The position numbers and the translations under genes were made by a program. Below the pieces are notes generated by a model, which did no database searches, was not told where the DNA came from, and was given only the letters and a program-made list of their open reading frames with translations. A stretch of 64,000 nucleotides of DNA from positions 62,001-126,000 of the IMG/VR virus record IMGVR_UViG_3300035698_007246. The stretch is one strand, 5' to 3'. How positions within the stretch are numbered: position 1 is the first letter of the stretch; every line of letters starts with the position of its first letter. Positions 1-64,000 of this stretch are shown here, piece by piece.

Positions 1-127
1 TACATAATGATGGGTGGGTGTTAATTGGAGTTATTATTTCCGCGATTCATATAGTAACATTTGGAGTTTTAATTGTCTTCTTAATTATATGTGTTGTAAA
101 ATGGTATACAAAATTATAAAATAACTA

Positions 128-160
128 TTGACGTCACTTGTGTCATTAATTATATTGATG
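128..160 (+). promoter_or_regulatory. early promoter repeat copy
   Basis: TTGACG...TATATT, same context as other copies. Confidence 0.6.
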
Positions 161-196
161 TATAAATTAATTAAACGTTTTCAAAGGAATTTAAAT

Positions 197-643
197 ATGA
201 AACAAAGAATTTATTTTATTAGTGGTCATCGAAAATTTAACGGTGACGATATTACAGGTGAAAAGTTTTTGGAACACTATCAAGAACAACTTGATAAGGC
301 ATTAGAGAATCCTAATGCAAGGTTTGTTGTTGGAGACTGTAGCGGGATTGACTCATTTGCTCAATACTACTTAAAGTCTGCTGGTGCAGAGAATGTTGTT
401 GTGTTCCACATGGGTGAAGACCCACGTAACAATGTTGGCTTTCCAACTATTAGTGGATTTAAAACTGATGAGAGCAGAGACAGTGCAATGACGGATGTTT
501 CTGATGAAGACATCCTTTGGGTTGCTCCGAGTGCAGAAAATTCTGGTACAGACCAGAATCGTGTTCGTAGATTAAATCCTGCTAATACTTACATGCAGAA
601 ATGTGTTAGACGCAATCATGAGATTGTTGTTGCAGGTCGATAG
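197..643 (+). CDS. SLOG-superfamily nucleotide-binding protein
   Basis: FISGHR, VVGDCSGID, RDxAM and SGT motifs; start moved to ATG 197 behind AAGGA. Confidence 0.6.
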   Translation: MKQRIYFISGHRKFNGDDITGEKFLEHYQEQLDKALENPNARFVVGDCSGIDSFAQYYLKSAGAENVVVFHMGEDPRNNVGFPTISGFKTDESRDSAMTDVSDEDILWVAPSAENSGTDQNRVRRLNPANTYMQKCVRRNHEIVVAGR

Positions 644-816
644 GTCGATAATGAATAAATCAAATATAATTAGATTGTTAATAGCGTTCGTGTTATTTAT
701 TTTAATGATAACAATTGAGATTGATATCATTCAAGTTATATGTTTCTTCGGTGTGATATTTTTAAATGTCGAACCCTTATGGTATGGGTTAGTTCAAATA
801 TTTAAAAGGAAGTAAC

Positions 817-993
817 ATGGCAAGACGTAAGTGTGGTATTGAAAGTTGTGATGAGTTAGCAGAGTTCATAGATGATATGGATAACTATGTCTGTGAAGAC
901 CACATGGAACAATCCATTGAGGAAGATGGAAAGGAAGCAGGGGATTTCGATTCGTTGTCTTCATTACCAGAGGAGTTTAGATATGAAATTTAA
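817..993 (+). CDS. small acidic Cys-containing protein (58 aa, below ORF-track cutoff)
   Basis: AAGGAAG RBS then ATG; MARRKCGIESC...VCEDH. Confidence 0.55.
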   Translation: MARRKCGIESCDELAEFIDDMDNYVCEDHMEQSIEEDGKEAGDFDSLSSLPEEFRYEI

Positions 994-1417
994 ATCAAAT
1001 GTTGATTGGGGAGATTATGATTTGTGTAATGGGTATGCAAATCATAATATAACAACTGATGTTCATGGTAGTAAAGAAACTGCGTTCGCTATTTGTAAAA
1101 TGCTAAAGCGTGATGGTTTTGGTGGTCAGAAGGAACACTTCCCTAAGAAAGTATGGGTGAGTTGTATCTGTGATAAAGCAGAGGTGCGTGAGATTGTTGA
1201 GTATCAAAAACAATATGGTCTTGGGTATGCCGACGAATATAAACAAGTTAGTGATTGGTTAGAATCATTTGGTGATGAGTTTGAGTATGATTTTTTCTTA
1301 TGTAAAGTTGGTGAGATGAGGTCTTGTAAACTGGCATGTAGTGTTGGTAGATTCATTAATCCATTCTTACTTAGGATGAAGAAATATAGAAAAGGAAAAG
1401 ACTGGAAGGTCATTTAA
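983..1417 (+). CDS. hypothetical protein
   Basis: GAGGAG RBS before ATG 983. Confidence 0.65.
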   Translation: MKFKSNVDWGDYDLCNGYANHNITTDVHGSKETAFAICKMLKRDGFGGQKEHFPKKVWVSCICDKAEVREIVEYQKQYGLGYADEYKQVSDWLESFGDEFEYDFFLCKVGEMRSCKLACSVGRFINPFLLRMKKYRKGKDWKVI

Positions 1418-1439
1418 ATTTAACAAAGGAGTAAAAGTT

Positions 1440-2168
1440 ATGGTCAACTTATTAGTTGGGGTTATTGTAGTAATCTTGTTGTATGTATTCAGAAAACAAA
1501 TACAAGCTATGTTCATTACAGGACAGAAGTTTGTGGATGCCCGCACTGATACATCAGTGAAAATTGAACAAGCAATCCGTATGCTTGCAAAGAAAAAAGA
1601 TAGTCTTATGACGACACATAAGTCAGTCAATGTTCAGATTGGGAAGTTAAAGATTCAGTGTTATAAGGAAATGGATACTGCAATGCAGACTGGTGGATTT
1701 AAAGTTGTTGCAATAGAAGACTGTACAAGTCCTCACCATGCAAATGAATTTATTGTTAAAGGTCGGGAATATGTTGTAGAGAAATTTTCTAAAGACGATA
1801 TGAAATATTATTCCTTTAAAGGATTTAAAACAAACTTTAGTATTAATATATTCGATATCGTAACTGAAAGCAAACATTTGAAACGCCAGAAGAGTTTGGT
1901 GAATCTTGTTAGTAAATACGAAAAACGATGTGGTGATGTTGTTTCAACAGTTAAAAAAATCAAAGGCCAGATTAGTTCACTTGAAGCTGATAAAGCATAC
2001 GTGACAACTATCGAAAGTCTTATTGATATTGAACAGTGGGATGATAAGTTTACTTCTGAATTTGATAGTATTACTGCTGAGATTGAAGCTGTTGAAAAAC
2101 AGCTTAACCTGGAGGAAGAACTTAACGGAACAATAACTCCTGACGTTGAAGATACAAAAACAGAATAG
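1440..2168 (+). CDS. N-terminal TM + coiled-coil protein
   Basis: hydrophobic N-terminus, heptad-rich C-terminus, AAGGAG RBS. Confidence 0.7.
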   Translation: MVNLLVGVIVVILLYVFRKQIQAMFITGQKFVDARTDTSVKIEQAIRMLAKKKDSLMTTHKSVNVQIGKLKIQCYKEMDTAMQTGGFKVVAIEDCTSPHHANEFIVKGREYVVEKFSKDDMKYYSFKGFKTNFSINIFDIVTESKHLKRQKSLVNLVSKYEKRCGDVVSTVKKIKGQISSLEADKAYVTTIESLIDIEQWDDKFTSEFDSITAEIEAVEKQLNLEEELNGTITPDVEDTKTE

Positions 2169-2177
2169 GATACCTAC

Positions 2178-2840
2178 ATGATAGCGATATGGATAACTGT
2201 TGGTATTGCAATCGTGTTGATGATATGGATTGGTATGTCTGAAAGAACTTCCAATCCTTCTCTTAAATCAATATCGAATTGTTCTATAGGGGAGTCGTTA
2301 CGATATTTAAATAACAAGACTGAAAAGTTTAAGGCTCGTGATGGTGAGTTGAGTGAGAATATCAGGTTGTTAAGGAAACAAGCACACAAAGAAATATCAT
2401 TAGCAAGTGAATTAAATGATACTCTGTCATGTGTAGTTGGTGAACACATCATTGACGGTTGTATTGTAAAACAGGGTGGACATTATTATAGTCATGGTGA
2501 TGATATAAACTATTATATTCGTTATAACAATAGCGACCATGATGTTTTTAATAATGTTGAATTTACAACTGATTGTCCTCATGCCAAACGATTCAATAGA
2601 CTTAAGGATGTCATTAACAAGTATAAAAAGGAATCACATTCTATAGATGAAGTTCAACAGAAGATATCTCGTTCATTGAAAATATTGAAGAATGAACAAT
2701 CATATAAAGACACATTAGAACAAATTAAAGAGTTCAGTGGTCGTGATAAAGAAAGTATCAAAGATTTTAACATTGATAGTGTTGTTGTAGAAATCAATGC
2801 ACTTGAAAAACAAATAGACTTGGAACTTGAAATAGCATGA
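2178..2840 (+). CDS. N-terminal TM + coiled-coil protein, likely paralog of 1440..2168
   Basis: C-terminal EINALEKQIDLELE vs EIEAVEKQLNLEEE. Confidence 0.7.
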   Translation: MIAIWITVGIAIVLMIWIGMSERTSNPSLKSISNCSIGESLRYLNNKTEKFKARDGELSENIRLLRKQAHKEISLASELNDTLSCVVGEHIIDGCIVKQGGHYYSHGDDINYYIRYNNSDHDVFNNVEFTTDCPHAKRFNRLKDVINKYKKESHSIDEVQQKISRSLKILKNEQSYKDTLEQIKEFSGRDKESIKDFNIDSVVVEINALEKQIDLELEIA

Positions 2841-3421
2841 AGATAGAAACATGTGAAATGTTTAGTGATGTATTGATTATTAATAAGAAGGTTCATAAGG
2901 ATAGCCGTGGTTTCTTTACAGAGAACTTCAAGCAGGATGAATTCGATAAGAAATTCTTTTTAAATACCAAGAGGTTTGTGCAGGATAATGTTTCATACAA
3001 TCCTAATGTATATACATTACGGGGATTGCATTTCCAGTATCCTCGATGGCAGGGGAAGTATGTAACAGTTGTGAATGGTGAAGCAAATGTTGTAGTGGTT
3101 GACCTTCGTGTTGATTCTAATACATTTGGTCAATGGAATAGATATGATTTAAACATAGAGAAATCTTTGTATGTGCCTGAAGGGTTTGCACATGGGTTCC
3201 TTACTATGACTGATGAAACATATTATTTCTATAAGAACACAAGATACTATTGTCAAAATGATTGCCATATATTATATTGGGATGACCCAGATTTAAATAT
3301 CAATTGGGGGATCGGTAAAAGTTTATTACATAATGGTGCAACTATAAGTGAAGCAGATGCTGGTGGAAAATCATTTAAAGATATGAAGGATATTGTATGC
3401 ACCGAGCCAAGTCATTCTTAA
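2837..3421 (+). CDS. rmlC: dTDP-4-dehydrorhamnose 3,5-epimerase
   Basis: DSRGFFTE, FVQDNVS, LRGLHFQ, VVVDLR, YVPEGFAHGF, WDDPDLNINW. Confidence 0.95.
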   Translation: MKIETCEMFSDVLIINKKVHKDSRGFFTENFKQDEFDKKFFLNTKRFVQDNVSYNPNVYTLRGLHFQYPRWQGKYVTVVNGEANVVVVDLRVDSNTFGQWNRYDLNIEKSLYVPEGFAHGFLTMTDETYYFYKNTRYYCQNDCHILYWDDPDLNINWGIGKSLLHNGATISEADAGGKSFKDMKDIVCTEPSHS

Positions 3422-3624
3422 GGAAACGAATAACTTCTATCAATGGGATATTGGATTACATTGAAGCTAAGTCTTCAGTGGTCAATGAGATTAAGATGTT
3501 CTTTGGTAATGAATTGATGTCGAAGTCTACATCTATCTTATCAGATGAAAATGTCAAGAAGGTCAGAGCCTTTATGATTGACATCTTGAAAGATGAACGT
3601 AAGAAGTTTGAGGAGCGATTATGA
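3397..3624 (+). CDS. hypothetical protein
   Basis: AAGGA RBS, overlap-coupled. Confidence 0.55.
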   Translation: MHRAKSFLRKRITSINGILDYIEAKSSVVNEIKMFFGNELMSKSTSILSDENVKKVRAFMIDILKDERKKFEERL

Positions 3625-3878
3625 TTAAGAATTTAATAGTTTGTTTGGTAATGTTCTTTTGTTCGTGTCATTGCTTTGGTGATAAGAAGAAAGAAATCCC
3701 AACACTTGAACAACAATTTAGAAATAATTTTTCCATGACGTTACCACCCGGTTGTGTTATTGTAGAACAACTTGATGATAGGTGGTATGTTTACAAATGG
3801 AGAGGTATGTATTATAAAATCGGTGGACATTGGAGACAAGGATTTTTAGTTGAACTTTCAAACTATAAGGAGAACTGA
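3621..3878 (+). CDS. putative secreted/lipoprotein-like protein
   Basis: signal-like N-terminus with Cys; ATGA coupling. Confidence 0.55.
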   Translation: MIKNLIVCLVMFFCSCHCFGDKKKEIPTLEQQFRNNFSMTLPPGCVIVEQLDDRWYVYKWRGMYYKIGGHWRQGFLVELSNYKEN

Positions 3879-4678
3879 TGGGACATAAAGGAATAATTTT
3901 GGCTGGTGGTACTGGGAGCCGATTACATCCAATAACGTTAGCAGTTAATAAACATTTGTTGCCTATCTATGATAAGCCTATGGTGTATTATCCATTGACA
4001 ACATTAATTAATGCAGGGATACGAGATATACTTCTTATCTCTACAAAGACTGACTTGACTTTGTTCCATACCTTATTAGGTGATGGTTCTAAGTTTGGTG
4101 TGAAGATTACATATGCAATGCAGGATGTGCCGAATGGTATCAGTGAAGCATTCATTATTGGTCGAGACTTCATTGGTAAAGACAGTGTGACTCTTATCTT
4201 AGGGGACAATGTTTTTTGGGGCAATGAATTCAAAGAAGGATTAGAACAGAGCATTAAGTTTGCATTGGTAAAGAGAGCAACCATATTTGGTTATAAAGTT
4301 AAAGACCCGAAGAGATATGGTGTGATGTCTTTCAATTCTAATGGTGACTTGATTGCCGTGGATGAAAAGCCTGACAAACCTAAATCAAACTACGCTGTGA
4401 TTGGAATGTATACATATCCTAATAACGTTATCGAGTATGTCAAGGATGTTAAACCATCCTATCGTGGCGAAGGTAAACTTGATGAGTTAGAAATCACTAC
4501 GTTGAATCAAATCTATTTGGACAAAGGTGAATTGGTTAACCGTCTTATTGGTGGAGGAAATCTATGGGCTGATACAGGAACTCATGAATCATTACTACAA
4601 GCAAGCCAAGCTGTAGCAATGCTTCAAGATAGATTGGGTGTTCCAGTTGGTTGCCCGGATTGTCACTTGAAAGGATAA
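3878..4678 (+). CDS. rmlA: glucose-1-phosphate thymidylyltransferase
   Basis: KGIILAGGTGSRLHPIT, KHLLPIYDKPMVYYPL, LILGDN, EKP, ELEIT, WADTGT. Confidence 0.95.
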   Translation: MGHKGIILAGGTGSRLHPITLAVNKHLLPIYDKPMVYYPLTTLINAGIRDILLISTKTDLTLFHTLLGDGSKFGVKITYAMQDVPNGISEAFIIGRDFIGKDSVTLILGDNVFWGNEFKEGLEQSIKFALVKRATIFGYKVKDPKRYGVMSFNSNGDLIAVDEKPDKPKSNYAVIGMYTYPNNVIEYVKDVKPSYRGEGKLDELEITTLNQIYLDKGELVNRLIGGGNLWADTGTHESLLQASQAVAMLQDRLGVPVGCPDCHLKG

Positions 4679-4681
4679 AGA

Positions 4682-5893
4682 ATGTCTAAAAGATTTGAAT
4701 TAAGTATAAGTGTCGATTATGTTCAAACGTGGAGAGTGTGGGAAGCTGTAAGGGAATTGTGGCAGAATGCTTTGGACTTTGGAGAACATAATTGGACATG
4801 GGAATCTTTAGAGTTGAAAGGTAAGTCTAATGTTTTAAGAATCATTAGTAAAAATGTTCAACTTGAAAAGAAATCATTATTACTTGGTACATCGACTAAG
4901 AGGGATGATAGTAAAAATATCGGTAAATGGGGTGAAGGTTATAAATTAGCTGCTCTTGTTCTTACACGAATGGGAAAGCAAGTCAAGATATACAACAACA
5001 AAGCATGTGAGATGTGGACACCAAAGATAATTAAATCAAGACGTTATAATTCTGATTTACTTGTTGTTGATGTTACTTCACATGTACCAGATGATTTATG
5101 TAATAACGATTTAGTATTTGAGATTACCGGGTTAACAAAAGCAGAGTGGGATGAAGTCATGGAAAAGAATCTGAACATCACACCTCTGAAAAAACATACG
5201 AGTACATCTTTTGGAGAGATTCTATTTGATAAGAAGTTTGTTGGTAAAGTATTTGTTGGCGGGTTGTTTGTATGTGATGTACCTGTAAAGGGTTATCGTT
5301 ATGGTTATAATATCAAACCTCAACATATAGAACTTGACAGAGATAGACAATCTGTTCGAGGGTTTAATTTTCAATGGATGACTTCTCAGATGTGGGAAGA
5401 GGTGGTGCGAACTACCAATCAAAGAAATTCATTGGTGTTTCAATTGATTGATGGTAATGCCCCTGATGTTTTATATTTTAATAATTTTAGTGGAAAAAAT
5501 TCTTCTGATATTATAAGTAATATATTTTTAAACAAACATGGAACTAAAAGTGTAGCTGTGTCAAGTGATGATGATTTGAAACAAGCTAAACGTATGTATG
5601 GAGATTCAGTTATTCCGGTGGTTGTTAGTGAGAATCAAAGAGATATTTTAAAAAAGTCTGAAGTTTATCAGGATAATATAAAATCCATTGAAGTGATTAG
5701 TGTTAGCAGGAAATCACCAAGGGGTATAGTTTCTGAAATATATAATAAACTTTATGAGATACGACCACATGCTACTGAATTATCATCAGGTGGTTTACTA
5801 TATGATGAAGGTAACGTTGAAGAATATAAAAAAGAGGTTGCTCGTGCTTTTAATAAGTTAATAGCAATCTCCGGGGAGTGGAGATGGGATTAA
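4682..5893 (+). CDS. GHKL (HATPase_c-like) ATPase domain protein
   Basis: RELWQNALD, LLLGTSTK, IGKWGEGYKLA Bergerat-fold motifs. Confidence 0.8.
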   Translation: MSKRFELSISVDYVQTWRVWEAVRELWQNALDFGEHNWTWESLELKGKSNVLRIISKNVQLEKKSLLLGTSTKRDDSKNIGKWGEGYKLAALVLTRMGKQVKIYNNKACEMWTPKIIKSRRYNSDLLVVDVTSHVPDDLCNNDLVFEITGLTKAEWDEVMEKNLNITPLKKHTSTSFGEILFDKKFVGKVFVGGLFVCDVPVKGYRYGYNIKPQHIELDRDRQSVRGFNFQWMTSQMWEEVVRTTNQRNSLVFQLIDGNAPDVLYFNNFSGKNSSDIISNIFLNKHGTKSVAVSSDDDLKQAKRMYGDSVIPVVVSENQRDILKKSEVYQDNIKSIEVISVSRKSPRGIVSEIYNKLYEIRPHATELSSGGLLYDEGNVEEYKKEVARAFNKLIAISGEWRWD

Positions 5894-7152
5894 GAATAAA
5901 AAAGAAGGAAGAGTTAGAAAGAGATTTTGGTTCTGATTGGCGTGAAAGAGTGTTATGCTTGTGGACTCCGGGGATGGATGAGTTGTTTGGTCGGGTGTTG
6001 AGTGATAAACAAGAGGAAGAGGTTGAAGAGTTTTCCCCTGAGTATGATTCAATTAACATTGATGGATTCAATATCAGTACTGATATGATTACTGAAGATG
6101 AAGATGATGATGATGAAGAGGTCGTTGAAAAGGATTCATCTACTGATGACGATGAATCTGATGAAGAAGAATCTGATGAAGAAGAATATTGTGATTGTGC
6201 ACCATCATTAACAGCAGAAGAGATTGACATGCGTGTGCGTGATGTTGCTGAAGGAATCGAAAAGAAGTTTGTTGGTCGAGTAGACGAATATCTTGAGACG
6301 ATGTTTAAAGATTACGAAGACCAATATGTTGGTCAGATTGATAGAAGGGTAGAAAGTGCAATGCGAGACTATGTGAACCGACAAAAGAATCCTTGTGCTG
6401 GGATAGGGAATCTTTTACAAGGAGATATTGACGATTTAAAACATAGGCTATTAAAATTTGCTTCACACAGAAACTATGTTATGAGTGAAATAAATGATAT
6501 GATTGTTGAGTATGGATATGAGCCTGAATTAAATCATTTATGTGCTGAGTATTATGGTGTGTCTGATTATAAATCTAAATCATTAGACTCTCGCATTGCG
6601 TCAGTCATATTTGAGATGAGGGAAAAATCACTCAGAGAACAACAAGATGATGAAGAATTTTTTAATGTTATAAAAGGAGAAGACAAAATGACTGAAGGAA
6701 AAGCAACAACTGTGGATACGGCTCTACAGTTCGGGAAGAAGATTTGGAAAAAGAATGCTGCACTCAATATTTCTGCTGCAAAAAATGCTGCGAAACGTAA
6801 AGTTGGACAAATTGTCAACAATAAACTTGTTGATATGATTTTAAAGAATGTTCCCATGCCCCGATGGATTGCAGTTATAGGGGGGAAGAAAATATTAAGA
6901 CCACTTGTTAAATTGCTTGTGTCCAACAGTGGCGTTGTATCTATGGGGTTCCTTGAATTACAAGGATATAAATCAAGTAAAGCTGAATTTGTTTCAGAAG
7001 CAATGATGCTTGACGGATACGACAGTTTAGCTGACCTCATTAATACAGAAAATATTTCAGCTATTGTTGATAAAATAATAGACGCTGTTCCAGATACGTT
7101 ATTAACGGATGCGGGTTTTAATAAATCTAAATCTAAATCTGAAGATGAGTAG
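5878..7152 (+). CDS. hypothetical protein with D/E-rich tract; possible internal start at 6688
   Basis: 424-aa ORF; AAGGAG before in-frame ATG 6688. Confidence 0.7.
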   Translation: MEMGLRIKKKEELERDFGSDWRERVLCLWTPGMDELFGRVLSDKQEEEVEEFSPEYDSINIDGFNISTDMITEDEDDDDEEVVEKDSSTDDDESDEEESDEEEYCDCAPSLTAEEIDMRVRDVAEGIEKKFVGRVDEYLETMFKDYEDQYVGQIDRRVESAMRDYVNRQKNPCAGIGNLLQGDIDDLKHRLLKFASHRNYVMSEINDMIVEYGYEPELNHLCAEYYGVSDYKSKSLDSRIASVIFEMREKSLREQQDDEEFFNVIKGEDKMTEGKATTVDTALQFGKKIWKKNAALNISAAKNAAKRKVGQIVNNKLVDMILKNVPMPRWIAVIGGKKILRPLVKLLVSNSGVVSMGFLELQGYKSSKAEFVSEAMMLDGYDSLADLINTENISAIVDKIIDAVPDTLLTDAGFNKSKSKSEDE

Positions 7153-7199
7153 TCAATATTGAATTGATATTTTTAAATTCATAATAGGGAATTCTAACA

Positions 7200-7242
7200 A
7201 GATGAATATTGTTTTCTTTACAATATTCATCTTTTATTTTAT
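7200..7242 (+). terminator. intrinsic terminator
   Basis: GATGAATATTGT/ACAATATTCATC stem then T-run. Confidence 0.65.
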
Positions 7243-7275
7243 TTAATAATTTGGTTAATTCAGTCGAGGTGATAT

Positions 7276-7458
7276 ATGTTTGAAACTATTTTAAGAGTTA
7301 TGGCAATTCTATTATGCTTGTTAGTTATTTGTAACTGGGATAGTATCTGGGGATACCCACGTGATGAAGTCATTGATGGGCATACCTATAAACATTTAGG
7401 GGCATACCAATCGGTACACAGTCCTGATTGTAAACATCCTAAATGTGTGGGGGAATAA
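7276..7458 (+). CDS. small membrane/secreted protein
   Basis: GAGGTG RBS, hydrophobic N-terminus, HSPDCKHPKC end. Confidence 0.6.
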   Translation: MFETILRVMAILLCLLVICNWDSIWGYPRDEVIDGHTYKHLGAYQSVHSPDCKHPKCVGE

Positions 7459-7801
7459 TATGGGAGGTGAACCACGTAGTGTTAATATTAATCCTTTTAC
7501 TAAAGATGTATTGACAAACGAAGAACAGTATCTATTTGATTCTATCAAAGCTGCTCGTAATGTGCAAGAGTTTCTTTGGGGAGACTTCAATAAGGAATGG
7601 AGTATTGATGAGTGGCGGTTGATGTTCAAGAAACGAATGAAGAAGATTGACGACATCGACCCAAACAAACCACATGCCAAGATTGAATTAAAGAAAAGAA
7701 TATTACAGAATGCCGCGTTATCAATTGCGTTGTTGAATATAATTGACAATGGATTGCCTGAGCAATGTGATGTTGAATCTAATCTTAAGGAGTATGAATA
7801 A
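7445..7801 (+). CDS. hypothetical phage protein
   Basis: ORF in operon context. Confidence 0.65.
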   Translation: MWGNNMGGEPRSVNINPFTKDVLTNEEQYLFDSIKAARNVQEFLWGDFNKEWSIDEWRLMFKKRMKKIDDIDPNKPHAKIELKKRILQNAALSIALLNIIDNGLPEQCDVESNLKEYE

Positions 7802-8364
7802 TGGCAAGTGCACCACAAACAATATACTTTAAATTAAAGTACGATACGATAAACCATTCATTCTTTGATGCTATACAATCGTTACCCACATTAATGTCAA
7901 AATCAATTGACCAATTCTTTATATCAAAGTATCACGAGGATTATATAATCAATAGAGAGGACGCAGAGTTGTGTGATGTTAGTGAGTTTAAAGTTATACA
8001 ACCAATAGTATCTGACACACCATCCCCTTTTGTATTGTATGGTGATTACTTAGAAGTTCGTATGTATGTAGGGAATATGATTACAGATAGGTCAAGTACT
8101 CTTTTAAGAAAGACTACATCATTTTTAAATTCATTGTTTCCAATTTCGGAAGACAATAGATACGAAACCACAATACAAACATGCTTCGAAATTAAACCTG
8201 ATAAATTAATAAACAGTAAGATTAAACTTTATGATGATAGTGGTGTATTTAATATGAGTATTAAGAATACTGGTAAGAAATCTTATATCACATTAAACAA
8301 TTATTCTGCATGGAACTTCATTGCATTATATAATATATTTAAAAAACTGGAGATGAAATCATAA
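7801..8364 (+). CDS. hypothetical protein
   Basis: TAATG coupling, AAGGAG RBS. Confidence 0.65.
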   Translation: MASAPQTIYFKLKYDTINHSFFDAIQSLPTLMSKSIDQFFISKYHEDYIINREDAELCDVSEFKVIQPIVSDTPSPFVLYGDYLEVRMYVGNMITDRSSTLLRKTTSFLNSLFPISEDNRYETTIQTCFEIKPDKLINSKIKLYDDSGVFNMSIKNTGKKSYITLNNYSAWNFIALYNIFKKLEMKS

Positions 8365-8483
8365 TGGTGAATAACTTTTTAATTGAACATAAAAAGTTAA
8401 TTGAATTCCTTGGTATCCATAAAGATGTAGACGGGTTTGAAGTAAAATTTGGTGCGATTGTTTATTCAAATTAAAAATAAACC

Positions 8484-8525
8484 TTGACATCTCTTTGACC
8501 GTAACATATATTTAAAGCGTATTTA
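8484..8525 (+). promoter_or_regulatory. early promoter repeat
   Basis: TTGACA-17-TATATT. Confidence 0.75.
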
Positions 8526-8547
8526 AAACTTTTTAAAGGAGTTATGT

Positions 8548-9108
8548 ATGAATAAATTACCTAAGTGGGTTGTCCCAACAGTTATTACTGGAGTTGTTGT
8601 TCTTGTATTAATCATTATGCTTATGAATACGGTTGGTACTCGGAACACGGCAAACCTTTTAATCAATCAGTTTGAAGCACAGAAGAAAGCGATTGAATTA
8701 AATTTTGACCGTGTGTGGAAAACAATTAAACAAAAAGCTCGAATCAGTGAGAAGTATTCAAATGATTTTAAAGAAATCTATATAGGTGGAATGAAAGAAC
8801 GCTATAGTTCTGGTGCAGGTAAAATGATGTTGTGGATAAAGGAACATAATTCCACTCTATCAGTTGAACTGTATAAAGATTTAGGTCAGACCATTGAATC
8901 AAATCGTTTGAGCTTTGAACGTGAACAGAAGAAAGCTGTGAGCATTGCACAACAATATAGAAATATGAATACAACCGTTCCAACTAAATGGTATCTCTTT
9001 GGAATGCCGGACAAGTTGGAACAGAAACTTATAACCAGTACCAAGTCAAAGAATGCTGTGGAAACTGGTGTGGATAATGGTGTGGATTTGTTTGGGAAAG
9101 AAAACTAA
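8548..9108 (+). CDS. membrane-anchored helical protein, possibly LemA-like
   Basis: N-terminal TM then helical domain. Confidence 0.5.
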   Translation: MNKLPKWVVPTVITGVVVLVLIIMLMNTVGTRNTANLLINQFEAQKKAIELNFDRVWKTIKQKARISEKYSNDFKEIYIGGMKERYSSGAGKMMLWIKEHNSTLSVELYKDLGQTIESNRLSFEREQKKAVSIAQQYRNMNTTVPTKWYLFGMPDKLEQKLITSTKSKNAVETGVDNGVDLFGKEN

Positions 9109-9484
9109 TATGTTAAAGAAAGTCAAGAAAGCACAAGAAGGATGGCAGCAGTCTATTAGAACACAATTGGCTAAGACAAGAACTTTAATAAATCAAAACA
9201 ATATTCTTGAAGATGAACAATTTGAAGAGCTTGAAAAAGAATTCATGAAGTTTCAAGAATTAAGACAACGGTTATATTCTATTGAGTTATTGCTTTGGGC
9301 AGATGATATTATTAGAGTTGGTGATAAGGTAGTACCTAAAAATAAGAATAGAATCTTAAGGTCAGAGTGTTTTGTATATGACTATGCTGTGGTTGAATCA
9401 TTAGAACCATTTGTACTGGTGTCTGAACATGAATACATGACTTGGAGCTGTTCATTTAAAGTAGAAGACGTTAAGAAAATATAA
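9053..9484 (+). CDS. hypothetical protein (true start probably MLKKVK)
   Basis: ORF in operon. Confidence 0.55.
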   Translation: MLWKLVWIMVWICLGKKTNMLKKVKKAQEGWQQSIRTQLAKTRTLINQNNILEDEQFEELEKEFMKFQELRQRLYSIELLLWADDIIRVGDKVVPKNKNRILRSECFVYDYAVVESLEPFVLVSEHEYMTWSCSFKVEDVKKI

Positions 9485-9556
9485 TCTCTTTATATAATGT
9501 TGGTGGTGAAAAGAGGAGGAGCTTTCAAAGTTTCTCCTCTTTTTTTAATTTAGGGG

Positions 9557-9614
9557 TTGACATCTCTTCGGGCGTAACATATCTTTATTACGTATTAAAT
9601 TTTTCAAAGGAGGA
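9557..9614 (+). promoter_or_regulatory. early promoter repeat preceded by terminator hairpin (9512-9546)
   Basis: TTGACA-17-TATCTTTATTACGTATTAAA...AAAGGAGG. Confidence 0.8.
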
Positions 9615-9619
9615 CTAAT

Positions 9620-10765
9620 ATGATTTGGTTGTGTTTATTAATTCCAATGGCGACTATTATATTTTGTGCGGTAAAGTTTGGTAACAAGATGGCATGGTGG
9701 GAATACATTCTCCAGTTTGCTATCCCATTGATATTGATTGTGGTATCAAAGTTATTTTCAGTATCCAGTCAAACAAAAGACTCGGAGCAATGGAACATGT
9801 ACTTGACGAGTGCAACACATATAGAGTATTGGAGTACGTGGGTTGATGATGAATGTTGTACTACAGATAGTGATGGGAATGAAACATGTGTTGATTGTTC
9901 TTACTGTGATGAGAACGGAGCTTACTGGGAAGCCATTGATAACTGTGGTAACGTACATAGAATAACAGAACACTTCTATCGACAACTTGTAAGGCTCTGG
10001 GGTAATGAGAAGTTCATAGAGTTGTACAGAAGTATTGACAGGTACGGAGGTTGTGGTGTCGATGGTGACCAGTTCATTACTTCGTTTGGTGGGTCATTTG
10101 ATAACCTTGTACCCGTGACAGAGACACATAGTTATAAGAACAAAGTTAAAGCCTCTAAGGACGTGTTTAACTTTCCAGAGGTCTCACTTGTGGGTAAGAT
10201 GACTTATGAGCTTTATGAGTATCCTAAGAGCGATAGGTTCAATTATAAACCAATACTTGGTGATAACAATCCTGAAGCAAACAAAAAACTATTTCAATAC
10301 AATGGTCTTCTTGGAAGTGAAAAACAACTTCACATGTTGATAGCTGTCTTCCATAACAAGGACGCTAATGCTGCATTCTATCAGGAGAACTACTGGAAGG
10401 GTGGCAACAAGAATGAAGTGATTCTTTGTATTGGTTTGGACAATACTCAAAAAATTAAATGGACTAAATTGATTACATGGTGTGAGGATGATAGATTAAA
10501 AATAGATATAGAAAAAACTGTTCTTAATATGAATTATGATTTAATTGCTATCATTGACTATATGGCAAAAGAATGTAAAAATAGATACAAACGTAAAGAG
10601 TTTGCAGACTTCAACTACATTCAGATTAAACCAACAACCACTGCCGTGATAATAACATTCATCTTGACATTGTTATGTTCAATTGGGTTAGCTATCTGGT
10701 GTGTAAAGAATGATTTTACATTTGATGACCCTGCTAATAATGGAAACGGATATAGGCACGGGTGA
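9620..10765 (+). CDS. multi-pass membrane protein with Cys-rich loop
   Basis: 2 N-terminal TMs, WKGGNKNEV motif, C-terminal TM. Confidence 0.7.
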   Translation: MIWLCLLIPMATIIFCAVKFGNKMAWWEYILQFAIPLILIVVSKLFSVSSQTKDSEQWNMYLTSATHIEYWSTWVDDECCTTDSDGNETCVDCSYCDENGAYWEAIDNCGNVHRITEHFYRQLVRLWGNEKFIELYRSIDRYGGCGVDGDQFITSFGGSFDNLVPVTETHSYKNKVKASKDVFNFPEVSLVGKMTYELYEYPKSDRFNYKPILGDNNPEANKKLFQYNGLLGSEKQLHMLIAVFHNKDANAAFYQENYWKGGNKNEVILCIGLDNTQKIKWTKLITWCEDDRLKIDIEKTVLNMNYDLIAIIDYMAKECKNRYKRKEFADFNYIQIKPTTTAVIITFILTLLCSIGLAIWCVKNDFTFDDPANNGNGYRHG

Positions 10766-11262
10766 TGAAAATGAGATATATATTTATAATCGCAATGATA
10801 TTAACACTCTGTTGTTTCGGAATAAAGAAAGTACTTGAAAAACCTAATACAATAGGAGTATCCAGTACAAAAGAACCATGTGCAGTGAAAGTTAATTGTC
10901 CATGTGGTGGTGTGGTCGGAGTCGATTGGTTATGCTCTGTGTGCGGTATGGATTATTATTATGAATAAAAGTCTTGACATTTCCTGGAGTTCATTGTAAA
11001 ATATACTAAGTAATTTATATTAAACTTTGGGAGGAACAAGAATGGATAACGAAAAACGTATGTTAATTAATAGAGCAACAGCCAAAGGAAACATTTATCC
11101 TTTGGGACAATACACAACACTGAATGAATGTTTCACTGTTGAAACTATAAAGGGTGAGAGTTGGTTGTTTTTTTGGTACAACACATCTGATAAATCTACT
11201 CACTTAGAAAAATTGAAAATTTAATATATCTTTGTTATGTATTTAATTAAAAGAGGAGAACT

Positions 11263-11622
11263 ATGCATTGTTTAGTGAATATTGAATATAAAGAAACAGA
11301 TACCGGGGAACTTCAATCTCAGGTTGGTTTAAATTTTGATTTGGATATAGCTATTGAATTAAAAACTCATCAATATTCTGGTTCCACGCAAAGATTTTAT
11401 GTTTATATCAACACACCAAAGAAGAGTGAGTATTTTCAAATCTATGGTGATGAGATAACTAAACTCACGTTGTGGTTTTATAAACATAAGAAACCAATAG
11501 TAATGATTAATGACGATGGTATGACAGGTAAGTTATCTGAGAAGGAATTCACTTTAAAAATATACAATCAGTTCTTGGAATTACAGAAAGAACATATAAT
11601 GGGGTGGCTTGGTGACGGGTAA
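11263..11622 (+). CDS. hypothetical protein
   Basis: GAGGAG RBS. Confidence 0.65.
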   Translation: MHCLVNIEYKETDTGELQSQVGLNFDLDIAIELKTHQYSGSTQRFYVYINTPKKSEYFQIYGDEITKLTLWFYKHKKPIVMINDDGMTGKLSEKEFTLKIYNQFLELQKEHIMGWLGDG

Positions 11623-11810
11623 AGATGTGGTAGAGTTCATTGATACAATGTATCAATGAGTATATAAATTGTGGGGTGGTTCCGTTCACAGACTTCATTT
11701 CGTTTAAAGACGGATGTCATGATAAGTTTTATAAAAATAATACATCAATTGAAAGTCTTAAAAATAAAAGAGAAAATAAGTCTTGACATCACTTATTCCA
11801 TTAAATATAT

Positions 11811-11893
11811 TTAAGGAAATTGAAATATGATTAAGGAAATTGAAATATGATTAAGGAAATTGAAATATGATTAAGGAAATTGAAATATGATTA
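11811..11893 (+). repeat. 4 x 20-bp perfect tandem repeat TTAAGGAAATTGAAATATGA
   Basis: read directly; each unit has an RBS-like AAGGA and ATG. Confidence 0.95.
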
Positions 11894-12369
11894 TATGTCA
11901 GAATTGTTATAAGAAAATGAAAGCAACAAAGACTGGTGTCCTTGTTCGCTTTACTAAAGATGGGCATCACACATACTCTGGTGATAAATATGTATGTGAC
12001 GAGTGTGATAATACAATAGTGGTAACTGCTGAATGTAATTTTGAAAGTCTTAATCCAACGTACACGGAGCATGACGTGTGGATGGACTTGACACCATTAG
12101 AGCATAACAAAAAACAATATCCGACTATTAACTTTGATAAATTGATTAATGAATATGGATGTAAATATTGTGAGCATTGTGAGTTATTATGTGAATCTGT
12201 TGTTGAAGAGTATATTTGCCATAAAAATAAATGGACTAGAACAATTACTAATGTGAAAGACCATAACTGTGATATGTGGGAAGTTGATACAGATAAAACA
12301 TATACTGATGAAATAACTGATGTTGATGATAAATGTATTCAGGATGAATATTATATTGATAATAAATAA
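11887..12369 (+). CDS. Cys-rich zinc-ribbon protein
   Basis: CQNC, CDEC, CKYCEHC. Confidence 0.65.
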   Translation: MIICQNCYKKMKATKTGVLVRFTKDGHHTYSGDKYVCDECDNTIVVTAECNFESLNPTYTEHDVWMDLTPLEHNKKQYPTINFDKLINEYGCKYCEHCELLCESVVEEYICHKNKWTRTITNVKDHNCDMWEVDTDKTYTDEITDVDDKCIQDEYYIDNK

Positions 12370-12379
12370 AAGGAGTTAT

Positions 12380-13315
12380 ATGAACACAATATATAAAAAA
12401 GAATTAGATATTAATGTTTCTGGTAATGTTGTTTATATTTATGTGTCTAATAATAAAAAAAGATTATTTCAAAGTAAAAAAGAAATACAAAAATATACAA
12501 TTAAATATACGACATGTGATTCAAAGATATGTCAATATAAAAAAGATTTAAATTGTCCATTAGCAAGTTATGGACTATATGGTTGGTGCGTGTGCCCTCA
12601 TGGACAAACTCATAGCATAGTTCAACCACGAAGAGGAACGAAAAAATATGATACATTCCGTAACAATGTAACACTATTTAATATTAGAAAATGTTTTGGT
12701 ATATATTCTGATTGGGTTTATAATAATATAGATTATGATTTAACAGCAAATGAATACAATGATATAAAAGATTTGAAAGAGTTTCAAATTAAAAATATGA
12801 CTAATTATTGGAAATCAAATCATGAATTTCTGAAAGAAATATCTGATAAATCTGATAAAGATGAAATTAATAGTTATGTTAAAGGAAAATTAAAAACTCC
12901 CAGATTTTGTGGACAATTGTGTAGGTCGTTTATTAAACATTTACTTAATGAATATAATATGAATGATAATAAGTTATCAAAAATAGACAAAGAAAGAATT
13001 GAATTTGAAAATAAAAACAATTTGTTTTTAATTTGTGGTGAGTATTTGTTTATGGATATTCCTTGGTTAAGAACAAATAGTTTTATATATAAAGATATTT
13101 TTAAATATGAACATACTGGTGGGTTTTCAGGGCATAATTTTAATTTGATTAAGTTAAGTAATGTTATTAAATATGAAAAAGAATTATATGAATATTTGAT
13201 ATCAGAAACTCCCCAAGCATTGATGGGAGGAGAAATAACAGATTATCAAACGTTATATGTTCCTCTTATTAAAAAGATATGGAGTAGTGTTATTAAAGAA
13301 ATTAAAGGTATATAA
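12380..13315 (+). CDS. hypothetical protein
   Basis: AAGGAG RBS before ATG 12380. Confidence 0.7.
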   Translation: MNTIYKKELDINVSGNVVYIYVSNNKKRLFQSKKEIQKYTIKYTTCDSKICQYKKDLNCPLASYGLYGWCVCPHGQTHSIVQPRRGTKKYDTFRNNVTLFNIRKCFGIYSDWVYNNIDYDLTANEYNDIKDLKEFQIKNMTNYWKSNHEFLKEISDKSDKDEINSYVKGKLKTPRFCGQLCRSFIKHLLNEYNMNDNKLSKIDKERIEFENKNNLFLICGEYLFMDIPWLRTNSFIYKDIFKYEHTGGFSGHNFNLIKLSNVIKYEKELYEYLISETPQALMGGEITDYQTLYVPLIKKIWSSVIKEIKGI

Positions 13316-13551
13316 GATGGGATTGATGATAAAAGGTGGTACATGTGATTCATGTGGACGAAGATACGAATTGCATGTTAGTACTGGTGATGAACCTATT
13401 GTAGAAGATGGGAGATGTCAGGAATGTTTTGATAAAGATAAACCAAGAACTGCTGGTGCAATCAATTCATTGTGGATGTCTATTCCAGTTGTGTTGATTA
13501 TAGTATGGTTAATAATTGAATGTATAAATAGATTCAATTAAGGAGTAAACT

Positions 13552-13836
13552 ATGAAACGTAAAATATTTGAAAAATTTAAATCGTCTGGAAACCTTAATG
13601 TTTTATTAGAAATGTCAGATAGATTTAAAACTATATTGTCATTGGCTAAGAGTGGTATTCTTATTAAATCAAAATCTGAATTGGTTAAAGCATTAGGGCA
13701 TAAAGAATATTATATGGAAATAACAATGCGTAAAGCTGAGAAATGTGATTTAATAAAACGTTTAAAGAATTCTAATGGTAAACGAATTTATCATATTACT
13801 ATGGATGGATTTAAATTTTTAAGTTGTTATAAATAA
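13552..13836 (+). CDS. winged-helix-like protein
   Basis: basic helical domain ending LIKR...YHITMDG. Confidence 0.45.
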   Translation: MKRKIFEKFKSSGNLNVLLEMSDRFKTILSLAKSGILIKSKSELVKALGHKEYYMEITMRKAEKCDLIKRLKNSNGKRIYHITMDGFKFLSCYK

Positions 13837-13850
13837 AGGAGAGTTAGAAA

Positions 13851-14321
13851 ATGATAGGGAACCCCTTTCAAAGTAGATTGATTTCATTTAAGACAATTAA
13901 TGTAAACACTCAAGGTCGAAAAGAATTGAAACTTCTTTTTGAAAGTGCTGAAGCAGTTCAAGACTTTCTTGAGTCATGGGATGAATCATTCAATATGAAT
14001 ATGAGACATTATTTCAAGACTGATATTATCCATTGGAATAATATTGAGTTCAAAGATTTGTTTCCTCATTTGAATATCAGATTTGATTGTGCAACTGGAG
14101 ATGGAGTCCTTCTTGAGAAGTGTGAAGTCAATAAGATAAAGGTCAAAAGAAAAGATACTAAACAGGGTGCGGTATTTAACTATGAATTAACTATAGTTAA
14201 GCCGGTTCAGTCCAGAGTTGATGAGTTGTTGTCTGATGTTTATTATCAAACTAAAGATTATGATGAAAACGACAAACTTCAATTTATTTGGTATGAAACA
14301 GAAATAGAAAGAACAATTTAA
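13851..14321 (+). CDS. hypothetical protein
   Basis: AAGGAG RBS; followed by hairpin TTCCCCAACA/TGTTGGGGAA. Confidence 0.65.
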   Translation: MIGNPFQSRLISFKTINVNTQGRKELKLLFESAEAVQDFLESWDESFNMNMRHYFKTDIIHWNNIEFKDLFPHLNIRFDCATGDGVLLEKCEVNKIKVKRKDTKQGAVFNYELTIVKPVQSRVDELLSDVYYQTKDYDENDKLQFIWYETEIERTI

Positions 14322-14468
14322 ATTGATGAGAGTGAGAGTTCCCCAACATTAATTTGTTGGGGAATTTTTATTATATATTAGATAAAATATCGGGGATGTC
14401 TTTAAATTTTGTGTATGGAATTCTAATTAATTTAATATTATTCTTTATACAAATTTTTAAAAAAACTA

Positions 14469-14500
14469 TTGACATCTCTTTGGTCATAATATATCTTTTA
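14469..14500 (+). promoter_or_regulatory. early promoter repeat
   Basis: TTGACA-17-TATCTT. Confidence 0.8.
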
Positions 14501-14540
14501 ACACATATTAATATTTTTAAACAAATTCAAAGGAGTTTAT

Positions 14541-16595
14541 ATGGAATTTATTAAATTTTCAAATGCCATAAGAAAACAATTTAATAAAATGGCAAAGACT
14601 GAAAAGTTATTTGTTGTTAAAGTTGATGATAAAAATGAACTTTGGAATTTTTATCTTAATAGTTTCCCTACTGGAACGAATGAAATATATAAAGAAAATA
14701 AGGAATACGATTGTAATTTTTGTAAGTCATTCATCAAAAAAGCTGGTCATATTGTAACGATTAAAAACAATAAACTGGTAAGTATTTTTGACATCACTAT
14801 CAATGATAGTACTTTTCAAGCAGTTGTAGACGCAATGTCCGAATATATCAAAGGAAAAGAAATTGATACAGTTTTTTGTCATGATGAAAATACAATCGGA
14901 ACGGAATTCAATACACAAATAACAGGCAATGGTTCAATTCGATGGAATCACTTTTATATTGATGTGCCAAATGAATTTATTAAAGATAAAAATGACATCG
15001 GCACGTATCGGGGTGATAATAGAACTACAAAGGGTGTTCTCTATAGAAGTTTAAAAGAACTTAGCCTTGAAGCTGCACAGATTGTTTTAGAGCTTATTGA
15101 AAGTGGAAGTCTCTATCGTGGTGATGAACATAAAAAAGTTGTAAAAGATTTTATTAAATCAAAGAAAACATTCAATAAGATTCCTGTTGCAAAACAAAAG
15201 ATATATTGTTGGTCATTAAAAGAATATGGTATTCGTAATACAGTTATTGGGAGTTTGTTGATTGATATTAGTGAAGGAAAGGATTTAGAATCATCGGTTA
15301 AATCTTTTGAATCTAAAGTTGCACCTCAGAATTATAAACGTCCAACGGCACTGGTAACTAAATGGATGATTGAAAATGCACAAAAAAAATGTGAAGAGCT
15401 TGGTATTGAAGCAAGTTTGTATAGACGTTGTGCTGTTGCTGAAGACATCACTATCAATAATGTTTTGTTTGCAGACCGAAGTGTTCAACCTGCAATGGGA
15501 GTTAATGCATTCGATATGCTTAAAAAAGATGTTGGTGATGTTGTGACTAATAAACAATTGGATAAGATTGAAGAGGTTCCTATTCAAACATTTATTGATA
15601 CAATACTTCCAAAAGCTAAATCATTTGAATTGTTATTGGAAAACAAACATGAAAACAATTTAATGAATCTTATTGCTCCTGTTAATCCAGACGCACCAAA
15701 TATTTTAAAATGGAATAACAATTTTAGTTGGGGGTATAATGGTGAAGTTGCTGATAGTATGAGGCAACGTGTCAAAAATGCAGGTGGACGAGTTGATGGT
15801 GTCTTTAGATTTAGTCATTCTTGGAATGAATTAGAACCTAATCAATCATTAATGGATTTACATGTATTTATGCCTGGAAATACTCACGTTCCTGGTAAAA
15901 TTCATGATAATTATGGTAATTATGAAAGGGTAGGATGGAATCATAGAAAACATAATAATTCAGGTGGTTCTCAAGATGTTGATTATGTTGACCAAGCTCC
16001 TCCAAAATATATACCTGTAGAAAATATCACGTTTCCAAATTTAGGAAAAATGCTTGATGGGAAATATATATGTAAAATTCATAATTGGAGTTATAGAAAT
16101 AGTGGAGGTAAAGGTAAAGCAGAAATTGAATTTGGTAGTAACATTTATAAATATGTATATCCATCTACTAAAAATAAAGAATGGGTTACTGTTGCAGAGG
16201 TAACTTTAAAAAATGGAGAATTCAGTATTAAACATATTTTACCTGAATCACAAGAGACAAAAGAAATATATGGTATCACTACCAATAAATTTCATCCTGT
16301 GACTATGATGATGAATTCTCCAAACCATTGGGATGGTGAAGAGACAGGTAATAAGCATTATTTCTTCATGCTTAAGGATTGTAAAACTAATGATACTATT
16401 CGTGGGATATACAATGAATTCATTAAGGAAGAATTGAACGAACATCGTAAAGTATTTGAAATGCTTGGTTCAAAGTTGAAAGCTGAACCTACTGATAATC
16501 AATTAGCTGGGTTGGGATTCTCTTCAACAAGACGTGATAGTGTCGTGTGTAAAGTTAAAGGAACTTTCAACAGAACAATTAAAATAACTTTTTAA
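14541..16595 (+). CDS. large conserved-type phage protein with internal YfaP/DUF2135-like domain
   Basis: DCNFCKSF N-terminal motif; MDLHVFMPG...GGSQDVD...PVENITF. Confidence 0.65.
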   Translation: MEFIKFSNAIRKQFNKMAKTEKLFVVKVDDKNELWNFYLNSFPTGTNEIYKENKEYDCNFCKSFIKKAGHIVTIKNNKLVSIFDITINDSTFQAVVDAMSEYIKGKEIDTVFCHDENTIGTEFNTQITGNGSIRWNHFYIDVPNEFIKDKNDIGTYRGDNRTTKGVLYRSLKELSLEAAQIVLELIESGSLYRGDEHKKVVKDFIKSKKTFNKIPVAKQKIYCWSLKEYGIRNTVIGSLLIDISEGKDLESSVKSFESKVAPQNYKRPTALVTKWMIENAQKKCEELGIEASLYRRCAVAEDITINNVLFADRSVQPAMGVNAFDMLKKDVGDVVTNKQLDKIEEVPIQTFIDTILPKAKSFELLLENKHENNLMNLIAPVNPDAPNILKWNNNFSWGYNGEVADSMRQRVKNAGGRVDGVFRFSHSWNELEPNQSLMDLHVFMPGNTHVPGKIHDNYGNYERVGWNHRKHNNSGGSQDVDYVDQAPPKYIPVENITFPNLGKMLDGKYICKIHNWSYRNSGGKGKAEIEFGSNIYKYVYPSTKNKEWVTVAEVTLKNGEFSIKHILPESQETKEIYGITTNKFHPVTMMMNSPNHWDGEETGNKHYFFMLKDCKTNDTIRGIYNEFIKEELNEHRKVFEMLGSKLKAEPTDNQLAGLGFSSTRRDSVVCKVKGTFNRTIKITF

Positions 16596-16671
16596 CTATT
16601 GACATCACATTAACCATTTATTATATTGAATGTACAAAATTAATTTTAAATTTTATTAAAGGAGAATCCTT

Positions 16672-17097
16672 ATGAGTGAACTTAATATTACTGACATGGA
16701 AATTGCTATACAAAAAAAATATCGTTACGATATGCCTAACTATGGTGAAGTATCAACCGAAGACCTTTATGATTTGCCTTTGGAGAAACCTGCAAGGAAA
16801 ACTCAAAGAGTCGTCCCAAATCTTGAAGATATTGCAATTGCAATTGATGGAAATCTACAAACTTCAACGAAGTCTTTTGTGAAGAAAAAGACTGTAACAG
16901 ATAATGTTGAAGCAAGAAAACTTAGAATTGTTGTCAGAGTTATTACAATTAAACAAGCAGAGATTGACGCAAAAGAACAAGCTGCATTTAAAGCTACTGA
17001 AAAACAAAGATTACTTGAGTTGTATGACGCAGCAAAGTTTAACGAAGATGGTAAGAAAACTCCTGACGAAATTAAAGCAATGATTGACACACTGTAA
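16672..17097 (+). CDS. phage coiled-coil protein
   Basis: GEVSTEDLYDLPL motif; own promoter at 16599. Confidence 0.7.
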   Translation: MSELNITDMEIAIQKKYRYDMPNYGEVSTEDLYDLPLEKPARKTQRVVPNLEDIAIAIDGNLQTSTKSFVKKKTVTDNVEARKLRIVVRVITIKQAEIDAKEQAAFKATEKQRLLELYDAAKFNEDGKKTPDEIKAMIDTL

Positions 17098-17162
17098 GTG
17101 TGTGATATGATTTGGAATACAAAAGACTCAGGGTATTTTTCTGAGTTTTTTTGTTTTAATGG

Positions 17163-17220
17163 TTGACATTCCTTTGGACATAACATATCTTTTTAGTACG
17201 TGTTAAATTTTTCAAAGGAG
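17163..17220 (+). promoter_or_regulatory. early promoter repeat preceded by terminator
   Basis: TTGACA-17-TATCTT. Confidence 0.75.
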
Positions 17221-17690
17221 TTTATATGAAACATGATTTTATTTTTATTCTAATTTTATGGACTATCACGTGTATATCATGTGGTGTTCTCTGGGGTAAT
17301 GTGATGGCTGATAAGATGAATACACAGGTGGCGGTGTTCTCTGGAATAATATGTGGTAGTTGCTCTATTGGTTTAATTATTGTATTGATGTTTGGGTTAA
17401 TATAATGGGTATAGTGTTTGTTATATTAGTGGCGTTCTGTATTGGAATTAGTGTGGGTTTTGGTTGGTGTTGTGATATCTATGGAAAACCTTCTTCCAGT
17501 GAATCAAAACATATTAAAGTTCGTGTTTGGATGGTTGGGTGTATAACTCCAAGAGAACATGACTTAACGGGACATATTATTAAACAAGATGATTATATTA
17601 TACTTCAACCAACAAACGTATATGAGAATGCGTATTGGTTCAAGAGAGATTTGGTTGAGAGAATTGAAATAAAATAGGAGGAAAAGAAAA

Positions 17691-17921
17691 ATGCAAAAGG
17701 TAACAGTATTTAAAGATAACTATGGTAACATTCATGAAATCGAACAATGTTGTGTGATGGCGGACGCTAAGTTTGATTTGGTTGAACATCTCCAAAATGC
17801 GGCATATAATTATAGTGATGGTGTTGATATTACTGAATTCGTTAACGCAATAATGAGTTCTGCTGAAGAGCGGAATACAATTCTTAATCTTATAAGTAAA
17901 TTTAATGCGGAGGTATCATGA
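17691..17921 (+). CDS. hypothetical protein
   Basis: GGAGG RBS. Confidence 0.6.
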   Translation: MQKVTVFKDNYGNIHEIEQCCVMADAKFDLVEHLQNAAYNYSDGVDITEFVNAIMSSAEERNTILNLISKFNAEVS

Positions 17922-18658
17922 ATGACTTAATTGTAATTCCAGCAAATACTGGTGCATATAATTTATGTAAAGTGATTAATGTGGATGATGATGAAGTTAA
18001 TTTGGTGTGTGAGAATGTTGAATACTTTAATAACATGGTTCGCTTTATTAATCCAAAGTATAAAACGATAGCTAAGTCTGTAGTTATTCAACAACCATTT
18101 CCATGTTTCAGTAAAGAATCATATCAAAACATAGTTAAATATGAAAACGATTCGTTGATTAATATGTATTGGTTTGATGAAGATGAAATCAATTGTTATA
18201 TACAAACAAATTCTTTTTGTGTTAATACAACTGCTGTTAAAGGTATCTGTGAACATAACGAGAACGTAATGAAATCGATTGCTAAGTGGGCATTCATTTC
18301 ATACGATGACGCATTAAAGAAAGTAAATGAAACTACTAAAGAAAATAACATAAGAAGTATTGAAGATAGTAAAACGTTATTAACTTTAGAAAATACATTA
18401 GCTACCGTTTGTGAACGTAAAGCCATATATCTTTATAATAATGCTGATAGTAAGTATGATTATAACAAACGAATGTATGATAGATTACCTTTCTTTATAA
18501 AGTGGTTTAAGAAATTCAAACTAAAAAAACCTGTATGGACACAGTATTTAAAAGACACTGTATTGACTGATGAAGAGATACAGAAAGTAAAAGAACTCCT
18601 TGAAAAAGAAACAAAATATTATTTTACACCAGTAAACCAGGATGGTGATAATGAATAA
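17918..18658 (+). CDS. hypothetical protein
   Basis: GGAGG RBS, ATGA coupling. Confidence 0.7.
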   Translation: MNDLIVIPANTGAYNLCKVINVDDDEVNLVCENVEYFNNMVRFINPKYKTIAKSVVIQQPFPCFSKESYQNIVKYENDSLINMYWFDEDEINCYIQTNSFCVNTTAVKGICEHNENVMKSIAKWAFISYDDALKKVNETTKENNIRSIEDSKTLLTLENTLATVCERKAIYLYNNADSKYDYNKRMYDRLPFFIKWFKKFKLKKPVWTQYLKDTVLTDEEIQKVKELLEKETKYYFTPVNQDGDNE

Positions 18659-19052
18659 CTATTTTGCTAAGACCAATCTTGAGATTGATTTCGAATACTG
18701 GAAAAAAGTATTAACTCATGTGAGTGGTAATGTACATACATTTACTTTTAAGAGTAATGGAATGAACAACCATTGGTTAAAGATATATCTCAATGAAGAT
18801 AATCGTGAGGGTGTGACTGATGATGATTATATGTTAGAAATTTATACATGTATTGGTTCTGACTTTTCATTGGAGATATGGAAAAACGATTCAATGTTAT
18901 GTAAAATTAAAATCAAACATGACTGTAATGGTAAAGATGACAATGCTAAGTTTGACTTTGTTAAAAAGGTTTGGAATGGTTATATTAAATTGTCACATGA
19001 TAAAGATAAAAAACTATTAGATAGTTTCATTGATGAGAAACCTAATGAGTAA
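18642..19052 (+). CDS. hypothetical protein
   Basis: ORF in operon. Confidence 0.6.
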   Translation: MVIMNNYFAKTNLEIDFEYWKKVLTHVSGNVHTFTFKSNGMNNHWLKIYLNEDNREGVTDDDYMLEIYTCIGSDFSLEIWKNDSMLCKIKIKHDCNGKDDNAKFDFVKKVWNGYIKLSHDKDKKLLDSFIDEKPNE

Positions 19053-19072
19053 CTTCCCTACAATGAAATATA

Positions 19073-19687
19073 GTGGAGAACGTTGTGGCACATGTGATGG
19101 AAGACCAATGGCATGTACTTGTATCAACCCTGAGAAAATGTGGAGGGCAAAGAATGAAACTTAAAGAAGTATTTGAAAAGTGTCCAGTTCAGTTTACACC
19201 ACCAGCAATCTTTGCCATTATTATTGTATTGATTGTTGGGTTTATTAGTCTATTGTATATCAATGCAGGAATAAAAGATGAATTAAAACTATATGAATCT
19301 CATAAATGTATTGCAGGTGATACTATTCATGATACTCTTATCATTCAAAAAGATGGAGTCGTTAAAGCAGTTGCAGACACTCAAGCAATCTTTTATGATA
19401 TCCCTTATGACAAGATGAATGATTTCAGTATATTATGGGAAGCAGTGTATGGTGACAATGTAGATGAGGAACCTACGTATTCATCTAAAAAGAATCAAAG
19501 GCTGTGGCAATTTTTACGTGATATGTTTTCACATGATTTCAAACCATATATGAAAGATGGTATAAGTTATTCGTGGTGTATAACTCACATAAATTCTAAT
19601 GTTGTCTGTGTTACGAATACATATCTTTTTGAATGGAATGAAAAAAAGGTAACTATTGAATATGGAAAAGCAAATGAAAGAAAATAA
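19073..19687 (+). CDS. single-TM protein (true start probably MKLKEVF)
   Basis: IFAIIIVLIVGFISLLYI hydrophobic segment. Confidence 0.6.
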   Translation: MENVVAHVMEDQWHVLVSTLRKCGGQRMKLKEVFEKCPVQFTPPAIFAIIIVLIVGFISLLYINAGIKDELKLYESHKCIAGDTIHDTLIIQKDGVVKAVADTQAIFYDIPYDKMNDFSILWEAVYGDNVDEEPTYSSKKNQRLWQFLRDMFSHDFKPYMKDGISYSWCITHINSNVVCVTNTYLFEWNEKKVTIEYGKANERK

Positions 19688-19821
19688 ATAATGATTGAAA
19701 TTATATTTGGTATTTTATTAATCACATGTGGTGTGTGTTTAATTAATAATGAATGGAAAAAATTAAAAATATTATGGAAAAGCAAATGAAAAAATCTTGA
19801 AAGATTTTAAAGGGGAAATAA

Positions 19822-20559
19822 ATGAATAAGATTAAATTAGTTTATGTATGTGACATAGACCAAGACATTGACGATATGATTGCATGTGAATTCTTATTGA
19901 AAAGGAAGATACCTTTTACAATAGTACTTGACAGACCATCAACATCAAAGAGAATAGATGAATTAAAATCAATGGGTGCTATCTTTACAGATGATATCCC
20001 AGAAGGGACTAACGTGGTGTTCTGTGGTGGAGCATTCACAAAGATAGCTACATATGTCAAAGACCATAAACTTCCTACATTGGTAGCGAATGGTTTCTTT
20101 GCAGGAATGAATTGTGTTGGTGTTGAAGATGAACTACCAAAGTTCAAAGGTAAGAAGTACGTACCATCATACAATCCTAATTCAGATATTCCTTCTGCGT
20201 TAGCTGTATTGGATTCTGATAACATCCATGACATCAAGTTGGTGTCTAAGAATGTATGTCACCATCCTCGCAACACCGTCGGGAACGATAATAAAACTAA
20301 CAATATGTCAAAGCATATTCACTATGGGACATTCTTACAAAAGTATAACTTAAAACCAACGAAACGTCTTCATGATTTACTTATGGTAAAAGAAGGACTG
20401 GCACATATTTTTGGTGAATATTTGTCAATATGTAAATATCTCCCGGTTGATATTCATTATAAAGATAGTGGTGCTTCGAAGTTTACTCAGTGGGGAAGTC
20501 AATTGAATCATGAGAGTGAAATTAAAATATCAGTGAGGTTGAACGAATCCTATGTGTAA
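19822..20559 (+). CDS. nucleoside hydrolase (IU-NH)-like protein
   Basis: DIDQDIDD (cf. DxDPGxDD), GAFTKIA (cf. GPLTNIA), YNPNSD, LHDLL. Confidence 0.65.
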   Translation: MNKIKLVYVCDIDQDIDDMIACEFLLKRKIPFTIVLDRPSTSKRIDELKSMGAIFTDDIPEGTNVVFCGGAFTKIATYVKDHKLPTLVANGFFAGMNCVGVEDELPKFKGKKYVPSYNPNSDIPSALAVLDSDNIHDIKLVSKNVCHHPRNTVGNDNKTNNMSKHIHYGTFLQKYNLKPTKRLHDLLMVKEGLAHIFGEYLSICKYLPVDIHYKDSGASKFTQWGSQLNHESEIKISVRLNESYV

Positions 20560-21001
20560 ATATAGAAACGGTAAAAATCATTGTATTTATTGTATTAACT
20601 TAGACCGCCCGTCATTGGAATGTAAAATTGGTGGTGGTGATAACTGTAATTTCAAAAATGATGAGACTCAGGAAGTTGTTGAGAAAGAGGAAGAGGTAGA
20701 GGTATGAAAATGTATATTGTAGAATTGTTTAAGTTGTTGGGTATTTTATCAATGCCTTTATTGTATATGTGGCGTAGCTAATGTATATTCATATATCAAA
20801 AAGAATTAAAGTATTGGGTATCCTCTTCCATTTAAGTTTGGGTGTTTCTCAAAAGAATTTAAGAAGCATTGCAGTTGGTGGATTGAAAATACTTAAACGT
20901 TTTCATAAACCTAAAAGTGTGAAAGTCATTGAATGTGAGGTTATTAATGACCCACCAAAACCTTCAACCAGAAAAATTAATCATGGTTTTTAAAATAACT
21001 A

Positions 21002-21058
21002 TTGACATCTCTTGTGACATAATATATCTTTATTACGTATTAAATTTTTAAAGGAGAT
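21002..21058 (+). promoter_or_regulatory. early promoter repeat
   Basis: TTGACA-17-TATCTTTATTACGTATTAAA. Confidence 0.8.
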
Positions 21059-21061
21059 ATT

Positions 21062-21274
21062 ATGGAACAAGTGTTAGTATTTTTAAAAGGAATGGAAACT
21101 TATCAGATAATAATTGCATTAGTGATTGGTATTCCATTGGTAGCTTTAGCAATAAAAATATTTGATTTCGCTTTTAGTATATTTCTTAAATCTATTGGAT
21201 ATTTAATTGGTGCCACCATAACAGGAATTATTTTATATAGTATATATACTGCGGTTATTAATGGAGGTATGTGA
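21062..21274 (+). CDS. small 2-TM membrane protein
   Basis: hydrophobic, AAGGAG RBS. Confidence 0.65.
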   Translation: MEQVLVFLKGMETYQIIIALVIGIPLVALAIKIFDFAFSIFLKSIGYLIGATITGIILYSIYTAVINGGM

Positions 21275-21657
21275 TGTCTAAGATATTAAAAAAAGATATG
21301 ACAGATTTTTTAAAACATAAGTTATCAACAGATAAACATTTTTCTGAAAATGCATTGTTTAAAATCTTTGAAAGACAAACTGATGAAGAGAAAGCTCGTG
21401 GATATACAACAGACCATAATAATATTGGTTTTAATGGGATTGATGGAAAATTGCTTACAAATTTAGTTGAAAATATTTCTAAAAAAAGAAAATCGAACCC
21501 TACTTACAGATTTAGTAACAAACAATTTCAAGTAATTATTTTTAAGAGAATGCCAAAGTATTGGAAACAAATACTCGACATCTCTGATAACGATAAATTA
21601 GAAAAATATTATAATAAACACATGAAAAATGGTTTACAGTTACAACTGAGTTTTTAA
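21271..21657 (+). CDS. hypothetical phage protein
   Basis: RQTDEEK...HNNIGFNGID...KYWKQI. Confidence 0.7.
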   Translation: MMSKILKKDMTDFLKHKLSTDKHFSENALFKIFERQTDEEKARGYTTDHNNIGFNGIDGKLLTNLVENISKKRKSNPTYRFSNKQFQVIIFKRMPKYWKQILDISDNDKLEKYYNKHMKNGLQLQLSF

Positions 21658-22139
21658 AATTGACTCAATGTTTTTGAATTGAGTATATGGAATTCAAATT
21701 AATTGAATATTGATTTGTTTACAATATTTAGTTTTAATTCTGTTAGTTTGTTGTGTTCTTTTTAAGATATCTTTCATTTTTTGTTTATTTTTACTATATA
21801 TCATAACATTAAAATGTTGGATAGTTTTAATCGTAGCAATATAGTTACGATATTTTTATTATATAACAAGGAGTTTGATGTAATGAGAAGTTTATTTGGA
21901 ATATTGCTTATACTATTCGGTGTTTTGTTTGGTGGATACTTAGCTTTATATGTTTGTATCTATGGTGGAATTATTCAAGTAATAGAAGCTGCAAAGTTAA
22001 CACCAATTGATAGTGCTGGTGTTGCTTTTGGAGTTGTATGAGTCATGTGTTCAAGTCTTGGATTTTGGGTAGGTGCAATGATTCCATTTGGAATTGGTAA
22101 AGCAATGTTGGATTAATTAACTGGGGAGCAATCCCCATT

Positions 22140-22841
22140 TTGTATTTAATTATAAAGGAAATGAGTGAGATGAGATTATCAATAAGACATCAAGCAAGAC
22201 AAAAGGCTACAGAAGTTTATTTAAATAGATTGGCACAACTTAATGTTGGTGCAGAAGAAAAGACTGTACTTGATTCAATAGACAGACCAATGCGTCCATT
22301 GATATTGGAACTGCATAGGATTGGAATGGAAACAACATTTTGTTGCTGTGGCTTTCAGTATGAAGGTGAGGAAGAGCCAAAGACTCACCATGCAAGATTA
22401 ACGTATGTATTTATCAAAGACCGTTTTCAATCTGAATTAGCAATTGACAATGCTAATAAGTTTTTTAATAAACTTGTGACTGCAACACCTGATAATGAGA
22501 AACATGCTCAGAGTTGGGGAATAAGTAAAGGTCACCAAGTATCACCTACTGGTGTGCCGATAATACATTTCTGGTATCAGAATCCAATGCCTGACTTATA
22601 TCAAAAGATTGAAGGTGTGCCTGCAATACATAACTATGAATCACAGGTTGGTGGGATTTGTAGAGCTATCAAGGTTGCAAGAAGTTTACCAACGGCAGTT
22701 AAGGAAATAAGAATACATGATGGGAATAGGGATTTCTTTGAAGCTGGCTTTGATGAATGGCAATTGGAACCTAAACCAGACTATATTCATAACGTAATGA
22801 AAGAAGTCACGGTCGAGGAAAAGGCAGAAGCTGATGATTGA
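22140..22841 (+). CDS. hypothetical protein with GMETTFCCCG motif
   Basis: 233-aa ORF; motif resembles the GxxTxxSCxG family. Confidence 0.65.
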   Translation: MYLIIKEMSEMRLSIRHQARQKATEVYLNRLAQLNVGAEEKTVLDSIDRPMRPLILELHRIGMETTFCCCGFQYEGEEEPKTHHARLTYVFIKDRFQSELAIDNANKFFNKLVTATPDNEKHAQSWGISKGHQVSPTGVPIIHFWYQNPMPDLYQKIEGVPAIHNYESQVGGICRAIKVARSLPTAVKEIRIHDGNRDFFEAGFDEWQLEPKPDYIHNVMKEVTVEEKAEADD

Positions 22842-23251
22842 GTTGACAAAGGAAGAAATGAAACAAATTTATATGTATTGGGTGACTGCTAACAAAGTAG
22901 TATCACATATACATAAAGGTGTGGATGTTACTAAGACATCATTGGACGCATTGGTAACGGAACACTATAATGTTGAAACTATTATGATGAAAGGAATGGA
23001 CAATTATGCCAAGGAATGACAAGTTGAATATTAAACACATTAAATGGAAAGTTAAGATTACAAATAATTACCAAGAACAAGAAAAATATTGGATGGCTTC
23101 ATCTGAAGATGATACATTTAAATTACATTCCAAGATAAAGTTTAATGTGGTTCAAGAAGCAAAAAATGACTGGCTTGCGTTTGCTAAGGAAAACAGAATT
23201 CGAACTTATGTATTCTGCTAAATAAAATTGTAATTGTAAGATGATAATTCA

Positions 23252-23290
23252 AAAGACATTATGAGAAATCATAATGTCTTTTTTTGTTTG
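23252..23290 (+). terminator. intrinsic terminator
   Basis: AAGACATTATGA-GAAA-TCATAATGTCTT then T-run. Confidence 0.8.
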
Positions 23291-23607
23291 GGTATAAAAA
23301 AGTATTGACATTACTTTGCACATAACGTATCTTTTATATATCAAATTAATTAAAACAATTTTTTAAAGGAGTTAAAAATGATAAACGGAACAACAGAAAC
23401 AATAAAGTACACAGCAATTATTTCTAAATATACAACAGTTGAAACTTTTCAACCTCTTAAAAAGAATACTACTAAAGGTGGTAAACAATGGACAACAAGA
23501 GAGAGCAAAAAAAGAGCACCGAAAGGGAAGAGCTTGTAAAAGATTGTCGTTTAATATTGTCGTTGGTATGTAATTAATTTCTCACGTAAATATAAAGGAC
23601 ATTATAA

Positions 23608-23958
23608 ATGAAAACTAAAGAACAAAAGATTAAAGACTTTGAAGCAAAGTATCCGACTGGCAAACAATGTCCTGTATGTGGCAAGCATTCACACCTTGAA
23701 GAGTTCAGGTTCACGTCTGAATCATCTTACTTGAGTCAGTGTGTTGATTGTAACAAATTGGTATCAAGTATCTCAGCTATTATGAGAAAGTTAAAAACTG
23801 ATGGTGATTATTGTGAGAGGCGTATACATGAAATGAAAACTCAAATAAAAATCCATGAATTGATTTATAATCATCAATGTGCAACAGCATTTGATGTTGT
23901 CAAGTTGATTAAAGGTAGTCTATCATTACAAGACTTTTATACAAAGGTTGATGAATAA
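23608..23958 (+). CDS. zinc-ribbon protein
   Basis: CPVC...CVDC. Confidence 0.6.
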   Translation: MKTKEQKIKDFEAKYPTGKQCPVCGKHSHLEEFRFTSESSYLSQCVDCNKLVSSISAIMRKLKTDGDYCERRIHEMKTQIKIHELIYNHQCATAFDVVKLIKGSLSLQDFYTKVDE

Positions 23959-24170
23959 AATGTTATGGGTTGGTGAATTGGTTGTGCCAAAGGAGTTATC
24001 TGAACAAGGTAACCCTTTTGTATGTAATATTTATGCTGAACCTGAACCTGTTCTATGGTTGAATGATTATGTTGACAAGTGTGGTCTTCAAATGATTTCT
24101 ATTCAGGACAAACAACGTATATATGGAATTGGTTCAGGACATTTTAATGTTATAAAGGAGACATTTAAAC

Positions 24171-24485
24171 GTGCCTTATAAATGTGAGAAACTTAAACTT
24201 AAACATGAACAGAACAGACGTGTAAAGCTGACTGTTGAACAAAGACAAGAGATACTATCATTGAAAGGTGCAGTGTCTCAACGTCAACTTGCTAATGATT
24301 ATGGTGTTGACCGTAGAACTATATCGTTCATTCATTCACCAGAAGCATTGGAAGAGAATAAGAAACGTAGGGCAGAACGTGGCGGTTCAAAGATTTATTA
24401 TGATAAAGAAAAGAACACCAAAGCCGTACGGGAAACCAGACAATACAAACAAGGTCTTTACTTAAAGGGAGAACTATGTGAGTAA
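24171..24485 (+). CDS. HTH DNA-binding protein
   Basis: KLTVEQRQEI...SQRQLANDYGVDRRTISFI. Confidence 0.7.
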   Translation: MPYKCEKLKLKHEQNRRVKLTVEQRQEILSLKGAVSQRQLANDYGVDRRTISFIHSPEALEENKKRRAERGGSKIYYDKEKNTKAVRETRQYKQGLYLKGELCE

Positions 24486-24886
24486 AAAAATAATGGAAGT
24501 GTATGTATTATTATGTGATGGTGATGGTACAATGAGGTCTACTGATAAACCTTTTGGTGTTGCGGTAACTACAGAAGGCGAAGCAAAAAGATTTGTAACA
24601 GATGGTGGCGTGGGGTATACCCATTCTTATGAAAAATTAAAAATTTATAATGATAAGAATGTTGCAATTAAAGAAGCATTTACAAAGGAGTAAATAGGGG
24701 AAGTAATGAGCAATAGATATGGGAAAAGCAAACACAAAATAAACAAACATAAAAAAGGAAAGTTATGTCCTAAATGCCGTAAATGTAAGTTAGCGAAAGC
24801 ACCCTGCACACGTTCAGAGTGACGGACATAGCCACCATGTCATTTGTAAGAAATGTGGATTTGAAAATTATTAATAGGAGGACTCA

Positions 24887-25282
24887 ATGAGTAAAACTTG
24901 TCAGAAATGTTTAAAAAAAGATATATGTTATATAAGACACACAATTCAAAAAACAGGAAGTGAAATATATAAAACAACAAGTTTTAATTTCAACAAAGAT
25001 GATTTTAAAAGCTCTTTTGATAGTTATGCTGAAACATGTGAACATTATCTTATTTACAAAGAGGGAAGTGTAGAAGACGCATTAAGTAGCATGGAACGTG
25101 CTCACAGGTCAATTTCATGGTGTCGTGCTATGTCTCGAAAGAAAAATGATGACAATTCCAAAAGAACTATTTTTGAATATAAAGATAATGAAAAATGGAT
25201 GGATGAATATGTGGATTGTCTTGAACGTGGTATGAAACAATTAGAAAAGCAAATCACAATTTTAGGTGGTACGTGTGAGTAA
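24887..25282 (+). CDS. hypothetical protein
   Basis: GGAGG RBS; CQKC. Confidence 0.6.
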   Translation: MSKTCQKCLKKDICYIRHTIQKTGSEIYKTTSFNFNKDDFKSSFDSYAETCEHYLIYKEGSVEDALSSMERAHRSISWCRAMSRKKNDDNSKRTIFEYKDNEKWMDEYVDCLERGMKQLEKQITILGGTCE

Positions 25283-25587
25283 GATGATTACGTATAAAGA
25301 ATTTACAGAAGCACAAGAGACCGTTAAAAAGTTTATACTTCAATGTAAAGAGATTAGTATTAAAAGAAAACAATCAAGGGAACGTTCAAAAGGAACTACT
25401 AAGATAGATGGTTTCAAATGTGCTCTTGAAAACATTAAAAAACATCTCAACTATCAAGAGTCCCAAATAAGGAATGGTGTGTATGATAATGACTTAGAGT
25501 TCAAAGAAATTATTATAGAAAGTCATGAGTATGAAAGAAAAAACATGAACAGATTAAGAAAACTTATTAAAAAGGAAAGAGACTCTC

Positions 25588-25917
25588 ATGAGTAACATAT
25601 ATTTAAATAGAATACCAAATCATTATGTGTGTAGTGTATGTGGTGCAAAGAATGTGAAACTTTGGAGAATGTATATGTCAACAACGATAACTCTTTTGTG
25701 TTGTAACTGTGCAGCAGAAGAACAAGATATTTCCAGTATTGATAATAATGGAATGTATAAAGATAAAAAATATGGTTTAACGTATGAGATTTCTGGTAAT
25801 GTTCCTGCTATCCCTACATTGAATGATACTAAATCGTATTGGGGATATTGTACCGTACCTCAAGATGATATTGATTGGTGGAGAACTTTACCAACAGGAT
25901 ATAATAATGAAAATTAA
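25588..25917 (+). CDS. Cys-containing phage protein
   Basis: CSVCGAKNVKLWR...VPAIPT...YWGY...WWRTLP. Confidence 0.65.
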   Translation: MSNIYLNRIPNHYVCSVCGAKNVKLWRMYMSTTITLLCCNCAAEEQDISSIDNNGMYKDKKYGLTYEISGNVPAIPTLNDTKSYWGYCTVPQDDIDWWRTLPTGYNNEN

Positions 25918-25959
25918 ATATATGTCGCTGTTTATATTATGTGTGTTGTATGATTAGAG

Positions 25960-26064
25960 TTAAGGAGAATAACAAATGTTAATTAAATTTTTTCCAGTAT
26001 TTTTATTACCATGAATGGTTTGTACTTTAGAAATGAATTCTTGTGTAGTAAGTTTTTTACCCAT
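25960..26064 (-). pseudogene. 34-aa stub resembling the N-terminal repeat of DUF723-type homing endonucleases
   Basis: MGKKLTTQEFISKVQTIHGNK (cf. KLTTEEFIxKAxxVHGxKYDY); AGGGGG RBS. Confidence 0.55.
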
Positions 26065-26069
26065 ACTAT

Positions 26070-26156
26070 CCCCCTTGATAGATTAAAAATAATTGAGAAG
26101 TAATCCTTACTTATCAAGGTTTCAGGAAATGGTTTCGAACCCACTGTCCTTCTCAT
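26070..26156 (-). ncRNA. candidate structured leader RNA with T-loop-like hairpin
   Basis: UGAGAAG/CUUCUCA stem enclosing a GG-GUUCGAAA-CC hairpin; begins just after TATAAATA (26162-26169). Confidence 0.45.
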
Positions 26157-26183
26157 ATAATTATTTATATAAATTCTAAAATA

Positions 26184-26215
26184 AAAAAGCCCTTATGAAT
26201 TTCATAAGGGCTTTA
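26184..26215 (-). terminator. intrinsic terminator
   Basis: AAAGCCCTTATGAA/TTCATAAGGGCTTT, U-run on the minus strand. Confidence 0.8.
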
Positions 26216-26240
26216 TGTGTTTTACATTTGATAGTTGAGT

Positions 26241-26498
26241 TTATGCAACTGCTGATGTAGAACCTGTTGCATTTTGCCAAGCAGTCCCATTCCAGAAAAT
26301 TGGAACACCATAATCTGTATCAAAATATTGTTCACCTGTTTGTGCTGTCGCTGATGTAGGTCTATCACCACTAACCCCATTAGCATACAACTTGTCAATG
26401 ATTTGTTTATCCACTGAATCTTTTGCAGTTGGATTTTGGAATTCATATAGTGAATCACCGCTTTTTACATAGAAACCTTTATAAAGTTCTGCACTCAT
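26241..26498 (-). CDS. small late/structural protein (fibre or decoration-type motif)
   Basis: DRPT...GEQYFDTDYGVPIFWNGTAW motif; AAGGAG RBS; TATAAATA upstream. Confidence 0.65.
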   Translation of the reverse strand: MSAELYKGFYVKSGDSLYEFQNPTAKDSVDKQIIDKLYANGVSGDRPTSATAQTGEQYFDTDYGVPIFWNGTAWQNATGSTSAVA

Positions 26499-26550
26499 AA
26501 TAGTTCTCCTTAAGAAATATTGTTATTATTAAATTTTGTTCAAGTAAAAA

Positions 26551-26565
26551 TATTTATACAAATTC
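26551..26565 (-). promoter_or_regulatory. T4-type late promoter GAATTTGTATAAATA
   Basis: TATAAATA core upstream of the gene starting at 26498; identical 15-mer at 58038-58052. Confidence 0.65.
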
Positions 26566-26569
26566 TAAC

Positions 26570-27316
26570 TTAATTTAGAGAATTTTTTAGGTCTAAATAG
26601 ATTGTCCCCACACGTTTATTAATCAGCTTTTTAGACTTTGAATCTAATCTTTCAAATACCGATTTTCCTTTGATGTCAATATTTTTTAAATTATTTATTA
26701 CTTCATTATAAAAAATATCAAAATTGTTATAGTGTTCAGGATTCTTTTTATATTTTGGTATAATAGTACTAAGAGCTTGTCGTGTCCATGAATTGATTTC
26801 TTCATGACCTCTTGTATACATATTTAAATCTTTTTCTTTATCATGGTCGTATGGCTGTTTAATGGAACTCTTTCCTTTTGATAATATGTTATTATAAAAA
26901 TGACTATATTCATGCACAAAAATATGTTGTTTATTTTTCAATTCATTTTGAAACTGGTTCAATATAGAAGGAAAATTTAAATTATCATTTTCAACATCAA
27001 AATTACTTTTTATTAAAATAAACTGACGACCATCTTTTGTTGATGTTCTTTTAGCTTTTCCCCGGATAATATCACCACTATCAGGAACAAACATCAAATT
27101 CAAATCAGTAACATGTTCATTATCAGGAAAAAGTTTTTGTAAATTTATTCCTTTTAATATTTTATCTTTTATTTTCATCTTGAAATTAAAAATATTATTC
27201 TTTTTTAATTTTATTTCGGTCATAAGTTTTTGAAATATATTATTAGCTATTTCAACTGTTTCAATATCTTTCTTTCTTTCTATAAAATAATGATTTATAA
27301 ATCTTGTATTTTTCAT
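26570..27316 (-). CDS. HExxH zincin-like protein, possibly packaged in the head
   Basis: IFVHEYSHF plus downstream EINS; N-terminus RFINHYFIE. Confidence 0.55.
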   Translation of the reverse strand: MKNTRFINHYFIERKKDIETVEIANNIFQKLMTEIKLKKNNIFNFKMKIKDKILKGINLQKLFPDNEHVTDLNLMFVPDSGDIIRGKAKRTSTKDGRQFILIKSNFDVENDNLNFPSILNQFQNELKNKQHIFVHEYSHFYNNILSKGKSSIKQPYDHDKEKDLNMYTRGHEEINSWTRQALSTIIPKYKKNPEHYNNFDIFYNEVINNLKNIDIKGKSVFERLDSKSKKLINKRVGTIYLDLKNSLN

Positions 27317-27431
27317 GAATGTTCTCCTTTTATATTTAAAGTATATAATTATTTATCTTTTTTGTATTTAAGGGTTGACATCTTTTGTGTTTTAACATAT
27401 CTTTATTACAGATTAAAATTTAAATAACTTT

Positions 27432-27908
27432 TTGAAGGGTGATATGATGGCAATAACAAGTACTGAAAGAAGGAAACAAAATAAAAATAAATGGAAAAGA
27501 ATTTATATTGATTATAAAAAATTATATGACCGTGATAAAAAATTAGCAATGGAATATTTAGATTCTGGAATTGACGATGTTAATAAATTTTTAGCTACTA
27601 AATATGTAAAAGTTTCGAATTCTAAATGTTCTCATAGTATTGACAATATAGTATATGAAACTAAACGTAAATGTATCTGTTTTAATGAAGATGAAATGGT
27701 TAGTTATTTTTTAGAAATGACAAATACAAAAAATGTAGATAATCATACACAAATTAAATCAAATATGATTCTTGAAATAGAAAGAAAAATAAAAATAGCT
27801 GAGGAAAAATTTAAATTTGAAAAGAATCATGTTGAATATACTAAGAAGCGTAAAGCACTTTGGTATCAAAAAAAACAATTAAAAAAATATAAAACATTGG
27901 GGTATTAA
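27432..27908 (+). CDS. basic hypothetical protein
   Basis: behind promoter repeat. Confidence 0.6.
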   Translation: MKGDMMAITSTERRKQNKNKWKRIYIDYKKLYDRDKKLAMEYLDSGIDDVNKFLATKYVKVSNSKCSHSIDNIVYETKRKCICFNEDEMVSYFLEMTNTKNVDNHTQIKSNMILEIERKIKIAEEKFKFEKNHVEYTKKRKALWYQKKQLKKYKTLGY

Positions 27909-28181
27909 ATGTCTATAAAAAGTACAAGATTTATATCATTAGAACATGCAATTGAAAGAATAACTCAGATTGCTTTGTTGATACAACAAAAGAAATACAG
28001 AGATATAGAGAATGAATCGTCTGAACATGACGGGGACGTACAACAGTTTGTGGAAGCAAATAGTTCTATTGATGTATCAAACATTGACAACTGGATAGAT
28101 ACAATGTTGGAAGATAAAATGGATGAACCATTTTTTAGACATTCAATCTTTGATAACTATTTAATTGGAAAGGGAGATTAA
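27909..28181 (+). CDS. hypothetical protein
   Basis: ORF in operon. Confidence 0.65.
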   Translation: MSIKSTRFISLEHAIERITQIALLIQQKKYRDIENESSEHDGDVQQFVEANSSIDVSNIDNWIDTMLEDKMDEPFFRHSIFDNYLIGKGD

Positions 28182-28530
28182 AATGGTAATGAATGTAACA
28201 AGCAATAAGTTTGAATATTATGATTCTTTTATATCAAAAGTTACAATATTACGTACTGTACTTTTAGATAAAGCATTTCATAAATATGGTCGCAAAGTGC
28301 ATGATGTATTAGAAATTGGTATAACTCCAATTGGTGACCACTGTTATAAAGAATTTATTATTTCTGTGGGAAATGGTAAAACAAAACATTTATTTGGTCA
28401 CTCCCTTAGTAATAGTGCCGAGTCATACATCACAGAAAAAATAAACGAACTTGAAAAAAAGCCAATCCGTATCTTTATGTATAACAATGACATAGTTGGT
28501 ATTGAATTAATTAATGAAGAAAAGTTTTGA
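28165..28530 (+). CDS. hypothetical protein
   Basis: ORF in operon. Confidence 0.6.
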   Translation: MEREIKMVMNVTSNKFEYYDSFISKVTILRTVLLDKAFHKYGRKVHDVLEIGITPIGDHCYKEFIISVGNGKTKHLFGHSLSNSAESYITEKINELEKKPIRIFMYNNDIVGIELINEEKF

Positions 28531-28721
28531 CATCTCTTTATCCATACGGTATATTTATTACAGATTAAAAATTTAAATAACTTTTTTTAAAGGATGATGA
28601 TATGTTACTTTTAAAACTTTTTTGTAAATTTGATAATTATAATTGTTATGTTTTGTTAGACCATTAATTAATATAATTAGTAGAGAGATAGATACATTAA
28701 TAAAAAACAAGAGGCAATAAA

Positions 28722-29282
28722 ATGAATGTTGTGAATGTAATAATAACGGATAATGAATTACATAATGTCCGGTCAAAACTCTTGACTGTTCAAGATAATG
28801 TGACAGAGGAAGCTATTGTTAAACGTGCCTATAATAGTTTTCATTACGAAGGGTATTCAGGATACATCGTATACACTGAAACCAATACCATTTGGGATGG
28901 CGTCGACTGGAAAGAGTATGATTATACTCTTGAGTATGCAGAGATACCACAGCAAGTTGTAATATGTTCTGAATGTCAACAACCTTTAAAGGATAGCATT
29001 AAAAATAGAAAGAATATAATGGACATTCAAAAGTTAATGGTAGAAGGTATGGAGATACATAAAAGGTTTGATGATATAGGAGACATATTGTATAATGAAT
29101 GTCTTAAACTTATTAAGCCTTTACTTGAAAAGAATCTATTCGAGAAAGCAAAGATACAAACAGGTAAGTTTTTTGCACCTGCTACTATTCCAACTATTGG
29201 ATGTATCTTTCCTATTAAAGTTTTAATATTTCATTATATAATCGTAATGGAAAAGAAAAACCTTGACACCGATTACCCATAA
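28722..29282 (+). CDS. hypothetical protein
   Basis: GAGG RBS. Confidence 0.6.
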   Translation: MNVVNVIITDNELHNVRSKLLTVQDNVTEEAIVKRAYNSFHYEGYSGYIVYTETNTIWDGVDWKEYDYTLEYAEIPQQVVICSECQQPLKDSIKNRKNIMDIQKLMVEGMEIHKRFDDIGDILYNECLKLIKPLLEKNLFEKAKIQTGKFFAPATIPTIGCIFPIKVLIFHYIIVMEKKNLDTDYP

Positions 29283-29326
29283 TGTATCTTTATTACGTAT
29301 TAAAAATTTAACAAGGAGATAATTAA

Positions 29327-29911
29327 ATGAAAACTTCAATTGAAGCAATCAATGCTATCATTATAAGTAAAATGGGTGCAATCACAGCATGGGAAAACTA
29401 TGTATTGAATAAAAATGCCCCTATTGAAATCACTATATTAAAAGGTGAGATAACATCATTAGAAACCGCCCGAAACATAATTGAAAAAAACAGTTATGAA
29501 AGTGAGCTATTTGAATTTGATACGGCATATTTAATAATGTCTTTGTCAATACAAGAAAAATCTACATTGTGTGAGTTATGTGGTGATGAAGTTATTGAAT
29601 GTGATAATTTTATTATTGGTAAATTATATGAAAAGGAATTGTTAGAAAATCACATTACCGGAAAACTAACAATCAAAGGTAGACAGATTGCAGAGTATCT
29701 GACGTTGTGGGTAGATATTCCTTTGACATACATAGAACGAAATATTCTTATTGATATGTATGATACTGGTAATGTACAAGAATCTTCTTATGATGCATTG
29801 GTATCGTTACAAAAAAGTAATTTACTTATTGATAATAAATTAACTACTAAGGGCAAAGAGTACGCAAAATGGATTGTATGGTCTTTATCTTCAATGAAAA
29901 GGAACAGATAA
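29327..29911 (+). CDS. protein with two winged-helix-like repeats
   Basis: KLTIKGRQIAEY and KLTTKGKEYAKW repeated ends. Confidence 0.55.
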   Translation: MKTSIEAINAIIISKMGAITAWENYVLNKNAPIEITILKGEITSLETARNIIEKNSYESELFEFDTAYLIMSLSIQEKSTLCELCGDEVIECDNFIIGKLYEKELLENHITGKLTIKGRQIAEYLTLWVDIPLTYIERNILIDMYDTGNVQESSYDALVSLQKSNLLIDNKLTTKGKEYAKWIVWSLSSMKRNR

Positions 29912-30072
29912 TTATATATGTGAATAAATTTCACTCTCTAAGTTAATGAATTCAAAAGATTTTTAAGAAACCAGAAATCTTTTTTGCATTTATGGGTTGA
30001 CTTTATTTTGGTATTAATATATATTTGTATTAATTAATTGTAATTAGATTTTTGATAATAGGGGTGTATATT

Positions 30073-31104
30073 ATGAATAAAATTAAAGCATATAAAGTAT
30101 TTAATCCAAATTGGACGTGTTTAAATTTTAAATATGAGGTTGGTAAAACCTATGAAATAAAGGAACCTGTGAACCTGTGTAAAATTGGATTTCATGCTTG
30201 CACAAAAATAAATAATTGTTTTAATTATTATAGTTTTAATACTAAAAATAAAGTTGCTGAAGTTGAATTGTTTGGTGATGTTTTAGGTATTGATGAAGAA
30301 AAACAATGTTCATCAAAAATAAAAATAATTAAAGAAATAACGTGGGAAAATATGTTAAAATTAGCTAATATCGGTGTTGGTAATTCAGGGCATAGTAACA
30401 GCGGAAATAGGAACAGCGGAGATATGAACGGCGGAGATATGAACAGCGGAAATAGGAACAGCGGAGATATGAACGGCGGAAATAGTAACAGCGGAAATAG
30501 GAACAGCGGACATTGGAACAGCGGAGATTGGAACGGCGGAAATTGTAACAGCGGAAATAAGAACAGCGGAAATTGGAACAGCGGACATTGGAACAGCGGA
30601 AATAGGAACAGCGGAAATTGTAACAGCGGAAATAGTAACAGCGGAAATAAGAACAGCGGAGATTGGAACAGCGGAAATAGGAACAGCGGATATTGGAACA
30701 GCGGAGATTGGAACGGCGGAAATTGTAACAGCGGAAATAAGAACAGCGGAGATTGGAACAGCGGAAATAGGAACAGCGGATATTTTAATAATATAATACC
30801 AAAAATAATAAATGTGTTTAATAATTCTTGTGATATTAATATCTGGGATAATATAGAAAAACCAAAGTTTATTTATAATATTATATTGGAAGAGTGGGTT
30901 TATTTTAATAATATGTCCGTTGAAGAAAAAAAACTTTATCCTAAAGCATATATACGAGATGGATATTTAAAAACACACTCATATAAAGACGCGTGGAATA
31001 CTGCTTATAAAAATGCTACAACTGATGATATAATATTATTAAAGCAATTGCCTAATTTTGATGTTCGTGTGTTTGAAGATATAACTGGAATACGAATTAA
31101 ATAA
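30073..31104 (+). CDS. pentapeptide-repeat protein (NSGxx repeats) with N-terminal GFHAC domain
   Basis: YEVGKTYE...LCKIGFHAC then NSGNR/NSGDW repeats. Confidence 0.85.
   Translation: MNKIKAYKVFNPNWTCLNFKYEVGKTYEIKEPVNLCKIGFHACTKINNCFNYYSFNTKNKVAEVELFGDVLGIDEEKQCSSKIKIIKEITWENMLKLANIGVGNSGHSNSGNRNSGDMNGGDMNSGNRNSGDMNGGNSNSGNRNSGHWNSGDWNGGNCNSGNKNSGNWNSGHWNSGNRNSGNCNSGNSNSGNKNSGDWNSGNRNSGYWNSGDWNGGNCNSGNKNSGDWNSGNRNSGYFNNIIPKIINVFNNSCDINIWDNIEKPKFIYNIILEEWVYFNNMSVEEKKLYPKAYIRDGYLKTHSYKDAWNTAYKNATTDDIILLKQLPNFDVRVFEDITGIRIK
30382..30786 (+). repeat. 15-bp coding tandem repeat (AACAGCGGA core)
   Basis: read directly. Confidence 0.95.
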
Positions 31105-31232
31105 TTTTACTCTATAAAGTTTTAATTTTAAAAGATTTTTGGGAAACCATAAATCTTTTTTGCATTTATGGGTTGACATCTCCCCTACCTTAAAGTATCT
31201 TTTATACACACAATTTAACAACGGTGTGAAAA

Positions 31233-31760
31233 ATGATTAATAAAAAAGATTACCAGAAAAAACAATTAACAACTAATAGTAAGAAACCTTGTTATAGGTA
31301 TGATTACTTTGGTAAAGGTGTAACTGTTGTTATTATTTTTGAAGAGAATCAAGGCAAAAGGGCTTATGATATTCAAATCAGTTATGAGGGTGAGACCTAT
31401 AAATATTATTATACTTCTCTTAAAGTTGATAAGCTTATGGTTATAGGTTATGTTACTGAAGGTGTAGAACAATTTATTGTACGTTCTCGTTCACCTTTTA
31501 AGACTGTTAATAATATCATTGAATCAATAGTAAAGACTATGGATTATAAAAAGTGTTACCTGAAAGCAATTAAAAAAACTCAAACGTTATTAAATAATAA
31601 TAACACTATAATAGAAATTTCTAAAGAAATTGAAAGCGATTTTGAATTACTTTCTCAAAAGTTAATGCTTGTTAAGTCTGGTGTAATGTCTACAGTTGAT
31701 TTAATTATATTCCTTGATAATGAAATAGAAAAAACAAACTATCCATATAAGGTAGGATAA
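31233..31760 (+). CDS. hypothetical protein
   Basis: behind promoter repeat. Confidence 0.65.
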   Translation: MINKKDYQKKQLTTNSKKPCYRYDYFGKGVTVVIIFEENQGKRAYDIQISYEGETYKYYYTSLKVDKLMVIGYVTEGVEQFIVRSRSPFKTVNNIIESIVKTMDYKKCYLKAIKKTQTLLNNNNTIIEISKEIESDFELLSQKLMLVKSGVMSTVDLIIFLDNEIEKTNYPYKVG

Positions 31761-32028
31761 TATGTTAAGTGTCCATGCATATTATAATGGCAGAGGGTTT
31801 TCTTTTGAATATGATAATACTCTCTATGAATTTGTTTGTACTGGCTCAGCAACAAATTTTTTAAACAATAAAGGATATACCTCCACTTCCTATATCATTG
31901 AGAATACTAATGTTGTGGGTGTAAGATTTTTTTGTGGAAATAAAATGTAAAAATAACTATTGACTTTGGTTTGTTCCTAAAGTATCTTTTATACGTACTT
32001 AAAAATTAAATAACTTTTTCAAGGGGAT

Positions 32029-32685
32029 ATGATGAGTAGATATTCATACGAATTAAAAACAACGGGAATAACAGCAGAACAAAAAAATGTGGTGGATTCA
32101 TTTATTAACAACATGAAAAAACACCCACAATATAGTGAGCAATCAAACATGGTTGATTATTTGAGTAGTCGAATGAGAGAATTGTGTATTGACCCACATT
32201 CTGAAGGTGTTCCGTTATGGGATAGTAATGCAACTTTACAATTAACTAATTCTTCTGTTGGTTCTTATTGTCCAGATATGTATAAATATTTTAAATTCAT
32301 TTTTGATAATGTCAAACAAAATAAAACACATACAGACGATGGAATATATAAAAATTATTCTGTTCGTAAACAAGGGGATTCTTTATATTTTCGTATCTTT
32401 CAGAATCAATCAGGTAAACATTTTATTGTTCGATATACTAAAAATTGTTTACGAGAAGAGTTTGAGATTGCCAGAGGTAACAGAATAAATGTATTTCGTT
32501 ACTGTGATTGCAGAGACGATAATTTTATTTTTGGTTTTAACTATGAATTTGACAACAATAAAGAGTTTCAATTTGAAGATGATATCTTAATGAACCATAA
32601 TACATTTAAAGATTTGAGATATTTCTGTATACAATTAGTAAATATCTATGACGACCTCAAAGAACAGATAAAAGAAAATGCATAA
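32029..32685 (+). CDS. hypothetical protein
   Basis: behind promoter repeat. Confidence 0.65.
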   Translation: MMSRYSYELKTTGITAEQKNVVDSFINNMKKHPQYSEQSNMVDYLSSRMRELCIDPHSEGVPLWDSNATLQLTNSSVGSYCPDMYKYFKFIFDNVKQNKTHTDDGIYKNYSVRKQGDSLYFRIFQNQSGKHFIVRYTKNCLREEFEIARGNRINVFRYCDCRDDNFIFGFNYEFDNNKEFQFEDDILMNHNTFKDLRYFCIQLVNIYDDLKEQIKENA

Positions 32686-32838
32686 AAAATTATTTAGGTA
32701 TCTTCCTATAAAATATATAGTTACCATATATAAATATTATTCACTATTAAATAATTAATCTTTTCTCTTGACATCTCTTTGCATATAAAGTATCTTTTAT
32801 ACGTACTTAAAATTAATAACTTTTAAAGGAGTGGTGGA

Positions 32839-33204
32839 ATGAACAGACAAGAAAAATTTCAAAACCAAGTAACTAAGTTTGTAACTAAGCATAGAAATAC
32901 AATCAAATCAGATAACCATTATGATTACTGTATTGAAACTATTTACGGTAAACTCTTTATATCTTTACATAGTTTAGATTGTGAAATACCTCTTTCAAAA
33001 TTGTATAGTGTATTCTGTCGTTTTGAATTTCCTGAACTGGTTACCAATAAAAATATAAGAAATCAAATGAATCTTAATTCTGGTAAATGGAATTTTCATA
33101 ACTCTGATAGAAAGATAATGTATAATACTTTCAAAGGCTGGATAGCTTTTATATGTCTTAAGAATCAACCATTAATAACAAAATGGGAAAACATGGTAAA
33201 GTAA
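32839..33204 (+). CDS. hypothetical phage protein
   Basis: IETIYGKL...VFCRFE...NSGKWNFH. Confidence 0.65.
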   Translation: MNRQEKFQNQVTKFVTKHRNTIKSDNHYDYCIETIYGKLFISLHSLDCEIPLSKLYSVFCRFEFPELVTNKNIRNQMNLNSGKWNFHNSDRKIMYNTFKGWIAFICLKNQPLITKWENMVK

Positions 33205-33641
33205 TGAATGCAAAGTATTATTACTATTCAATCAAAACTTCAAAGGGTAAATTCAACGTGTGTGTGATGGAAAGAAATACATACACATTGAATCAATTCA
33301 ATCAAAAATTAATATCACTTAATGAATTGTGTGACCATGATAAATATATAGTCACAACAGAACAAAAACAATTCAATGAATCTATACAATATAATAAAGA
33401 CTTTGGTTTGTTTTCTATTGGTGGAATTAAACTAATATTTAAATATACTGCACTCCCAGTGTTAAAAGTTTTGTTCGCTGTTTTAAAGTACTTCTATGCA
33501 ATCACAGCACAAAGTTTTATAGATGTCTGTTCCTGGCTTAAAGGTATCTTGATTAAAATATTTTCATTCCTGTTTAAAATTGCAATCGTTGCAGGGATTA
33601 TATTTATTATTTATTACATCGTAACTCATTATTATATATAA
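33183..33641 (+). CDS. membrane protein
   Basis: C-terminal hydrophobic segments. Confidence 0.55.
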   Translation: MGKHGKVMNAKYYYYSIKTSKGKFNVCVMERNTYTLNQFNQKLISLNELCDHDKYIVTTEQKQFNESIQYNKDFGLFSIGGIKLIFKYTALPVLKVLFAVLKYFYAITAQSFIDVCSWLKGILIKIFSFLFKIAIVAGIIFIIYYIVTHYYI

Positions 33642-33750
33642 AGATGTACTCCCCTATCAAAAATAATAAAAGAAATACCTTGACTTTGTTTTGTTCCTAA
33701 AGTATCTTTTATACGTACTAAACAATTGAACTTAAACAAAAGGAAACACG

Positions 33751-33993
33751 ATGAAAAAATTAAATTATAATCCAAATAATCCAGATGATTACAATAGATT
33801 AATAAACGATTTTTATATAATGGTTACTGAAGAGAATGAAACTATTATGAATAATATAATGAAAGATTGTATTAAACAAAATAACGATGTTACAAAAACA
33901 ATGAAAAGGGGACTTGATTTAATTAAACAACGATGCATTGACACTGATAATATTCACATGTGGATACGTTTCAATAAAAAAGCATTTAATTAA
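33751..33993 (+). CDS. hypothetical protein
   Basis: behind promoter repeat. Confidence 0.6.
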   Translation: MKKLNYNPNNPDDYNRLINDFYIMVTEENETIMNNIMKDCIKQNNDVTKTMKRGLDLIKQRCIDTDNIHMWIRFNKKAFN

Positions 33994-34075
33994 TCTTTTC
34001 TCTTGACTTTGTTTTGTTCCTAAAGTATCTTTTATACGTACTTAAAATTAATAACTTTTTTAAAGGAGTGATGAA

Positions 34076-34555
34076 ATGGGTTTAAAATATTTAATAAGTA
34101 TCATTAATAAATGTGAGCTGGTAAATGAATACACTTATCAAACAGAAATTAAAAACGCTAACAATTTTTGTTTAACATTACATAACAAGAAATCTAAAAT
34201 TGATTTATTTATTATGTTCAAACACGAACATAATTTAATTAATATTTATATTAAGAATGGACATGTTGCAATAATTCTGAACAATGACAATTTAAATCTA
34301 TTAAAATTACATCTAATCGAAAAATTTAAAATTCCATTTCCTGTTGAATTTTGTTTGTGGTTCTCAAGTTGTTGTATGAATTCGACCAAACATTATAAAT
34401 ATGGAAACCACCAATTAACAAACATACAATACAGGAAATCAACACAAGATTATAAAAACAAACTTAATAAAAATATTATCACTTCTTTTAAATCTTCTGA
34501 AGATGATTTTAAATCTTTAATTAAAAAACTTGATTCTTTTAAAAAAGGAATGTAA
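34076..34555 (+). CDS. hypothetical protein
   Basis: behind promoter repeat. Confidence 0.6.
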   Translation: MGLKYLISIINKCELVNEYTYQTEIKNANNFCLTLHNKKSKIDLFIMFKHEHNLINIYIKNGHVAIILNNDNLNLLKLHLIEKFKIPFPVEFCLWFSSCCMNSTKHYKYGNHQLTNIQYRKSTQDYKNKLNKNIITSFKSSEDDFKSLIKKLDSFKKGM

Positions 34556-34806
34556 TAAAATGTTAAATAACGATACATTAAAAACTAATCCTACAATTAT
34601 GACTATCATTATTAATATTCAAACGATGTCAAAAATGAAAGGTAACGAAAAAACTTTTGATGAATTGGAAAATAAAACATATCAAGAGCTTAGTATAATT
34701 CAAGATTCTTTAATTAGAAAATTAAAATAAATACCTTGACTTTGTTTTATTCCTAAAGTATCTTTTATACGTACAAAACAATTGAACTTAAACAAAAGGA
34801 AACACT

Positions 34807-35139
34807 ATGAAAGAATTAAATTATATGATGCTTGGTAGATTACAATCTGATTGTGAATGTTTAAAATATTTATGGGCTAATGATGAACAAGAACAAATCA
34901 ATGGAAACATGACGAACGGAACAAATTATATGATGCTTAGTAGATTACAATCTGATTGTGAATATTATCTCAATGCTGGTGGTAGATGTTTAAAATATTT
35001 ATGGGCTAATGATGAACAAGAACAAATCAATGAAATGAAAAAACAGTATAATTTGATACCAACAGATAAAAAACCGGAATGGTTGACATATAAACAAATA
35101 GAAGAGTATGAAAAACTCATGGTTAAAAAGGATAATTAA
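34807..35139 (+). CDS. LPD11-like domain protein with partial N-terminal duplication
   Basis: YMMLSRLQSDCEYYL...LWA...QI...KPEWLT...YEK. Confidence 0.7.
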   Translation: MKELNYMMLGRLQSDCECLKYLWANDEQEQINGNMTNGTNYMMLSRLQSDCEYYLNAGGRCLKYLWANDEQEQINEMKKQYNLIPTDKKPEWLTYKQIEEYEKLMVKKDN

Positions 35140-35142
35140 AAA

Positions 35143-35514
35143 ATGACTTACAATCTTAAAAAAATATTATACAACAGAACAACAAACAAGATTCAACAAC
35201 AAAAGGTTTTAATTATGAATGAATGTAAAGATATAATAAAAATTAATGCATCAAATTTAACAATGGAAGAGATATCTTTCACCAACACAACAAACAAGTT
35301 TTGTAAATTTCATATATCATTTAATACTAAAACTAATATGGTTCATGCTCTAAGAAATATAATGGTTTCTGACTCTGGTTTCTATTCAATGATTAAAAGT
35401 AAGAAGATTGATTTATATACCTATGATGAATTAATAAAAGAAATTAAAAAGTATCACAAAATAAAAAAGATTAATATTAAACCTGTATATTGTAATTTTT
35501 CTTTTCACAATTAG
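35143..35514 (+). CDS. hypothetical protein
   Basis: ORF in operon. Confidence 0.55.
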   Translation: MTYNLKKILYNRTTNKIQQQKVLIMNECKDIIKINASNLTMEEISFTNTTNKFCKFHISFNTKTNMVHALRNIMVSDSGFYSMIKSKKIDLYTYDELIKEIKKYHKIKKINIKPVYCNFSFHN

Positions 35515-35757
35515 AGGAGCAACAACAAAATGAAAGATATAATTTATATAAGCAACGACCGAAAATTATACACATTACTTTTAAGACTATTCAAAAAAAT
35601 ACAAATATCTTTAAAATTATTTCACATCATAACCACCTGTCATTCATATAGTTACAACAAACTATAAAAATAAATTAAAAAGTACTTGCTTTTAAAATTG
35701 TATTAAAGTATCTTTTATACATCGAAAGAAACAAAACAATTTAAAACAAAAGGAAAC

Positions 35758-36435
35758 ATGATGAAAGATACTAAAAAGATAACAGATAAAAACACAAAAA
35801 AAGGAACAATCAAAATTGCTGGTCTTGAATTAACATTAGGTAATTCAAAACTTCCAATAACTACAGCAATTCTCAATATGGGAACTGCACACAATTGCCC
35901 CTCTGATAAATGTGGTCTTTGTCCTTTTGGTATCAATGGCAAAGGGAGATTAAAAAACAAATGTTATGCATTAAAATCTGAATACATGTATGTAAATACA
36001 AAATTAATGAGAGAACGTCAAGAAAAATATTGGTTAGAAACTCCAACAAAAACAATCGTTGATCATTTCAATTATGCTTTCCAAACTGGCAAAAAAGGAA
36101 AAGAAATAAACGCCGTAAGATTTAATGAATCCGGTGATTTTCATTCAAAGGAATGTCTTACAAAACTTAAGAAGATTGCAAAGGCATTCCCAAACATAGA
36201 ATTTTATACATATACTCATAGAAGTGATATAATGAAAAGTGTAACAGTAAACAGTTTACCTACAAACTTGAATATTAATCTTTCTTATGTTAATAATAAA
36301 AAAGGTTTCAATACTTTCTGTCTTGATACTCAATTCAAACCAGAAACAAAAACATTAACTTGCACCAAATGTTTTAAAGGCTGCACCCTCTGCCATAAAG
36401 CTAAAGGTTTAAACATTGCTGTAAAAATTCACTAA
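35758..36435 (+). CDS. Gp88-like Cys-rich phage protein
   Basis: GNSKL, CPS..CxxC..CYA, VRFNESGDF, FYTYT, C-terminal CxxC. Confidence 0.7.
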   Translation: MMKDTKKITDKNTKKGTIKIAGLELTLGNSKLPITTAILNMGTAHNCPSDKCGLCPFGINGKGRLKNKCYALKSEYMYVNTKLMRERQEKYWLETPTKTIVDHFNYAFQTGKKGKEINAVRFNESGDFHSKECLTKLKKIAKAFPNIEFYTYTHRSDIMKSVTVNSLPTNLNINLSYVNNKKGFNTFCLDTQFKPETKTLTCTKCFKGCTLCHKAKGLNIAVKIH

Positions 36436-36567
36436 GATAATTCAAGGGGAGCAATCCTCTAATTAAATTAAATTAAATTAAACCTTGACACTAATTATAC
36501 ATTAATATATCTTTATTACAGACAATGAAATTAAATTAAATTAAATTAAAACATAAAGGATGTAAAA

Positions 36568-36846
36568 ATGAATAAGTATCAAAATTTAGTTACACAACAC
36601 AATACAATATCAAAAAATATTATTTCTTCGTTAAAATTAGAAATAAATGAAAGTAACATTAAATCAAAATACATAAATTGTAATGCACTTCCCGTTAATG
36701 TATTTGATTATGATGAATTAGTTGTTGTGAATGATGAACTCACGTTTTTAGATGAATATGGAAATCATTATTCATTATATGCTAAATGTATTAATAATGA
36801 TTTAATTGAAATTTTATATAATATTGCAGACTTGAAAATAAATTAA
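36568..36846 (+). CDS. hypothetical protein
   Basis: behind promoter repeat. Confidence 0.6.
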   Translation: MNKYQNLVTQHNTISKNIISSLKLEINESNIKSKYINCNALPVNVFDYDELVVVNDELTFLDEYGNHYSLYAKCINNDLIEILYNIADLKIN

Positions 36847-36901
36847 ACCTTGACACCAATTATATCTTTATTACAGACAATGAAACAAAGGATAAAACAA
36901 A

Positions 36902-37132
36902 ATGAAACAATCTTTTAAAGACCTTGCTCAAAGAAGAGAGAACGCCCGTGAACGTTTTATTGATGTGATGATAGAACAATATCAGTTCACCAAAGAACAA
37001 GCACAACAGATACTTAAAACGTATCTTAAATTAAAGCTGGTTAAACTCTCTCCCAATGATGGACAATTCAATATTAAACATGGTGCATATATGGATAAAG
37101 CTGTACTTAAACGTGCATTGATTGTTGGATAG
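36902..37132 (+). CDS. hypothetical protein
   Basis: AAGGA RBS. Confidence 0.65.
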   Translation: MKQSFKDLAQRRENARERFIDVMIEQYQFTKEQAQQILKTYLKLKLVKLSPNDGQFNIKHGAYMDKAVLKRALIVG

Positions 37133-37529
37133 ATAAGAAACTATCTGATAAAATAAATAATGACGTTATAGAATTAACTCCCCAGAAAGGGCTTTAAAAT
37201 GATTGGTATACTCTTTGCTGTCTGGTTCTCCATCGCTATTATTCTTATGGGAATGATTAACCAAATCTCTATTATAGTGCTGTCTAACAAATCACCAGAG
37301 GAAAAAATAAAACTATTACAACTATTCTGTTCTAAAAATATAATCAATACCATGATTAAATACTATAAATTTAATAAAGCACTCAAAACTATATCCAAAA
37401 TAGTTAAGAAGGACAAACAAAATGAAACACTACTGTAAAATAATTAATCTTTTCTCTTGACACTAATTATACATTAATATATCTTTATTACAGATTAAAA
37501 TTTGAAATAACTTTAACAAAGGATTAAAA

Positions 37530-37799
37530 ATGAATAATTTAATTAGGTATCAAGTAAAAATTAAAAATACTGAAATTATAAAAATTGTATCTTTTTCAAA
37601 AACACAAAAAAGAAATGATGTTATTAAAAAATTTACTACATTATTAAATTTAGATACAACAGGCAGTAATAACGAATACATTATTAAACAAATTAATTGT
37701 AAAACTTGTACAGAATTTAATAGTTATATACACACTTGTGGTTTAGATAATACAATGACTAAATCACTTGATTCTTGTATTGAATGGAAAAAAAGATAA
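37530..37799 (+). CDS. hypothetical Cys-containing protein
   Basis: CKTC...C...C; behind promoter repeat. Confidence 0.55.
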   Translation: MNNLIRYQVKIKNTEIIKIVSFSKTQKRNDVIKKFTTLLNLDTTGSNNEYIIKQINCKTCTEFNSYIHTCGLDNTMTKSLDSCIEWKKR

Positions 37800-38039
37800 A
37801 GATAAAAATGTTTAAATTTAAACTAAGGAGTAAAACAAAATGATAAAATTATGTGTCGGTTCAATCGCTTTCCTTATCTATGCTGTTAGTATCTTACTTG
37901 ATAAAGACCTAAAACAAAAAGGAAAGATGTATTTTAAACAGTTTTGGAATGTTAAAAAACCAATAGGCATTATTGGAGTAGTCTCATTTGTGATATTTAC
38001 TATTACCAAAGCGTTCACCCAACACAAAAGGAAACTATA

Positions 38040-38460
38040 ATATTTCTATATATGTTCAATAAATGTACAAACTATGTACATAAAATGTACTTAAGACATT
38101 ACCAAAACCTATCTTATCTATTGGTAATGTCTTACAAGATATCATGTAAAAAATACCACATAATAGGGGTAACTCCCTGTGTGTGGTGTATACAATAAAT
38201 GTACATTACATAAAGGGTGGATACTGCTGGTGATGTCGCTCTGTTTAGATAATCTGCAAAGACATCACCGCAATTTTAACAGCCCAGAATGATTATATTA
38301 CGATATTCGAAATCTTTCTCGACGACGTTTGTATATTATGATTATTTTATATATTGAAATTACGTTATTCGTAATATATTTACAAATACCATTCTCATGA
38401 TGTCAATAAACTATTGGTATGATATTCTCCATAGCAATTCTTATACCAATAAAAATAAAA
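38040..38460. other. non-coding region rich in inverted repeats
   Basis: 14-bp IR 38092-38134; IRs 38155-38189, 38229-38269, 38413-38451; phased ATGTAC repeats. Confidence 0.7.
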
Positions 38461-38771
38461 TAAAACAAGAAATGTCTTGACATCATTTTGTTATTAAAGT
38501 ATCTTTAATACATAGAAATAAATTAAACATAAACAAAGGAAAAAACAAATGTTCAAAACAATAACAACAATTTTAATAATCATTTCCCTTTCATGTATTG
38601 CTATAATGGACGACAATGATAAAAAAGAAATGATGTCAAGTATTGATTCATTCAGAAATAATACTCATGAAACTATTTTAAATAAATTAAAATAACTATT
38701 GACATCATTTAAACATTAAAGTATCTTTAATACATAGAAATAAATTAAACATAAACAAAGGATAATATACT

Positions 38772-39029
38772 ATGAAAACGATTATATGTTCTACTACAAC
38801 ACAAAAAAAGAAATATGATCACAATGTTACAGCAAAAGTATATCGTATTAAAAATAACGTTCCCATTTTAATTGGACTGTGTGAATGGAATACCGGAAGT
38901 TGTAAAGGAACACTAAACGAAGTCTTTTCCTTTTTATTTGAACAAAAATTAATATCTAAAAAAGAATATAACAAATATAATCAATATTATATTCATGGAG
39001 AAAATAATATTAATATTATTGAAGTATAA
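38772..39029 (+). CDS. hypothetical protein
   Basis: behind promoter repeat. Confidence 0.6.
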   Translation: MKTIICSTTTQKKKYDHNVTAKVYRIKNNVPILIGLCEWNTGSCKGTLNEVFSFLFEQKLISKKEYNKYNQYYIHGENNINIIEV

Positions 39030-39039
39030 TAATTTACAA

Positions 39040-39164
39040 ATTTGACATCCTTATTTTATACAGTTGATAAAAATTATAAGGATGTCAAATCAATAAGTTA
39101 CAAAAAATGTCTTTAAGAGTCGTGTATAAAATAATATATGAAATGGTTATATTATTTTATACAC
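39040..39164. repeat. two perfect inverted repeats (15 bp and 17 bp) plus IHF-consensus box
   Basis: ATTTGACATCCTTAT/ATAAGGATGTCAAAT; GTGTATAAAATAATATA/TATATTATTTTATACAC; AATCAATAAGTTA at 39088-39100. Confidence 0.8.
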
Positions 39165-39257
39165 TAAAAATAAAATAAGAAATGTCTTGACATCATTTAA
39201 ATTATAATATATCTTTAATACGTAATAAAAAATAACAAATTTTTCAAAGGATTTAAA

Positions 39258-39833
39258 ATGACTACTTCAAAATTATACTTCAAATCAGACGAACAATTAT
39301 TAAATGCTGTTACTGTTGCTACACTTGGTAAAGGTCAATCATTCGCAAGTCTTACAGCAACGACATCACCAAAATGTACAAAGAAGCACAGAGTATCAAA
39401 AGATTTGTTCGACACAATATTTACTGGTGCTGTATACAAAACAACTGTTACAACGTGCAACATAAATGTAAAATATGAAAATGCTGTTAACAATCAATTA
39501 AAGCGGGAAGGTATGAATCAATTGACATTTGCTGGTGAGACTTTGCCTTATGGTGAGTGGGTTGATGGTCTTGAAAATATAGTAATTGTTCACAATGAGT
39601 CATATCAGTTACGTTACTTTGTGGGTATGAATGACAATAAGCCAAGTGTGGTATATCACTATGCAAACGGTGTTGAGCTAACTGAGTGGGAACGTGAACA
39701 GCTCAATGGGTTCCTTCCTAAAAAATATGCTGCTAAGAACCAAGGCACTGATAAGGAAATCAAACCTCGTAATGTAAAGTTTGCTGGTGTAGTTGAATTG
39801 AAATTAAATGGACAGCACTTAGTACGTAAATAA
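39258..39833 (+). CDS. hypothetical phage protein
   Basis: YENAVNNQLKREG...LPYGEW; promoter at 39187. Confidence 0.75.
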   Translation: MTTSKLYFKSDEQLLNAVTVATLGKGQSFASLTATTSPKCTKKHRVSKDLFDTIFTGAVYKTTVTTCNINVKYENAVNNQLKREGMNQLTFAGETLPYGEWVDGLENIVIVHNESYQLRYFVGMNDNKPSVVYHYANGVELTEWEREQLNGFLPKKYAAKNQGTDKEIKPRNVKFAGVVELKLNGQHLVRK

Positions 39834-39847
39834 AAACTTGTAAACCC

Positions 39848-39877
39848 GAAACGTTCAAGACATCTCTTGAACGTTTC
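39848..39877 (+). terminator. hairpin after gene
   Basis: GAAACGTTCAAGA-CATC-TCTTGAACGTTTC. Confidence 0.6.
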
Positions 39878-40225
39878 ACAACACTTTTATAATGGAGATT
39901 TAAAATGAATGACAACGAAATGAATGAATATCTTGACGATAGTTTAAATTTAAGTGATGATGAAAAACTGTTAAGTGAATGTAGTAATGATGATGATATG
40001 TTGATTTTAAATGAAAGTCAAGGTCAAGACAATGAGTAAGATGATTAAAAGGATTAAACGAATGAATACAAACGAACAAATCAATACATCACTTAAAACC
40101 TCCATTGGTATAGTATGTGGCTTATTTGTATTCATCCTTATACTAAACTATATCTTTGCATGTTTTAATAGCTGTACCGCTCTGCAATACATCGAGACAT
40201 CATTACAAAGAATGTATTAATTCAC

Positions 40226-40491
40226 TGGCATAGTATTTGATTCAAAGCAAGTATCATACCAATGATGTCTTGACATGATACGACATCATTTAAAAACTGG
40301 CACACTTATTGACCTTAGCAAGTACCATGCCAATATAAAACTAAGGAATCCCTCTGATAATTCTACCATACCAAGAACTGTACACATCTCGGTGATGTCC
40401 TATATGTCAAGAACCATAGTAGAAATAGTTGGCACGATATTTGCCCAGAGCAAACCCTGTGCCACCCCTGCCCAAAGCAATAACCATGCCA
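40226..40491. promoter_or_regulatory. cluster of sigma54 (-24/-12)-like sites in inverted pairs
   Basis: TGGYA-N6-TTGC on - strand at 40247-61, 40318-32, 40450-64, 40477-91; + strand partners at 40226-40, 40298-312, 40430-44. Confidence 0.7.
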
Positions 40492-40524
40492 GGACCTTGG
40501 AATTCGCTATATATGGTGTTTTGA

Positions 40525-40690
40525 GGGGGACCCCCGGGGGCGGAATCAATGCCCGACCCTGTGTTTTGACATCCATGAGAATCAAAGAGAATCAAAGAGA
40601 ATCACTCCCAAAATAAAAATTTTTACAATATATTTCGACATCACTGAGAATCATTTACAGAATAAAAATTTTTACAATTTTTTTGGAAAT
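40525..40690. repeat. GGGGGACCCCCGGGGG motif, GAGAATCAAA tandem repeats and AATAAAAATTTTTACAAT x2 at the strand switch
   Basis: read directly. Confidence 0.75.
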
Positions 40691-40691
40691 G

Positions 40692-41150
40692 TCAGAATGA
40701 AATTAGGATTTGTCTAACCTTCATCAATATTATTCCGAGTATATTTCGACTTTCAATTTTTGTACAGTATCCGCATGAGCAATTTCCCCAGAAGTTGTCG
40801 CACCAGGTATTTCCTTCAACGAGTTCATGTGGTAATGTTTTTATAAGTCTAATTAGTAGTTCTTGATTTTGAGTAAATTTATTAATTACAGCTTCAATCA
40901 TGACATCCTTTTTACTATCGTCATCCCAATACATAATATCTTTTTTATATTTTCTTGCATATTTTTTAGTATCATATGGGCTATTCATTCTATATATATT
41001 CTCAAAATGTTCACCTTTGAATTTATTAGCTTGGTAGAAATGTTCTGAGGATTTCCATTTATATATTTTACCATCTTTGACAATGATAAAAGGAGCTTTT
41101 TCATACATGTTAGATAGGTAGCGATGTTCATTTCTGAATTTATCAATCAT
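40692..41150 (-). CDS. NADAR (YbiA-like) family protein
   Basis: YLSNMY, SSEHFYQANKF, KFTQN, LVEGNTWCDNFWG, NILGIILMKVR. Confidence 0.9.
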   Translation of the reverse strand: MIDKFRNEHRYLSNMYEKAPFIIVKDGKIYKWKSSEHFYQANKFKGEHFENIYRMNSPYDTKKYARKYKKDIMYWDDDSKKDVMIEAVINKFTQNQELLIRLIKTLPHELVEGNTWCDNFWGNCSCGYCTKIESRNILGIILMKVRQILISF

Positions 41151-41715
41151 ATAAATATTCCTTATTTTCTATATTAATAACAGCTTCGGCAAATTTAAAA
41201 CTCATAAATATTTTTTTAAACTCTGCTGTGTTTCTTTTAGTTTCATATTCATCCTTTGAATTAAACCATTCATTCCATTCGCTCACAGTCTTAGTTTTAC
41301 AACCAATTAAGATAGTTTGTTTTTTATGATTATAATATACACTCCATTTGCATTGACCGATTGATTTCATTCCATCTTGCCAAAATCCAGATTTCCAAGT
41401 TCCAGATTCCCAAATTCCATCTTGCCAAAATCCATCTTGCCAAAATCCAGATTTCCAAGTTCCAGATTCCCAAATTCCAGATTCCCAAATTCCAGATTTC
41501 CAAAATCCATCTTCCCAAAATCCATCTTCCCAAGTTCCAGATTCCCAAATTCCAGATTCCCAAATTCCAGATTTCCAAGTTCCAGATTGCCAAGTTCCAG
41601 ATTGCCAGACAACCATATCATTTATTATATATATATATTCATTTTTAACAGAAATATCACCACATTTAAGCCATTCAGGACATTCCTTTAATTTTCTTAT
41701 TTCAGATAATTTCAT
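41143..41715 (-). CDS. W-x-x-G-x pentapeptide-repeat protein
   Basis: WESGI/WQDGF/WKSGT repeats; C-terminal IGCK..T...W. Confidence 0.8.
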   Translation of the reverse strand: MKLSEIRKLKECPEWLKCGDISVKNEYIYIINDMVVWQSGTWQSGTWKSGIWESGIWESGTWEDGFWEDGFWKSGIWESGIWESGTWKSGFWQDGFWQDGIWESGTWKSGFWQDGMKSIGQCKWSVYYNHKKQTILIGCKTKTVSEWNEWFNSKDEYETKRNTAEFKKIFMSFKFAEAVINIENKEYLYD

Positions 41716-41892
41716 ATTGCTTTCCTATTAATTCATTATATTTTGGACATTTCCGAGATTAGAGACTTCATAATTTTGGGGAAGTCTTTGATGGGTTTCC
41801 ATTCTTCTTCAATTATTATTAATTGTTCATTCATTTTAAAACGCTCCTTATAATGTGGTTATTATTCCGAGGACAATTGCCCATTTTTCATT

Positions 41893-42825
41893 TTACTCCT
41901 GGAAGTGTTTATTAAGAAGTTCGGTGACGAGTTCACCAAATTCATTTTGGAATGCTTCTCCATTTTCGTGGTATTGGAACATCCCCCAGCCTCTGACATC
42001 CAGTAGAAGGTTCTCATCACCATCGAATATCATTTGACCGTTAGGGTCGTAGTTGAAGGGTGATTTAATAAGTTTGTTAAGACCTGAGTCTTTAGAGTCA
42101 AAGTCATTTTCTTCATGACATCCCCCAGCTTCTATAATTTCGCCTTTTTTATTTTCATATTTGTTATGTGTAATTCGTTTACAGATGGAAGTTTCTGGAG
42201 CTGGTTCTCTATTATAAAGAGTTCTAAACGCTTTAATATGAGCCATTAGTCCGGCAGCAACGTAGACATAGACATATTCGCCATAGTCTTTGAAATTTCG
42301 AATATATTTAATTGGGACTAAATCAGTGAGCCAGACATCATTTTCAGATTTAAAGAATGGGAATTTATCTTTAGCCATTTCTTTGGCATTGATTTCGAGG
42401 ACAACGGGTTCACCGTGTCTGCTACCGACATCAATGGCAGTTTGGAAGTCATGGCTGAGGTGGACATGATTTCGTTGTTGTTTAGAGATTCCATCTTTTT
42501 TGATAGAGTCTATAAATTTTATGGCAGTTCCGTGGTATAGAGTGTCAGGTGGTTTAATGGGTTTGAGACCTAAGTTGACATTAATGGAATGACCTTGATT
42601 TGCACGAATACGTTTTTTATCTGTACTGAATATAAATCGTTTTTTATTGTTGTCTTTAACGATGTGTTTTAGTGTAGAAATGCCAATGACTATATTATGG
42701 TCATTCATTTTTTTAATTAGTTCTTGAGTATTAGCCCATCCACCATCATCAAGTTTGAGTCCAATGGTATCTGGTTTATGTCTGAGGACAAGGCTCAGGA
42801 ACATGCTTAGTTTTTTATCTTTCAT
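41893..42825 (-). CDS. kptA: RNA 2'-phosphotransferase (Tpt1/KptA) with C-terminal extra domain
   Basis: LSLVLRHKP, RIRANQGHS, LYHGT, RNHVHLS, SENDVWL. Confidence 0.9.
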   Translation of the reverse strand: MKDKKLSMFLSLVLRHKPDTIGLKLDDGGWANTQELIKKMNDHNIVIGISTLKHIVKDNNKKRFIFSTDKKRIRANQGHSINVNLGLKPIKPPDTLYHGTAIKFIDSIKKDGISKQQRNHVHLSHDFQTAIDVGSRHGEPVVLEINAKEMAKDKFPFFKSENDVWLTDLVPIKYIRNFKDYGEYVYVYVAAGLMAHIKAFRTLYNREPAPETSICKRITHNKYENKKGEIIEAGGCHEENDFDSKDSGLNKLIKSPFNYDPNGQMIFDGDENLLLDVRGWGMFQYHENGEAFQNEFGELVTELLNKHFQE

Positions 42826-42882
42826 CGTCACCACCTTTGATTTTTTTAATCATATTATTTATTAAACCAAATATTACAAACA

Positions 42883-43512
42883 TTATTTACCACCGTCCTT
42901 CTTTTCATCACCCTCATGTTTAAATCTATCAGCAAGAGCTTTTGCTTTGTCAACAACATCAAGTTTCATAAGTTCCATATAATCAAACTTATTATTAAGA
43001 GCGTCAACGACATCAATATCGTCACCTTCAAATCCAAGAAACTCATTGTTATATGTTTGGATATACTTAGGGATTTTTAGATTTTTTATTACAAAATCAT
43101 ATCCTTCTTGAGTTGGGGTCCAAAGTCCTGCTTTTCTATTCATACTTTTTTCTGAGATGTTTGGATGGATAAGTCTCCAGAATACTAGTTGAGAAAAGTT
43201 TCTGTCTTTGGGTGTCAATGTAAAATCTTCTTTGTGAAGAGGATGTTCCCCATCAAAAAGTCTTACCAACATAATAAGGTCAGCAACAGCGGTTGACACA
43301 ATTGACTTTTTCCACACTTTTGCTTTTTGTTGACAGCACGGACATTCAACACCATCTTTTTTATACTTGAGTTTATCAACGTATGCTTTGGCTGTGTTGA
43401 GTGGGGTAATAATTCTATCAGTTTCTTTATTTTTTAATCTTCCAATATTAGATAATTGAAATCCTGGGATTGTGGCACAATCCGTCCAAGTTTCTTCATC
43501 TTTAGTTATCAT
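42883..43512 (-). CDS. NUMOD4-like N-terminus plus CPCC domain protein
   Basis: W...PGFQLSNIGRLKN; ECPCCQQ. Confidence 0.55.
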   Translation of the reverse strand: MITKDEETWTDCATIPGFQLSNIGRLKNKETDRIITPLNTAKAYVDKLKYKKDGVECPCCQQKAKVWKKSIVSTAVADLIMLVRLFDGEHPLHKEDFTLTPKDRNFSQLVFWRLIHPNISEKSMNRKAGLWTPTQEGYDFVIKNLKIPKYIQTYNNEFLGFEGDDIDVVDALNNKFDYMELMKLDVVDKAKALADRFKHEGDEKKDGGK

Positions 43513-43799
43513 TTTTAGTTTCCCTTTCTTTATACCAAATAAATGTATCAATATTACCCTCTTCACCAGTGGCACAATGTCTAATTGATTTAATTTTAAT
43601 ATCAGTATTATTTTCAAGCCAAATATTCATATTGACTTCATAACTATATTTAAATTTTTTAACTTTTAACATTTTCTTTTTCTTTCTTTTATTTTTATAT
43701 CAAATAGTTGTAATTATGTTTGCGTCATATGGGTCACCATATTCTTCAAACCAATCATTTATTTCATCTTCAATCCATTTAATTTTATTATTAAATATT

Positions 43800-44333
43800 T
43801 TAACTTGTAATATGCTCATAATCTCCATCCGGGATATAATATGTTCGTGCTAATTCAGGTTTAAGCAGTTCAACTTGAATACCTATTCCTTTGTAAATTT
43901 CATCATCTCTGACGATATACTCTTCACCTATGTCATACCAATCATCTTTACTTGCTCTGATAATTTTAATTCGTCTTCGTGATGTTGCTTTCTCCATTAC
44001 AATTTTAACAAATTCATTTCGTAAAGCATAGTAGCATTCATCCCATTCTTTCCCATGTGGGTCTTTAACGGTATCATCATCAAAAACTCCCACTCTGACA
44101 TGAGCCAATTCATGACCTGTAATTTCCACGAGTCTGCTCATTGGTAACCTATAATTCAAATGAATTAATTTTGCGGTTCCATTTTCAACAAATATTTCAC
44201 TGATTTTTTCAGATTCCATATTTGGGTCAAATGCAATTTTAATATCAATATTCCCATACAAATTAGTATATGCTTTTATTATCACATCAAAGGGATTACT
44301 CAATTTTATAGGCATTACTATGCACCTCCACAT
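43800..44333 (-). CDS. SprT-like HExxH metallopeptidase domain protein
   Basis: GHELAHV...PHGKEW. Confidence 0.6.
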   Translation of the reverse strand: MWRCIVMPIKLSNPFDVIIKAYTNLYGNIDIKIAFDPNMESEKISEIFVENGTAKLIHLNYRLPMSRLVEITGHELAHVRVGVFDDDTVKDPHGKEWDECYYALRNEFVKIVMEKATSRRRIKIIRASKDDWYDIGEEYIVRDDEIYKGIGIQVELLKPELARTYYIPDGDYEHITS

Positions 44334-44658
44334 GTTGCATTTTTATACTATACATCATTTCATTGATTCTACATACTTTATAAACTCCATGTTCGCTAGA
44401 TTTATCAGTCCATTCGACATCACCAATATTTTTTATTTTTTTATCGACAAACTCATTTGCATCACTGTCAAGTAAAAATAAAGTAACATCATGGTAATTA
44501 GAAGTTTCTTCAACGACTTGATAAACAAAAGGTGGTTCTCTTTTGGATAAGACAATTCCCATATGAGCAAGTACTGAAACGATAGCACCACCAAGTTTTA
44601 TATCCTTAGTTTTCTGGCTAAGTATATTTAAAAAATGATATGCTTTATTAAATTCCAT
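44296..44658 (-). CDS. hypothetical protein
   Basis: ORF in operon. Confidence 0.6.
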   Translation of the reverse strand: MEFNKAYHFLNILSQKTKDIKLGGAIVSVLAHMGIVLSKREPPFVYQVVEETSNYHDVTLFLLDSDANEFVDKKIKNIGDVEWTDKSSEHGVYKVCRINEMMYSIKMQHVEVHSNAYKIE

Positions 44659-45116
44659 ATTCTACAATCTCCAATCTGATTTCTTCATAATCAATGAAGA
44701 CATCTTTAATCATAAAAATTTTAGTTCTACCATTTATAATATCACCGGGTTGTTTCTTTGAATATTCAAGATACTCTCGGTTGTTAATTTCTTTTTGAAA
44801 TACGATTTGTCCATTTAAAATAAATTTTAACATGGTCTTATCCTTAACTTAAATCCTTAATTCTTTTTTTAGCGTCATCAAGTTCTCTTTGAGCTTTTTT
44901 TAACGCATATTGTTTTCTATTAATTTCTCTATTAATGTTATCTTGTTTTTTCTTATCCATTGCTTTTTTAACACGAGTTGATTCATCAAGAATTGTTGCA
45001 TTTGTCATTGTAAATTCAACAATATCAGGAATACCGTATGTGTGATATGCATTTGAAAAGTATGTTACAATTGCAACAACATCCACCACGATACCCATTA
45101 TCACATTTTTTATTCA

Positions 45117-45356
45117 TCATTTTCCGCAACATTTTTTATATTTTTTACCACTCCCACATACACATGGTGCGTTTCTTTTAATTTTCTTTTCCACAACCAC
45201 AGTATCAGTTAAAACAGGTCTATCATCTATTCTAAGACCGTGTTTGTCTTCTTTGGGAAGATTGCACCACCATTTAATTAATTTCCCAAGTTCAGGGTCA
45301 GCTTGTTCCAGAGGACTTGGGTTTTTCGTCTTTAAAGATTTTGTCGAATTCGTCAT
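45117..45356 (-). CDS. SEC-C motif protein
   Basis: [18 protein letters not shown]. Confidence 0.85.
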
Positions 45357-45741
45357 GTTCTATTTTATCCATTTCTGTTTCAAATTGTTTTAATTCTTTC
45401 CCATAATCTTCTTCGTGGAAACAATCATGCTGAAAGTCAACATCAATATGTTCTTGATATGTTATAAACCCGAACCGAATCATATACTTAACAAATTGGA
45501 TTTCATCCATTGATGAATTATGAGCATAAGGATAAAATTCCGGCTGAGTTTTCATTACATACCTTGCAGCTTTAATGATACACATTTCACAAATATGTTT
45601 AAATTTTTCTTTAGAAATTAATTTATCATGATTAAATCTAAATTTAAAAATATCACCATCATAGCTACAACCCGTCATTTTATAATTATACATCATACTC
45701 CTCAATAAAAATTTCAGTTGGCAAGACATATATCTCACCAA
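45298..45741 (-). CDS. hypothetical protein
   Basis: ORF in operon. Confidence 0.55.
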
Positions 45742-45752
45742 CTGAAATTGAT

Positions 45753-46202
45753 TTAAACTTTTGGAACATCTTCTTTGTCCACTTTTTCTTTTTTTCCACC
45801 ATATTCTAATTGATAGCTAATAATTAAATAGCCGACAACAATAACTGCAAATATCGGCAAGATGTGATTTACAATCCAAGAAAGAAAACAAAAAACAAAA
45901 AACAATCCGAAGAACGCCCATCTACTGTTTGCAGATTCTAATTCAAATTCTGGTGTGTATCTGTCTTTGATAACATTTAACACAGAGACCACTTTTGGAT
46001 AAAGTAGTCTGAGATAGAATGGGAACTCAAATTTTGAGTCTTTTCCACTCATAGCAAATACTGCTTTAATAGAAATATGACACATCATTGCAAGATATAC
46101 ATACCATAACACCGTAGAGGTGATACCAGCGATTAAAAAATACATACAAACTCCTTTCAAAAAATGAGGATATGTATGTGCGGAAATCACATACATATCC
46201 AA
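45753..46202 (-). CDS. membrane protein
   Basis: multiple hydrophobic segments. Confidence 0.6.
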   Translation of the reverse strand: MDMYVISAHTYPHFLKGVCMYFLIAGITSTVLWYVYLAMMCHISIKAVFAMSGKDSKFEFPFYLRLLYPKVVSVLNVIKDRYTPEFELESANSRWAFFGLFFVFCFLSWIVNHILPIFAVIVVGYLIISYQLEYGGKKEKVDKEDVPKV

Positions 46203-46260
46203 AATCGAATCAAATAATTATAGGACTGACATTACCGCTAAATAATATCAGACTTTTAAA

Positions 46261-46497
46261 TTATCGTCTTCTTTTATATCTTGACAACCTTTTCTCTTTG
46301 CGTTTTTCAATAAACTCAGGATAGTAATCGTCTATAATTTTCCTCTTTACCATTTTTGTATAAATCTGATTTACAAGCTGTGGACTTACATCAGCCTCAA
46401 CAGCAATTGTAGATTTATTATATTTTTTCATTTTCAGTAAATGTTGTACCAGTGATGTTCGTGAATTATAAATTTCTGTTTCATATAAAATCTGCAC
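46261..46497 (-). CDS. HTH DNA-binding protein
   Basis: NKSTIAVEADVSPQLVNQI. Confidence 0.55.
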   Translation of the reverse strand: MQILYETEIYNSRTSLVQHLLKMKKYNKSTIAVEADVSPQLVNQIYTKMVKRKIIDDYYPEFIEKRKEKRLSRYKRRR

Positions 46498-46937
46498 TAA
46501 GATTTCCCTCCAAATAGTTTTCCATAATTTTTTTTATTATTTTCATCAATTGTATTATCTTTCGGTGGTGGATTGTATCTTTTTGATACTACATATACAG
46601 GATGAAACATTGACCTTGAAGATTGGATACGTTTCCGTATATCACCACCAATTTTTATTGCTCGTTCCGCTCCAGTTTTTATACTAACATATTTTTTTGG
46701 TTTGATATTATCTGTAGGTGATTTCCATGAAAAATCATCAGTCATTTTAACTTTCTTTGATTTATAACCAGTAAAGGAAACACTCCTCCCGTTTATAAAA
46801 TCTATCAATAAACTGGAACTGTAACCATCATCAACATGATAATCAACACATTCACCACTGTAGACTACTCTCGCAGTTTGACTGTTTATTGCAAGTTTTA
46901 ATATTTTTTTCATTTTATTCTCCAACATATTTTTCAA
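46497..46937 (-). CDS. hypothetical protein
   Basis: ORF in operon. Confidence 0.55.
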   Translation of the reverse strand: MKNMLENKMKKILKLAINSQTARVVYSGECVDYHVDDGYSSSLLIDFINGRSVSFTGYKSKKVKMTDDFSWKSPTDNIKPKKYVSIKTGAERAIKIGGDIRKRIQSSRSMFHPVYVVSKRYNPPPKDNTIDENNKKNYGKLFGGKS

Positions 46938-47387
46938 TAAATATTTCTGAAATATTTTTGTTATTTGTTATTTTAACAAGGTCACTATCATCAATTCCAA
47001 AAAACTCAATTAGGTGTTTTCCGAGGTGCTTGTACCCGTCCCACGTTGCAAATGCTTTATAATATTCATTTTTATCAATCATAACTCCTTCTTTCAATTT
47101 TAATATAATATAATTAAAGACTTTTAAAAAGTCAATACCTAAATAAAAAAGAGGGATTAATATATCACACACTTTTCACAAACTTTGAATTTAGATAGTC
47201 AAACCTACCTCCTTAGCTAAATGAACAATTAATTGATATTAATCCCCCTTAATATACCTCTCTCGTAATCTATGCATTAGGATTACATCAAGAGTATCTG
47301 CCCCATGAATTTTTACTATTTGTTTTGCTACCTCGACTGTGAAAGTTTCGTCTGGATTATATTCACTAATATTTATATCATTAGCCA

Positions 47388-47636
47388 TTATGGACTCCAA
47401 CTCCCGTATGCCCAATACCCTATATCTTTTTTACACTCCACACACACTCTCTTAATTTCGCATGGGTGATAATCAATTGTATCAACCACAACATCATTAT
47501 ATTTTTTAGAACCACAATGATAACATTTTAACGGTTCCAAATTTTCATCAATAAAACCAAATTCATGTAATAAAAATAAACAATCTTCTGTTTTTTTTAT
47601 TTTATTTAAAATAAAATTAAATATTTTTAATACCAT
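47388..47636 (-). CDS. zinc-ribbon protein
   Basis: CYHC...CVEC...GYWAYG. Confidence 0.6.
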   Translation of the reverse strand: MVLKIFNFILNKIKKTEDCLFLLHEFGFIDENLEPLKCYHCGSKKYNDVVVDTIDYHPCEIKRVCVECKKDIGYWAYGSWSP

Positions 47637-47974
47637 ACATTCTCGGATTCTCCAAAAAATCTTTCTAATTCTTCATCAATATGTTTATATGTTTTACATA
47701 AAGTTAAAAATGTTACTACACCTTTTATTAATTGGGCTTCTGAAAGTTTTGATAGTTCATTAATATCAAAAAATTCCATTGTTGTTAAGACACATATCTC
47801 TTGTTTAATTTTAAATTTTGAAAATTTTTTACAATCATCAAAAGGAAACAATCTACCCATACAGAAAAAATCAGCAACAATTGTTGGTGCTCGATTAATT
47901 ATTTCAAGCATTTTATCAACGTCGTCTTGTGTAACATTATCAAAATCTTTTTCTGTAATTTTATTTTCCATCAA
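47627..47974 (-). CDS. hypothetical protein
   Basis: ORF in operon. Confidence 0.6.
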   Translation of the reverse strand: MMENKITEKDFDNVTQDDVDKMLEIINRAPTIVADFFCMGRLFPFDDCKKFSKFKIKQEICVLTTMEFFDINELSKLSEAQLIKGVVTFLTLCKTYKHIDEELERFFGESENVWY

Positions 47975-48656
47975 GCATATCCCCTACTGATTTACCTTTA
48001 TAATTATCATCAAGATTACCATAATAATCATTCTCAAAATTCTGCCATCCACGAGGCTCCTTTAGAACGCTCTCCATACCCTGTTCATCAATTTCCCCAT
48101 TAAGATATTGCTTGAACACCCTATCGTACATCATAAGGTATGTAGCGGAGGTGAGGTTGCAACAATGAGCCATCGGTATGAACACCATTTGATGACAGAA
48201 CATCCGAGCCACTTTTGGAAGTGAACCATCTTCAGGACCAAACACATACACAGCATTCTTTGGATGTTCAAATGAAAATAGTGAACCTGCACCTTTCACA
48301 AGGTCAACACCTATTGGAATCACATCCTTTCCAAATCGTTCGAATGGATAGTCATGATGGTATATATCAACACCAGAATATCCTTTCATCCGTTCTTCCC
48401 TTGGTAGGCGGGACTTCCCAGTGAGTTCCAGTTGAACTCTATCACCGGTAAACCAACATTGTTTAAATCCAAAACATGAACAAGCTCTAATAGCCTGAGC
48501 GACATTCCGGGAAAACTTAGGATTCATTAATATGATAGAAGGGATTTCTCCCGACTTATCATTCTTTCCAAATATTTTTCTTAATGCTGTTTCATTAGCC
48601 ATTATTTTTCCTGAACCATTTAAACAAATCAAACTTTTTCTTTTTTTCAACACCAT
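47961..48656 (-). CDS. SpoU/TrmH (SPOUT) RNA methyltransferase
   Basis: NPKFSRNVAQAIRACSCFG, YVFGPEDGSL, FIPMAHCCNL. Confidence 0.8.
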   Translation of the reverse strand: MVLKKRKSLICLNGSGKIMANETALRKIFGKNDKSGEIPSIILMNPKFSRNVAQAIRACSCFGFKQCWFTGDRVQLELTGKSRLPREERMKGYSGVDIYHHDYPFERFGKDVIPIGVDLVKGAGSLFSFEHPKNAVYVFGPEDGSLPKVARMFCHQMVFIPMAHCCNLTSATYLMMYDRVFKQYLNGEIDEQGMESVLKEPRGWQNFENDYYGNLDDNYKGKSVGDMLDGK

Positions 48657-49107
48657 TTAATCGTTTGGCATAAGCTAAGAGATGTTTGATATAATTATTT
48701 TTCTTTTTTAATTTAAAATTTATTTCACACACCCACCCAACACGCCATGCTTTATTGCTTTTTGGATTTATTGTTAAAATAAATGTTGATGGTAATAATT
48801 TATTTGGAATTTTAATTGAAATGTCACTATTTTTTATAATAAGTGCATATCGGTCACCTGTGACTATAATATTGTCAACAATTTCTTTTAAAAATATTTG
48901 TTTAATCTCTTCTCTTATTGTACCACCATATGATTCTTTTTCATTATAATCAAAATTTATATGTTGATATGGTTTAGTATTAATTTCGAATTCATCATAA
49001 TGAACTCCACACCGAATCATAGCGTCATACATTTTTACAAATCTAAAAGTTTGAGTATTTTCCATCACAACCTCACACACATTCCGTTGGGAGCAATCAC
49101 CCAACAA
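48595..49107 (-). CDS. hypothetical protein
   Basis: ORF in operon. Confidence 0.55.
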   Translation of the reverse strand: MLGDCSQRNVCEVVMENTQTFRFVKMYDAMIRCGVHYDEFEINTKPYQHINFDYNEKESYGGTIREEIKQIFLKEIVDNIIVTGDRYALIIKNSDISIKIPNKLLPSTFILTINPKSNKAWRVGWVCEINFKLKKKNNYIKHLLAYAKRLNGVEKKKKFDLFKWFRKNNG

Positions 49108-49397
49108 TCAACACCATTATGATATTTACAAATCCCCATATGACCTTTCTTTTGCTTTTCAGTCAAGTCATTTCTTTTTGATGTAAATTTATAAGCAGCA
49201 ACCACAGGAATACCATTAACGGTAACTGTGTTTGCGTCTTCAATAAAATCCGTCTTCCAATTTATATGGTTGAGTTTGGCAACATACATCTTTACAGCGT
49301 CTATATTTTCAAATTGTGTACTCATTAGTTATCCTCCATTATAATAATTTACAAATCCTATCATCTAAAAATAATCTTACAAAAGCTGATAAAATTA

Positions 49398-50081
49398 TTA
49401 AACAAATTTAGGAACAAATCCACCTTGTATTGCCCCCACCACAGGTAATAACACATCTCCTGTTACATCAGCACCAAGTTTTTGTATATTTTGATACCAT
49501 GATTTTTTATATTGGTCTTCAATTTTACTCAATTCAATTAACACATGATACCCACCACGAGTTTCAACAATTGTATACGAATCTCTATTAATTCTTTTGT
49601 TTAATAATTCTTTAAAATTATACAGTAACATATTTTCTTTTTTTATATCGAAATCGAAATCTATGTAAACTTTACGTCCATGTTTTTGAATATTGTTCAA
49701 TGCAATCTTATGAGGATTGCGATGTTTGGTCTGTTCACCTGCAATCAATACCGCTAAGTCAATAAGAGTTTTACGTGCAGCTCTCATAAAACTTCGGGGA
49801 TTTGGCATGATGTAAAGAGCCAATGAATGTTCAGGAACTGCTTGACCTTTATATTGGTATGTCCCAACCACAGTTTCTAATTGTTTGATTTTTTGATATA
49901 AAAAATCTTTATTTGAAGTGAATCTTTTTAATTGCCCTTTATCTGAAGTGATAACTCCAGTCGGGTCATATTTTTTTCTTGTGAATAAACATCCATAGAA
50001 TTGTTCATCCTTTTCCAAATCAGGAAGCCAATTGATGAATTCCAATAATCTTTTTTCATCTTTTACAATTTCGTAGTTCAT
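49398..50081 (-). CDS. possible AEP/primase-polymerase-fold protein
   Basis: YIDFDFD and VETRGGYHV motifs. Confidence 0.45.
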   Translation of the reverse strand: MNYEIVKDEKRLLEFINWLPDLEKDEQFYGCLFTRKKYDPTGVITSDKGQLKRFTSNKDFLYQKIKQLETVVGTYQYKGQAVPEHSLALYIMPNPRSFMRAARKTLIDLAVLIAGEQTKHRNPHKIALNNIQKHGRKVYIDFDFDIKKENMLLYNFKELLNKRINRDSYTIVETRGGYHVLIELSKIEDQYKKSWYQNIQKLGADVTGDVLLPVVGAIQGGFVPKFV

Positions 50082-50194
50082 TTTCTATACCTTTTTAATA
50101 ATTAATAAATATTTTATTATTGATTCTTTCACTCCACCACCTTCAAATTCCACCTTTTTAATAAATATTTTATTGTTGAATCTGATTCTTTCAC

Positions 50195-50473
50195 TCAATC
50201 ACCTTCAAATTCAACCTTTTTTAATTTGCCTGTATGTGGTGCTCTTGTCATTGGATATGGTGGTAAATTATGAAACGAACCTTTCTTTTCTGCATTAATT
50301 TGGTTATTCAACATTTTTTGTAAATTTTCTTTTATCATTGGATTTGTGACTTCCATAAATTCGTCATCACTAAACTTCAGTGCATAAGCTAACCCAATAG
50401 GTTTCCAAAAAACTCGAATCAGGACAACAATTATACAAATTATTATCCCGATTAAATTTTTAAACAGTTTCAT
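50195..50473 (-). CDS. small TM protein
   Basis: MKLFKNLIG plus TM. Confidence 0.55.
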   Translation of the reverse strand: MKLFKNLIGIIICIIVVLIRVFWKPIGLAYALKFSDDEFMEVTNPMIKENLQKMLNNQINAEKKGSFHNLPPYPMTRAPHTGKLKKVEFEGD

Positions 50474-50503
50474 ATTACCAACATCTACTCTTTCTTTTTA
50501 ATT

Positions 50504-50821
50504 TCATCTTCCAAAAACACCGACTAATTTTTTTTTAATATCGTTGCAATGATTTTTTATTAATTCTGGAGAAGCCCACAACACATTACCTGCACCCCTT
50601 TGAAACGACACATTACCTGCACCCCTTTGAATTGGGTCTTTTGCTTTTTCTTTCAAGGAATCAACATAAGTCCCACCCGTTGTTTCCTTGATTTTTTTAA
50701 TGATAATATCTTTGAAAACTCTCCAAAGAATCATTGCTAAGAATATGCCACCAGCAACAAGCATGTTGACATTTTCGGTGCTTATCCCCCGCATACCTAA
50801 TAGGTTTTTAAAAAATTTCAT
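50504..50821 (-). CDS. small TM protein, paralog-like to 50195..50473
   Basis: MKFFKNLLG plus TM; QRGAGNV duplicated. Confidence 0.55.
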   Translation of the reverse strand: MKFFKNLLGMRGISTENVNMLVAGGIFLAMILWRVFKDIIIKKIKETTGGTYVDSLKEKAKDPIQRGAGNVSFQRGAGNVLWASPELIKNHCNDIKKKLVGVFGR

Positions 50822-50822
50822 A

Positions 50823-51092
50823 TTACTTACCCACTGTATTCTTTATGTTTTCAGGTTTCAATTCAACAAGCCAATCATTGGCAAGGTTAATAAGATTGTC
50901 CGGTAATTTTTTTAATCCATCATGCTCATTGACAACATTAATAATTTTAGGAACCACCACAATAACAGCGGCTTCCTTAGTCGTTGGTGTAAACATTTGC
51001 AAAATGATACATATTATCAAACCAATTAAAGCACCAAGACCTATACTAATTGTGTCAAACATTATGATTAAATACATTATAAAATGACCCAC
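50823..51092 (-). CDS. membrane protein
   Basis: TM then PTTKEAAVIVVVPKI. Confidence 0.6.
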   Translation of the reverse strand: MGHFIMYLIIMFDTISIGLGALIGLIICIILQMFTPTTKEAAVIVVVPKIINVVNEHDGLKKLPDNLINLANDWLVELKPENIKNTVGK

Positions 51093-51405
51093 ATAAAAAC
51101 TCCTTTGAAAAAATTATAATTTAATTACTTTTTTTCTTGTTCTGCTACCATGTCATCATAAGATTTGAACGGAAGATGTTTTTTCATAAACTTTGCATAT
51201 TCCGCTTGAGCGGTTTCTGGAATCTCCGCCCGTAACATATTTTTAATTTTTTTAGAATCTTCAGCATATTCTTTAAGATAATATTCCATGTGGGTCGTCC
51301 GAGCGTCATGGTGATTAGTTGTTGCAAACATTGCAATAACTAATATAATAACCATCACTATACATATCCCCAATAATATATTTGTTAACATTCCTTTTGT
51401 CTCCT

Positions 51406-51927
51406 TTATTTTATAAGTTCAGCATCAACGACTTTACAACCATCAGAGTTTTCATATCGTTTATTAAATTCATTAAATTCATTTTCATAAAATTCGAAAT
51501 TTTGTTTTGCAATTTCTGTGAAAAATCGTATAAAAATCCACGTAAGTAAAGAAACCATACCAAACACCCACCACCCCACACCAATCAAACCACACATCAT
51601 TAAAAATGAAATTGTGGCTCGCAATACTCTATATTTTATTGGAGGATATAATTTTTTTGCTTCCTCATAGGTTTTATTTAACAATTTTAAAAATAACCCA
51701 TCTTCGAGTTGTTTTCTTTTATGTTTTGCTTCTACATATAATACTTTACTTTTATGAACAGTATATGCAAATGTGAGAGTACCTAACCCCATTATAAACC
51801 CCCCAAGCCATAAAATAAGACCATAAATATTAATCGCCCATTGGTGACCAGTTACAGCAAATGCGTATATACTAATCCCTATAAACCACATGAAATCATT
51901 TTTATGTTTGTTTATAAATTCTTTCAT
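51406..51927 (-). CDS. multi-TM membrane protein
   Basis: several hydrophobic segments. Confidence 0.65.
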   Translation of the reverse strand: MKEFINKHKNDFMWFIGISIYAFAVTGHQWAINIYGLILWLGGFIMGLGTLTFAYTVHKSKVLYVEAKHKRKQLEDGLFLKLLNKTYEEAKKLYPPIKYRVLRATISFLMMCGLIGVGWWVFGMVSLLTWIFIRFFTEIAKQNFEFYENEFNEFNKRYENSDGCKVVDAELIK

Positions 51928-51947
51928 ACAATCCCCTTTGAAAAAGA

Positions 51948-52397
51948 TTAATCAGTGATGTATAGTTCATCACCGATATTATATTTGTTATTACTATGGA
52001 AGATAAATCCATCATGTGTGTTGGTTGACATTCCATCACTAAGACCATAAGAATATTCAAATTCTTCCTTTTCATTTTTAAATATCCGCAATACAATTAA
52101 TGGTTTATCAATCACATGGTACGTTATTGCAACGAGTTCTGATGGGTCACATACATGATTTATAAAATCCCCATATTTACTTTTTGGTATTAAGGGAGTT
52201 TCCGTTGCAACATCTTTCACTACGACATTCTGTTGTTTTTTAGTGAACGTTGCAACGGTATCTCTACCTAATTTTTTATTGATTGTTTCTTTTGCTTCTT
52301 CAATATCAAGCGTAATTTTAACTGTGCCATCATCGTTCTTTTCAATGAAACACATCAAAACTAACACAAAATAGATTCCAAATAAAATATATCTCAT
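51948..52397 (-). CDS. signal-anchored protein
   Basis: N-terminal hydrophobic segment. Confidence 0.6.
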   Translation of the reverse strand: MRYILFGIYFVLVLMCFIEKNDDGTVKITLDIEEAKETINKKLGRDTVATFTKKQQNVVVKDVATETPLIPKSKYGDFINHVCDPSELVAITYHVIDKPLIVLRIFKNEKEEFEYSYGLSDGMSTNTHDGFIFHSNNKYNIGDELYITD

Positions 52398-52400
52398 AAT

Positions 52401-53612
52401 CTATCCCTTTATCACACCAATTTGTGAAACAATTTCAACAACTTCAACTAAATCCTTTTCATTTTCAATCACCTGAGCGATGTCCTTATAAGCAGGACCG
52501 GATTCATCAAGTATTTTTGAAATATCTGGAGTTGAAACTTCAATTCCCTTTTTCTTAAATCGAGCAACCATATCATCAATGTTAAAAGTTTTACGAGCGT
52601 TAGTTCTTGACATCACTCGACCAGCACCATGACTTGCAGAATCAAAACTATCTTTATTACCAAGACCTTTGACAATATAAGATTGTGTTTCCATTGACCC
52701 CGGAATAATTCCCATATCACCTTCACGTGCTCGAATAGCACCTTTACGATGTATCATCACATTTTCACCAAAATGGTTTTCCGTTGCGGCGTAATTGTGA
52801 TGGGCATTTACTTCCATAGACACAGTTTTTGATATATGGCCATAATGTTTTTCAATTAGATTGAAAACAAGGCTTTTAAATCTTTCCATCATCACATATC
52901 TATTTTGTTTTGCAAAATCAAGTGCAAAATTCATAGCGGTGACATAATCTTGACCTTCTTGAGTATCCATTGGTAGAAATGCTAATTCCCATGACAGTGG
53001 AACCTTAGACCAATATTTTGCATTCAAGTCTTCAGCAAGTTTATTAAAATGTCCACAGACTTTGTATCCAAGATTACGACTACCAGAGTGCAACATAATA
53101 CATAAATTCCCTTTAGAATTTTTCTGCAATTCGATAAAATGGTTTCCTCCACCGAGGGTTCCAAGACTACACCGAGCAACATCAAGATTTTCTTGAATTA
53201 TATCCAATTCAGGTGCTGAATTAAATCCAACCCATTCTTGTTGAGTTTTATGTCTTCCAAATCCAACTGGAATAACTCTACGAGCACTATCAAGTACACA
53301 TTTTACAATACTTCTATTTTGAGTATCACAATTATATGTTAATATCGAAACTGGGATATTAGTTTCAAGAAAAGCCATCCCACATCCAATGTCAACACCC
53401 ACAGCATTTGGAATAACCACATCTTTTGTAGCAATAACACCACCAATTGGCATTCCATACCCTTGATGACCATCAGGCATTATTGACACATGTTTAAATA
53501 TTGCAGGATGATTAGCTAAATTCATAGCTTGGTCAATCGCACCTTGCTCTAAATCAGTTGCCCAATTTTTAATTGGTAACCGTTGTTTATCGTTATCATA
53601 TATTACATTCAT
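52401..53612 (-). CDS. rtcB: RNA 3'-phosphate/5'-OH ligase RtcB
   Basis: MPDGHQGYGMPIGG, GVDIGCG, GTLGGGNHFIE, HSGSR, HHNY, HRKGA, IPGSM, HGAGR, AYKD. Confidence 0.97.
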   Translation of the reverse strand: MNVIYDNDKQRLPIKNWATDLEQGAIDQAMNLANHPAIFKHVSIMPDGHQGYGMPIGGVIATKDVVIPNAVGVDIGCGMAFLETNIPVSILTYNCDTQNRSIVKCVLDSARRVIPVGFGRHKTQQEWVGFNSAPELDIIQENLDVARCSLGTLGGGNHFIELQKNSKGNLCIMLHSGSRNLGYKVCGHFNKLAEDLNAKYWSKVPLSWELAFLPMDTQEGQDYVTAMNFALDFAKQNRYVMMERFKSLVFNLIEKHYGHISKTVSMEVNAHHNYAATENHFGENVMIHRKGAIRAREGDMGIIPGSMETQSYIVKGLGNKDSFDSASHGAGRVMSRTNARKTFNIDDMVARFKKKGIEVSTPDISKILDESGPAYKDIAQVIENEKDLVEVVEIVSQIGVIKG

Positions 53613-53917
53613 TAATTACTCCAATTCATAAGTGGTTTTTACTTTATATATTTTATCACAATGCCCTGCCATGTGTGACACACCATTTTCAACATATTGT
53701 TTAACTTGTTCTTCCCATTTCTTACGTTCTTTATATACAGTATAAAATGTTTTTTCGGGAATTTTCCAAGAAACTTCTGGATGATCCCAATCATTTTTTG
53801 AAGTTTCTGCAACAAATGTAATTAAAAAATAATGTGGGGAATCAAACGTTTTATGATTTTCAATAGTCACATTTTCCATTTTCTTTTCCTAAATAATAAG
53901 CGGGAGTCCCCACCCGA

Positions 53918-54436
53918 TTATAGTTTCGATATAAATTCAATAATATCTTCAAATTTAGACTCTGTTGTTCCAAACATTTCTTTCATTTGAGTGTCACAAA
54001 TTTGTTTCTGCAATTTCATTTGGTGCCGTTCCATTGCTTTGATATTATCTATAGTGATTGTTTTAACACGTGCTTTGTTATAAGCAAATAAAAATCCTGC
54101 TTGTTTACTGTAAGTATCATTTTCGTGGCAAATTGTTGTTCCAAAACGACCATCATATAATGTAACACGAGTTGTTTGTCCAGAAAATTTAACAGTATCG
54201 ACTTCAGGATAGTTGTTTCTAATTGTATCCATGAATTTAACTCTATCCAACCGTTTTGCAAGGTCAGCGTCAACTACTATGTGTTCTCTAAAAAACAATA
54301 CAGTATTCTTTTTTTGAGAAACAAAATTTAATGCTGATGTTGCTGATTTGAATTTTTGATTAATTTCATTTGTACCATTGTTTCCTTGTGATAATTTCCA
54401 AGAACCAATTCCATTTTTTTTTAATTGATAATTCAT
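53918..54436 (-). CDS. hypothetical phage protein
   Basis: TRVTLYDG...CHENDTYSKQAG; own promoter near 54515. Confidence 0.65.
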   Translation of the reverse strand: MNYQLKKNGIGSWKLSQGNNGTNEINQKFKSATSALNFVSQKKNTVLFFREHIVVDADLAKRLDRVKFMDTIRNNYPEVDTVKFSGQTTRVTLYDGRFGTTICHENDTYSKQAGFLFAYNKARVKTITIDNIKAMERHQMKLQKQICDTQMKEMFGTTESKFEDIIEFISKL

Positions 54437-54926
54437 ATTTTATATTTTATCTCCTTTAAAAGATTTTAATAATTTTATATAATACTAATATAATTCATGG
54501 TAAATGTGCTGTCAACCCCTAAATGAAACTTTTTAATTTTCCCATTCTGAAACACGGGGTATATGTGCCATATGTTTAACATCCGGTCTACCAACCCACA
54601 TATTTTTTATAGAGTGGTTAATAATCCACTTAATTTTCATCTGTTGTTCTGATAAATCACCTTGGTCGAATTCCAACACATGATTGATAGCGAGAATTTG
54701 TTTTGATTTTGAAATTATTGATAATAACAGGATAAAAAGAAAACCAATAATAAAAATCATACCAATCAATGCTATGTTCTGATAAATAACTTGTGATAAT
54801 ACGTCCATAAAAAACTCCTTTGAATAGGTTTTAACATTTAATTTAAAAAAATATAATTCATGGTCAAAGAGTTGTCAAGATAAAAATTACATTTTTTTAT
54901 TGACAACACAAATCCCATAATATATA

Positions 54927-55181
54927 TTGTATTGTATTATTAATTTAAACAATGGAGGAATGATGAGAAAAACTGTAGTAATATACAACAAAGACAATGA
55001 TTTGGTATATTTCCAATATGTGATACTAAAGGATAATGAATACCGAGCTGCCTATGATGAGTTTAAAACTGGCAATCGGGAACGTGCGGATATATCACTT
55101 TTTATATCCGGGGTGGAAAAGCAAGGTATAATTAAACAAAAACCAATATCAATTGAACTTATAAATCTTGTAGTTGTATAG
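54927..55181 (+). CDS. hypothetical protein (inverted 2-gene island)
   Basis: TTGACA at 54900 and GGAGG RBS. Confidence 0.55.
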   Translation: MYCIINLNNGGMMRKTVVIYNKDNDLVYFQYVILKDNEYRAAYDEFKTGNRERADISLFISGVEKQGIIKQKPISIELINLVVV

Positions 55182-55404
55182 GAGGAATTATATGGAAGAG
55201 GTGTATTTTTATGGTGGGATAAACACTTATAGAGTGAAAGTTTTAAATAAATCCGAATTTTTTGGAGCTTTAAATGGTATAACAAATATAAGTGAGAATG
55301 AATTCAGAGAATTTTTATCAGATTGTGAAAAAAAAGAAATGATAAAAATGAAACCTTCAAAGGCAACGTTAATATATTTGGGTGCTCATGTTGTTGCTAA
55401 ATAA
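55174..55404 (+). CDS. hypothetical protein
   Basis: GGAGG RBS; ends at hairpin 55407-55428. Confidence 0.55.
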   Translation: MYRRNYMEEVYFYGGINTYRVKVLNKSEFFGALNGITNISENEFREFLSDCEKKEMIKMKPSKATLIYLGAHVVAK

Positions 55405-55426
55405 TAAATGGGGCATTGCCCCATTT

Positions 55427-56254
55427 TTATTCCCAAAATACTTCTACTTCAAAATTTTCACGTTCTAAAATTACATTTGTTGGTTTATTTTCCAACAACA
55501 ATGTGATGTTTTTCTTAATCACCTTAATATAATTAGACATATTGAAGTTTGTTTTCCATGCTTTTCCCTTAGTCCAGATAACTTTTCCAGTTTCAAGCAA
55601 CTCTTTCCTATAATTTGAATCTAATAAGTCCGCTGTAACATGCCCTACCCTACCAGATTTAATCGCATTTAATAAATCTTTATTATTGATTACTTTTCCA
55701 TCTCCAAGATTAATTACTTTTGCGTCAATAGGTAAAGTTTCAAGAATATCTTTATTAATTATACATTTTGTTTTATCAGTAATTGGCAAATCAACAATAA
55801 GGGTGTTTGTTGAATAAATTGCATTGTATATTGATGTTTCTGATGATTCTAAATTGAGGTGTTGGACATGTTTATAGTTTTTATTAAGTAATTTGCCTGT
55901 ATCCCCTGCTGTAAATACAGTATAATATGGCAAATAATACTCTTTTTTGATTGTTGATTGTAACCATTCGAGTATAGGAGACTTTGTATATGAAATATTT
56001 ATTACACCAACGTTATTATTTTGACAATGTTTCAAATTAATATTATCTGGAGCATAATTTCTATTAAGTATCCACTTGAGGTTAGGCATTTGACGAATTA
56101 TCTTGTTATCAACCTTGCTTGTTTTAACAGATAAGACTTCACATTCCAACATGCTATGGGATAATGTATCCCGACCACCTACAAAATAATGTTCTGATAA
56201 GTCATTTTGTAATTTTTTTGTAAAATCTTTTTTATCTTTAAATAAAATCTTCAT
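55427..56254 (-). CDS. D-2-hydroxyacid dehydrogenase-like protein (degenerate)
   Basis: MPNLKWI, LPITDKTKCIIN, VINLGDGKVIN, ADLL. Confidence 0.65.
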   Translation of the reverse strand: MKILFKDKKDFTKKLQNDLSEHYFVGGRDTLSHSMLECEVLSVKTSKVDNKIIRQMPNLKWILNRNYAPDNINLKHCQNNNVGVINISYTKSPILEWLQSTIKKEYYLPYYTVFTAGDTGKLLNKNYKHVQHLNLESSETSIYNAIYSTNTLIVDLPITDKTKCIINKDILETLPIDAKVINLGDGKVINNKDLLNAIKSGRVGHVTADLLDSNYRKELLETGKVIWTKGKAWKTNFNMSNYIKVIKKNITLLLENKPTNVILERENFEVEVFWE

Positions 56255-56300
56255 TAAATCTCCTTCAGCTTTTCAATATAGTCATAAATATCACTAATAT

Positions 56301-56834
56301 TTATATTTTGGCTAAATCAGACTTTCTTTTAAATATCATGAAATATGAATGGTTTATTTTTACTCCATCTTGGGGAGTTTCATCATAAATGATTCGATTT
56401 TTATATGCAATGACATCACTTAACACAAATCCAGACTTCTCAGCACACTCTTTCACGTCATATGAGCCACGTAGCTGCCCCATACACCTAAAATCTGTAA
56501 TTCTGACAACTAAGACACCATATTTAAATAACATGGCGTTAAAACGCCCTATGTGGCTTTTTAAAACATCATCGAAATTTTTATTACGAGGGGTTTCAAA
56601 AAAGATAATGTTGTATTTGAAGTCTTTTGCAAATCCTGTGATGTTGTTTGTCTTTGTCACATCAAACAGTTTACTGTTTTCTTGAGACCAATAGTGTGTG
56701 TTTGTCACATCTAACACTTTAGTCTTTCTATTTCGACCACGGAATGGGTCAAAATAGTTAATAATTTTCCCGAATGTCATTTTTACATTTGTATTTTCAA
56801 CAATAGACGGGAAAGGTATTTGAGCTTGAATCAT
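56301..56834 (-). CDS. degenerate amino-methyltransferase-like protein
   Basis: VLDVT, IIFFETP (cf. DPPF), GVLVVRITD, HSYFMIFKR. Confidence 0.45.
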   Translation of the reverse strand: MIQAQIPFPSIVENTNVKMTFGKIINYFDPFRGRNRKTKVLDVTNTHYWSQENSKLFDVTKTNNITGFAKDFKYNIIFFETPRNKNFDDVLKSHIGRFNAMLFKYGVLVVRITDFRCMGQLRGSYDVKECAEKSGFVLSDVIAYKNRIIYDETPQDGVKINHSYFMIFKRKSDLAKI

Positions 56835-57376
56835 AATTTTATATCTTTTAGTCCTTTTACTTGCACTACACAGGAGTCATTTATAGGGAAAGAATGATTA
56901 TGGGGTGTGTTATGATTGGATATATAGAATGCTTTCTTAACACCAGTGTTTAAAGCGTCAATAATAGTCTCTGGTCTATCATCTATAACAACATCATAGT
57001 CATTTTCTTTAAAATGAGCAGTCTTATCAAAACTACCAAGCAATACAATATTGGTTATTTCGGGAAAGTGGGTCTTTATCATACCAACCGTCCCCCATTT
57101 TATTTTATTATCACGAGCGGTTACACAAGCCATGTAATGACCTGCGGATTTCCACTCTTTAATTTTCTTTTTTGAGCCATATGTTGGTTTGAATTTACAC
57201 ATATACTCTGGCATTTTAAACCTCTTATAGCATTCATCACGACCTACAACACCTAATTCTTTCAAATGGTATGTATATTGGCTTCTTAATAGTGGGTTTA
57301 GCTTTAAATCTCGTATTACATCAAAGGGTATAGTATTATCGAACAGTGTGTCATCCAAATCAATAGCAATTCTCAT
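56831..57376 (-). CDS. HAD 5'(3')-deoxyribonucleotidase-like protein
   Basis: IAIDLDDTL, VTAR, VIDDRP. Confidence 0.85.
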   Translation of the reverse strand: MRIAIDLDDTLFDNTIPFDVIRDLKLNPLLRSQYTYHLKELGVVGRDECYKRFKMPEYMCKFKPTYGSKKKIKEWKSAGHYMACVTARDNKIKWGTVGMIKTHFPEITNIVLLGSFDKTAHFKENDYDVVIDDRPETIIDALNTGVKKAFYISNHNTPHNHSFPINDSCVVQVKGLKDIKL

Positions 57377-58840
57377 TTATAAACATCCTTTTAATATATG
57401 TGCTATAACATCAACAGTCCAACCATTACCTAACATCTTATACCGTTGACTATTACTCACAAATGTAATATTCTCCATTTTTAAACCCGATAATTCCACT
57501 TTCAATAAGTTGTGACGCAATTTGTTCAAGTTGTCTATGGATAATTGAATGTTCACTTTGTCCATTACAAATGAAAAGATTTTCAATTCTATTATCAATT
57601 TTATCAAGATTGATATGATGAACTTTTTCATTACTTGTAAGTTGTCGTCCAATACAATCTTCCATAACTTTCCTGTGAACGTCTTTACCATTAATACGTT
57701 TTCTGTATCCACGACTTCCCAATTTATTTTTTTGATTATCTGAGAATAATGGGTCTCTGTGTCGTCTCCAATTTTGGTAATGTTTATTACACATTCCTCT
57801 TGCACCGCCACCCTTTTCTCCAATTTTTCTATCACAATACTTACATTTTTGTTCTGATTGAAATAGTTTTTTAGGTAATTCAACTGAACCATGTCGTTCA
57901 TATCGTTTATAATGTAAAGAACAGAGTTCTCCATATTTATGTGTTGTTGCTTGTCTATTACATCCGCTAACACTACATTTTTGTTTTTGCATAAAAATAC
58001 TCCATTGTTATTTATTTCCTGTGTAATACACATAAAGTATTTATACAAATTCGAAATTTTAGTATAATCATCTGGTACTGTCTGTAATCTTTCACATTCA
58101 ATTGGTGTTAATTTTCGCCACTCAACACCATCTAATATAGCATAATTATATGGGGTTGTGACACGTAATATATTAAATTTATCTTTAAAATTAAAACCCC
58201 CTTTATTGAAACCATGTGGCGTTTCAAAAACTAACTGCCGTCTACATCTATCAAAATATGATTTTAAATCCCCACCTTTAAAATAATGTGCATCAACACA
58301 ATAACTTTTATCTCTATCAACATATCCATGTTCTATAATATTTGTTAATAATACTCCTTTATCTTCAGGTTGTTTAATGTTAGGAATATTAGTCCAATAA
58401 TATCTAACACGATTTTGTGCTGATACTAATACACTATTAATACAAATTGGTTCAACACCCAGATGTTCTGATATAATATCTAAATATTCTTTCTTCATTC
58501 TTACATTCTCGAATAAAAAATATTTAGGTCTACATTCTTTTAGTAATCGGACAAACTCAAAAAACAATTTTGACCGTGGGTCATCAAATGCTAATTGTTT
58601 GCCAGCAAAACTAAATCCTTGACATGGACTTCCCCCAACAAGTAAATCAATCGGTTCTAAATTTTCAGCTCGTACATTACAAACATCACCAAGTTGTATA
58701 GTATCTGGGTAATTATAATCATTTACTTGGTTGGCATATTTATCAATTTCACTACTATAACGTTTATTAACCTTAATACCTAATCGGTCTAAAACTATCC
58801 AGATACATCCCATACCATTAAAAGTACTCAACACATTCAT
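57377..58840 (-). CDS. C5 cytosine DNA methyltransferase with 200-codon in-frame insert between motifs IX and X
   Basis: STFNGMG, GGSPCQGFS, FENV, QNRVRYYW, RKLTPIECERLQTVPDDYT [insert] VSNSQRYKMLGNGW. Confidence 0.9.
   Translation of the reverse strand: MNVLSTFNGMGCIWIVLDRLGIKVNKRYSSEIDKYANQVNDYNYPDTIQLGDVCNVRAENLEPIDLLVGGSPCQGFSFAGKQLAFDDPRSKLFFEFVRLLKECRPKYFLFENVRMKKEYLDIISEHLGVEPICINSVLVSAQNRVRYYWTNIPNIKQPEDKGVLLTNIIEHGYVDRDKSYCVDAHYFKGGDLKSYFDRCRRQLVFETPHGFNKGGFNFKDKFNILRVTTPYNYAILDGVEWRKLTPIECERLQTVPDDYTKISNLYKYFMCITQEINNNGVFLCKNKNVVLADVIDKQQHINMENSVLYIINDMNDMVQLNYLKNYFNQNKNVSIVIEKLEKRVAVQEECVINITKIGDDTETHYSQIIKKINWEVVDTENVLMVKTFTGKLWKIVLDDNLQVMKKFIISILIKLIIELKIFSFVMDKVNIQLSIDNLNKLRHNLLKVELSGLKMENITFVSNSQRYKMLGNGWTVDVIAHILKGCL
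57453..57992 (-). CDS. HNH homing endonuclease nested in the alternative frame of the methyltransferase
   Basis: two CxxxxC/CxxC...CxxHY Zn repeats; VHRKVME...VHHINLDKIDNRIENL...H; GGAG RBS 7 nt upstream. Confidence 0.9.
   Translation of the reverse strand: MQKQKCSVSGCNRQATTHKYGELCSLHYKRYERHGSVELPKKLFQSEQKCKYCDRKIGEKGGGARGMCNKHYQNWRRHRDPLFSDNQKNKLGSRGYRKRINGKDVHRKVMEDCIGRQLTSNEKVHHINLDKIDNRIENLFICNGQSEHSIIHRQLEQIASQLIESGIIGFKNGEYYICE
57461..58060 (-). mobile_element. homing-endonuclease insertion (promoter + RBS + HNH), neither intron nor intein
   Basis: 600 nt separating normally adjacent MTase motifs. Confidence 0.75.
58038..58052 (-). promoter_or_regulatory. late promoter for the nested HNH (GAATTTGTATAAATA)
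   Basis: identical to 26551-26565. Confidence 0.65.
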
Positions 58841-58950
58841 TATATTTTATCCTACACATTTAAATTCTGCTTCTTAGCAATATAATATTTAATTACTTTT
58901 TAGGTGGAGCGGTATCTCCCATTTTTGAACAGAATTAAAAATATTTTAAA

Positions 58951-59262
58951 TTAATATGGATTTTTATTACCAGTTAAAACTTCAGCTTGTTCTGACTGTG
59001 ACATATTTTTTTTCCATGCTTTCTTACCATATTCATTTTCATAACAATACCCTACAATATCAAATGCCGTAGAACCACCAAACATCTTTTCCAAGTCGCC
59101 TTTACATTGATAATTTCGAGTTTTACCATCTTTGCACTCTTTAGGGATACGTTCTATACACAACATATCATCCGGTGGTTGCATACCCTTTGGCATGTGT
59201 GAACTTGTGTTAAATTCTTTTACTTTTCCGCATTTTTTACAGAGGTAATCAAACGTAGGCAT
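58951..59262 (-). CDS. FmdB-family zinc-ribbon protein
   Basis: MPTFDYLCKKCG. Confidence 0.7.
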   Translation of the reverse strand: MPTFDYLCKKCGKVKEFNTSSHMPKGMQPPDDMLCIERIPKECKDGKTRNYQCKGDLEKMFGGSTAFDIVGYCYENEYGKKAWKKNMSQSEQAEVLTGNKNPY

Positions 59263-59272
59263 TCATTTCTCC

Positions 59273-59743
59273 TTATTTCAATTTGTCAATTTTATTTTTT
59301 AAGTTATCTGTATTAGTTTTTAATGTTTTTATAATAGTAACCAATTCTAAAGACCTGGATTTTATTAATCTTGCAGTTTCTTTGTTTGTAGTAATGGGTA
59401 TGTGTAGGTTTTTCATTTCCCGATTAATGGAATTCACTAATTCGGTAACGGTATTGTCTAAATTTTCATGCGTCCGCTGTACACTCATCAACTTTATCTT
59501 GGATTTGTCTAATTTATCAACGATTTTGGAAATCAAATCAAGTGATTTTTGTCTATCATCATCAACTTTAGACATTATTCCAATTAATTTTAATATTACC
59601 TCATCAAATACATCATGTAATTGTTCTTTAAATGCAATATTTGATTTGGTATTGTTTTTATATTGTCTTGTTATCCTATACAACGCATACAATATACATA
59701 CCATTAATATGAAATTAACTATTACTGTTATCATTAGTATCAT
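59273..59743 (-). CDS. TM + coiled-coil protein
   Basis: N-terminal TM. Confidence 0.6.
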   Translation of the reverse strand: MILMITVIVNFILMVCILYALYRITRQYKNNTKSNIAFKEQLHDVFDEVILKLIGIMSKVDDDRQKSLDLISKIVDKLDKSKIKLMSVQRTHENLDNTVTELVNSINREMKNLHIPITTNKETARLIKSRSLELVTIIKTLKTNTDNLKNKIDKLK

Positions 59744-60101
59744 TTACGTCCTCATCTCCCGTCAATTGTTTTCTATATACAGAATCTTCATCAAACTGTT
59801 TTAATTTCTCTTCACGAAGTGTATTATTCACATCATATGATTCAAGTCTCTTAGCCATTGTTGTAATCAATGAACCATAATCCAATAGTTCCATATTTTT
59901 ATACATATCATATAAACAAACCTGAACCATTGTCCATGTGTTGGAATGACCATTAAGATATGATTGAACTACATCATGTTCAGAACATTTTACTTTAGCT
60001 TTAAGAATTTCATTGATATCTTTTAATTGACGCATTCTGGAATTGCGTTCTTTTATATGTCTTAATATTTTTTTGATTGATTTAAAAAACATCGTATCCA
60101 C
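59715..60101 (-). CDS. hypothetical protein
   Basis: TATAAATA at 60146-60153 upstream. Confidence 0.6.
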   Translation of the reverse strand: MDTMFFKSIKKILRHIKERNSRMRQLKDINEILKAKVKCSEHDVVQSYLNGHSNTWTMVQVCLYDMYKNMELLDYGSLITTMAKRLESYDVNNTLREEKLKQFDEDSVYRKQLTGDEDVNDTNDNSNS

Positions 60102-60158
60102 CTTTCAAAATTGAATAAACAAGTAGGGTAATCTCACCCTACTCATATTTATACATCT

Positions 60159-61616
60159 TTATTCAGGTACATTCACTTGGTATTTTTCCAAAGCCTTTTC
60201 CATGATAGCAAAAGGTGTGAAATCTTTTCCACCAAGTACAGAAGTAAGAACAGCAGGTGAAAATCCAGAGACAAGTCCAACATCTTTTGAGTTAGCTTTT
60301 TCTGGCGAGCCTCCCATACCACAAGTATTCCAATATACAATCTTAGGACGACTGAAACCAGCCTTTTCCCATCTGTCGATTGCAACTGATACTTCAGCTC
60401 CAGAATTTTTACATCCAGTATTCCATCCATATCCACCGTTACCATTAAATTGCATATCCGAAATAATCAATAGACAATTCGGAATTTGTTCATCAGTAGC
60501 ATTAAATAATTCAGCATATTCTAAAATAGTATCAAGAGCCTTTACAATATCAGTACTTGCAATACTTCTATCGAAAAGATGAGTTTGTTTTAGAGCTTCT
60601 GAAAATGTGTATGGAGTGTTATCAGGTTTCTTACTCCAATCTGTTAATTGAGATTCACTTGAAAACTGTACATACTTTCTATAGAAAGGATTTCCCTTTC
60701 CGATTCTGTCAGAACAATACAATCCAAGAGAACGACTCACATCAATAGCTCTTATAGAACCACCAACGATATTTCTCATTGAAGAAGATGAATCAACGAT
60801 TGGAAGAATTCTCAAATCATTATTTTCCATATAATTAGGCAATGCGTCAAATTGTGCGTCCGCAATTCTTGAGTCGCCATTTTCAGCAGTTCTCAAACAA
60901 TCATGTGGAAACAACACAGAAGCATTGATTTTTGCTTTCTTTTTCGGGTCTTTACTTACAAGAGCGTCTTTATAAGATGAGAAACGGTCTTCATCATGCT
61001 TATTAAACACGTTTGTGTAAAGAGACATTGCCTTTGATGGTAATTTTTCGTAGTCCACTTTATTCCATTGCTTTTTACAAAGGAGAGTTTCTACAATATT
61101 CTTACGACCAGCAGAAAGTAATCTACGGAATTCACCAATTTCACGAACAACCTTCATTTGTCTCAAAGCTCTTAAGATTTGTTTGTCCTTTTTCTTTGCC
61201 CATTTCGAAGCTAAGAAATCTTTAACAGCAATCTTTTCAGCCCATGCAGACGCAGCAGTTTCTTCGACGTCACTATTAAACGTTGAACGCAAATCATCCC
61301 ATCTACCATGTTCGGGTATATACATTATATTTGCAGCAACCCATTCAGGTGACTCATTCGACAACCATTTTAAACAATTTCTAAATCCTTGTCTATTTCC
61401 AGCACCACCCCTTGCATCTCTAACCCAAAATAATAATTTCATTGCAAGTTCATAATTACCAGAATACCAAATTGGTTGGAATAAATCTAAAGCATTAGCA
61501 CCATCTCTTGATGTTCCACGTAACGACCCGGCTTTACTAAAAAATTCAATTGCGTGGTTTCCACAATGTTCATATTGTATTGCACCATTTTCTGTTTTTA
61601 TAAAATTTTTAGACAT
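60159..61616 (-). CDS. DUF2828-type TROVE/Ro60-like helical domain + vWA protein
   Basis: TENGA, FWVRDARGGAGNR, GRWDDL, KW, IVDSSSSM (MIDAS), ISDMQF, IVYWN, VSGFSP. Confidence 0.85.
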   Translation of the reverse strand: MSKNFIKTENGAIQYEHCGNHAIEFFSKAGSLRGTSRDGANALDLFQPIWYSGNYELAMKLLFWVRDARGGAGNRQGFRNCLKWLSNESPEWVAANIMYIPEHGRWDDLRSTFNSDVEETAASAWAEKIAVKDFLASKWAKKKDKQILRALRQMKVVREIGEFRRLLSAGRKNIVETLLCKKQWNKVDYEKLPSKAMSLYTNVFNKHDEDRFSSYKDALVSKDPKKKAKINASVLFPHDCLRTAENGDSRIADAQFDALPNYMENNDLRILPIVDSSSSMRNIVGGSIRAIDVSRSLGLYCSDRIGKGNPFYRKYVQFSSESQLTDWSKKPDNTPYTFSEALKQTHLFDRSIASTDIVKALDTILEYAELFNATDEQIPNCLLIISDMQFNGNGGYGWNTGCKNSGAEVSVAIDRWEKAGFSRPKIVYWNTCGMGGSPEKANSKDVGLVSGFSPAVLTSVLGGKDFTPFAIMEKALEKYQVNVPE

Positions 61617-61676
61617 AAACTACCTCATTTTCAATATATTTATAAAAATAATAAATTATCATTTAATTATCAATAC

Positions 61677-62092
61677 CTAAATATTATTTTTATGTTTTTT
61701 AATACTATTATTTCTTTTACTTGTTATACACAAATTATTTAAATGACCAATTTCACATGGGTTCATATTATTCATGAATCCATGATATATATATATATAT
61801 ATATTAATCTTGTGATCAATGGTTCTATACATAGGGTTATTATATTCTTTTGAATTAGTTAATAATTTTTCACCAGTATAATAATCAAAACCATTCCAAT
61901 TTTTAGTTTCTTTACTTATACAACTTTGAAATTACCATCATCATTGATAAATTTTATTACTTCTAATAACATATCTATAATTTGAAACTTATCATTACAG
62001 TTATTTAATTCAGCAATATCAGTTTCATTATCAAGTCCTAAAGTTTCAAATTTATATATTAAATTTTTCTTTGTGATAATTTTATCTTTCAT
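61677..62092 (-). pseudogene. frameshifted HNH-like gene with (AT)10 tract
   Basis: 58-aa N-terminal part stops near 61916; another frame gives WNGFDYYTGE...IDHKINIYIYIYHGF...NLCITSKRNNSIK. Confidence 0.6.
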
Positions 62093-62252
62093 AATTTTCC
62101 TCCTAATTTAAATTAATAACAAGCAGTTCAACATAATATACTTAATTAAATTTGAGAAGTCAATAAATATTTTAAATAATTAATTCTACAAAAGTAGGAG
62201 TCTTCAATTTAGTAGACATCAATATAATATATTGTCATATTGATGTCAATAG

Positions 62253-62513
62253 TTATTTCAATTTTATTTTGGGTAACGAATCTTCTTTTTTTGTAATAAT
62301 ATAAGGTGAAAATTTGTAAATTTCCTTATCCCAATTGATTGGAACGGAATTTCTTATAATACTATCCAAATCAAATATTGAAGTAGTATCATTTTTTATA
62401 ATAATAGTCCTCAATCCATCAGTAGGACATTCTGAATAATTAAAAGTAAATGTGGAATCACCACCAAATATAAACATACACATCAATAACACAATTAAAA
62501 ACATCTTTTTCAT
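62253..62513 (-). CDS. secreted small protein
   Basis: MKK plus hydrophobic signal. Confidence 0.6.
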   Translation of the reverse strand: MKKMFLIVLLMCMFIFGGDSTFTFNYSECPTDGLRTIIIKNDTTSIFDLDSIIRNSVPINWDKEIYKFSPYIITKKEDSLPKIKLK

Positions 62514-62521
62514 TAATTCTC

Positions 62522-62890
62522 CTAAAAATCTAAATTCATTTTATTAATAATTCCCTCTCCTGTGATTATAAAAAGAGGTTTATTTTTTAATTCATCTTCA
62601 ATTGCTTCTCTAACAAGTTCATCACCAAATACATCAATAAACTCATTTGCAGAATCAATCGCTCTCAGAATATCTGTACGTTTTTCCAAATCAAAGTCAC
62701 TGTAAAATATTTTTACAATACCTTCATCATTCCCCTCTTCCTCAATAACCTCTTCCTCTTCAACATCATATCCATCATCATATTCAAAGAGTAAATTATT
62801 GGCACTTTTTATTTCGTTTGTTTCGTTCATTTGTATTTCCTTATTTTTTAAGTTCCACATTCCAGTATAAGTAATTAACCCATTTATCAT
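62522..62890 (-). CDS. acidic hypothetical protein (true start probably MNETNE)
   Basis: AAGGA RBS. Confidence 0.6.
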   Translation of the reverse strand: MINGLITYTGMWNLKNKEIQMNETNEIKSANNLLFEYDDGYDVEEEEVIEEEGNDEGIVKIFYSDFDLEKRTDILRAIDSANEFIDVFGDELVREAIEDELKNKPLFIITGEGIINKMNLDF

Positions 62891-63440
62891 TATCAGTAAT
62901 ATTTTTCATACGTTTTAACCTTGCTATCATACCACCATGATAATTGTCAGCTAATTTTGGAGCCACCGGATTATGACGTAATGACATACCCGCTTCTTTT
63001 AAAGATTTATTACCTTTTTTGCTATTACAATCAGAGCATGAACATACAATATTTTTCCATACTGTCTCACCACCCTTACTTTGAGGATGAACGTGGTCAT
63101 ATGTAAAGTTACTAAGAGAAACTTTACAACCACAATATTGACATCTACCTTTATCTCTATCAAATACATTCTTTCTTGTGAATGCTTGATAGAATTTAAC
63201 CTTTTTGTTGGGTTTAACAAAGTGGAGCAATCTTACAACCGCTGGCATTTTAATAATATCTGAAAAACTATCAAGATATTTATCATATTTTTTATGTATA
63301 ATTTTATCTTCATACTCTTCAATAATTTCAACTTTACCATTCACCCAATCTGAAATTGCGTCCTGCCAAGACATAACTTCTAATGGCATATAAGCAGCGT
63401 TTAATTTTAATACTTGTTCAGACACTACCAACTCCTTCAA
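62841..63440 (-). CDS. McrA-like HNH endonuclease
   Basis: LNAAYMPL, RKNVFDRDKGRCQYCG, TYDHVHP, WKNIVCSCSDCNSKKG. Confidence 0.9.
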   Translation of the reverse strand: MKELVVSEQVLKLNAAYMPLEVMSWQDAISDWVNGKVEIIEEYEDKIIHKKYDKYLDSFSDIIKMPAVVRLLHFVKPNKKVKFYQAFTRKNVFDRDKGRCQYCGCKVSLSNFTYDHVHPQSKGGETVWKNIVCSCSDCNSKKGNKSLKEAGMSLRHNPVAPKLADNYHGGMIARLKRMKNITDNDKWVNYLYWNVELKK

Positions 63441-63847
63441 TTTATAAATTAGCCCTTTTTCAATCGAGCTTTAATTTTCTTTCTGTCACCCATAGGGATT
63501 TTACTTCTATAATATTTTTAAATACTTGTCAATATATATATAATTATTTATATAAAATATTTATAGAAACAAAATATATAAGTATTAACAAAAACCAGTT
63601 GATTAAAAAATTGGTTATAGGAATCCTAATAATTAAAAGAAAGAAGGACGAGACATTTTAAATGCCCCATCCTTTTTTTTCGTTTGTATTTTATACCTTT
63701 CCAGTTTTCACATCTTCCGTTTCCAGAATCTACCCTACTGTCATAGTAATCACATAATCCAGAATTTTTATGGTTGTCATTTTTCCATTTGTAATAATAA
63801 CAACAACTACTACATTTCTTTTTACGTATCATAAAAACCTTTAAAAA

Positions 63848-63942
63848 TGGCAGAGGGGAAGGGACTTGAACCCTCATCGGTATAGTTCATACACCTACAC
63901 ACGATTAGCAATCGTGTCTCTTACCAATTAGAGTACCCCTCT
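63848..63942 (-). tRNA. tRNA-Ser (GCT), CCA encoded
   Basis: AGAGGGG/CCCCTCT acceptor stem, ACACGA-TTGCTAA-TCGTGT anticodon arm, long variable arm, GGTTCAAGTCC T-arm, G-CCA end. Confidence 0.92.
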
Positions 63943-64000
63943 ATTATATTTATATCTATATTTCGTTATGTTCTAAAATTAATTTAAAATCATAACCATG

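What the first reader, a model, noticed from the sequence alone, without database searches (positions are those of the whole stretch)
27375..39260. Promoter-bounded gene-cassette array with a non-canonical -10 (TATCTT) and conserved downstream TAC
Seen: 27 plus-strand copies of TTGACW-N16/17-TATMTT across 0.1-39.2 kb, 17 of them in 27.4-39.2 kb, mostly TATCTTTWWTAC, each feeding 1-3 small unrelated genes. Known: similar to T4-type PeSL elements and the SPO1 host-takeover module, where promoter repeats drive gene shuffling. Inference: a hyperplastic early region enriched for anti-defence or takeover genes. TATCTT may reflect the host sigma specificity and help identify the host.
Basis: partly seen in the sequence, partly recalled or inferred. 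Interest (0 to 1): 0.6.

Follow-up and report, generated by a model that had tools for sequence, protein, structure and literature searches.

The report
Repeated promoters framing phage gene cassettes
A 13-kb stretch of a large, uncultured T4-like phage holds 17 copies of one strong promoter, each driving one to four small genes of unknown function, and related phages keep the promoter but carry different genes between the copies, a known way for such phages to swap accessory genes.

Summary
TTGACW-N16/17-TATMTT occurs 29 times in the window against 0.4 expected. Fifteen exact and two degenerate copies lie in 27.4-39.2 kb, each 35-70 nt upstream of a ribosome site and 1-4 small plus-strand ORFs.

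The genome is a 224-kb, 31% GC phage distantly related to T4. It has two discrete promoter types. One is TATATT (34 copies, both strands). The other is TATCTT (21 copies, all plus strand), which co-varies with a purine at -13, T at -6 and TAC at -3..-1.

A metagenome scan found related phages with proteins 47-83% identical. They keep the TATCTT-TATTAC signature over unrelated spacers, but hold different, missing, extra or reordered genes between the copies. Copies within this genome are mosaics of shared upstream, spacer and leader modules.

My best reading is an array of early promoters read by the host's main sigma factor, working like T4-type PeSL elements: each cassette is expressed on its own, and the repeats serve as recombination sites.

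It is not a strict PeSL, because most copies lack the stem-loop. The idea that TATCTT reveals the host sigma is not supported. Enrichment for anti-defence genes is untested. Breakpoints at promoters are more frequent than elsewhere, but not significantly so.

The parts
27375..27403 (+). Class-B promoter (TTGACA-N17-TATCTT, then TATTAC). First of the array, divergent from the minus-strand gene 26570-27316. Drives ORFs 27444-27908, 27909-28181 and 28183-28530.
28527..28555 (+). Hybrid promoter: TATATT hexamer with the class-B TATTAC discriminator. Leader of about 165 nt, then ORF 28722-29282 (186 aa). The ortholog in relative L225 has TATCTT.
29263..29290 (+). Class-B promoter with a 16-nt spacer. 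Its -35 lies in the 3' end of ORF 28722-29282. Drives ORF 29327-29911 (194 aa). The whole cassette is absent from relative L225.
29927..30001 (+). Left copy of a 75-nt direct repeat (hairpin, T-run, start of -35) flanking the pentapeptide cassette.
   Evidence: family D9, 84% identity
29997..30025 (+). Promoter with a TATATT hexamer and no TAC, sharing the upstream terminator module with 31173. Drives the DUF7666/pentapeptide-repeat gene 30073-31104. The cassette is absent from relative L225.
31103..31177 (+). Right copy of the 75-nt terminator-promoter repeat. The same module precedes the orthologous promoter in L225.
31173..31201 (+). Class-B promoter (TTATAC discriminator) with an upstream hairpin. 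Drives ORFs 31233-31760 and 31762-31950, both with homologs in L225.
31960..31988 (+). Class-B promoter. Drives ORF 32032-32685 (217 aa), which has no homolog in 5.8 billion protein clusters.
32768..32796 (+). Class-B promoter with the upstream module TAATTAATCTTTTCTC. Drives ORFs 32839-33204 and 33183-33641.
   Evidence: D3
33680..33708 (+). Class-B promoter. Together with its leader it is a 108-nt repeat, 94% identical to the copy at 34736. Drives ORF 33751-33993.
   Evidence: D2
34003..34031 (+). Class-B promoter and mosaic. Its upstream module and leader match 32768 and its spacer matches 33680. Drives ORFs 34076-34555 and 34560-34730.
   Evidence: D3
34736..34764 (+). Class-B promoter. 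Drives the LPD11 gene 34807-35139, ORF 35143-35514 and possibly 35530-35667.
35686..35714 (+). Class-B copy whose -35 is TTGCTT; the orthologs in two relatives have TTGACT. Drives the GP88-family gene 35761-36435.
36485..36513 (+). Class-B promoter flanked by AAATT runs. Shares its spacer with 37457. Drives ORF 36568-36846.
   Evidence: D4
36850..36868 (+). Decayed class-B copy. TTGACA lies only 7 nt from TATCTT, a 10-bp spacer deletion relative to 36485. It sits upstream of ORFs 36902-37132 and 37199-37438.
   Evidence: D8
37457..37485 (+). Class-B promoter and mosaic. Its upstream module matches 32768 and 34003, its spacer matches 36485 and its leader matches 27375. Drives ORFs 37530-37799, 37840-38040, 38052-38198 and 38179-38292.
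   Evidence: D3, D4
38477..38505 (+). Class-B promoter (TAATAC discriminator). Drives the 48-aa ORF 38549-38695.
38699..38727 (+). Class-B promoter (TAATAC). Drives the 85-aa ORF 38772-39029 (phrog_18334), which is absent from relatives R1 and R2a.
39187..39215 (+). Last class-B promoter. Drives ORF 39258-39833 (191 aa, 65-71% identical in relatives) and small ORFs up to 40616. The orthologs in R1 and R2a read TATATT.
9557..9585 (+). Class-B promoter outside the array, directly after a strong hairpin terminator. Conserved in relative L209.
14469..14497 (+). Class-B promoter before the YfaP-like 684-aa gene 14541-16595.
17163..17191 (+). Class-B promoter directly after a hairpin terminator.
21002..21030 (+). 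Class-B promoter, conserved in place in relative L212.
23305..23333 (+). Class-B promoter after the terminator at 23251-23282. Relative L212 carries three extra promoter-bounded cassettes (2.5 kb) at this site.
8484..8512 (+). Promoter with a TATATT hexamer and a class-B-like spacer. This cassette is absent from relative L209.

Best explanation
The repeats are strong promoters of the type read by a bacterial primary sigma factor (sigma-70 or sigma-A). The host RNA polymerase most likely uses them early in infection by a 224-kb phage distantly related to T4.

Anatomy of one unit:
- an A-rich tract upstream of the -35;
- TTGACA, then a 17-bp spacer ending in TAA-N-R;
- TATCTT as the -10;
- a fixed discriminator T-W-W-T-A-C, which would place the start at the purine 7 nt after the hexamer;
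- an AU-rich leader of 30-50 nt with a strong ribosome site;
- one to four small genes.
A minority of units begin with an intrinsic terminator.

Each cassette carries its own promoter and ribosome site, so any gene placed behind a copy is expressed whatever its neighbours are. The copies share 50-110 bp of near-identical sequence. That gives the phage's own recombination enzymes (UvsX, gp46/47 and gp32 homologs) sites for deleting, duplicating and exchanging cassettes within the genome and with co-infecting relatives.

Shown here: the motif, its two classes, the layout, the mosaic copies, and the conservation of the promoter over changing gene content in relatives.

Inferred: use by the host sigma, early timing, the start site, and recombination as the cause of the rearrangements.
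For: Motif and layout:
- The motif is about 70-fold over chance and co-oriented with the ORFs.
- TTGACA, the 17-nt spacing and T-12/A-11/T-7 are kept in all copies.

Two discrete classes:
- C at -9 goes with T at -6 in 20 of 21 copies, against 7 of 34 for the other class (p = 3e-8).
- It goes with TAC at -3..-1 in 15 of 21, against 1 of 34 (p = 6e-8).
- It goes with a purine at -13 in 21 of 21.

Signature in relatives:
- Related lineages were found with the class-B pattern.
- Of 21 promoters on their contigs, 17 have C at -9, 19 have TAC and 20 have T at -6, while the spacers differ.
- Orthologous promoter pairs are 96% identical in the -10 and 63% in the spacer.
- TATCTT is also kept after the sigma gene of a relative 66% identical in that protein.

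Mosaic copies inside this genome:
- One 16-nt upstream module is joined to three different spacers.
- Two spacers are each joined to different upstream modules and leaders.

Cassette-level differences from relatives:
- L225 lacks two whole cassettes. One of them is flanked in this genome by a 75-nt terminator-promoter direct repeat.
- L212 has three extra cassettes between two promoter copies where this genome has one promoter.
- R1 and R2a differ by exactly one unit of promoter plus a 49-aa ORF, with flanks 89-93% identical.
- L214 and L210 show a changed gene order.

Genome:
- Recombination genes and a T4-type core are present.
Against: - There are no transcript data.
- In a hand tally, promoter-bearing junctions are broken in 7 of 9 cases and promoter-less junctions in 8 of 17. 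The one-sided Fisher p is 0.14, so promoters are not shown to be preferred breakpoints.
- Three metagenomes hold this phage at 100% identity over 4-20 kb of the array, so no rearrangement is seen on short time scales.
- Only 2-3 of the 17 array copies have an upstream hairpin.
- The phage encodes its own sigma-70-family factor next to a class-B promoter. This leaves open which holoenzyme reads class B.
Confidence: 0.6

Rival explanations
1. Class-B promoters (TATCTT, T at -6, TAC) are read by RNA polymerase carrying the phage's own 214-aa sigma-70-family factor rather than the host's main sigma. On this view the cassette array is a delayed-early or middle regulon switched on by the phage.
For: - A sigma factor with regions 2 and 4 is encoded at genome 60,723-61,367. 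It scores 48.8 bits on TIGR02937 (cut-off 42.9) and matches phrog_351.
- It is preceded by a class-A promoter. A class-B promoter overlaps its 3' end, and that layout is kept in a relative whose sigma is 66% identical.
- The two promoter classes are discrete and differ at -13, -9, -6 and -3..-1.
- Class B lies only on the + strand, mostly downstream of the sigma gene.
- No other motif was found for this sigma to read.
Against: - Both classes share the same TTGACA at 17 nt, the mark of primary sigmas.
- In the only alignment of its region 4 (to RpoS, weak at 1.9 bits), the positions that contact the -35 in sigma-70 (R584, E585, R588, Q589; own knowledge, Campbell et al. 2002) read K, Q, F, G.
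- Orthologous promoters swap TATCTT and TATATT.
- Classes A and B are interleaved between genome 61 and 92 kb, and one class-B copy lies 27 kb upstream of the sigma gene.
Confidence: 0.15
2. The copies are promoters, but their likeness comes only from selection for one strong promoter design. The gene turnover then comes from illegitimate recombination anywhere in intergenic DNA, and the repeats play no special part.
For: - 8 of 17 promoter-less junctions are also broken between relatives, and the enrichment at promoters is not significant.
- A 2.8-kb indel in the replication block between this genome and G002 has no promoter motif at its ends.
- No rearranged variants of this phage are seen in three samples.
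Against: - Copies share sequence with no known promoter role. Examples are identical 17-nt spacers and 16-nt upstream modules in shuffled combinations, and leaders up to 108 nt long at 94% identity.
- A cassette missing from a relative is flanked by a 75-nt direct repeat.
- There is a clean one-cassette indel between R1 and R2a.
- Discriminator subtypes cluster by position along the array, as local copying or gene conversion would give.
Confidence: 0.15
3. The block conserved from about -17 to +1 is also the binding site of a DNA-binding regulator, phage or host, that shuts the cassette promoters off together after the early phase.
For: - Conservation reaches beyond what sigma contacts need: TAA at -17..-15 and TWWTAC at -6..-1. 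It holds across lineages whose spacers differ.
- Some copies hold the palindrome TACGTA at the predicted start.
Against: - The palindrome is not conserved. TACAGA, TACATA and TACACA are as common.
- No candidate regulator was identified.
- A pyrimidine at -1 with a purine at +1 is the ordinary start-site preference of bacterial RNA polymerase (own knowledge).
Confidence: 0.07
4. The repeats are not promoters but some other repeated element, such as recombination sites of a dedicated recombinase or replication or packaging signals.
For: No transcript evidence was available.
Against: - They match the two-hexamer promoter architecture perfectly at fixed spacing. They are always co-oriented with the next ORF at leader distance and are followed by strong ribosome sites.
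- The other promoter class, of the same design, keeps its position before core genes in relatives with 53-70% identical DNA polymerase.
- None of the array proteins scanned matched a recombinase family.
- No Rfam family matches the region.
Confidence: 0.03

Closest known systems
PeSL elements (promoter-early stem-loop) of T4-type phages RB49/phi1, T4/PST and KVP40/nt-1 (PMC2839356, PMC4122927)
   Same: - Repeated, near-consensus sigma-70-type early promoters with an AT-rich upstream tract.
- Concentrated in a hyperplastic region of a T4-superfamily genome.
- Flank ORFans that differ between related phages.
- Each phage lineage has its own promoter consensus (TTGACA..TATAAT, TTTACW..TAYWAT, TTGYVH..TAWWAT in PMC4122927).
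- Some copies here are terminator-promoter composites, and one pair flanks a cassette that a relative lacks.
   Different: - Only about a quarter of the copies in the window, and 2-3 of 17 in the array, have the stem-loop.
- The conserved part extends downstream instead, into the discriminator TWWTAC and shared leader modules.
- The phage is very distant from those studied (DNA polymerase about 30% identical) and shows strong Shine-Dalgarno sites.
- Mini-circles and terminator function were not tested.
- Promoter junctions are not significantly more often broken than other junctions.
Host-takeover module of Bacillus phage SPO1 (Stewart et al. 1998, as cited in PMC6873191)
   Same: A 12-13 kb cluster of about 26-31 small genes in many short operons, each with a strong primary-sigma promoter and a strong ribosome site. 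SPO1, like this phage, also encodes its own sigma factors for later classes.
   Different: - No sequence relation: the array ORFs hit no SPO1-containing PHROG family.
- The array is internal, at genome 89-102 kb of 224 kb, and not in a terminal redundancy.
- The phage has a T4-type core, not a herellevirus core.
- Host shut-off activity is untested.
T4 early promoters and the hyperplastic regions of T4-like genomes
   Same: - Dense early promoters in front of small non-essential genes.
- Conservation that extends beyond the two hexamers.
- A late class marked by a TATAAATA-type motif with a gp55-like sigma.
   Different: - The -35 is a perfect TTGACA rather than the T4 variant.
- There is a second, discrete promoter class.
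- A full-length extra sigma factor is present. MotA and AsiA were not searched for.
Integron gene-cassette arrays
   Same: A one-directional array of short, unrelated, mostly unknown genes separated by a repeated element. Cassettes are gained and lost as units.
   Different: - Here the repeat is a promoter at the 5' end of each cassette, not an attC recombination site at the 3' end.
- Each cassette has its own promoter instead of one shared Pc.
- No integrase-like hit appeared among the array proteins scanned.
- Exchange would rest on general homologous recombination.

Membership tests
PeSL (T4-type promoter-early stem-loop cassette element) | Repeated strong sigma-70-like early promoter with an AT-rich upstream tract | tested here: met
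   29 matches against 0.4 expected. The logo shows an A-rich tract at -36..-50, TTGACA, a 17-nt spacer and TATMTT.
PeSL (T4-type promoter-early stem-loop cassette element) | Adjacent stem-loop that can act as a terminator, as a constant part of the element | tested here: not met
   A hairpin plus T-run upstream was found for 29997 and 31173 in the array, and for 9557, 17163 and 23305 (14469 weak) outside it. 14-15 of the 17 array copies have none.
PeSL (T4-type promoter-early stem-loop cassette element) | Preferential location in a hyperplastic region, next to ORFans | tested here: met
   1.43 copies per kb in 27.4-39.3 kb against 0.37 per kb in the rest of the + block in the window. The array proteins scanned have no hit above Pfam's cut-off and no PHROG hit at E 0.001, except LPD11/phrog_15551, GP88/phrog_1392, DUF7666+pentapeptide/phrog_14105 and phrog_18334.
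PeSL (T4-type promoter-early stem-loop cassette element) | Indels and replacements between related phages end at the elements | tested here: inconclusive
   There are clear cases in L225, L212, R1 against R2a, and R1. However, 8 of 17 promoter-less junctions are broken too, and the one-sided Fisher p is 0.14.
PeSL (T4-type promoter-early stem-loop cassette element) | Recombination between copies yields mini-circles found in infected cells and virions | not testable with these tools
PeSL (T4-type promoter-early stem-loop cassette element) | Host genome is a T4-superfamily phage | tested here: met
   gp43-type polymerase about 30% identical to those of cyanophages and T4-likes. Sheath, large terminase, UvsX, gp46/47, gp41, gp61, gp32 and gp55-like proteins by PHROGs.
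Primary-sigma (sigma-70 / sigma-A) promoter | -35 TTGACA, 17 +/- 1 bp spacer, -10 TAnnnT | tested here: met
   All copies meet it. Spacing is 17 nt in 20 of 21 class-B and 30 of 35 class-A copies.
Primary-sigma (sigma-70 / sigma-A) promoter | Transcripts start 6-8 nt after the -10 and depend on the host holoenzyme | not testable with these tools
   No RNA data were available. The host is unknown: the RfbA-like gene is 51-57% identical to genes of many phyla.
SPO1-type host-takeover module | Cluster of small early genes in short operons with strong promoters and ribosome sites | tested here: met
   27-31 ORFs behind 17 promoters in 13.2 kb, with AAAGGAG-type ribosome sites.
SPO1-type host-takeover module | Homology to SPO1 gp37-gp60, or a location in the terminal redundancy | tested here: not met
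   No PHROG family with a known function was hit. The array is internal, at genome 89.4-102.6 kb of a 223.9-kb record without end repeats.
SPO1-type host-takeover module | Products shut off host processes | not testable with these tools
   Needs expression assays. The one fold attempted came out at low confidence (pLDDT 41).
Integron cassette array | Integrase gene and attC sites | tested here: not met
   No recombinase-like family was hit among the array proteins scanned. The repeat is a 5' promoter without a conserved inverted-repeat structure.

The most novel reading that the evidence does not exclude
The TATCTT/TWWTAC promoters form a regulon read by the phage's own full-length sigma-70-family factor. 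That would make this a T4-like phage that runs a whole array of exchangeable accessory cassettes from a private promoter code which keeps the host-type -35. A variant of the same idea is that the -17..+1 block is the operator of a phage regulator that switches all cassettes together.
Probability: 0.17. Interest if true: 0.6.

Novelty: new variant of a known kind. Interest (0 to 1): 0.4.

Why it matters
- It extends the PeSL idea, in which repeated early promoters act as portable expression signals and as recombination sites for accessory genes. The extension is to a very distant, uncultured branch of the T4 superfamily, where the stem-loop is dispensable and the conserved part is the -10, discriminator and leader.
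- The array and its relatives offer a set of some 40 small, early, mostly unknown genes that turn over between lineages. These are natural candidates to screen for host takeover and counter-defence functions.
- The promoter signature worked as a probe. One DNA pattern pulled related phages out of 241 million metagenome records when protein searches with array and neighbouring genes had found none.
- Two discrete promoter classes together with an extra phage sigma pose a clear, testable question about how transcription is programmed in this lineage.

Tried and rejected
- Megablast of the array against GenBank phages found no match.
- Homologs of the pentapeptide protein in IMG/VR lie in unrelated contigs without the motif.
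- A looser class-B pattern in IMG/VR gave 81 single hits, and the six contigs checked were not kin.
- Relatives found through the DNA polymerase (G001-G004, 53-70% identity) do not cover the array, so they could not test it.
- Protein-based locus searches with the ORFs 32029-32685 and 39258-39833, Tpt1 and the sigma factor found nothing in IMG/VR.
- Exact-protein look-up found only 100% identical copies of this phage. An apparent deletion in L202 was just a contig end.
- The Atlas search and an AlphaFold model of two ORFans gave nothing usable (pLDDT 0.40 and 41).
- No third promoter motif for the extra sigma emerged from k-mer enrichment.
- No T7-type RNA polymerase match was found, but the control genomes were silent as well.
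- Host inference from the RfbA-like gene failed: 51-57% identity to many phyla.
- I rejected reading TTGCTT at 35686 as a MotA box, because the orthologs read TTGACT.
- I rejected the TACGTA palindrome as an operator, because it is not conserved.
- A literature search found no prior report of a TATCTT promoter class in phages.

Full report
**Observation.** The pattern TTGACW-N16/17-TATMTT occurs 29 times in the 64-kb window against 0.40 expected from shuffles. Twenty-four copies are on the + strand, 23 of them between 8.4 and 39.2 kb. In 27,375-39,260 there are 15 exact copies. Searching for TATCTTTWWTAC alone adds two degenerate ones. One has TTGCTT as its -35 (35,686). The other has lost 10 bp of spacer (36,850). 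All copies face the same way as the ORFs and lie 35-70 nt before a strong ribosome site and a start codon; the copy at 28,527 has a leader of about 165 nt. The 27-31 ORFs behind them (37-343 aa) show no mutual similarity.

**The genome.** The window is bases 62,001-126,000 of a single 223,879-bp virus record with 31% GC. It encodes:
- a gp43-type DNA polymerase about 30% identical to those of cyanophages and T4-like coliphages;
- a tail sheath, large terminase and ribonucleotide reductase;
- homologs of UvsX, gp46/47, gp41, gp61 and gp32, and a gp55-like late sigma.

The T4-type late motif TATAAATA is enriched in the structural and replication blocks. Genes run on the + strand for 0-102.6 kb, on the - strand to about 185 kb, then on the + strand again. 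The array is the last 13 kb of the first block. It has lower GC (24-29%) and, over about 32-40 kb, almost no GC skew, unlike the rest of that block. The phage is uncultured. The same sequence, 100% identical, is in three metagenome assemblies. No source gives it a name, and nothing near it is in GenBank phages.

**Two promoter classes.** Genome-wide, TTGAC-N-N16/17-TATNTT has A (34 copies) or C (21) at the fourth -10 position, and almost nothing else. The TATATT class is on both strands across the genome, for example before replication genes and a tRNA cluster. The TATCTT class is only on the + strand, between genome 33.5 and 101.2 kb. C at -9 co-varies with three other features:
- T at -6: 20 of 21 against 7 of 34, p = 3e-8;
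- TAC at -3..-1: 15 of 21 against 1 of 34, p = 6e-8;
- a purine at -13: 21 of 21, where the other class mostly has T.

With the usual 7-nt distance, the start would be the purine right after TAC: G in 10 copies, A in 9 and C in 2. Pairs of class-B copies with unlike spacers still share 62% of the discriminator, against 33% in class A.

**Not host sigma specificity.** T-12, A-11 and T-7, which carry most of the -10 recognition (own knowledge), are intact in TATCTT. The same genome uses TATATT 34 times. Orthologous promoters in relatives also swap the two. This genome's 28,527 is TATATT where L225 has TATCTT, and its 39,187 is TATCTT where R1 and R2a have TATATT, while TATTAC stays. So TATCTT does not point to an unusual host sigma and does not help to name the host. 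The host remains unknown: an RfbA-like gene is 51-57% identical to genes of many phyla. The perfect -35 and the strong AAAGGAG ribosome sites only suggest a host whose genes use such signals, and that is inference.

**Mosaic copies inside the genome.** The copies are built from interchangeable modules.
- The 16-nt upstream module TAATTAATCTTTTCTC precedes three copies (32,768, 34,003, 37,457) that have three different spacers.
- One 17-nt spacer is shared almost unchanged by four copies (31,960, 33,680, 34,003, 34,736; identical in 33,680 and 34,003, one or two changes in the other two), which have three upstream modules and two leader types.
- Another spacer is shared by 36,485 and 37,457, which differ on both sides.
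- Repeat lengths reach 108 nt at 94% identity, 73 nt at 89% and 81 nt at 77%.
- The discriminator subtypes TATTAC, TTATAC and TAATAC are clustered along the array.

These combinations are what crossovers or gene conversion within the conserved -35 and -10 cores would produce.

**Relatives.** Protein-based searches with array and neighbouring genes found no kin. The polymerase-based relatives do not cover this region. A scan of the metagenome collection with a strict class-B pattern returned 20 loci. Five were this phage, ten came from two other samples (Ga0180431 and Ga0180432), and five were unrelated single hits. The ten are 67-87% identical in DNA where alignable, with proteins 47-83% identical, and represent at least two lineages. 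Of 21 promoters on their contigs, 17 have C at -9, 19 have TAC, 20 have T at -6 and 19 have a purine at +1, over unrelated spacers. In orthologous pairs, identity is 96% in the -10, 89% in the -35, 77% at -6..+1, 63% in the spacer and 53% in the leader. A further relative, whose sigma protein is 66% identical, keeps TTGACA-N17-TATCTT right after that gene. The signature is therefore maintained by selection and is not just recent copying.

**Gene content between the promoters differs**.
- L225 goes from the homolog of 28,722-29,282 straight to the terminator-promoter of the 31,233 cassette. It lacks the 194-aa and pentapeptide cassettes. In this genome the pentapeptide cassette is flanked by a 75-nt direct repeat of that terminator-promoter module, at 84% identity.
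- L212 has three extra promoter-bounded cassettes (2.5 kb) where this genome has the single promoter 23,305. Its left copy shares this genome's upstream terminator, and its right copy shares the downstream gene.
- R1 lacks the five genes at 36,568-38,040 and has two other small genes instead.
- R1 and R2a, both seen in sample Ga0180431, differ by exactly one unit of promoter plus a 49-aa ORF, with flanks 89-93% identical.
- L214 places homologs of 37,199 and 33,183 side by side before the GP88 gene. L210 pairs the 36,902 homolog with new neighbours.

**Limits of the recombination claim.** In a hand tally of junctions covered by these contigs, promoter-bearing junctions are broken in 7 of 9 cases and promoter-less ones in 8 of 17. 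The odds ratio is 3.9 and the one-sided p is 0.14. Genes are also inserted and lost inside operons. A 2.8-kb indel in the replication block has no promoter at its ends. Promoter copies are thus demonstrable exchange points, but they are not shown to be the main ones. No rearranged variant of this very phage was seen in three samples.

**Which polymerase.** Just upstream of the window, the phage encodes a 214-aa sigma-70-family factor with regions 2 and 4. It lies between a class-A promoter and a class-B promoter. This raises the rival view that class B is read with the phage sigma. Four points count against it:
- both classes share TTGACA at 17 nt;
- in the one available alignment, which is weak, the recognition helix of region 4 differs at the -35-contacting positions (which residues make contact is own knowledge);
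- the A/C swaps at orthologous promoters;
- the interleaving of the two classes.

I put this rival at about 0.15. No separate motif for this sigma was found.

**Comparison with what is known.** The closest described system is the PeSL of T4-type phages. PeSLs are repeated early promoters joined to stem-loop terminators. They are concentrated in hyperplastic regions, flank ORFans, have a lineage-specific promoter consensus, and recombine to give indels and mini-circles (PMC2839356, PMC4122927). This array works like that but is not a strict member. The stem-loop is present in only 2-3 of the 17 array copies. The conserved part extends downstream instead. Circles could not be tested.

The SPO1 host-takeover module (26 small early genes in 12.4 kb with strong promoters and ribosome sites; PMC6873191) is alike in layout only. 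Integron arrays are a looser analogy.

**Gene functions.** Gene functions in the array remain open. Only four ORFs have significant family hits (E below 0.001):
- LPD11/phrog_15551 (34,807-35,139);
- GP88/phrog_1392 (35,761-36,435);
- a DUF7666 plus pentapeptide-repeat protein, phrog_14105 (30,073-31,104);
- phrog_18334 (38,772-39,029).

Nothing shows anti-defence activity.

**Verdict.** This is a real and well-delimited feature, and its transcriptional role is very likely. Single-genome mosaics and comparison across lineages support its role in cassette turnover, but enrichment at promoters is not statistically established. It is a new variant of a known kind of element.

Noticed in passing
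genome 60,723-61,367, just upstream of the window (L203:1375-2019): An extra sigma-70-family factor of 214 aa with regions 2 and 4, in addition to the gp55-like late sigma at genome 182,487-182,846. A class-A promoter precedes it and a class-B promoter overlaps its 3' end. A 66%-identical homolog on L205 has the same downstream promoter. Its target promoters are unknown.
   Followed up: partly
genome 143,262, 159,139 and 184,680 (minus strand); G001-G004 loci L171-L186: A sub-class of TATATT promoters with a 16-nt spacer that holds a T-run/A-run palindrome (TTGACTTTTTTATAAAA..TATTATATT). It keeps both sequence and position before replication and recombination genes in relatives with 53-70% identical polymerase. 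It may be a separately regulated class.
   Followed up: partly
window 11,803-11,893: A 20-nt unit repeated 4.6 times in tandem directly after promoter 11,783. Each unit carries a ribosome-site-like AAGGA and an ATG.
   Followed up: no
window 30,052-31,104 (+) and 41,143-41,715 (-): A DUF7666 plus pentapeptide-repeat gene (15-nt period, 26 copies) has a shorter paralog on the opposite strand (15-nt period, 16 copies). Pentapeptide-repeat proteins are known DNA mimics, so this is a candidate takeover or counter-defence function.
   Followed up: partly
window 40,692-61,616, minus strand: A cluster of nucleic-acid repair and reversal genes: NADAR (40,692-41,150), RNA 2'-phosphotransferase Tpt1 (41,893-42,834), RtcB ligase (52,401-53,612) and a phrog_850 RNA-binding protein (60,159-61,616). 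They are plausible counter-measures to host nucleases or ADP-ribosylation.
   Followed up: no
window 25,983-27,316: A small island of minus-strand ORFs (248 aa, 85 aa and 57 aa, with no family hit for the 248-aa ORF, the only one scanned) sits inside the otherwise one-directional + block. A two-way hairpin terminator lies at 26,186-26,214, and GC is very low (25%).
   Followed up: no
window 40,591-40,688: A 49-nt tandem duplication (80% identity) exactly where the + and - transcription blocks converge.
   Followed up: no
window 24,076-44,555 (L200), 29,969-37,374 (L201), 30,756-34,774 (L202): The same phage is present at 100% nucleotide identity in three separate metagenome assemblies (JGI 3300031227, JGI 3300005935, ENA ERZ27315525).
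   Followed up: yes
L209:1447-2185 against genome 59,999-60,696: A relative carries, between its RfbA-like and next gene, a 0.75-kb segment 70% identical to DNA that in this genome lies 6 kb away, just before the sigma gene and ending at the class-A promoter 60,667. This looks like a translocated piece.
   Followed up: partly
window 14,541-16,595: A 684-aa YfaP-like protein (phrog_1735), 45-49% identical to proteins of many large phages of Vibrio, Serratia, Salmonella and Klebsiella, is driven here by a class-B promoter.
   Followed up: no

Follow-up and report, generated by a model that had tools for sequence, protein, structure and literature searches.

Promoters of the sigma-54 (-24/-12) class are silent until an ATP-driven activator fires them, as at the NtrC-activated glnAp2 promoter. 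Their consensus, TGGCAC-N5-TTGCW, places a GG and a GC dinucleotide 10 bp apart. Here we analyse a 266-base non-coding stretch of a salt-lake jumbo phage that carries seven predicted sites of this type, packed face to face. It lies in a 64,000-nucleotide stretch (hereafter the window; positions 62,001 to 126,000 of IMG/VR record IMGVR_UViG_3300035698_007246, a 223,879-bp contig from salt-lake metagenomes). The phage sites share with glnAp2-type promoters the consensus with its exact spacing and the flanking preferences, and an NtrC-type enhancer lies beside some phage arrays. They differ in being overlapping opposed pairs, arrayed 2-9 deep, in having no sense gene and no recognisable enhancer or activator in the window, and in being almost confined to phages.

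To our knowledge, phage use of sigma-54 promoters has rested on one report, that of Pseudomonas phage YuA (Ceyssens et al. 2008, as cited in PMC10914365). The YuA GenBank record (NC_010116) notes promoter-trap activity at three sites. The YuA sites are single, sense-oriented, lie within the structural genes and match the consensus weakly; we found no canonical site or pair in YuA, and rejected it as a model for arrays. In E. coli, sigma-54 holoenzyme binds DNA in a transcriptionally inactive state and binds widely within genes, not only at classical promoters (PMC4591121). Those are scattered single sites in a bacterial chromosome, and not dense palindromic arrays in phage non-coding hubs. Bidirectional sigma-70 promoters are reported to use two opposed promoters on one short stretch of DNA, with divergent starts about 18 bp apart (Warman et al. 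2021). There the shared element is reportedly the near-symmetric -10 hexamer, whereas here two full sigma-54-type promoters interdigitate and firing would need an activator. Iteron-plus-DnaA-box origins of plasmids and phages, and DnaA-titrating loci such as datA, resemble the arrays in having units of about 20 bp, repeated at 21-25 bp spacing beside DnaA boxes and AT-rich DNA, and clustered high-affinity sites (putative in the arrays) for a host protein without a regulated gene. In the arrays, however, the repeat equals a host promoter consensus, alternates in orientation and has no linked initiator gene, and the window lacks DnaA boxes. Finally, terminase recognition arrays of the lambda cosB type are repeated sites just upstream of the terminase operon with a GC-rich tract nearby, as are many of the arrays studied here. 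The present motif is shared by phages with unrelated small terminases, is not at the mapped ends of phage PaP1 and is not next to a terminase gene in the window. Literature searches aimed at sigma-54 sites in phages found no description of this architecture.

Seven -24/-12-type sites between converging genes

The observation made in the earlier note, of seven sigma-54-type sites within 266 bp at a transcription convergence point, was confirmed. On the plus strand the sites lie at 40226-40240, 40298-40312 and 40430-40444, and on the minus strand at 40247-40261, 40318-40332, 40450-40464 and 40477-40491. To determine whether such clustering is expected by chance, we counted the pattern TGGYAY-N5-TTGM in the window and in 100 dinucleotide-preserving shuffles. 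The pattern occurred 9 times in the 64 kb, against 1.25 ± 1.06 in the shuffles, none of which reached 9. Seven of the nine lie within the 266 bp. One correction to the description of all seven as consensus sites is needed: only the four minus-strand sites and the plus-strand site at 40430 are exact GG-N10-GC, whereas the plus-strand sites at 40226 and 40298 read GG-N10-GA.

Six of the sites form three head-to-head pairs of 35-36 bp. In pair 1 (40226-40261), the plus site has GA at -12, the minus site has GC at -12 but TGGTAT at -24, and 6 bp lie between the -12 elements; the predicted starts are about 40252 (+) and 40235 (-). In pair 2 (40298-40332), the plus site has GA and the minus site GC at -12, the gap is 5 bp and the predicted starts are about 40324 (+) and 40306 (-). 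In pair 3 (40430-40464), both sites have the full consensus (TGGCAC-N5-TTGC) across a 5-bp gap, with predicted starts at about 40456 (+) and 40438 (-). The lone minus-strand site at 40477-40491 (TGGCAT-N5-TTGC) has a predicted start at about 40465, pointing left into pair 3. All four perfect-GC minus-strand sites point left.

The setting is as the note described. The GC content is about 30%, and the array fills a 470-bp gap between a rightward block of small early-type genes, each with a TTGACA-N17-TATCTT promoter, and a leftward block. The last gene of the rightward block (40011-40220, plus strand) encodes a 69-aa small membrane protein; it is conserved in a relative (L355), so it is a real gene. 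The last gene of the leftward block (40692-41150, minus strand) encodes a NADAR-domain protein. No sense gene therefore lies downstream of any site; leftward transcripts from the array would be antisense to the membrane protein gene and rightward ones antisense to the NADAR gene. An Rfam search of 38-43 kb gave no hit, and the downstream stretches tested (40330-40575), including the GC-rich stretch at 40456-40575 and the inter-pair spacers, folded no better than shuffles.

Distribution and context of arrays in other phages

To ask whether the palindrome is a hairpin or a protein site, we searched IMG/VR with the blocks fixed and everything else free. The search returned at least 120 stretches, against a rough chance expectation of two or three. 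In about 130 such palindromes from 119 loci, the N5 spacers matched their mirror partner at about 1.3 of 5 positions, which is chance; only the -24 and -12 blocks are kept, so this is not a hairpin. A logo of 969 distinct half-sites matched the canonical sigma-54 consensus at positions that had not been selected: T at -27 (56%), G/A at -20 (63%/31%), R at -19, T at -17 (50%) and A/T at -11 (87%). In a second scan allowing 0-30 bp between opposed -12 elements, about 92% of pairs fell at gaps of 3-8 bp. This spread of about half a helical turn argues against a rigid dimeric protein reading both halves at once.

Arrays sit in long non-coding hubs. Many loci carry 7-9 alternating sites within about 200 bp, spaced 21-22 bp head-to-head and 25 bp back-to-back, and almost every sigma-54-like site of a locus lies in its array. 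Units within an array are often near-identical, so arrays grow by tandem duplication. A pattern demanding one and a half palindromes hit at least 120 IMG/VR stretches but only five contigs, all of them from MAGs, in 596 Gb of genomes from 185,579 bacterial and archaeal species. The array-bearing loci fall into about 110 lineages by our clustering and range from 34% to 63% GC. Among 12 arrays that are homologous by overall similarity, blocks differ at 4.3% of cells, N5 spacers at 22.6% and linkers at 21.1%. Whether relatives keep the GG-N10-GC spacing or only the palindrome had been set beforehand as a test of the sigma-54 reading, and the outcome favours sigma-54: the spacing is kept on both strands while the spacers drift freely.

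We next examined gene context, using a crude codon-usage gene caller of our own and loci chosen for having at least one pair. Of 86 scorable pairs, 53 lie between divergent genes and 3 between convergent ones; divergent pairs are 7.6% of all adjacent gene pairs in the same loci. Counted per lineage, for arrays of four or more sites, 11 are divergent, 12 tandem, 2 convergent and 3 overlap a called gene. The convergent setting in the window is therefore unusual but not unique. In 61 arrays from 14 lineages, a large-terminase gene (TerL) lies mostly 0.4-2.2 kb away (typically about 1.3 kb; three lie about 5.5 kb away) and is always transcribed away from the array. Sites pointing toward and away from the terminase operon are balanced, and in the best-sampled lineage, which is marine, strong sigma-70-type promoters lie between the array and both flanking operons. 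The array is thus not simply the late promoter.

Perfect DnaA boxes (TTATCCACA) are about 40-fold enriched within 400 bp of arrays (0.25 against 0.006 per kb). They occur in tandem at an 11-bp period, once inside an array, and near poly(A) or poly(T) runs of 25-38 nt. In an unbiased sample of 43 hubs from phages with at least 85% identical TerL, 5 hold nine sigma-54 sites and no box, 6 hold 0-1 site and 5-7 boxes, 3 hold mixtures and about half hold neither. Across 41 hubs of this lineage, site number and box number correlate at r = -0.49, a figure confounded by relatedness. A perfect NtrC-type enhancer (TGCACCA-N3-TGGTGCA) lies beside or inside arrays in two array-bearing loci, L145 and L156. 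Its 5+5 core also matches in loci L175 and L193, and a near-perfect copy lies in L162; this gives 5 hub hits in 104 kb against 4 in 940 kb elsewhere. No palindromic enhancer shared across lineages was found beyond the NtrC-type sites in two lineages, and the window contains no NtrC-type site, although the sites of other activators cannot be recognised from sequence.

A tblastn search with E. coli RtcR and RpoN found no activator gene and no rpoN homologue in the window or in about 1.9 Mb of array-bearing loci. No phage protein family is shared by the array-bearing lineages, and proteins specific to array-bearing members of the marine lineage are absent from the window and from nearly all other lineages. 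This points to a host factor, the simplest reader of so uniform a motif.

One IMG/VR hit proved to be a Pakpunavirus of Pseudomonas aeruginosa, a bacterium that has rpoN. The 750-bp region tested, a non-coding hub upstream of a SprT-like gene, is present in 123 GenBank records, including the well-studied therapeutic phages PAK_P1, PAK_P4, PaP1 and JG004. It holds a single perfect site and one pair, TGGCAC-N5-TTGC-AATT-GCAA-N5-GTGCCA; the single site lies about 150 bp to the left of the pair. Across seven sequenced genomes the GG and GC dinucleotides of the pair are invariant, whereas in phages EM and pPA-3099 both N5 spacers are completely replaced and one left -12 block reads GTGC in place of TTGC. 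The PAK_P4 record annotates, from RNA-seq, a minus-strand RNA (PAK_P4as16, 55650-55850) whose 5' end lies inside the palindrome at 55823-55856. A sigma-70-like promoter is also annotated within the RNA, so its origin is ambiguous. The stretch between the two Pakpunavirus sites varied too little for an RNA structure to be judged. PAK_P3 has two single, diverging sites at the syntenic spot. By contrast, no array was found in the TerL-upstream regions of cultured relatives of array-bearing lineages: Pelagibacter phage HTVC115P, HMO-2011, Roseobacter CRP-1, Sinorhizobium phiM6, Vibrio CHOED, Caulobacter RW and Myxococcus Mx8.

Possible roles of the array

The motif, its architecture, its pattern of conservation, its distribution and its contexts are established by the sequence comparisons, whereas sigma-54 binding, firing, the start points and the biological purpose are inferred from them. 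On this evidence the sites are probably read by host sigma-54 polymerase. Our preferred reading, which we hold only tentatively, is that the array is a cluster of docking sites for the holoenzyme in a transcription-free, origin-like non-coding hub. In this view each palindrome is two overlapping promoters whose -12 elements face each other across 3-7 bp, and only one polymerase could occupy it at a time, in either orientation. With starts about 12 bp past the -12 GC, the two promoters of a pair would start about 18 bp apart and point away from each other, so that each unit would be a compact two-way promoter and not a converging pair. The bound enzyme should stay closed until an ATP-dependent activator opens it; NtrC is a candidate in some phages. 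In the window, firing would mainly give RNA antisense to the early gene block and, to a lesser extent, RNA antisense to the NADAR/Tpt1 block, and could also open the DNA next to the iteron-like and AT-rich repeats. The enrichment between divergent genes and the precedent of YuA agree with this reading. Against it, no sense gene or structured RNA lies downstream in the window, two of the three plus sites lack the C of the -12 GC, and no activator gene was found.

The interpretation in the earlier note was thus partly supported. Its assignment of the sites to sigma-54-type elements, and not to a hairpin or generic palindrome, is supported, and its suggestion of a host-polymerase loading site tied to replication is compatible with the DnaA boxes in sister phages. 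A roadblock between convergent blocks is not supported as a general rule, given the scarcity of convergent contexts. The decoy that it proposed and the rpoN-positive host that it implied remain inferences for this phage, whose host, a salt-lake bacterium, uses Shine-Dalgarno sites.

The array conserved across more than a hundred phage lineages, from 30% to 63% GC, yet almost absent from cellular genomes, implies a widespread way for phages to engage the alternative polymerase of the host. The exchange with DnaA boxes and the NtrC-type enhancers suggest a link between phage replication or developmental timing and host physiology. Since the pair is present in Pseudomonas phages and host rpoN mutants can be made, the question is directly testable.

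Of the alternatives, a sigma-54 sink or barrier survives best, although we consider it unlikely. Here the array would bind holoenzyme, or free sigma-54, without ever being fired; as the phage genome multiplies, the sites would titrate the scarce sigma factor and shut down sigma-54-dependent host programmes, or the stable closed complexes would act as a barrier or insulator. The sites are packed at maximal density in both orientations, with no orientation bias toward genes, and in the window they are clustered without a sense gene downstream or an activator gene nearby. Arrays lie in divergent or convergent gaps, where no transcription would sweep bound protein off, and the DnaA boxes of the sister hubs could equally act as a DnaA sink. 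However, the conserved hub position and the adjacent NtrC-type enhancer in some phages suggest regulated firing, and there are only 2-9 sites per genome. A sink gives no reason why DnaA boxes and sigma-54 sites should replace each other rather than add up, and a barrier is unnecessary between divergent operons, the commonest context.

An origin-of-replication module is about as unlikely, though it too is a live alternative. The repeated units would play the part of iterons, and sigma-54 polymerase plus an activator would open or prime the DNA or activate the origin by transcription, a job done in sister phages by a DnaA filament on tandem boxes. The DnaA-box enrichment, the exchange between sites and boxes in hubs with similar TerL, the unit spacing of 21-25 bp elsewhere and the repeats beside the array in the window speak for this. 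In the window the spacings are 20-21, 27, 51 and 112 bp, AT-rich repeats are present and there is no DnaA box. Against an origin, no sigma-54-driven origin is known to us, no initiator gene was linked to the arrays, about half of the sister hubs have neither motif and DnaA boxes can also be transcriptional operators. Moreover, the array lies at a cumulative GC-skew maximum and a gene convergence, which fits a terminus better than an origin, though the switch in gene strand confounds the skew. A more far-reaching version, likewise unlikely but not excluded, is that phages carry in one hub interchangeable cassettes of binding sites for host DNA-opening machines, either tandem DnaA boxes or opposed sigma-54 promoters. 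Sigma-54 polymerase and its activator would then be recruited not to express genes but to license or open a phage origin, or to be soaked up, and the phage would tie its replication or developmental switch to a host signal such as nitrogen status.

Less likely still is a site for a phage-encoded protein unrelated to sigma-54, such as a small terminase subunit (a pac or cos site), a replication initiator or a repressor whose half-site happens to resemble the consensus. The position upstream of terminase genes, the GC-rich tract, like a cos nicking site, that is often adjacent, and the co-variation of the array with one early-gene module within the marine lineage favour it. However, the motif is the same in more than 100 lineages with unrelated neighbouring genes, it matches sigma-54 at unselected positions, and the variable 3-7 bp gap does not fit a rigid dimer. 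No terminase gene lies near the array in the window, and contigs from 4 runs, in which the array is identical, read straight through it. In PaP1, whose ends were mapped experimentally (PMC3652863), the pair lies about 12.8 kb from the end and outside the 1190-bp terminal redundancy, which argues against a packaging site in that lineage.

Chance clustering, or a hairpin such as a bidirectional terminator, is effectively refuted by the shuffles, the non-complementary spacers and the recurrence of the architecture in well over a hundred phage contigs, even though the region folds better than shuffles because of the inverted blocks (z = -3.2 and -3.8 for 40226-40340) and one terminator-like hairpin overlaps pair 1.

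Relatives of the phage and features flanking the array

A megablast search of GenBank phages found no close relative of this phage, and in IMG/VR only the phage itself was found with the two flanking proteins. One 70%-identical relative was found in metagenomes, but its contig stops just before the array. A literature search on 'Gp88' led to a paper on an unrelated ICP1 protein. The genes of the window include those for RtcB, a Tpt1/KptA fusion, NADAR, a Ro60-like DUF2828 protein and a C5 methyltransferase. There is no tRNA near the array; the only one in the window is at 63848.

Three exact copies of GACATCATT (40196 +, 40261 - and 40282 +; within 40196-40290) bracket pair 1. The same word is part of the -35 region (TTGACATCATT) of the early-type promoters of the phage at 38699 and 39187, and eight of the ten exact copies in the window lie at 38.4-40.3 kb. 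To the right of the array, iteron-like repeats at 40571-40688 (plus strand) comprise GAGAATCA four times, three of them at 10-bp spacing, and a 49-bp direct repeat (40591-40639 and 40640-40688) with A+T-rich cores; together with the array these make an origin-like non-coding hub. Between the two lies a G5/C5/G5 tract (40523-40543). G5 or C5 runs accompany arrays in 120 of 145 hubs elsewhere, a modest excess over our rough estimate of about 63% by chance.

Transcription signals of the early-type genes

A recurring early-type promoter, TTGACA(TCATT)-N17-TATCTTTATTAC, was found at window positions 33700-39260 (e.g. 38699-38727 and 39187-39215), where it lies about 35 nt upstream of many small plus-strand genes. 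Shine-Dalgarno-like sequences precede 72 of 104 called genes, so the host is unlikely to be a member of the Bacteroidota. A perfect hairpin with a 13-bp stem follows the 191-aa gene (window 39848-39877). This hairpin is kept in the 70%-identical relative (locus L355) through compensatory changes on both arms, and it is likely a terminator or regulatory hairpin.

Other genes of the window

The window encodes a set of RNA-repair and counter-defence-type genes (40692-44333, 52401-53612 and 60159-61616): NADAR, a Tpt1/KptA 2′-phosphotransferase fused to an extra C-terminal domain, a SprT-like protein, an RtcB ligase and a Ro60-like DUF2828/DUF7788 protein. In bacteria, rtcBA is itself controlled by sigma-54 and RtcR, but no link between these genes and the array was shown. 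The stretch at 41440-41590, inside the gene at 41143-41715, had 10- to 30-fold higher contig depth, many variants and rearranged joints in all four metagenome runs. This looks like either a repeat shared with other genomes or a hypervariable repeat inside a gene.

A GP88-family protein (PF17338, E = 1.4e-20) is encoded at 35758-36435. Members of the same family or of the related PHROGs 1392 and 2554 lie 0.1-1.6 kb from arrays in two large lineages; this probably reflects shared synteny and not an independent association. The C5 cytosine methyltransferase of the window (57377-58840) has homologues of 46-58% identity in five other phage loci (L042, L055, L070, L113 and L136), and in L042, L055 and L070 the homologue is the first gene beside the sigma-54 array. 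Finally, a 684-aa protein (14541-16595) strongly matches phrog_1735, which is annotated as YfaP or DUF2135 in some records. It is 45-49% identical to proteins of many large Vibrio, Serratia, Salmonella and Klebsiella phages.

Repeats in the hubs of other phages

An abundant marine phage group, with at least 600 IMG/VR relatives of one TerL, carries 5-7 perfect DnaA boxes in tandem at an 11-bp period (loci L229, L231, L234, L237, L239, L249, L123 and L030). These boxes lie upstream of TerL, in the hub where sister phages carry sigma-54 arrays. Other sisters have different repeats (e.g. GGGCATTCT four times in locus L255). The divergent hub of Caulobacter phage RW (loci L219/L221, record positions 2820-2875) carries TTGGCAC-N5-GTGCC and TGGCAC-N5-ATGCCA, which are opposed -24-like elements without -12 elements. 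This is a different arrangement and may be unrelated.

The Pakpunavirus hub (positions 1540-1760 in L372, the PAK_P4 locus, and 14190-14420 in locus L368) also holds four GGACAGATTTTTA-type repeats and three GTTAGCANGCTA-type repeats upstream of the sigma-54 sites. The 137-bp segment between the single site and the pair is highly conserved, with one apparently compensatory stem change.

Follow-up and report, generated by a model that had tools for sequence, protein, structure and literature searches.

An HNH endonuclease gene hidden out of frame inside a phage DNA methylase gene was first described in 2023-2025 for mycobacteriophages, where it is known as the ShiLan domain (ShiLan gp65, Starcevich gp66; PMC9957025, PMC11855218). 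In these phages, an insertion of about 200 aa in an N6/N4 methylase has no stop in the host frame, and a complete HNH ORF occupies the third frame (offset 2), with its stop at the 3' junction. No intron or intein signature is present, the distribution is patchy, the element is less diverged than its host, and the predicted structure of the host-frame peptide is of low confidence. A second published case, Pacc40 gp60 (PMC11855218, section 3.6), again has an out-of-frame nuclease-like ORF inside a methylase ORF that stays open, but in a host protein family and at a site different from those analyzed here, and with a less certain HNH assignment. Other mobile nucleases deal with their insertion in different ways. 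Group I intron-borne HNH enzymes, such as I-HmuI of Bacillus phage SPO1 and I-PfoP3I, interrupt conserved phage genes at conserved sites, are inferred to live by homing, and rely on a ribozyme that removes the insert from the mRNA, with the host frame normally closed by stops. Inteins with homing endonuclease domains are in-frame insertions at conserved sites that are translated with the host protein, and some actinophage inteins carry out-of-frame or antisense endonuclease genes (bioRxiv 10.1101/2025.01.02.630785); they have a Hint splicing fold and conserved junction residues. Free-standing HNH cassettes without intron or intein that split or neighbor their target, such as mobE with the split nrdA of phage Aeh1 and the T4 mobA / gene 60 bypass cassette, neutralize the damage by gene splitting or by ribosomal bypassing of 50 nt (see also PMC2790892, PMC2988022), whereas the element analyzed here would do so by full read-through of 594 nt. 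Rickettsia palindromic elements are selfish DNA tolerated inside ORFs because they stay in frame and are translated as an extra peptide, but they are short and non-coding and carry no nuclease gene, so that there is no dual coding.

We analyzed a window of 64,000 nucleotides (positions 62,001 to 126,000 of IMG/VR record IMGVR_UViG_3300035698_007246), in which a C5-methyltransferase gene carries an insertion of this type. All features are located on the minus strand:

57377..58840 (-), complete 487-aa ORF, a C5-cytosine DNA methyltransferase read through the insertion
58059..58840 (-), methyltransferase part upstream of the insert (motifs I-IX, ending ..ERLQTVPDDYT)
57465..58058 (-), 594-nt insertion, 198 host-frame codons without a stop
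57993..58058 (-), leader of the insertion before the HNH start, coding only in the host frame
58000..58003 (-), Shine-Dalgarno-like GGAG, 7 nt upstream of the HNH ATG
57453..57992 (-), HNH endonuclease ORF, 179 aa, at frame offset 2 relative to the methyltransferase
57453..57464 (-), last four HNH codons (I-C-E-stop), overlapping host codons that align with the insert-free allele (..F-V-S-N)
57377..57464 (-), resumed methyltransferase with motif X (SNSQRYKMLGNGWTVDV..) and the C-terminus

The host ORF matches PF00145 (E 3e-38) and TIGR00675 dcm (E 2e-39) and contains motifs I, IV (PCQ), VI (ENV), VIII (QxRxR), IX and X in order, with the PCQ, ENV and QNR motifs invariant in our alignments (a row from a GenBank phage record was left out of one alignment). 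Its closest solved relatives are the DNMT3A, HhaI and HaeIII catalytic domains, and it is 76% identical to an insert-free homolog (P0008) outside the insert. A syntenic allele (L133), which has the same gene order (methyltransferase, NT5C-like gene, 177-aa ORF) and 78% nucleotide identity in the flanks, lacks exactly 594 nt at 58058..57465 in a global DNA alignment with L133:410-1294. The original prediction had placed motifs IX and X 600 nt or 200 codons apart, which is essentially right. In insert-free alleles, three residues separate ..PDNYT from SN.QRYKMLGNGW. The HNH ORF starts 848 nt into the methyltransferase ORF, and the host frame thus corresponds to the HNH +1 frame. Counted from the codon after ..YT, 68 nt precede the HNH ATG, an in-frame stop in the HNH frame lies 6 codons before this ATG, and the HNH TAA is formed by the host Ser-Asn codons (AGT AAT). 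The observation of an intact HNH ORF nested in a methyltransferase whose frame stays open is therefore confirmed. A megablast search of the region against 50,697 phage records gave no match.

The nested ORF matches PF13392 HNH_3 at 30.8 bits (cut-off 24.8) and several HNH PHROGs, down to E 2e-18 for phrog_19902. Among 31 related alleles, His-125, His-126, Asn-138, His-148 and His-152 of the HH..N..N..H..H core are invariant, Asn-134 is kept in 30 of 31, and two CCCH zinc knuckles are conserved, with one ligand, Cys-50, present in 28 of 31. AlphaFold predicts the HNH protein with a mean pLDDT of 91.4. The best Foldseek matches of this model in the PDB, among them HNH Cascade and I-HmuI, had E >= 1.3 and were not significant, and PDB sequence searches with the HNH protein and with its profile returned nothing meaningful. 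The insert read in the host frame matches no Pfam, PHROG or NCBIfam family, and its ESM Atlas recognition score (2086) is in the range of shuffled sequences. In the predicted structure of the 487-aa protein, pLDDT is 85-97 for residues 1-177 and 240-262 and 87-93 for the resumed C-terminal part, but ranges from below 50 to 65 in the insert. The overall confidence of this model is low (mean pLDDT 64, pTM 0.57), and it cannot show that the insert is harmless.

We next asked whether the open host frame could have arisen by chance. The host frame has no stop in the insert, whereas the third frame has 33 within the HNH ORF. In the other ORFs of the window, the +1 stop density is 0.072 per codon and the longest +1 open run is 107 codons. 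Recoding the HNH gene synonymously with the codon usage of the window gave 7.6 stops on average, and none of 20,000 recodings was stop-free. The open frame is thus more than chance. Permutation of codons within the gene is only marginal for the window allele alone (1.96 stops expected, P(0) = 0.04). We searched for relatives through the HNH protein, which does not depend on the host frame, and found 31 non-identical nested alleles with 29-47% GC, all at the same IX/X site. Together they have 0 host-frame stops in 5871 codons against 101.8 expected from within-gene synonymous-codon permutation, whereas six free-standing relatives have 39 observed against 38.0 expected. Two more alleles found through the methyltransferase protein are also open. 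The 31 alleles share ancestry and are not independent trials, so that the argument rests on the many substitutions between them (36-69% HNH identity). In addition, alleles whose host frame broke could be lost quickly or be classed as free-standing, which would inflate the 31 of 31.

The way in which stops are avoided can be seen in the codon usage. NTA codons are depleted in the dual-coded part compared with the methyltransferase-only part: ATA represents 5% versus 32% of Ile codons, GTA 3% versus 30% of Val codons, and TTA 22% versus 41% of Leu codons. Only 19 of 178 residue pairs can make a stop in the +1 frame, against 57 for the +2 frame, and none is unavoidable. Ten distinct leader lengths between 29 and 71 nt all equal 2 mod 3. 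Across 29 insert-bearing alleles, motif X downstream of the insert differs at codon positions 1/2/3 by 0.30/0.24/0.63, indicating purifying selection on the protein. The NTA depletion, the leader lengths and the selection on motif X are further evidence that the host frame is translated through the insert. Over the same columns, the HNH frame is better conserved than the host frame (0.44 versus 0.31 amino acid identity). Codon identity at conserved residues is close to the usage expectation (0.578 versus 0.543), and given this marginal difference we rejected the idea that the host-frame peptide has a selected sequence. The HNH frame is thus the primary frame, and it is the host-frame reading that is the overprint, although the original prediction described the HNH gene as the overprinted one. 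A motif resembling the GGAG upstream of the HNH ATG was seen in only 8 of the 31 alleles, and sigma-70-like hexamers at the 5' junction are no more frequent than in shuffled sequences (23 versus 19.5).

The insert is scattered on the methyltransferase tree. Of the 120 best methyltransferase hits, 13 carry the insert, requiring 9 changes on the tree, and holding them as one clade costs 153 lnL units (p-AU 0.0046). Three insert-bearing loci (L002, L010 and L011) share 88-90% nucleotide identity in the element but only 58-63% in the host gene. The element is thus less diverged than its hosts, which together with its scattered distribution indicates that it is mobile and gives indirect support for homing. 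An Rfam search with a permissive threshold found no intron family at E <= 10 in 57000-59300 and only sub-threshold chance hits, the best of which was a miRNA model over the leader (24.9 bits, gathering score 62.6); there was no hit at E <= 1 in 14 related loci. Neither the leader (fold z = -1.0) nor the whole insert (z = -1.1) is significantly folded, and we rejected a conserved RNA structure. No Hint or intein family was found in Pfam or NCBIfam searches of the host-frame peptide, the first and last insert residues vary among alleles (K/E/Q/A ... V/N/I/M), and there is no conserved His-Asn. The existence of alleles with and without the insert, the consistently open frame, the lack of homology of the insert-frame peptide to a real domain and the intact HNH frame had been proposed beforehand as sequence-level tests, and each came out in favor. 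The interpretation of the original prediction, that the element survives by dual coding without splicing, is thus supported at the level of sequence, although the idea is not new, since the same architecture was already published.

Our element and the ShiLan element share a homologous HNH core (37% over 105 aa, pairwise BLASTP E 8e-14), and tblastn located HNH matches inside the Starcevich, Filuzino, Pollywog, MISSy and Murica methylases. Starcevich shows the same frame relation. However, the host there is an N6/N4 methylase (PF01555 in Starcevich gp66), whereas here it is a C5 enzyme with the insert at a different site, the motif IX/X linker. ShiLan has a GTG start 18 nt into the insert and no RBS, compared with an ATG 68 nt in and an upstream GGAG in our element. 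The ShiLan genomes have about 64% GC, where an open off-frame is weak evidence (2.0 stops expected, P(0) = 0.03), compared with 30% GC here. The published work reports no test of stop avoidance, and a text search of PMC11855218 found no mention of GC content.

It is likely (with a probability of roughly 0.75) that a mobile HNH homing endonuclease cassette has invaded the short linker between motifs IX and X of the methyltransferase gene and persists there without RNA or protein splicing. In this view, the HNH is translated on its own from the internal GGAG and ATG, and its synonymous sites and 5' leader have been shaped so that the host frame has no stop and stays in register. Ribosomes starting at the methyltransferase ATG would read 198 extra codons of essentially meaningless peptide and then resume motif X. 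The extra peptide would sit in the IX/X linker, before the C-terminal helix that returns to the catalytic domain, so that the enzyme would probably still work. Spread would occur by cleavage or nicking of insert-free alleles at the conserved IX/X junction during co-infection, followed by recombinational repair from the occupied allele. Our analysis establishes the insertion relative to a syntenic empty allele, the intact and conserved HNH, the selection against host-frame stops, the purifying selection on motif X, the patchy distribution of an element less diverged than its hosts, and the lack of a detectable intron or intein. In contrast, the absence of splicing, read-through translation into an active 487-aa methyltransferase that tolerates the insert, independent initiation of the HNH and its cleavage of empty sites are inferred from sequence alone.

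We considered whether the insert is instead removed from the mRNA by an unrecognized self-splicing or protein-assisted reaction, with the ribozyme overlapping the HNH ORF and the open host frame being incidental. HNH genes are commonly carried by phage group I introns (PMC3428280), and the window encodes RtcB and Tpt1/KptA RNA-repair enzymes 4-15 kb away. The ShiLan authors noted a weak resemblance between the 5' end of the insert and the downstream exon, and we found a similar one in the window (ISN-LYKY versus VSNSQRYKM, z = 2.2) and in a few alleles (YKYVGNN, LYGNIW). Across 24 alleles, however, the mean score (13.75) is not above that of a mid-insert control (15.25), and we thus do not claim a decayed duplicate of the motif X lead. 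As little as 29 nt lies outside the ORF on the 5' side and none on the 3' side, and a spliced insert would need neither stop avoidance nor NTA depletion nor leader lengths fixed modulo 3, which together with the Rfam and folding results makes this reading very unlikely. Removal of the translated insert from the protein, by non-canonical protein splicing or by proteolysis with the two methyltransferase pieces staying associated, would explain the open frame equally well. The first residue after the insert is Ser in nearly all alleles, as is required for inteins, and the C-terminal piece (28 aa with motif X) needs to be made somehow. Yet this Ser belongs to the host motif and is also present in empty alleles, and the poorly conserved host-frame peptide with its low pLDDT is unlikely to be a catalytic fold, which, with the missing intein features, makes this alternative unlikely.

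It also appears improbable that the methyltransferase is already dead and that the frame is kept open for the benefit of the HNH, for example because continuous translation protects the mRNA or avoids polarity. Phage methyltransferases are often dispensable, and translation through the leader could influence HNH initiation, but the catalytic motifs before the insert and motif X after it are conserved with a protein-like substitution pattern in all insert-bearing alleles, translation of the HNH ORF alone would already cover the mRNA, and free-standing relatives do not keep the +1 frame open. A further possibility, likewise unlikely but not excluded, is that the nested pair is functionally coupled. 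Every nested relative examined is located in a DNA methyltransferase gene, at four distinct sites in two unrelated methyltransferase classes (C5 IX/X, C5 after motif VIII, the ShiLan N6/N4 site, and an N6/N4 site in the related locus L131), and in every nested case the host frame is the stop-free HNH +1 frame. A whole clade of HNH endonucleases is specialized on DNA methyltransferase genes. If this exclusive association is functional, the nuclease would be sensitive to the methylation made by its host enzyme and would cut DNA that lacks it. The pair, whose joint inheritance nesting would guarantee, would act as a single-gene hybrid of a homing element and a restriction-modification or addiction module, rather than as a plain parasite of a conserved, dispensable gene. 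However, insert-free methyltransferases are common and are close relatives, insertion at conserved motifs, a patchy distribution and an element younger than its host are the classic homing pattern, and conservation and dispensability of methyltransferase genes could by themselves explain the bias.

Homing endonuclease genes are thought to need an intron, an intein, an intergenic site or gene splitting to avoid killing their target gene. The element described here would use a fourth route, recoding itself so that the host ribosome reads through it. This route was proposed in 2025 for GC-rich mycobacteriophages, where an open off-frame is expected by chance about 3% of the time per gene. The AT-rich family turns the proposal into a quantitative result, with much stronger evidence that the open frame is selected and with free-standing relatives as a negative control, and shows that the phenomenon is widespread in metagenomic phages and MAGs, in C5 as well as N6/N4 methyltransferases. 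Gene callers report only the long ORF, and the nuclease is therefore invisible in annotations, while the methyltransferase looks like a protein with an unexplained 200-aa domain. The family also offers a clean system for asking how much junk peptide an enzyme tolerates and how overlapping genes evolve.

The following minus-strand features were identified in the window, which has a GC content of 30.4% and comes from a 223,879-bp IMG/VR viral contig.

57377..58840, minus strand: ORF of 487 aa matching the C5-cytosine methyltransferase family (PF00145, E 3e-38; TIGR00675, E 2e-39).
57453..57992, minus strand: ORF of 179 aa nested in the first, 848 nt from its start and therefore at frame offset 2, matching PF13392 HNH_3 at 30.8 bits (cut-off 24.8) and HNH PHROGs down to E 2e-18.
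58058..57465, minus strand: insertion of 594 nt in the methyltransferase gene.
56301-56834, minus strand: ORF of 177 aa, two genes downstream of the methyltransferase, with a weak PHROG match to a DNA methyltransferase family (E 8e-5) and no Pfam hit.
41893-42834, 52401-53612, 60159-61616 and 63848-63942, all minus strand: RNA-repair-type genes near the methyltransferase, namely a Tpt1/KptA RNA 2'-phosphotransferase (E 2e-49), an RtcB ligase (E 1e-108), a Ro/TROVE-like vWA protein (phrog_850, DUF2828) and tRNA-Ser(gct).

The host gene reads ..ERLQTVPDDYT, then about 198 codons, then VSNSQRYKMLGNGWTVDV.., whereas insert-free homologs have only three residues between these blocks. The closest homolog, P0008, is 76% identical outside the insert and lies on two contigs, L132 and L133, with the same downstream gene order as the window (methyltransferase, NT5C-like gene, 177-aa ORF). 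A global DNA alignment gives a single gap of 594 nt, with 78% nucleotide identity in the flanks. The HNH ATG is located 68 nt into the insert and 7 nt after a GGAG, although an SD-like motif precedes only 8 of 31 HNH starts among the related alleles described below. The only in-frame stop upstream is 6 codons away. The last four HNH codons, including the TAA, overlap host codons that align with the empty allele, and the stop is made by the host Ser-Asn codons AGT AAT.

We next asked whether the open host frame could have arisen by chance. Inside the HNH ORF the host frame, which corresponds to HNH +1, has 0 stops, whereas the third frame has 33. In the other window ORFs of 150 aa or more, the +1 frame has 0.072 stops per codon, and the longest open +1 run is 107 codons. 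Recoding the HNH protein with the codon usage of the window gave a mean of 7.6 stops, and none of 20,000 recodings was stop-free. The open host frame is thus not due to chance.

To survey related elements independently of the host frame, we searched viral, metagenome and genome contigs with an HNH protein alignment and determined for every locus which frames are open around the HNH. Thirty-one non-identical, full-length relatives (36-57% identity to the window HNH, GC 29-47%) are nested in a longer ORF in the HNH +1 frame. Wherever the flanks are on the contig, this ORF is a C5-methyltransferase, with the HNH located between ERLQxxPDxYT and S(N/D)xQRYKxLGN, and none has a host-frame stop. Permutation of synonymous codons within each HNH, a conservative test because it keeps the already biased codon set of each gene, predicts 101.8 stops over 5871 codons, whereas 0 are observed. 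The alleles are related, however, so that 31 of 31 does not represent 31 independent trials, broken alleles may be under-sampled, and for the window allele alone the within-gene permutation is marginal (P(0) = 0.04). Six free-standing relatives have 39 stops against 38.0 expected.

Three loci are informative individually. L030 (43% identity) has no methyltransferase around it, and its +1 frame is open for only 34 codons. L037:2869-3513 is also free-standing and lies between unrelated genes; its +1 frame has stops in the 5' half, but the 113 codons at the 3' end are still open and still resemble the methyltransferase-frame insert peptide, suggesting an element that left a methyltransferase and is losing the constraint. 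In L089:1778-3727, the methyltransferase is split into two ORFs upstream of motif IX, and the nested HNH has only a 138-aa ORF with a TTG start, yet the host frame through the insert remains open. Two more alleles, obtained through the methyltransferase protein, also hold intact HNH ORFs at offset 2 (65% and 68% identity). In locus L138, the HNH runs about 10 codons into the functional motif X and stops at the GGT AAT of LGNGW.

Hidden HNH genes were also found at other positions. A second, related family has two helix-turn-helix-like N-terminal repeats plus the same HNH core (45% identity to the window HNH over 108 aa) and is nested in the +1 relation inside C5-methyltransferase ORFs, immediately after motif VIII (..FGVPQRRRRxF..). 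It was seen in L043:2704-3330, L122:2719-3333, L101, L103, L067, L056, L063, L119 and L121, and in phage Bombitas (L006:2156-2773). None has a host-frame stop; L043, for example, at 35% GC, is expected to have 6.4. The 1081-aa methyltransferase ORF of L122 (2186-5428) carries, in addition to the nested out-of-frame HNH, an in-frame HNH_3 domain at residues 896-938 (E 3e-15), which may be a second, in-frame invader or an intein. In L131, a 151-aa HNH relative (1854-2309) is nested out of frame in an N6/N4 methyltransferase (PF01555; open frame 505-2649) at 44% GC, with 0 host-frame stops against 2.65 expected, and represents a further host class outside the actinophages. In L003:4588-7587, the gene directly downstream of an insert-bearing methyltransferase looks like an anaerobic ribonucleotide reductase and is interrupted in frame by an intein-like segment, starting with Cys and ending ..VHN followed by Thr, that contains an HNH-like motif. 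If so, this would be a second mobile element next to the first.

We then analyzed how the frame is kept open and which frame is primary. NTA codons, which create TAA or TAG in the +1 frame, are depleted in the dual-coded part relative to the methyltransferase-only part of the same genes: ATA accounts for 5% versus 32% of Ile codons, GTA for 3% versus 30% of Val codons and TTA for 22% versus 41% of Leu codons. For the window HNH protein, only 19 of 178 residue pairs can yield a +1 stop, against 57 for +2, and none is unavoidable, which explains why every nested case uses the +1 relation. The leader codes only in the host frame and has ten different lengths between 29 and 71 nt, all of which equal 2 mod 3. 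Over the same alignment columns, the HNH frame is better conserved than the host frame (0.44 versus 0.31 and 0.54 versus 0.39 amino acid identity), whereas codon identity at conserved residues is close to what restricted codon usage predicts (0.578 versus 0.543). The host-frame peptide is therefore constrained mainly to lack stops rather than to keep a particular sequence.

The host-frame peptide matches no family in Pfam, PHROG or NCBIfam searches and looks like shuffled sequence to the Atlas model. AlphaFold gives the HNH frame a mean pLDDT of 91.4 from a 31-row alignment, although a Foldseek search did not confirm the predicted HNH fold. In the predicted model of the full 487-aa protein, which is of low overall confidence (pLDDT 64), the methyltransferase core and the C-terminal motif X helix score 85-97, whereas the insert scores below 50 for residues 263-330 and 51-65 for the rest. 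All 31 nested HNHs keep two CCCH zinc sets and the HH..N..N..H..H core nearly without exception.

As judged from its sequence, the host gene still looks functional. The catalytic motifs before the insert are invariant in insert-bearing alleles. The 18 codons around motif X after the insert differ at codon positions 1/2/3 by 0.30/0.24/0.63 across 29 alleles, which is the pattern of a translated, selected protein segment. This segment has no conserved start codon of its own and can be made only by reading through the insert, or from a spliced message.

We found no sign of splicing. Rfam searches returned no intron at E <= 10 in 57000-59300, and nothing at E <= 1 in 14 related loci covering 66.8 kb. 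The leader and the whole insert fold no better than shuffled sequences (z = -1.0 and -1.1, respectively). There is no Hint or intein match, and the junction residues vary among alleles, with the exception of the +1 Ser, which is part of the host motif and is present in empty alleles too. The first host-frame residues of the window insert (58030-58058, minus strand; K-ISN-LYKY) resemble the downstream flank (57420-57460, minus strand; VSNSQRYKM), and the insert uses a TCG Ser codon where the empty allele has TCA. This resemblance, of a kind also reported by the authors of the ShiLan work discussed below, has z = 2.2 in the window but is not significant across 24 alleles. Most important, a spliced insert would not need stop avoidance, NTA depletion or a leader locked modulo 3.

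The distribution of the insert points to mobility. Among the 120 best methyltransferase homologs, 13 carry it, and on a tree built without the insert columns they need 9 changes, at least 4 of them forced by well supported branches. The window gene is found in a 99%-supported group of 10 in which it alone is occupied. Holding the 13 together costs 153 lnL units (p-AU 0.0046). Three insert-bearing loci, L002, L010 and L011, share 88-90% nucleotide identity in the element but only 58-63% in the methyltransferase part. The insertion site lies between two of the most conserved blocks of the gene, as is typical of homing sites.

Our analyses establish an insertion relative to an empty syntenic allele, an intact and conserved HNH, selection against host-frame stops and for frame register, protein-level selection on motif X, a patchy and host-incongruent distribution of the insert and the absence of a detectable ribozyme or intein. 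The mechanism itself is inferred from sequence alone for every member. In this view, ribosomes would translate a 487-aa methyltransferase whose extra 198 residues form a poorly structured excursion in the linker before the C-terminal helix; by alignment with DNMT3A, the site is between ..HYTDV and SNMS..RQRLLGRSW. The HNH would be made separately from the GGAG/ATG and would cut or nick empty IX/X sites, with repair copying the element in. Methylation by the insert-bearing protein is likewise an inference. We assign a probability of roughly 0.75 to this package.

The remaining alternatives appear unlikely. The insert might be removed post-translationally, or nuclease and methylase might be functionally coupled, both of which we regard as improbable, the former being slightly more likely than the latter. 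Cryptic RNA splicing is more doubtful still, and a dead host gene is the least likely of the four.

A full-text literature search showed that the same architecture has already been described. The "ShiLan domain" is a 202-aa stop-free insertion in a mycobacteriophage DNA methylase with a disjunct distribution (PMC9957025, 2023), which was later shown to hide a 195-aa HNH in the third frame, with its stop in the last four nucleotides and no detectable intron or intein (PMC11855218, 2025). Pacc40 gp60 is a second case. Both papers are computational. The window HNH hits these very insertions by tblastn and aligns with the Starcevich copy at 37% over 105 aa (pairwise E 8e-14), and the frame relation is the same. 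However, the ShiLan host is an N6/N4 methylase (PF01555) rather than a C5 enzyme, and the site is different. Those genomes have about 64% GC, where the open frame is weak evidence on its own (expected 2.0 stops, P(0) = 0.034). A text search of the 2025 paper found no mention of cytosine methylases or of GC content, and neither paper reports a test of stop avoidance.

Existing annotations obscure such elements. In L137:1818-3395 and L138:2501-4294, public gene calls list only the long methyltransferase ORF, and the nested HNH ORFs (177 and 187 aa) are not called, so that such nucleases are systematically missing from protein databases. GenBank records for Mycobacterium phage Bombitas (L006, 64423-66306) and related cluster J phages annotate the interrupted C5-methyltransferase inconsistently, as two methyltransferase CDS, as methyltransferase plus HNH or as "coding region not determined", with the HNH hidden in the tail of the first CDS. 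The window element shares its architecture with the published ShiLan insertion, and what it adds is statistical proof of selection and a much wider distribution.

Follow-up and report, generated by a model that had tools for sequence, protein, structure and literature searches.

How does an HNH nuclease gene persist out of frame inside a phage cytosine-methylase gene that nevertheless keeps a single uninterrupted reading frame? We addressed this question for one locus within a window of 64,000 nucleotides, positions 62,001 to 126,000 of IMG/VR virus record IMGVR_UViG_3300035698_007246. An earlier note, made from the sequence alone, had claimed that the synonymous codons of the HNH gene avoid creating stops in the overlapping methylase frame, and had inferred that ribosomes translate through the insert. 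The features of the locus were first delineated by alignment, profile searches, and structure prediction (Table 1).

Table 1. Features of the methylase locus and of a comparison gene (window coordinates).
Position	Strand	Feature	Evidence
57377..58840	minus	Uninterrupted 487-aa ORF; C5 cytosine DNA methyltransferase (Dcm type) containing the insert; activity inferred	ORF list; Pfam PF00145, 132 bits against a cutoff of 22, E 3.1e-38; motifs PCQ, ENV, QxRxR, GN(G/A/S), IX, and X seen in alignments with insert-free homologs; AlphaFold pLDDT 85-95 for the core
58055..58840	minus	Methylase part upstream of the insert (aa 1-262): motifs I-VIII, variable target-recognition region, and motif IX ending ...LQTVPDDYTKI	Alignments
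57461..58054	minus	Insert of 594 nt, 198 host-frame codons (aa 263-460)	Absent from insert-free homologs (L001 and L002 among those aligned); contigs of related insert-free methylases in the same metagenomes differ by exactly 594 nt (skips of 600, 607, and 612 with 6, 13, and 18 other letters); no Pfam or PHROG hit in the host frame; host-frame pLDDT 25-40
57453..57992	minus	HNH endonuclease ORF (179 aa), in the frame that starts at host codon position 3; its stop codon TAA overlaps the codons of the conserved Ser-Asn at the start of host motif X	Pfam HNH_3 (PF13392), 30.8 bits against a cutoff of 24.8; PHROG HNH families, E 2e-18; invariant Cys, His, and Asn residues in 20 relatives, including H106, H125, H126, N134, N138, H148, and H152; AlphaFold mean pLDDT 87; stop-codon overlap seen throughout the family
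58000..58003	minus	GGAG Shine-Dalgarno-like motif 7 nt upstream of the HNH ATG, inside the methylase reading frame; function inferred	Read from the sequence; AGGAG or AAGGA at the same place in about half of the relatives, the other half lacking a clear motif
57377..57460	minus	Methylase part downstream of the insert (aa 461-487): motif X VSNSQRYKMLGNGWTVDVIAHIL, then the stop, which directly abuts the ATG of the next gene at 57376	Alignment; pLDDT 79-91; ORF list
62841-63440		Free-standing HNH gene	13 stops in its +1 frame

The HNH ATG lies 848 nt into the methylase ORF (848 mod 3 = 2), such that the methylase frame is the +1 frame of the HNH, as the earlier note had stated. In this arrangement a host-frame stop requires an NTA codon followed by A or G, or an NTG codon followed by A. 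Reading the HNH codon by codon, we found 19 Leu, Ile, or Val codons before a purine-initial codon. Eighteen of these were NTT or NTC, and one was TTG before G. The only NTA codons (TTA CAT, TTA CCT, CTA TTT, and TTA TTC) preceded pyrimidines. ATA accounted for 0 of 14 Ile codons against 35% in the window's genes, and GTA for 0 of 5 Val codons against 27%. Overall, the HNH ORF contained 0 stops in +1 and 33 in +2. The observation made in the earlier note is confirmed.

To determine whether the open frame could have arisen by chance, we carried out the codon-shuffling comparison that had been set as a test beforehand, with a refutation line of 5%. The exact dynamic-programming probability of zero +1 stops, given the HNH protein and the codon usage of 61 other ORFs in the window, was 3.4e-5. 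Permuting the synonymous codons of the HNH itself, which are already depleted in NTA, gave 0.032. Both values fall below the line, although the latter is only modest evidence for the window taken alone. In comparison, the window's other genes had 0.071 +1 stops per codon, and their longest +1-open run was 107 codons. The avoidance was also specific. A-ending codons were over-used where the second base is not T (0.83 against 0.59 in the genome) and under-used where it is T (0.13 against 0.37).

Having established stop avoidance in the window, we asked whether it is shared by relatives. Relatives were found by tblastn with the HNH alone, such that they were not selected for an open frame. All 26 non-redundant relatives (42-64% identical) lie at the same motif IX/X junction of diverse C5 methylases, and the site is identical in methylases with different target-recognition regions and different motif X variants. 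All 26 had 0 stops in +1 and 15-36 in +2, with per-locus probabilities from 1e-11 to 5e-3. As the family members share ancestry, these probabilities are not fully independent. Three methylase proteins (P0002, P0003, and P0004) were likewise found to carry the same open insert, with nested HNH ORFs. Across the family, NTA occurred 129 times before a pyrimidine and never before a purine, and NTG was never followed by A. Met was never followed by Ile, Met, Thr, Asn, or Lys (0 of 112, about 36 expected), so even the HNH protein sequence is constrained. By contrast, of 42 low-GC HNH relatives from genomes, the 39 free-standing ones had 4-69 +1 stops, with a median of about 13 (the median of all 42 is 13). 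The only three with zero stops are also nested in methylases.

Two relatives provided a natural control, as they use genetic code 25, in which TGA encodes Gly. These loci (L035 and L036) contain ATG-ACN and TTG/CTG-AAT, which write 3 and 2 TGA codons in the host frame, respectively, but they still have no TAA or TAG. The constraint therefore follows translation termination and not DNA sequence. Downstream of the insert, methylase motif X stays in frame and under purifying selection, with dN/dS of 0.10-0.43 in related pairs. From the same DNA and at the same alignment depth, AlphaFold folded the HNH frame well and the host-frame insert poorly, while motif X still packed confidently. Five independent lines (the open frame of the relatives, the family codon rules, the code-25 loci, purifying selection on motif X, and the absence of any intron or intein signature) support the interpretation in the earlier note, that purifying selection acts on the apparently junk frame because ribosomes translate through the insert.

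We conclude with high confidence that this is a ShiLan-type mobile element, a homing-type HNH endonuclease gene inserted out of frame into a phage DNA methylase gene, here a C5 cytosine methylase, at the hinge between motifs IX and X. In this model the element is removed neither from the RNA nor from the protein. Ribosomes starting at the methylase ATG would read through the insert in the host frame and make a 487-aa methylase whose catalytic core carries a loop of about 198 residues, probably disordered, hydrophilic, and acidic, before continuing into motif X, which the enzyme needs. Tolerance of such a loop between motifs IX and X is an assumption of the model. The HNH protein would be made separately from its own internal GGAG-plus-ATG start and would end on the stop codon written across the host's Ser-Asn codons. 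As a host-frame stop would cut off motif X, selection would keep the frame open by three means: use of NTT/NTC for Leu, Ile, and Val before purines, avoidance of NTG before A, and exclusion of Met before residues whose codons begin with A. Our analysis demonstrates the stop avoidance, its conservation across the family, its dependence on the genetic code, the conservation of both the HNH and the methylase flanks, and the lack of splicing signatures. In contrast, the absence of splicing itself, accumulation of the full-length protein, its activity as a methylase, initiation of the HNH at the internal ATG, and cleavage and homing by the HNH into insert-free alleles are inferred from DNA sequence alone.

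The closest described system is the ShiLan domain, an out-of-frame or hidden HNH insertion in mycobacteriophage DNA methylases (Arsenault, Gosselin & Gogarten 2025, PMC11855218; first noted in PMC9957025). Both are insertions of about 200 codons at a conserved site of a phage DNA methylase, with no host-frame stop, no intron or intein signature, and a host-frame peptide that is poorly structured in AlphaFold. In both, the HNH ORF begins at host codon position 3 and ends at the very end of the insert. ShiLan and Bombitas share the frame offset of 2, and the window HNH is homologous to the HNH nested in ShiLan gp65 (tblastn, 35.5% identity over 104 aa, aa 40-143, E 2e-6). A disjunct, homing-like distribution may be a further similarity, subject to the caveat on dS given below. 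However, ShiLan gp65 is an N6/N4 methylase (PF01555), so the host family and site differ, and the window element does not belong to the same insertion lineage. The genome studied here is 30% GC, against about 63% for the ShiLan locus, making the open frame here statistically meaningful. The window HNH starts with an ATG behind a GGAG motif, while a leaderless GTG was proposed for ShiLan. The published description reports no codon-level or selection test and, in the sections we consulted, mentions no alternative-code case. The arrangement itself is already known; new here are the C5-methylase host and site, the codon-level proof, and the code-25 control.

In 6 of 7 informative pairs, element dS (0.34-0.77) was clearly lower than host-gene dS (1.1-1.9 or saturated), while in the seventh (loci L016 and L020) it was 0.35 against 0.56. 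This pattern, and the occurrence of the element in methylases with unrelated target-recognition regions, fits horizontal movement, but dual coding may also lower dS. DNA contigs of 2017-2019 carried the identical allele, with no microdiversity and no insert-free allele of this same phage.

Homing endonuclease genes are thought to survive inside genes by hiding in self-splicing introns or inteins. The ShiLan report proposed a third route, simple read-through of an out-of-frame endonuclease gene, but worked only in GC-rich mycobacteriophages, where an open alternative frame is weak evidence, and without a test of selection. This AT-rich locus and its roughly 30 relatives provide that test: the avoidance is specific at the codon level, reaches the amino-acid level, is absent from free-standing relatives, and shifts as predicted when TGA is reassigned to glycine. 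Our results also extend the phenomenon to C5 cytosine methylases in aquatic, gut, and rumen phages, and explain why the frame relation is always the same. For genome annotation, they imply that long methylase ORFs with an unalignable block of about 200 residues should be checked for a nested HNH gene. The arrangement is in addition a natural model of a 180-codon dual-coding region and of insertion tolerance in C5 methylases.

Of the alternatives we considered, the one that survives best, though it is unlikely, is that ribosomes do read through but the methylase is dead. The frame would then be kept open only to avoid premature termination, with consequent polarity on the abutting downstream genes, mRNA decay, or a toxic truncated protein. 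The junction of the methylase stop with the next ATG suggests translational coupling, and phage methylases are often dispensable (PMC11855218). However, motifs I-IX, and motif X beyond the insert, are intact and in frame in all of about 30 loci, and the post-insert segment has dN/dS of 0.10-0.43 at saturated dS. Moreover, HNH-frame ribosomes already terminate only 77 nt from the next gene, so polarity alone would not require the second frame to be open.

An unusual intein, translated through and then removed by protein splicing, is more doubtful still. It would also require an open host frame, and the residue after the insert is Ser. Such an arrangement exists: three further loci (L007-L009) carry an out-of-frame HNH with 0 +1 stops inside a recognisable intein, in a gene that we read by eye as a terminase large subunit, and inteins with out-of-frame or antisense homing endonucleases are reported in bioRxiv 10.1101/2025.01.02.630785. 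In those cases a Hint splicing domain flanks the endonuclease and removes the insert from the protein. L009 (0 +1 stops and 30 +2 stops) served as a positive control and gave Intein_splicing at E 1.9e-7, while no Hint or intein Pfam family was detected in the host-frame insert of the window. Only about 21 host-frame residues precede the HNH start and none follow its end, too few for splicing blocks. The first and last insert residues vary, there is no His-Asn, the Ser belongs to motif X in insert-free homologs too, and AlphaFold shows no fold in the insert. As Pfam and PHROG scans of the host-frame insert found nothing, the reading of the insert as a real domain was rejected as well.

A self-splicing, group I-like intron is similarly unlikely. 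HNH genes are common in phage group I introns, and the 5' leader of the window insert faintly resembles the start of motif X, a feature discussed as intron-like for ShiLan. This resemblance, which would suggest a duplication of the motif X start as reported for ShiLan, is shown by the window and one relative (L003), but across the family it was not above shuffled controls (15.8 against 14.9 +/- 3.8), and we do not claim it. An apparent DNYT-like repeat at the 3' end is explained by the conserved HNH C-terminus. A permissive Rfam scan of 56800-59400, at E up to 10, gave only noise hits, with no intron or other credible family. Only about 60 nt lie between motif IX and the HNH ATG and none after the HNH stop, as the ORF runs into the downstream exon, which leaves no room for a ribozyme core. 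An intron would not need an open host frame, yet 27 of 27 standard-code members have one, and the rule changes with the genetic code.

Chance or foreign codon usage, for which the NTA-poor codon set of the HNH (own-codon permutation gave a stop-free frame in up to 15-18% of cases in two relatives) is the main argument, is refuted by the family as a whole (summed log10 P of -151 under host usage and -63 under own-codon permutation, the loci not being fully independent), by the over-use of A-ending codons wherever they cannot make a host-frame stop, by the free-standing relatives, by the value under genome codon usage, and by the code-25 exception, which fits translation and not composition.

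We also compared the HNH with intron-encoded or free-standing HNH homing endonucleases such as I-HmuI (PDB 1U3E). These share an HNH catalytic motif with DNA-binding modules, a phage context, and insertion at conserved sites of conserved genes. I-HmuI was the top Foldseek match to the predicted HNH structure, but not significantly (E 0.86), and a profile search of the PDB with the HNH alignment found nothing. At this locus no ribozyme is present, and in our model the host gene is kept usable by read-through and not by RNA splicing. Promoter-like sites around the HNH start were not above chance (17 against 11.5 +/- 3.3).

A more speculative possibility, which we regard as tentative, is that read-through in the +1 frame is a general third way, beside introns and inteins, for homing endonuclease genes to stay harmless inside essential or useful genes. 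On this reading the host-frame peptide would be more than tolerated junk, being shaped through the endonuclease's synonymous sites into an innocuous hydrophilic, acidic, disordered loop. Its conservation beyond what HNH conservation imposes was only slightly above a stop-free recoding null (0.332 against 0.299), and residual shared ancestry is not excluded, so we make no strong claim of sequence-level selection on the insert peptide. Compared with stop-free recodings, however, the observed host-frame peptides were less hydrophobic in 92% of 26 loci (mean z -2.0) and more negatively charged in 100% (mean z -3.1). The over-used A-ending codons of the HNH put A at host codon position 2. The same +1 arrangement recurs at three or more methylase sites and inside an intein, and +1 is by far the cheapest frame to keep open (P = 3e-5 against 1e-21 for +2).

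The DNA has 30% G+C and matched a 223,879-bp IMG/VR viral contig (L006) at 100%; the runs that hold it are salt-lake metagenomes. On the minus strand it contains an uninterrupted ORF which Pfam recognised as a C5 cytosine DNA methylase (PF00145, E 3e-38). A second ORF nested within it matched Pfam HNH_3 above the cutoff and PHROG HNH families at E 2e-18. As the HNH ATG lies 848 nt into the methylase ORF, the methylase frame is the HNH +1 frame. Alignment with insert-free homologs (uncultured phage MedDCM-OCT-S42-C7 and Cellulophaga phage phi12:1) placed the additional material between motif IX (...LQTVPDDYT) and motif X (VSNSQRYKMLGNGW...). Contigs of other methylases in the same metagenomes joined the two flanks with a net difference matching the insert length exactly.

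Coordinates of the features at the locus and in related sequences
Sequence	Coordinates	Strand	Feature
window	57377-58840	minus	C5 cytosine DNA methylase ORF, 487 aa
window	57453-57992	minus	Nested HNH endonuclease ORF, 179 aa
window	57461-58054	minus	Insert, 594 nt (methylase aa 263-460)
window	62841-63440		Free-standing HNH
window	56301-57376		Two downstream genes (181 aa and 177 aa)
window	58040-58068	plus	Sigma-70-like match (TTTATA-17-TATAAT, 10 of 12)
window	57386-57466 and 58034-58114		Methylase motifs X and IX, used for word depth
L035	57-1709		Nested element and methylase, contig Ga0247608_10028715
L036	199-1776		Nested element and methylase, contig Ga0326512_10078883
L009	993-3290		Gene containing an intein with an out-of-frame HNH
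L037	1870-2418		Region compared with L038
L038	2501-2629		Region compared with L037
L048	1656-3083		Mycobacterium phage Bombitas gp109
L103	1839-3926		N6/N4 methylase with nested HNH

The HNH ORF fills the insert apart from a leader of about 60 nt, which carries GGAG 7 nt before the ATG. The HNH stop codon is written across the Ser-Asn codons of the host at the start of motif X, and the same holds throughout the family. The best sigma-70-like match in the region lies antisense to the methylase, just upstream of the insert, although promoter-like sites are not above chance in this AT-rich stretch. Two downstream genes are packed tightly against the methylase, with its stop codon abutting one ATG and the two genes overlapping by 4 nt. 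The 181-aa protein matched phrog_420 (unknown function), while the 177-aa protein weakly matched a DNA methyltransferase PHROG (E 8e-5).

The earlier note had claimed that synonymous codons of the HNH avoid creating stops in the overlapping methylase frame, and this observation proved correct in every detail. Nineteen Leu/Ile/Val codons precede a purine, of which 18 are NTT or NTC and one is TTG before G. All four NTA codons precede pyrimidines. ATA is absent, although it makes up 35% of Ile codons in the other genes of the window, as is GTA (27% of Val codons). The +1 frame has 0 stops, compared with 33 in the +2 frame. Given the HNH protein and the codon usage of 61 other ORFs, the exact probability of a stop-free +1 frame is 3.4e-5. 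Permuting the HNH's own codons, which are already skewed, gave 3.2%. Both values fall below the 5% line above which the claim was to count as refuted. In comparison, other genes have 0.071 +1 stops per codon and a longest +1-open run of 107 codons, and the free-standing HNH has 13 +1 stops. The avoidance is specific, as A-ending codons are over-used where they cannot create a host-frame stop (0.83 against 0.59) and under-used after a T (0.13 against 0.37).

To place the locus in a comparative context, we searched the protein database with only the host-frame insert. This revealed three other long methylase ORFs with the same insert at 47-54% identity. The two examined as DNA (L003 and L004) each hold a nested HNH ORF. 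A tblastn-based scan with the HNH alone, which does not select for an open second frame, gave 29 metagenomic relatives at 42-57% identity. Counting L003 and L004 as well, there are 26 non-redundant standard-code relatives, at 29-44% GC. All have 0 stops in +1 and 15-36 in +2, with per-locus probabilities ranging from 1e-11 to 5e-3. All of them sit between motifs IX and X of C5 methylases which differ widely in their variable regions and even in the motif X subtype (RYKMLGNGW, LYKQAGNS, and RYKCLGNAV).

Pooling the family revealed the codon rules behind this pattern. NTA occurs 129 times before a pyrimidine and never before a purine. NTG is followed by C, T, or G (59, 55, and 60 times) and never by A. 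Met is never followed by I, M, T, N, or K (0 of 112; about 36 expected), such that the overlap constrains the HNH protein itself. Controls were drawn from bacterial and archaeal genomes. Among 42 HNH relatives with ORFs of at least 100 aa and below 45% GC, 39 have 4-69 +1 stops (the median of all 42 is 13). The three with zero stops are themselves nested in methylase ORFs.

Two relatives on phage-like, rumen-type metagenome contigs (L035 and L036) provided a natural experiment, as they use genetic code 25 and decode TGA as glycine, as in Gracilibacteria/SR1. In each, fourteen TGA codons stand in the HNH frame at positions that align with conserved glycines, and the glycines of GNGW in the methylase are also written TGA. 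Here the host frame does contain TGA, 3 and 2 times, arising from exactly the combinations absent elsewhere (ATG-ACN, TTG-AAT, and CTG-AAT). TAA and TAG remain at zero, against 27 and 22 in the +2 frame. The constraint therefore follows what terminates translation, and not a DNA or RNA motif.

We next considered whether the insert could be removed by splicing. An intein is not supported, as profile searches of the host-frame insert returned no Hint or intein family, nor any other family, and its junction residues vary. As a positive control, L009, and also L007 and L008 (IMG/VR UViGs 3300019731, 3300019728, and 3300019706), contain an out-of-frame HNH inside a recognizable intein. In L009 the intein (CIAEGT...ILVHN|C; Intein_splicing E 1.9e-7) lies in a gene we read by eye as a terminase large subunit, Pfam having named only its intein. 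Its endonuclease is an HNH of 208 aa with 0 stops in the host frame and 30 in the other frame. A permissive Rfam scan gave no intron at the locus, and there is no room for a ribozyme. With equal alignment depth (20 sequences), AlphaFold modeled the HNH frame at a mean pLDDT of 87. In contrast, the host-frame insert reached only 25-40, while the methylase core (85-95) and the motif X helix (79-91) were confidently predicted.

In related pairs, the post-insert segment has dN/dS of 0.10-0.43 at high dS, and no locus has a broken methylase frame. In six of the seven informative pairs, element dS (0.34-0.77) is clearly lower than host-gene dS (1.1-1.9 or saturated). In the seventh pair (relatives L016 and L020) it is 0.35 against 0.56. 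This fits horizontal movement between methylase genes, although dual coding may also depress dS. In the salt-lake metagenomes, word depth over methylase motifs X and IX is about 28 times the depth of this phage (about 280 against about 10 in run X1). Many other, mostly insert-free, C5 methylase genes with near-identical motif DNA therefore coexist and are potential homing targets. The phage's own allele is identical in runs from 2017, 2018, and 2019. Two nearly identical contigs carrying relatives (L037 and L038) differ by two substitutions in 946 nt. One of these is a nonsense codon in the L038 HNH (TTA to TAA at codon 43), which reads Tyr to Asn in the still-open methylase frame. This single case may represent HNH decay with the host frame retained.

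Our data support the interpretation in the earlier note, which had inferred purifying selection on the apparently junk frame because ribosomes translate through the insert. In the mechanism we propose, ribosomes translating the methylase would read through the insert to make a methylase with a loop of about 198 residues at the hinge before motif X, while the HNH would be translated independently from its internal start. The frame relation is always the same, and the likely reason is cost. For this HNH protein, a stop-free +1 frame has P = 3e-5 against 1e-21 for +2. Selection on the read-through frame is demonstrated statistically and by the alternative-code control, whereas the full-length active methylase and cleavage by the HNH are inferred from sequence alone. 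Beyond stop avoidance, host-frame peptides of the window insert and related loci are less hydrophobic and more acidic than stop-free synonymous recodings of the same HNH proteins predict (mean z of -2.0 and -3.1, with 92% and 100% of 26 loci below the null). This hints at selection for an innocuous loop, although sequence-level conservation of the peptide is only marginally above expectation.

This type of arrangement has been published as the 'ShiLan domain' (Arsenault, Gosselin & Gogarten 2025, PMC11855218), a 202-aa insertion without host-frame stops in mycobacteriophage methylases. It hides an HNH in the third frame and has no intron or intein signature. The window HNH is homologous to that of ShiLan (35.5% identity, E 2e-6) and has the same frame offset. 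However, ShiLan gp65 is an N6/N4 methylase in a locus of about 63% GC, and the paper contains no codon-level or selection analysis. The present locus places the arrangement in a new host-gene family and at a new site, and the statistical demonstration and the code 25 control are likewise new.

Out-of-frame HNH genes with open host frames were also seen at other methylase sites. One site lies right after motif VIII (QRRRRVF) of C5 methylases, in bacterial MAG contigs L050, L053, L055, and L059 and in mycobacteriophage Bombitas gp109. In a further bacterial MAG contig, L052, the insert begins earlier, shortly after the ENV motif. Another, in L103, is at the ShiLan-like site of an N6/N4 methylase.
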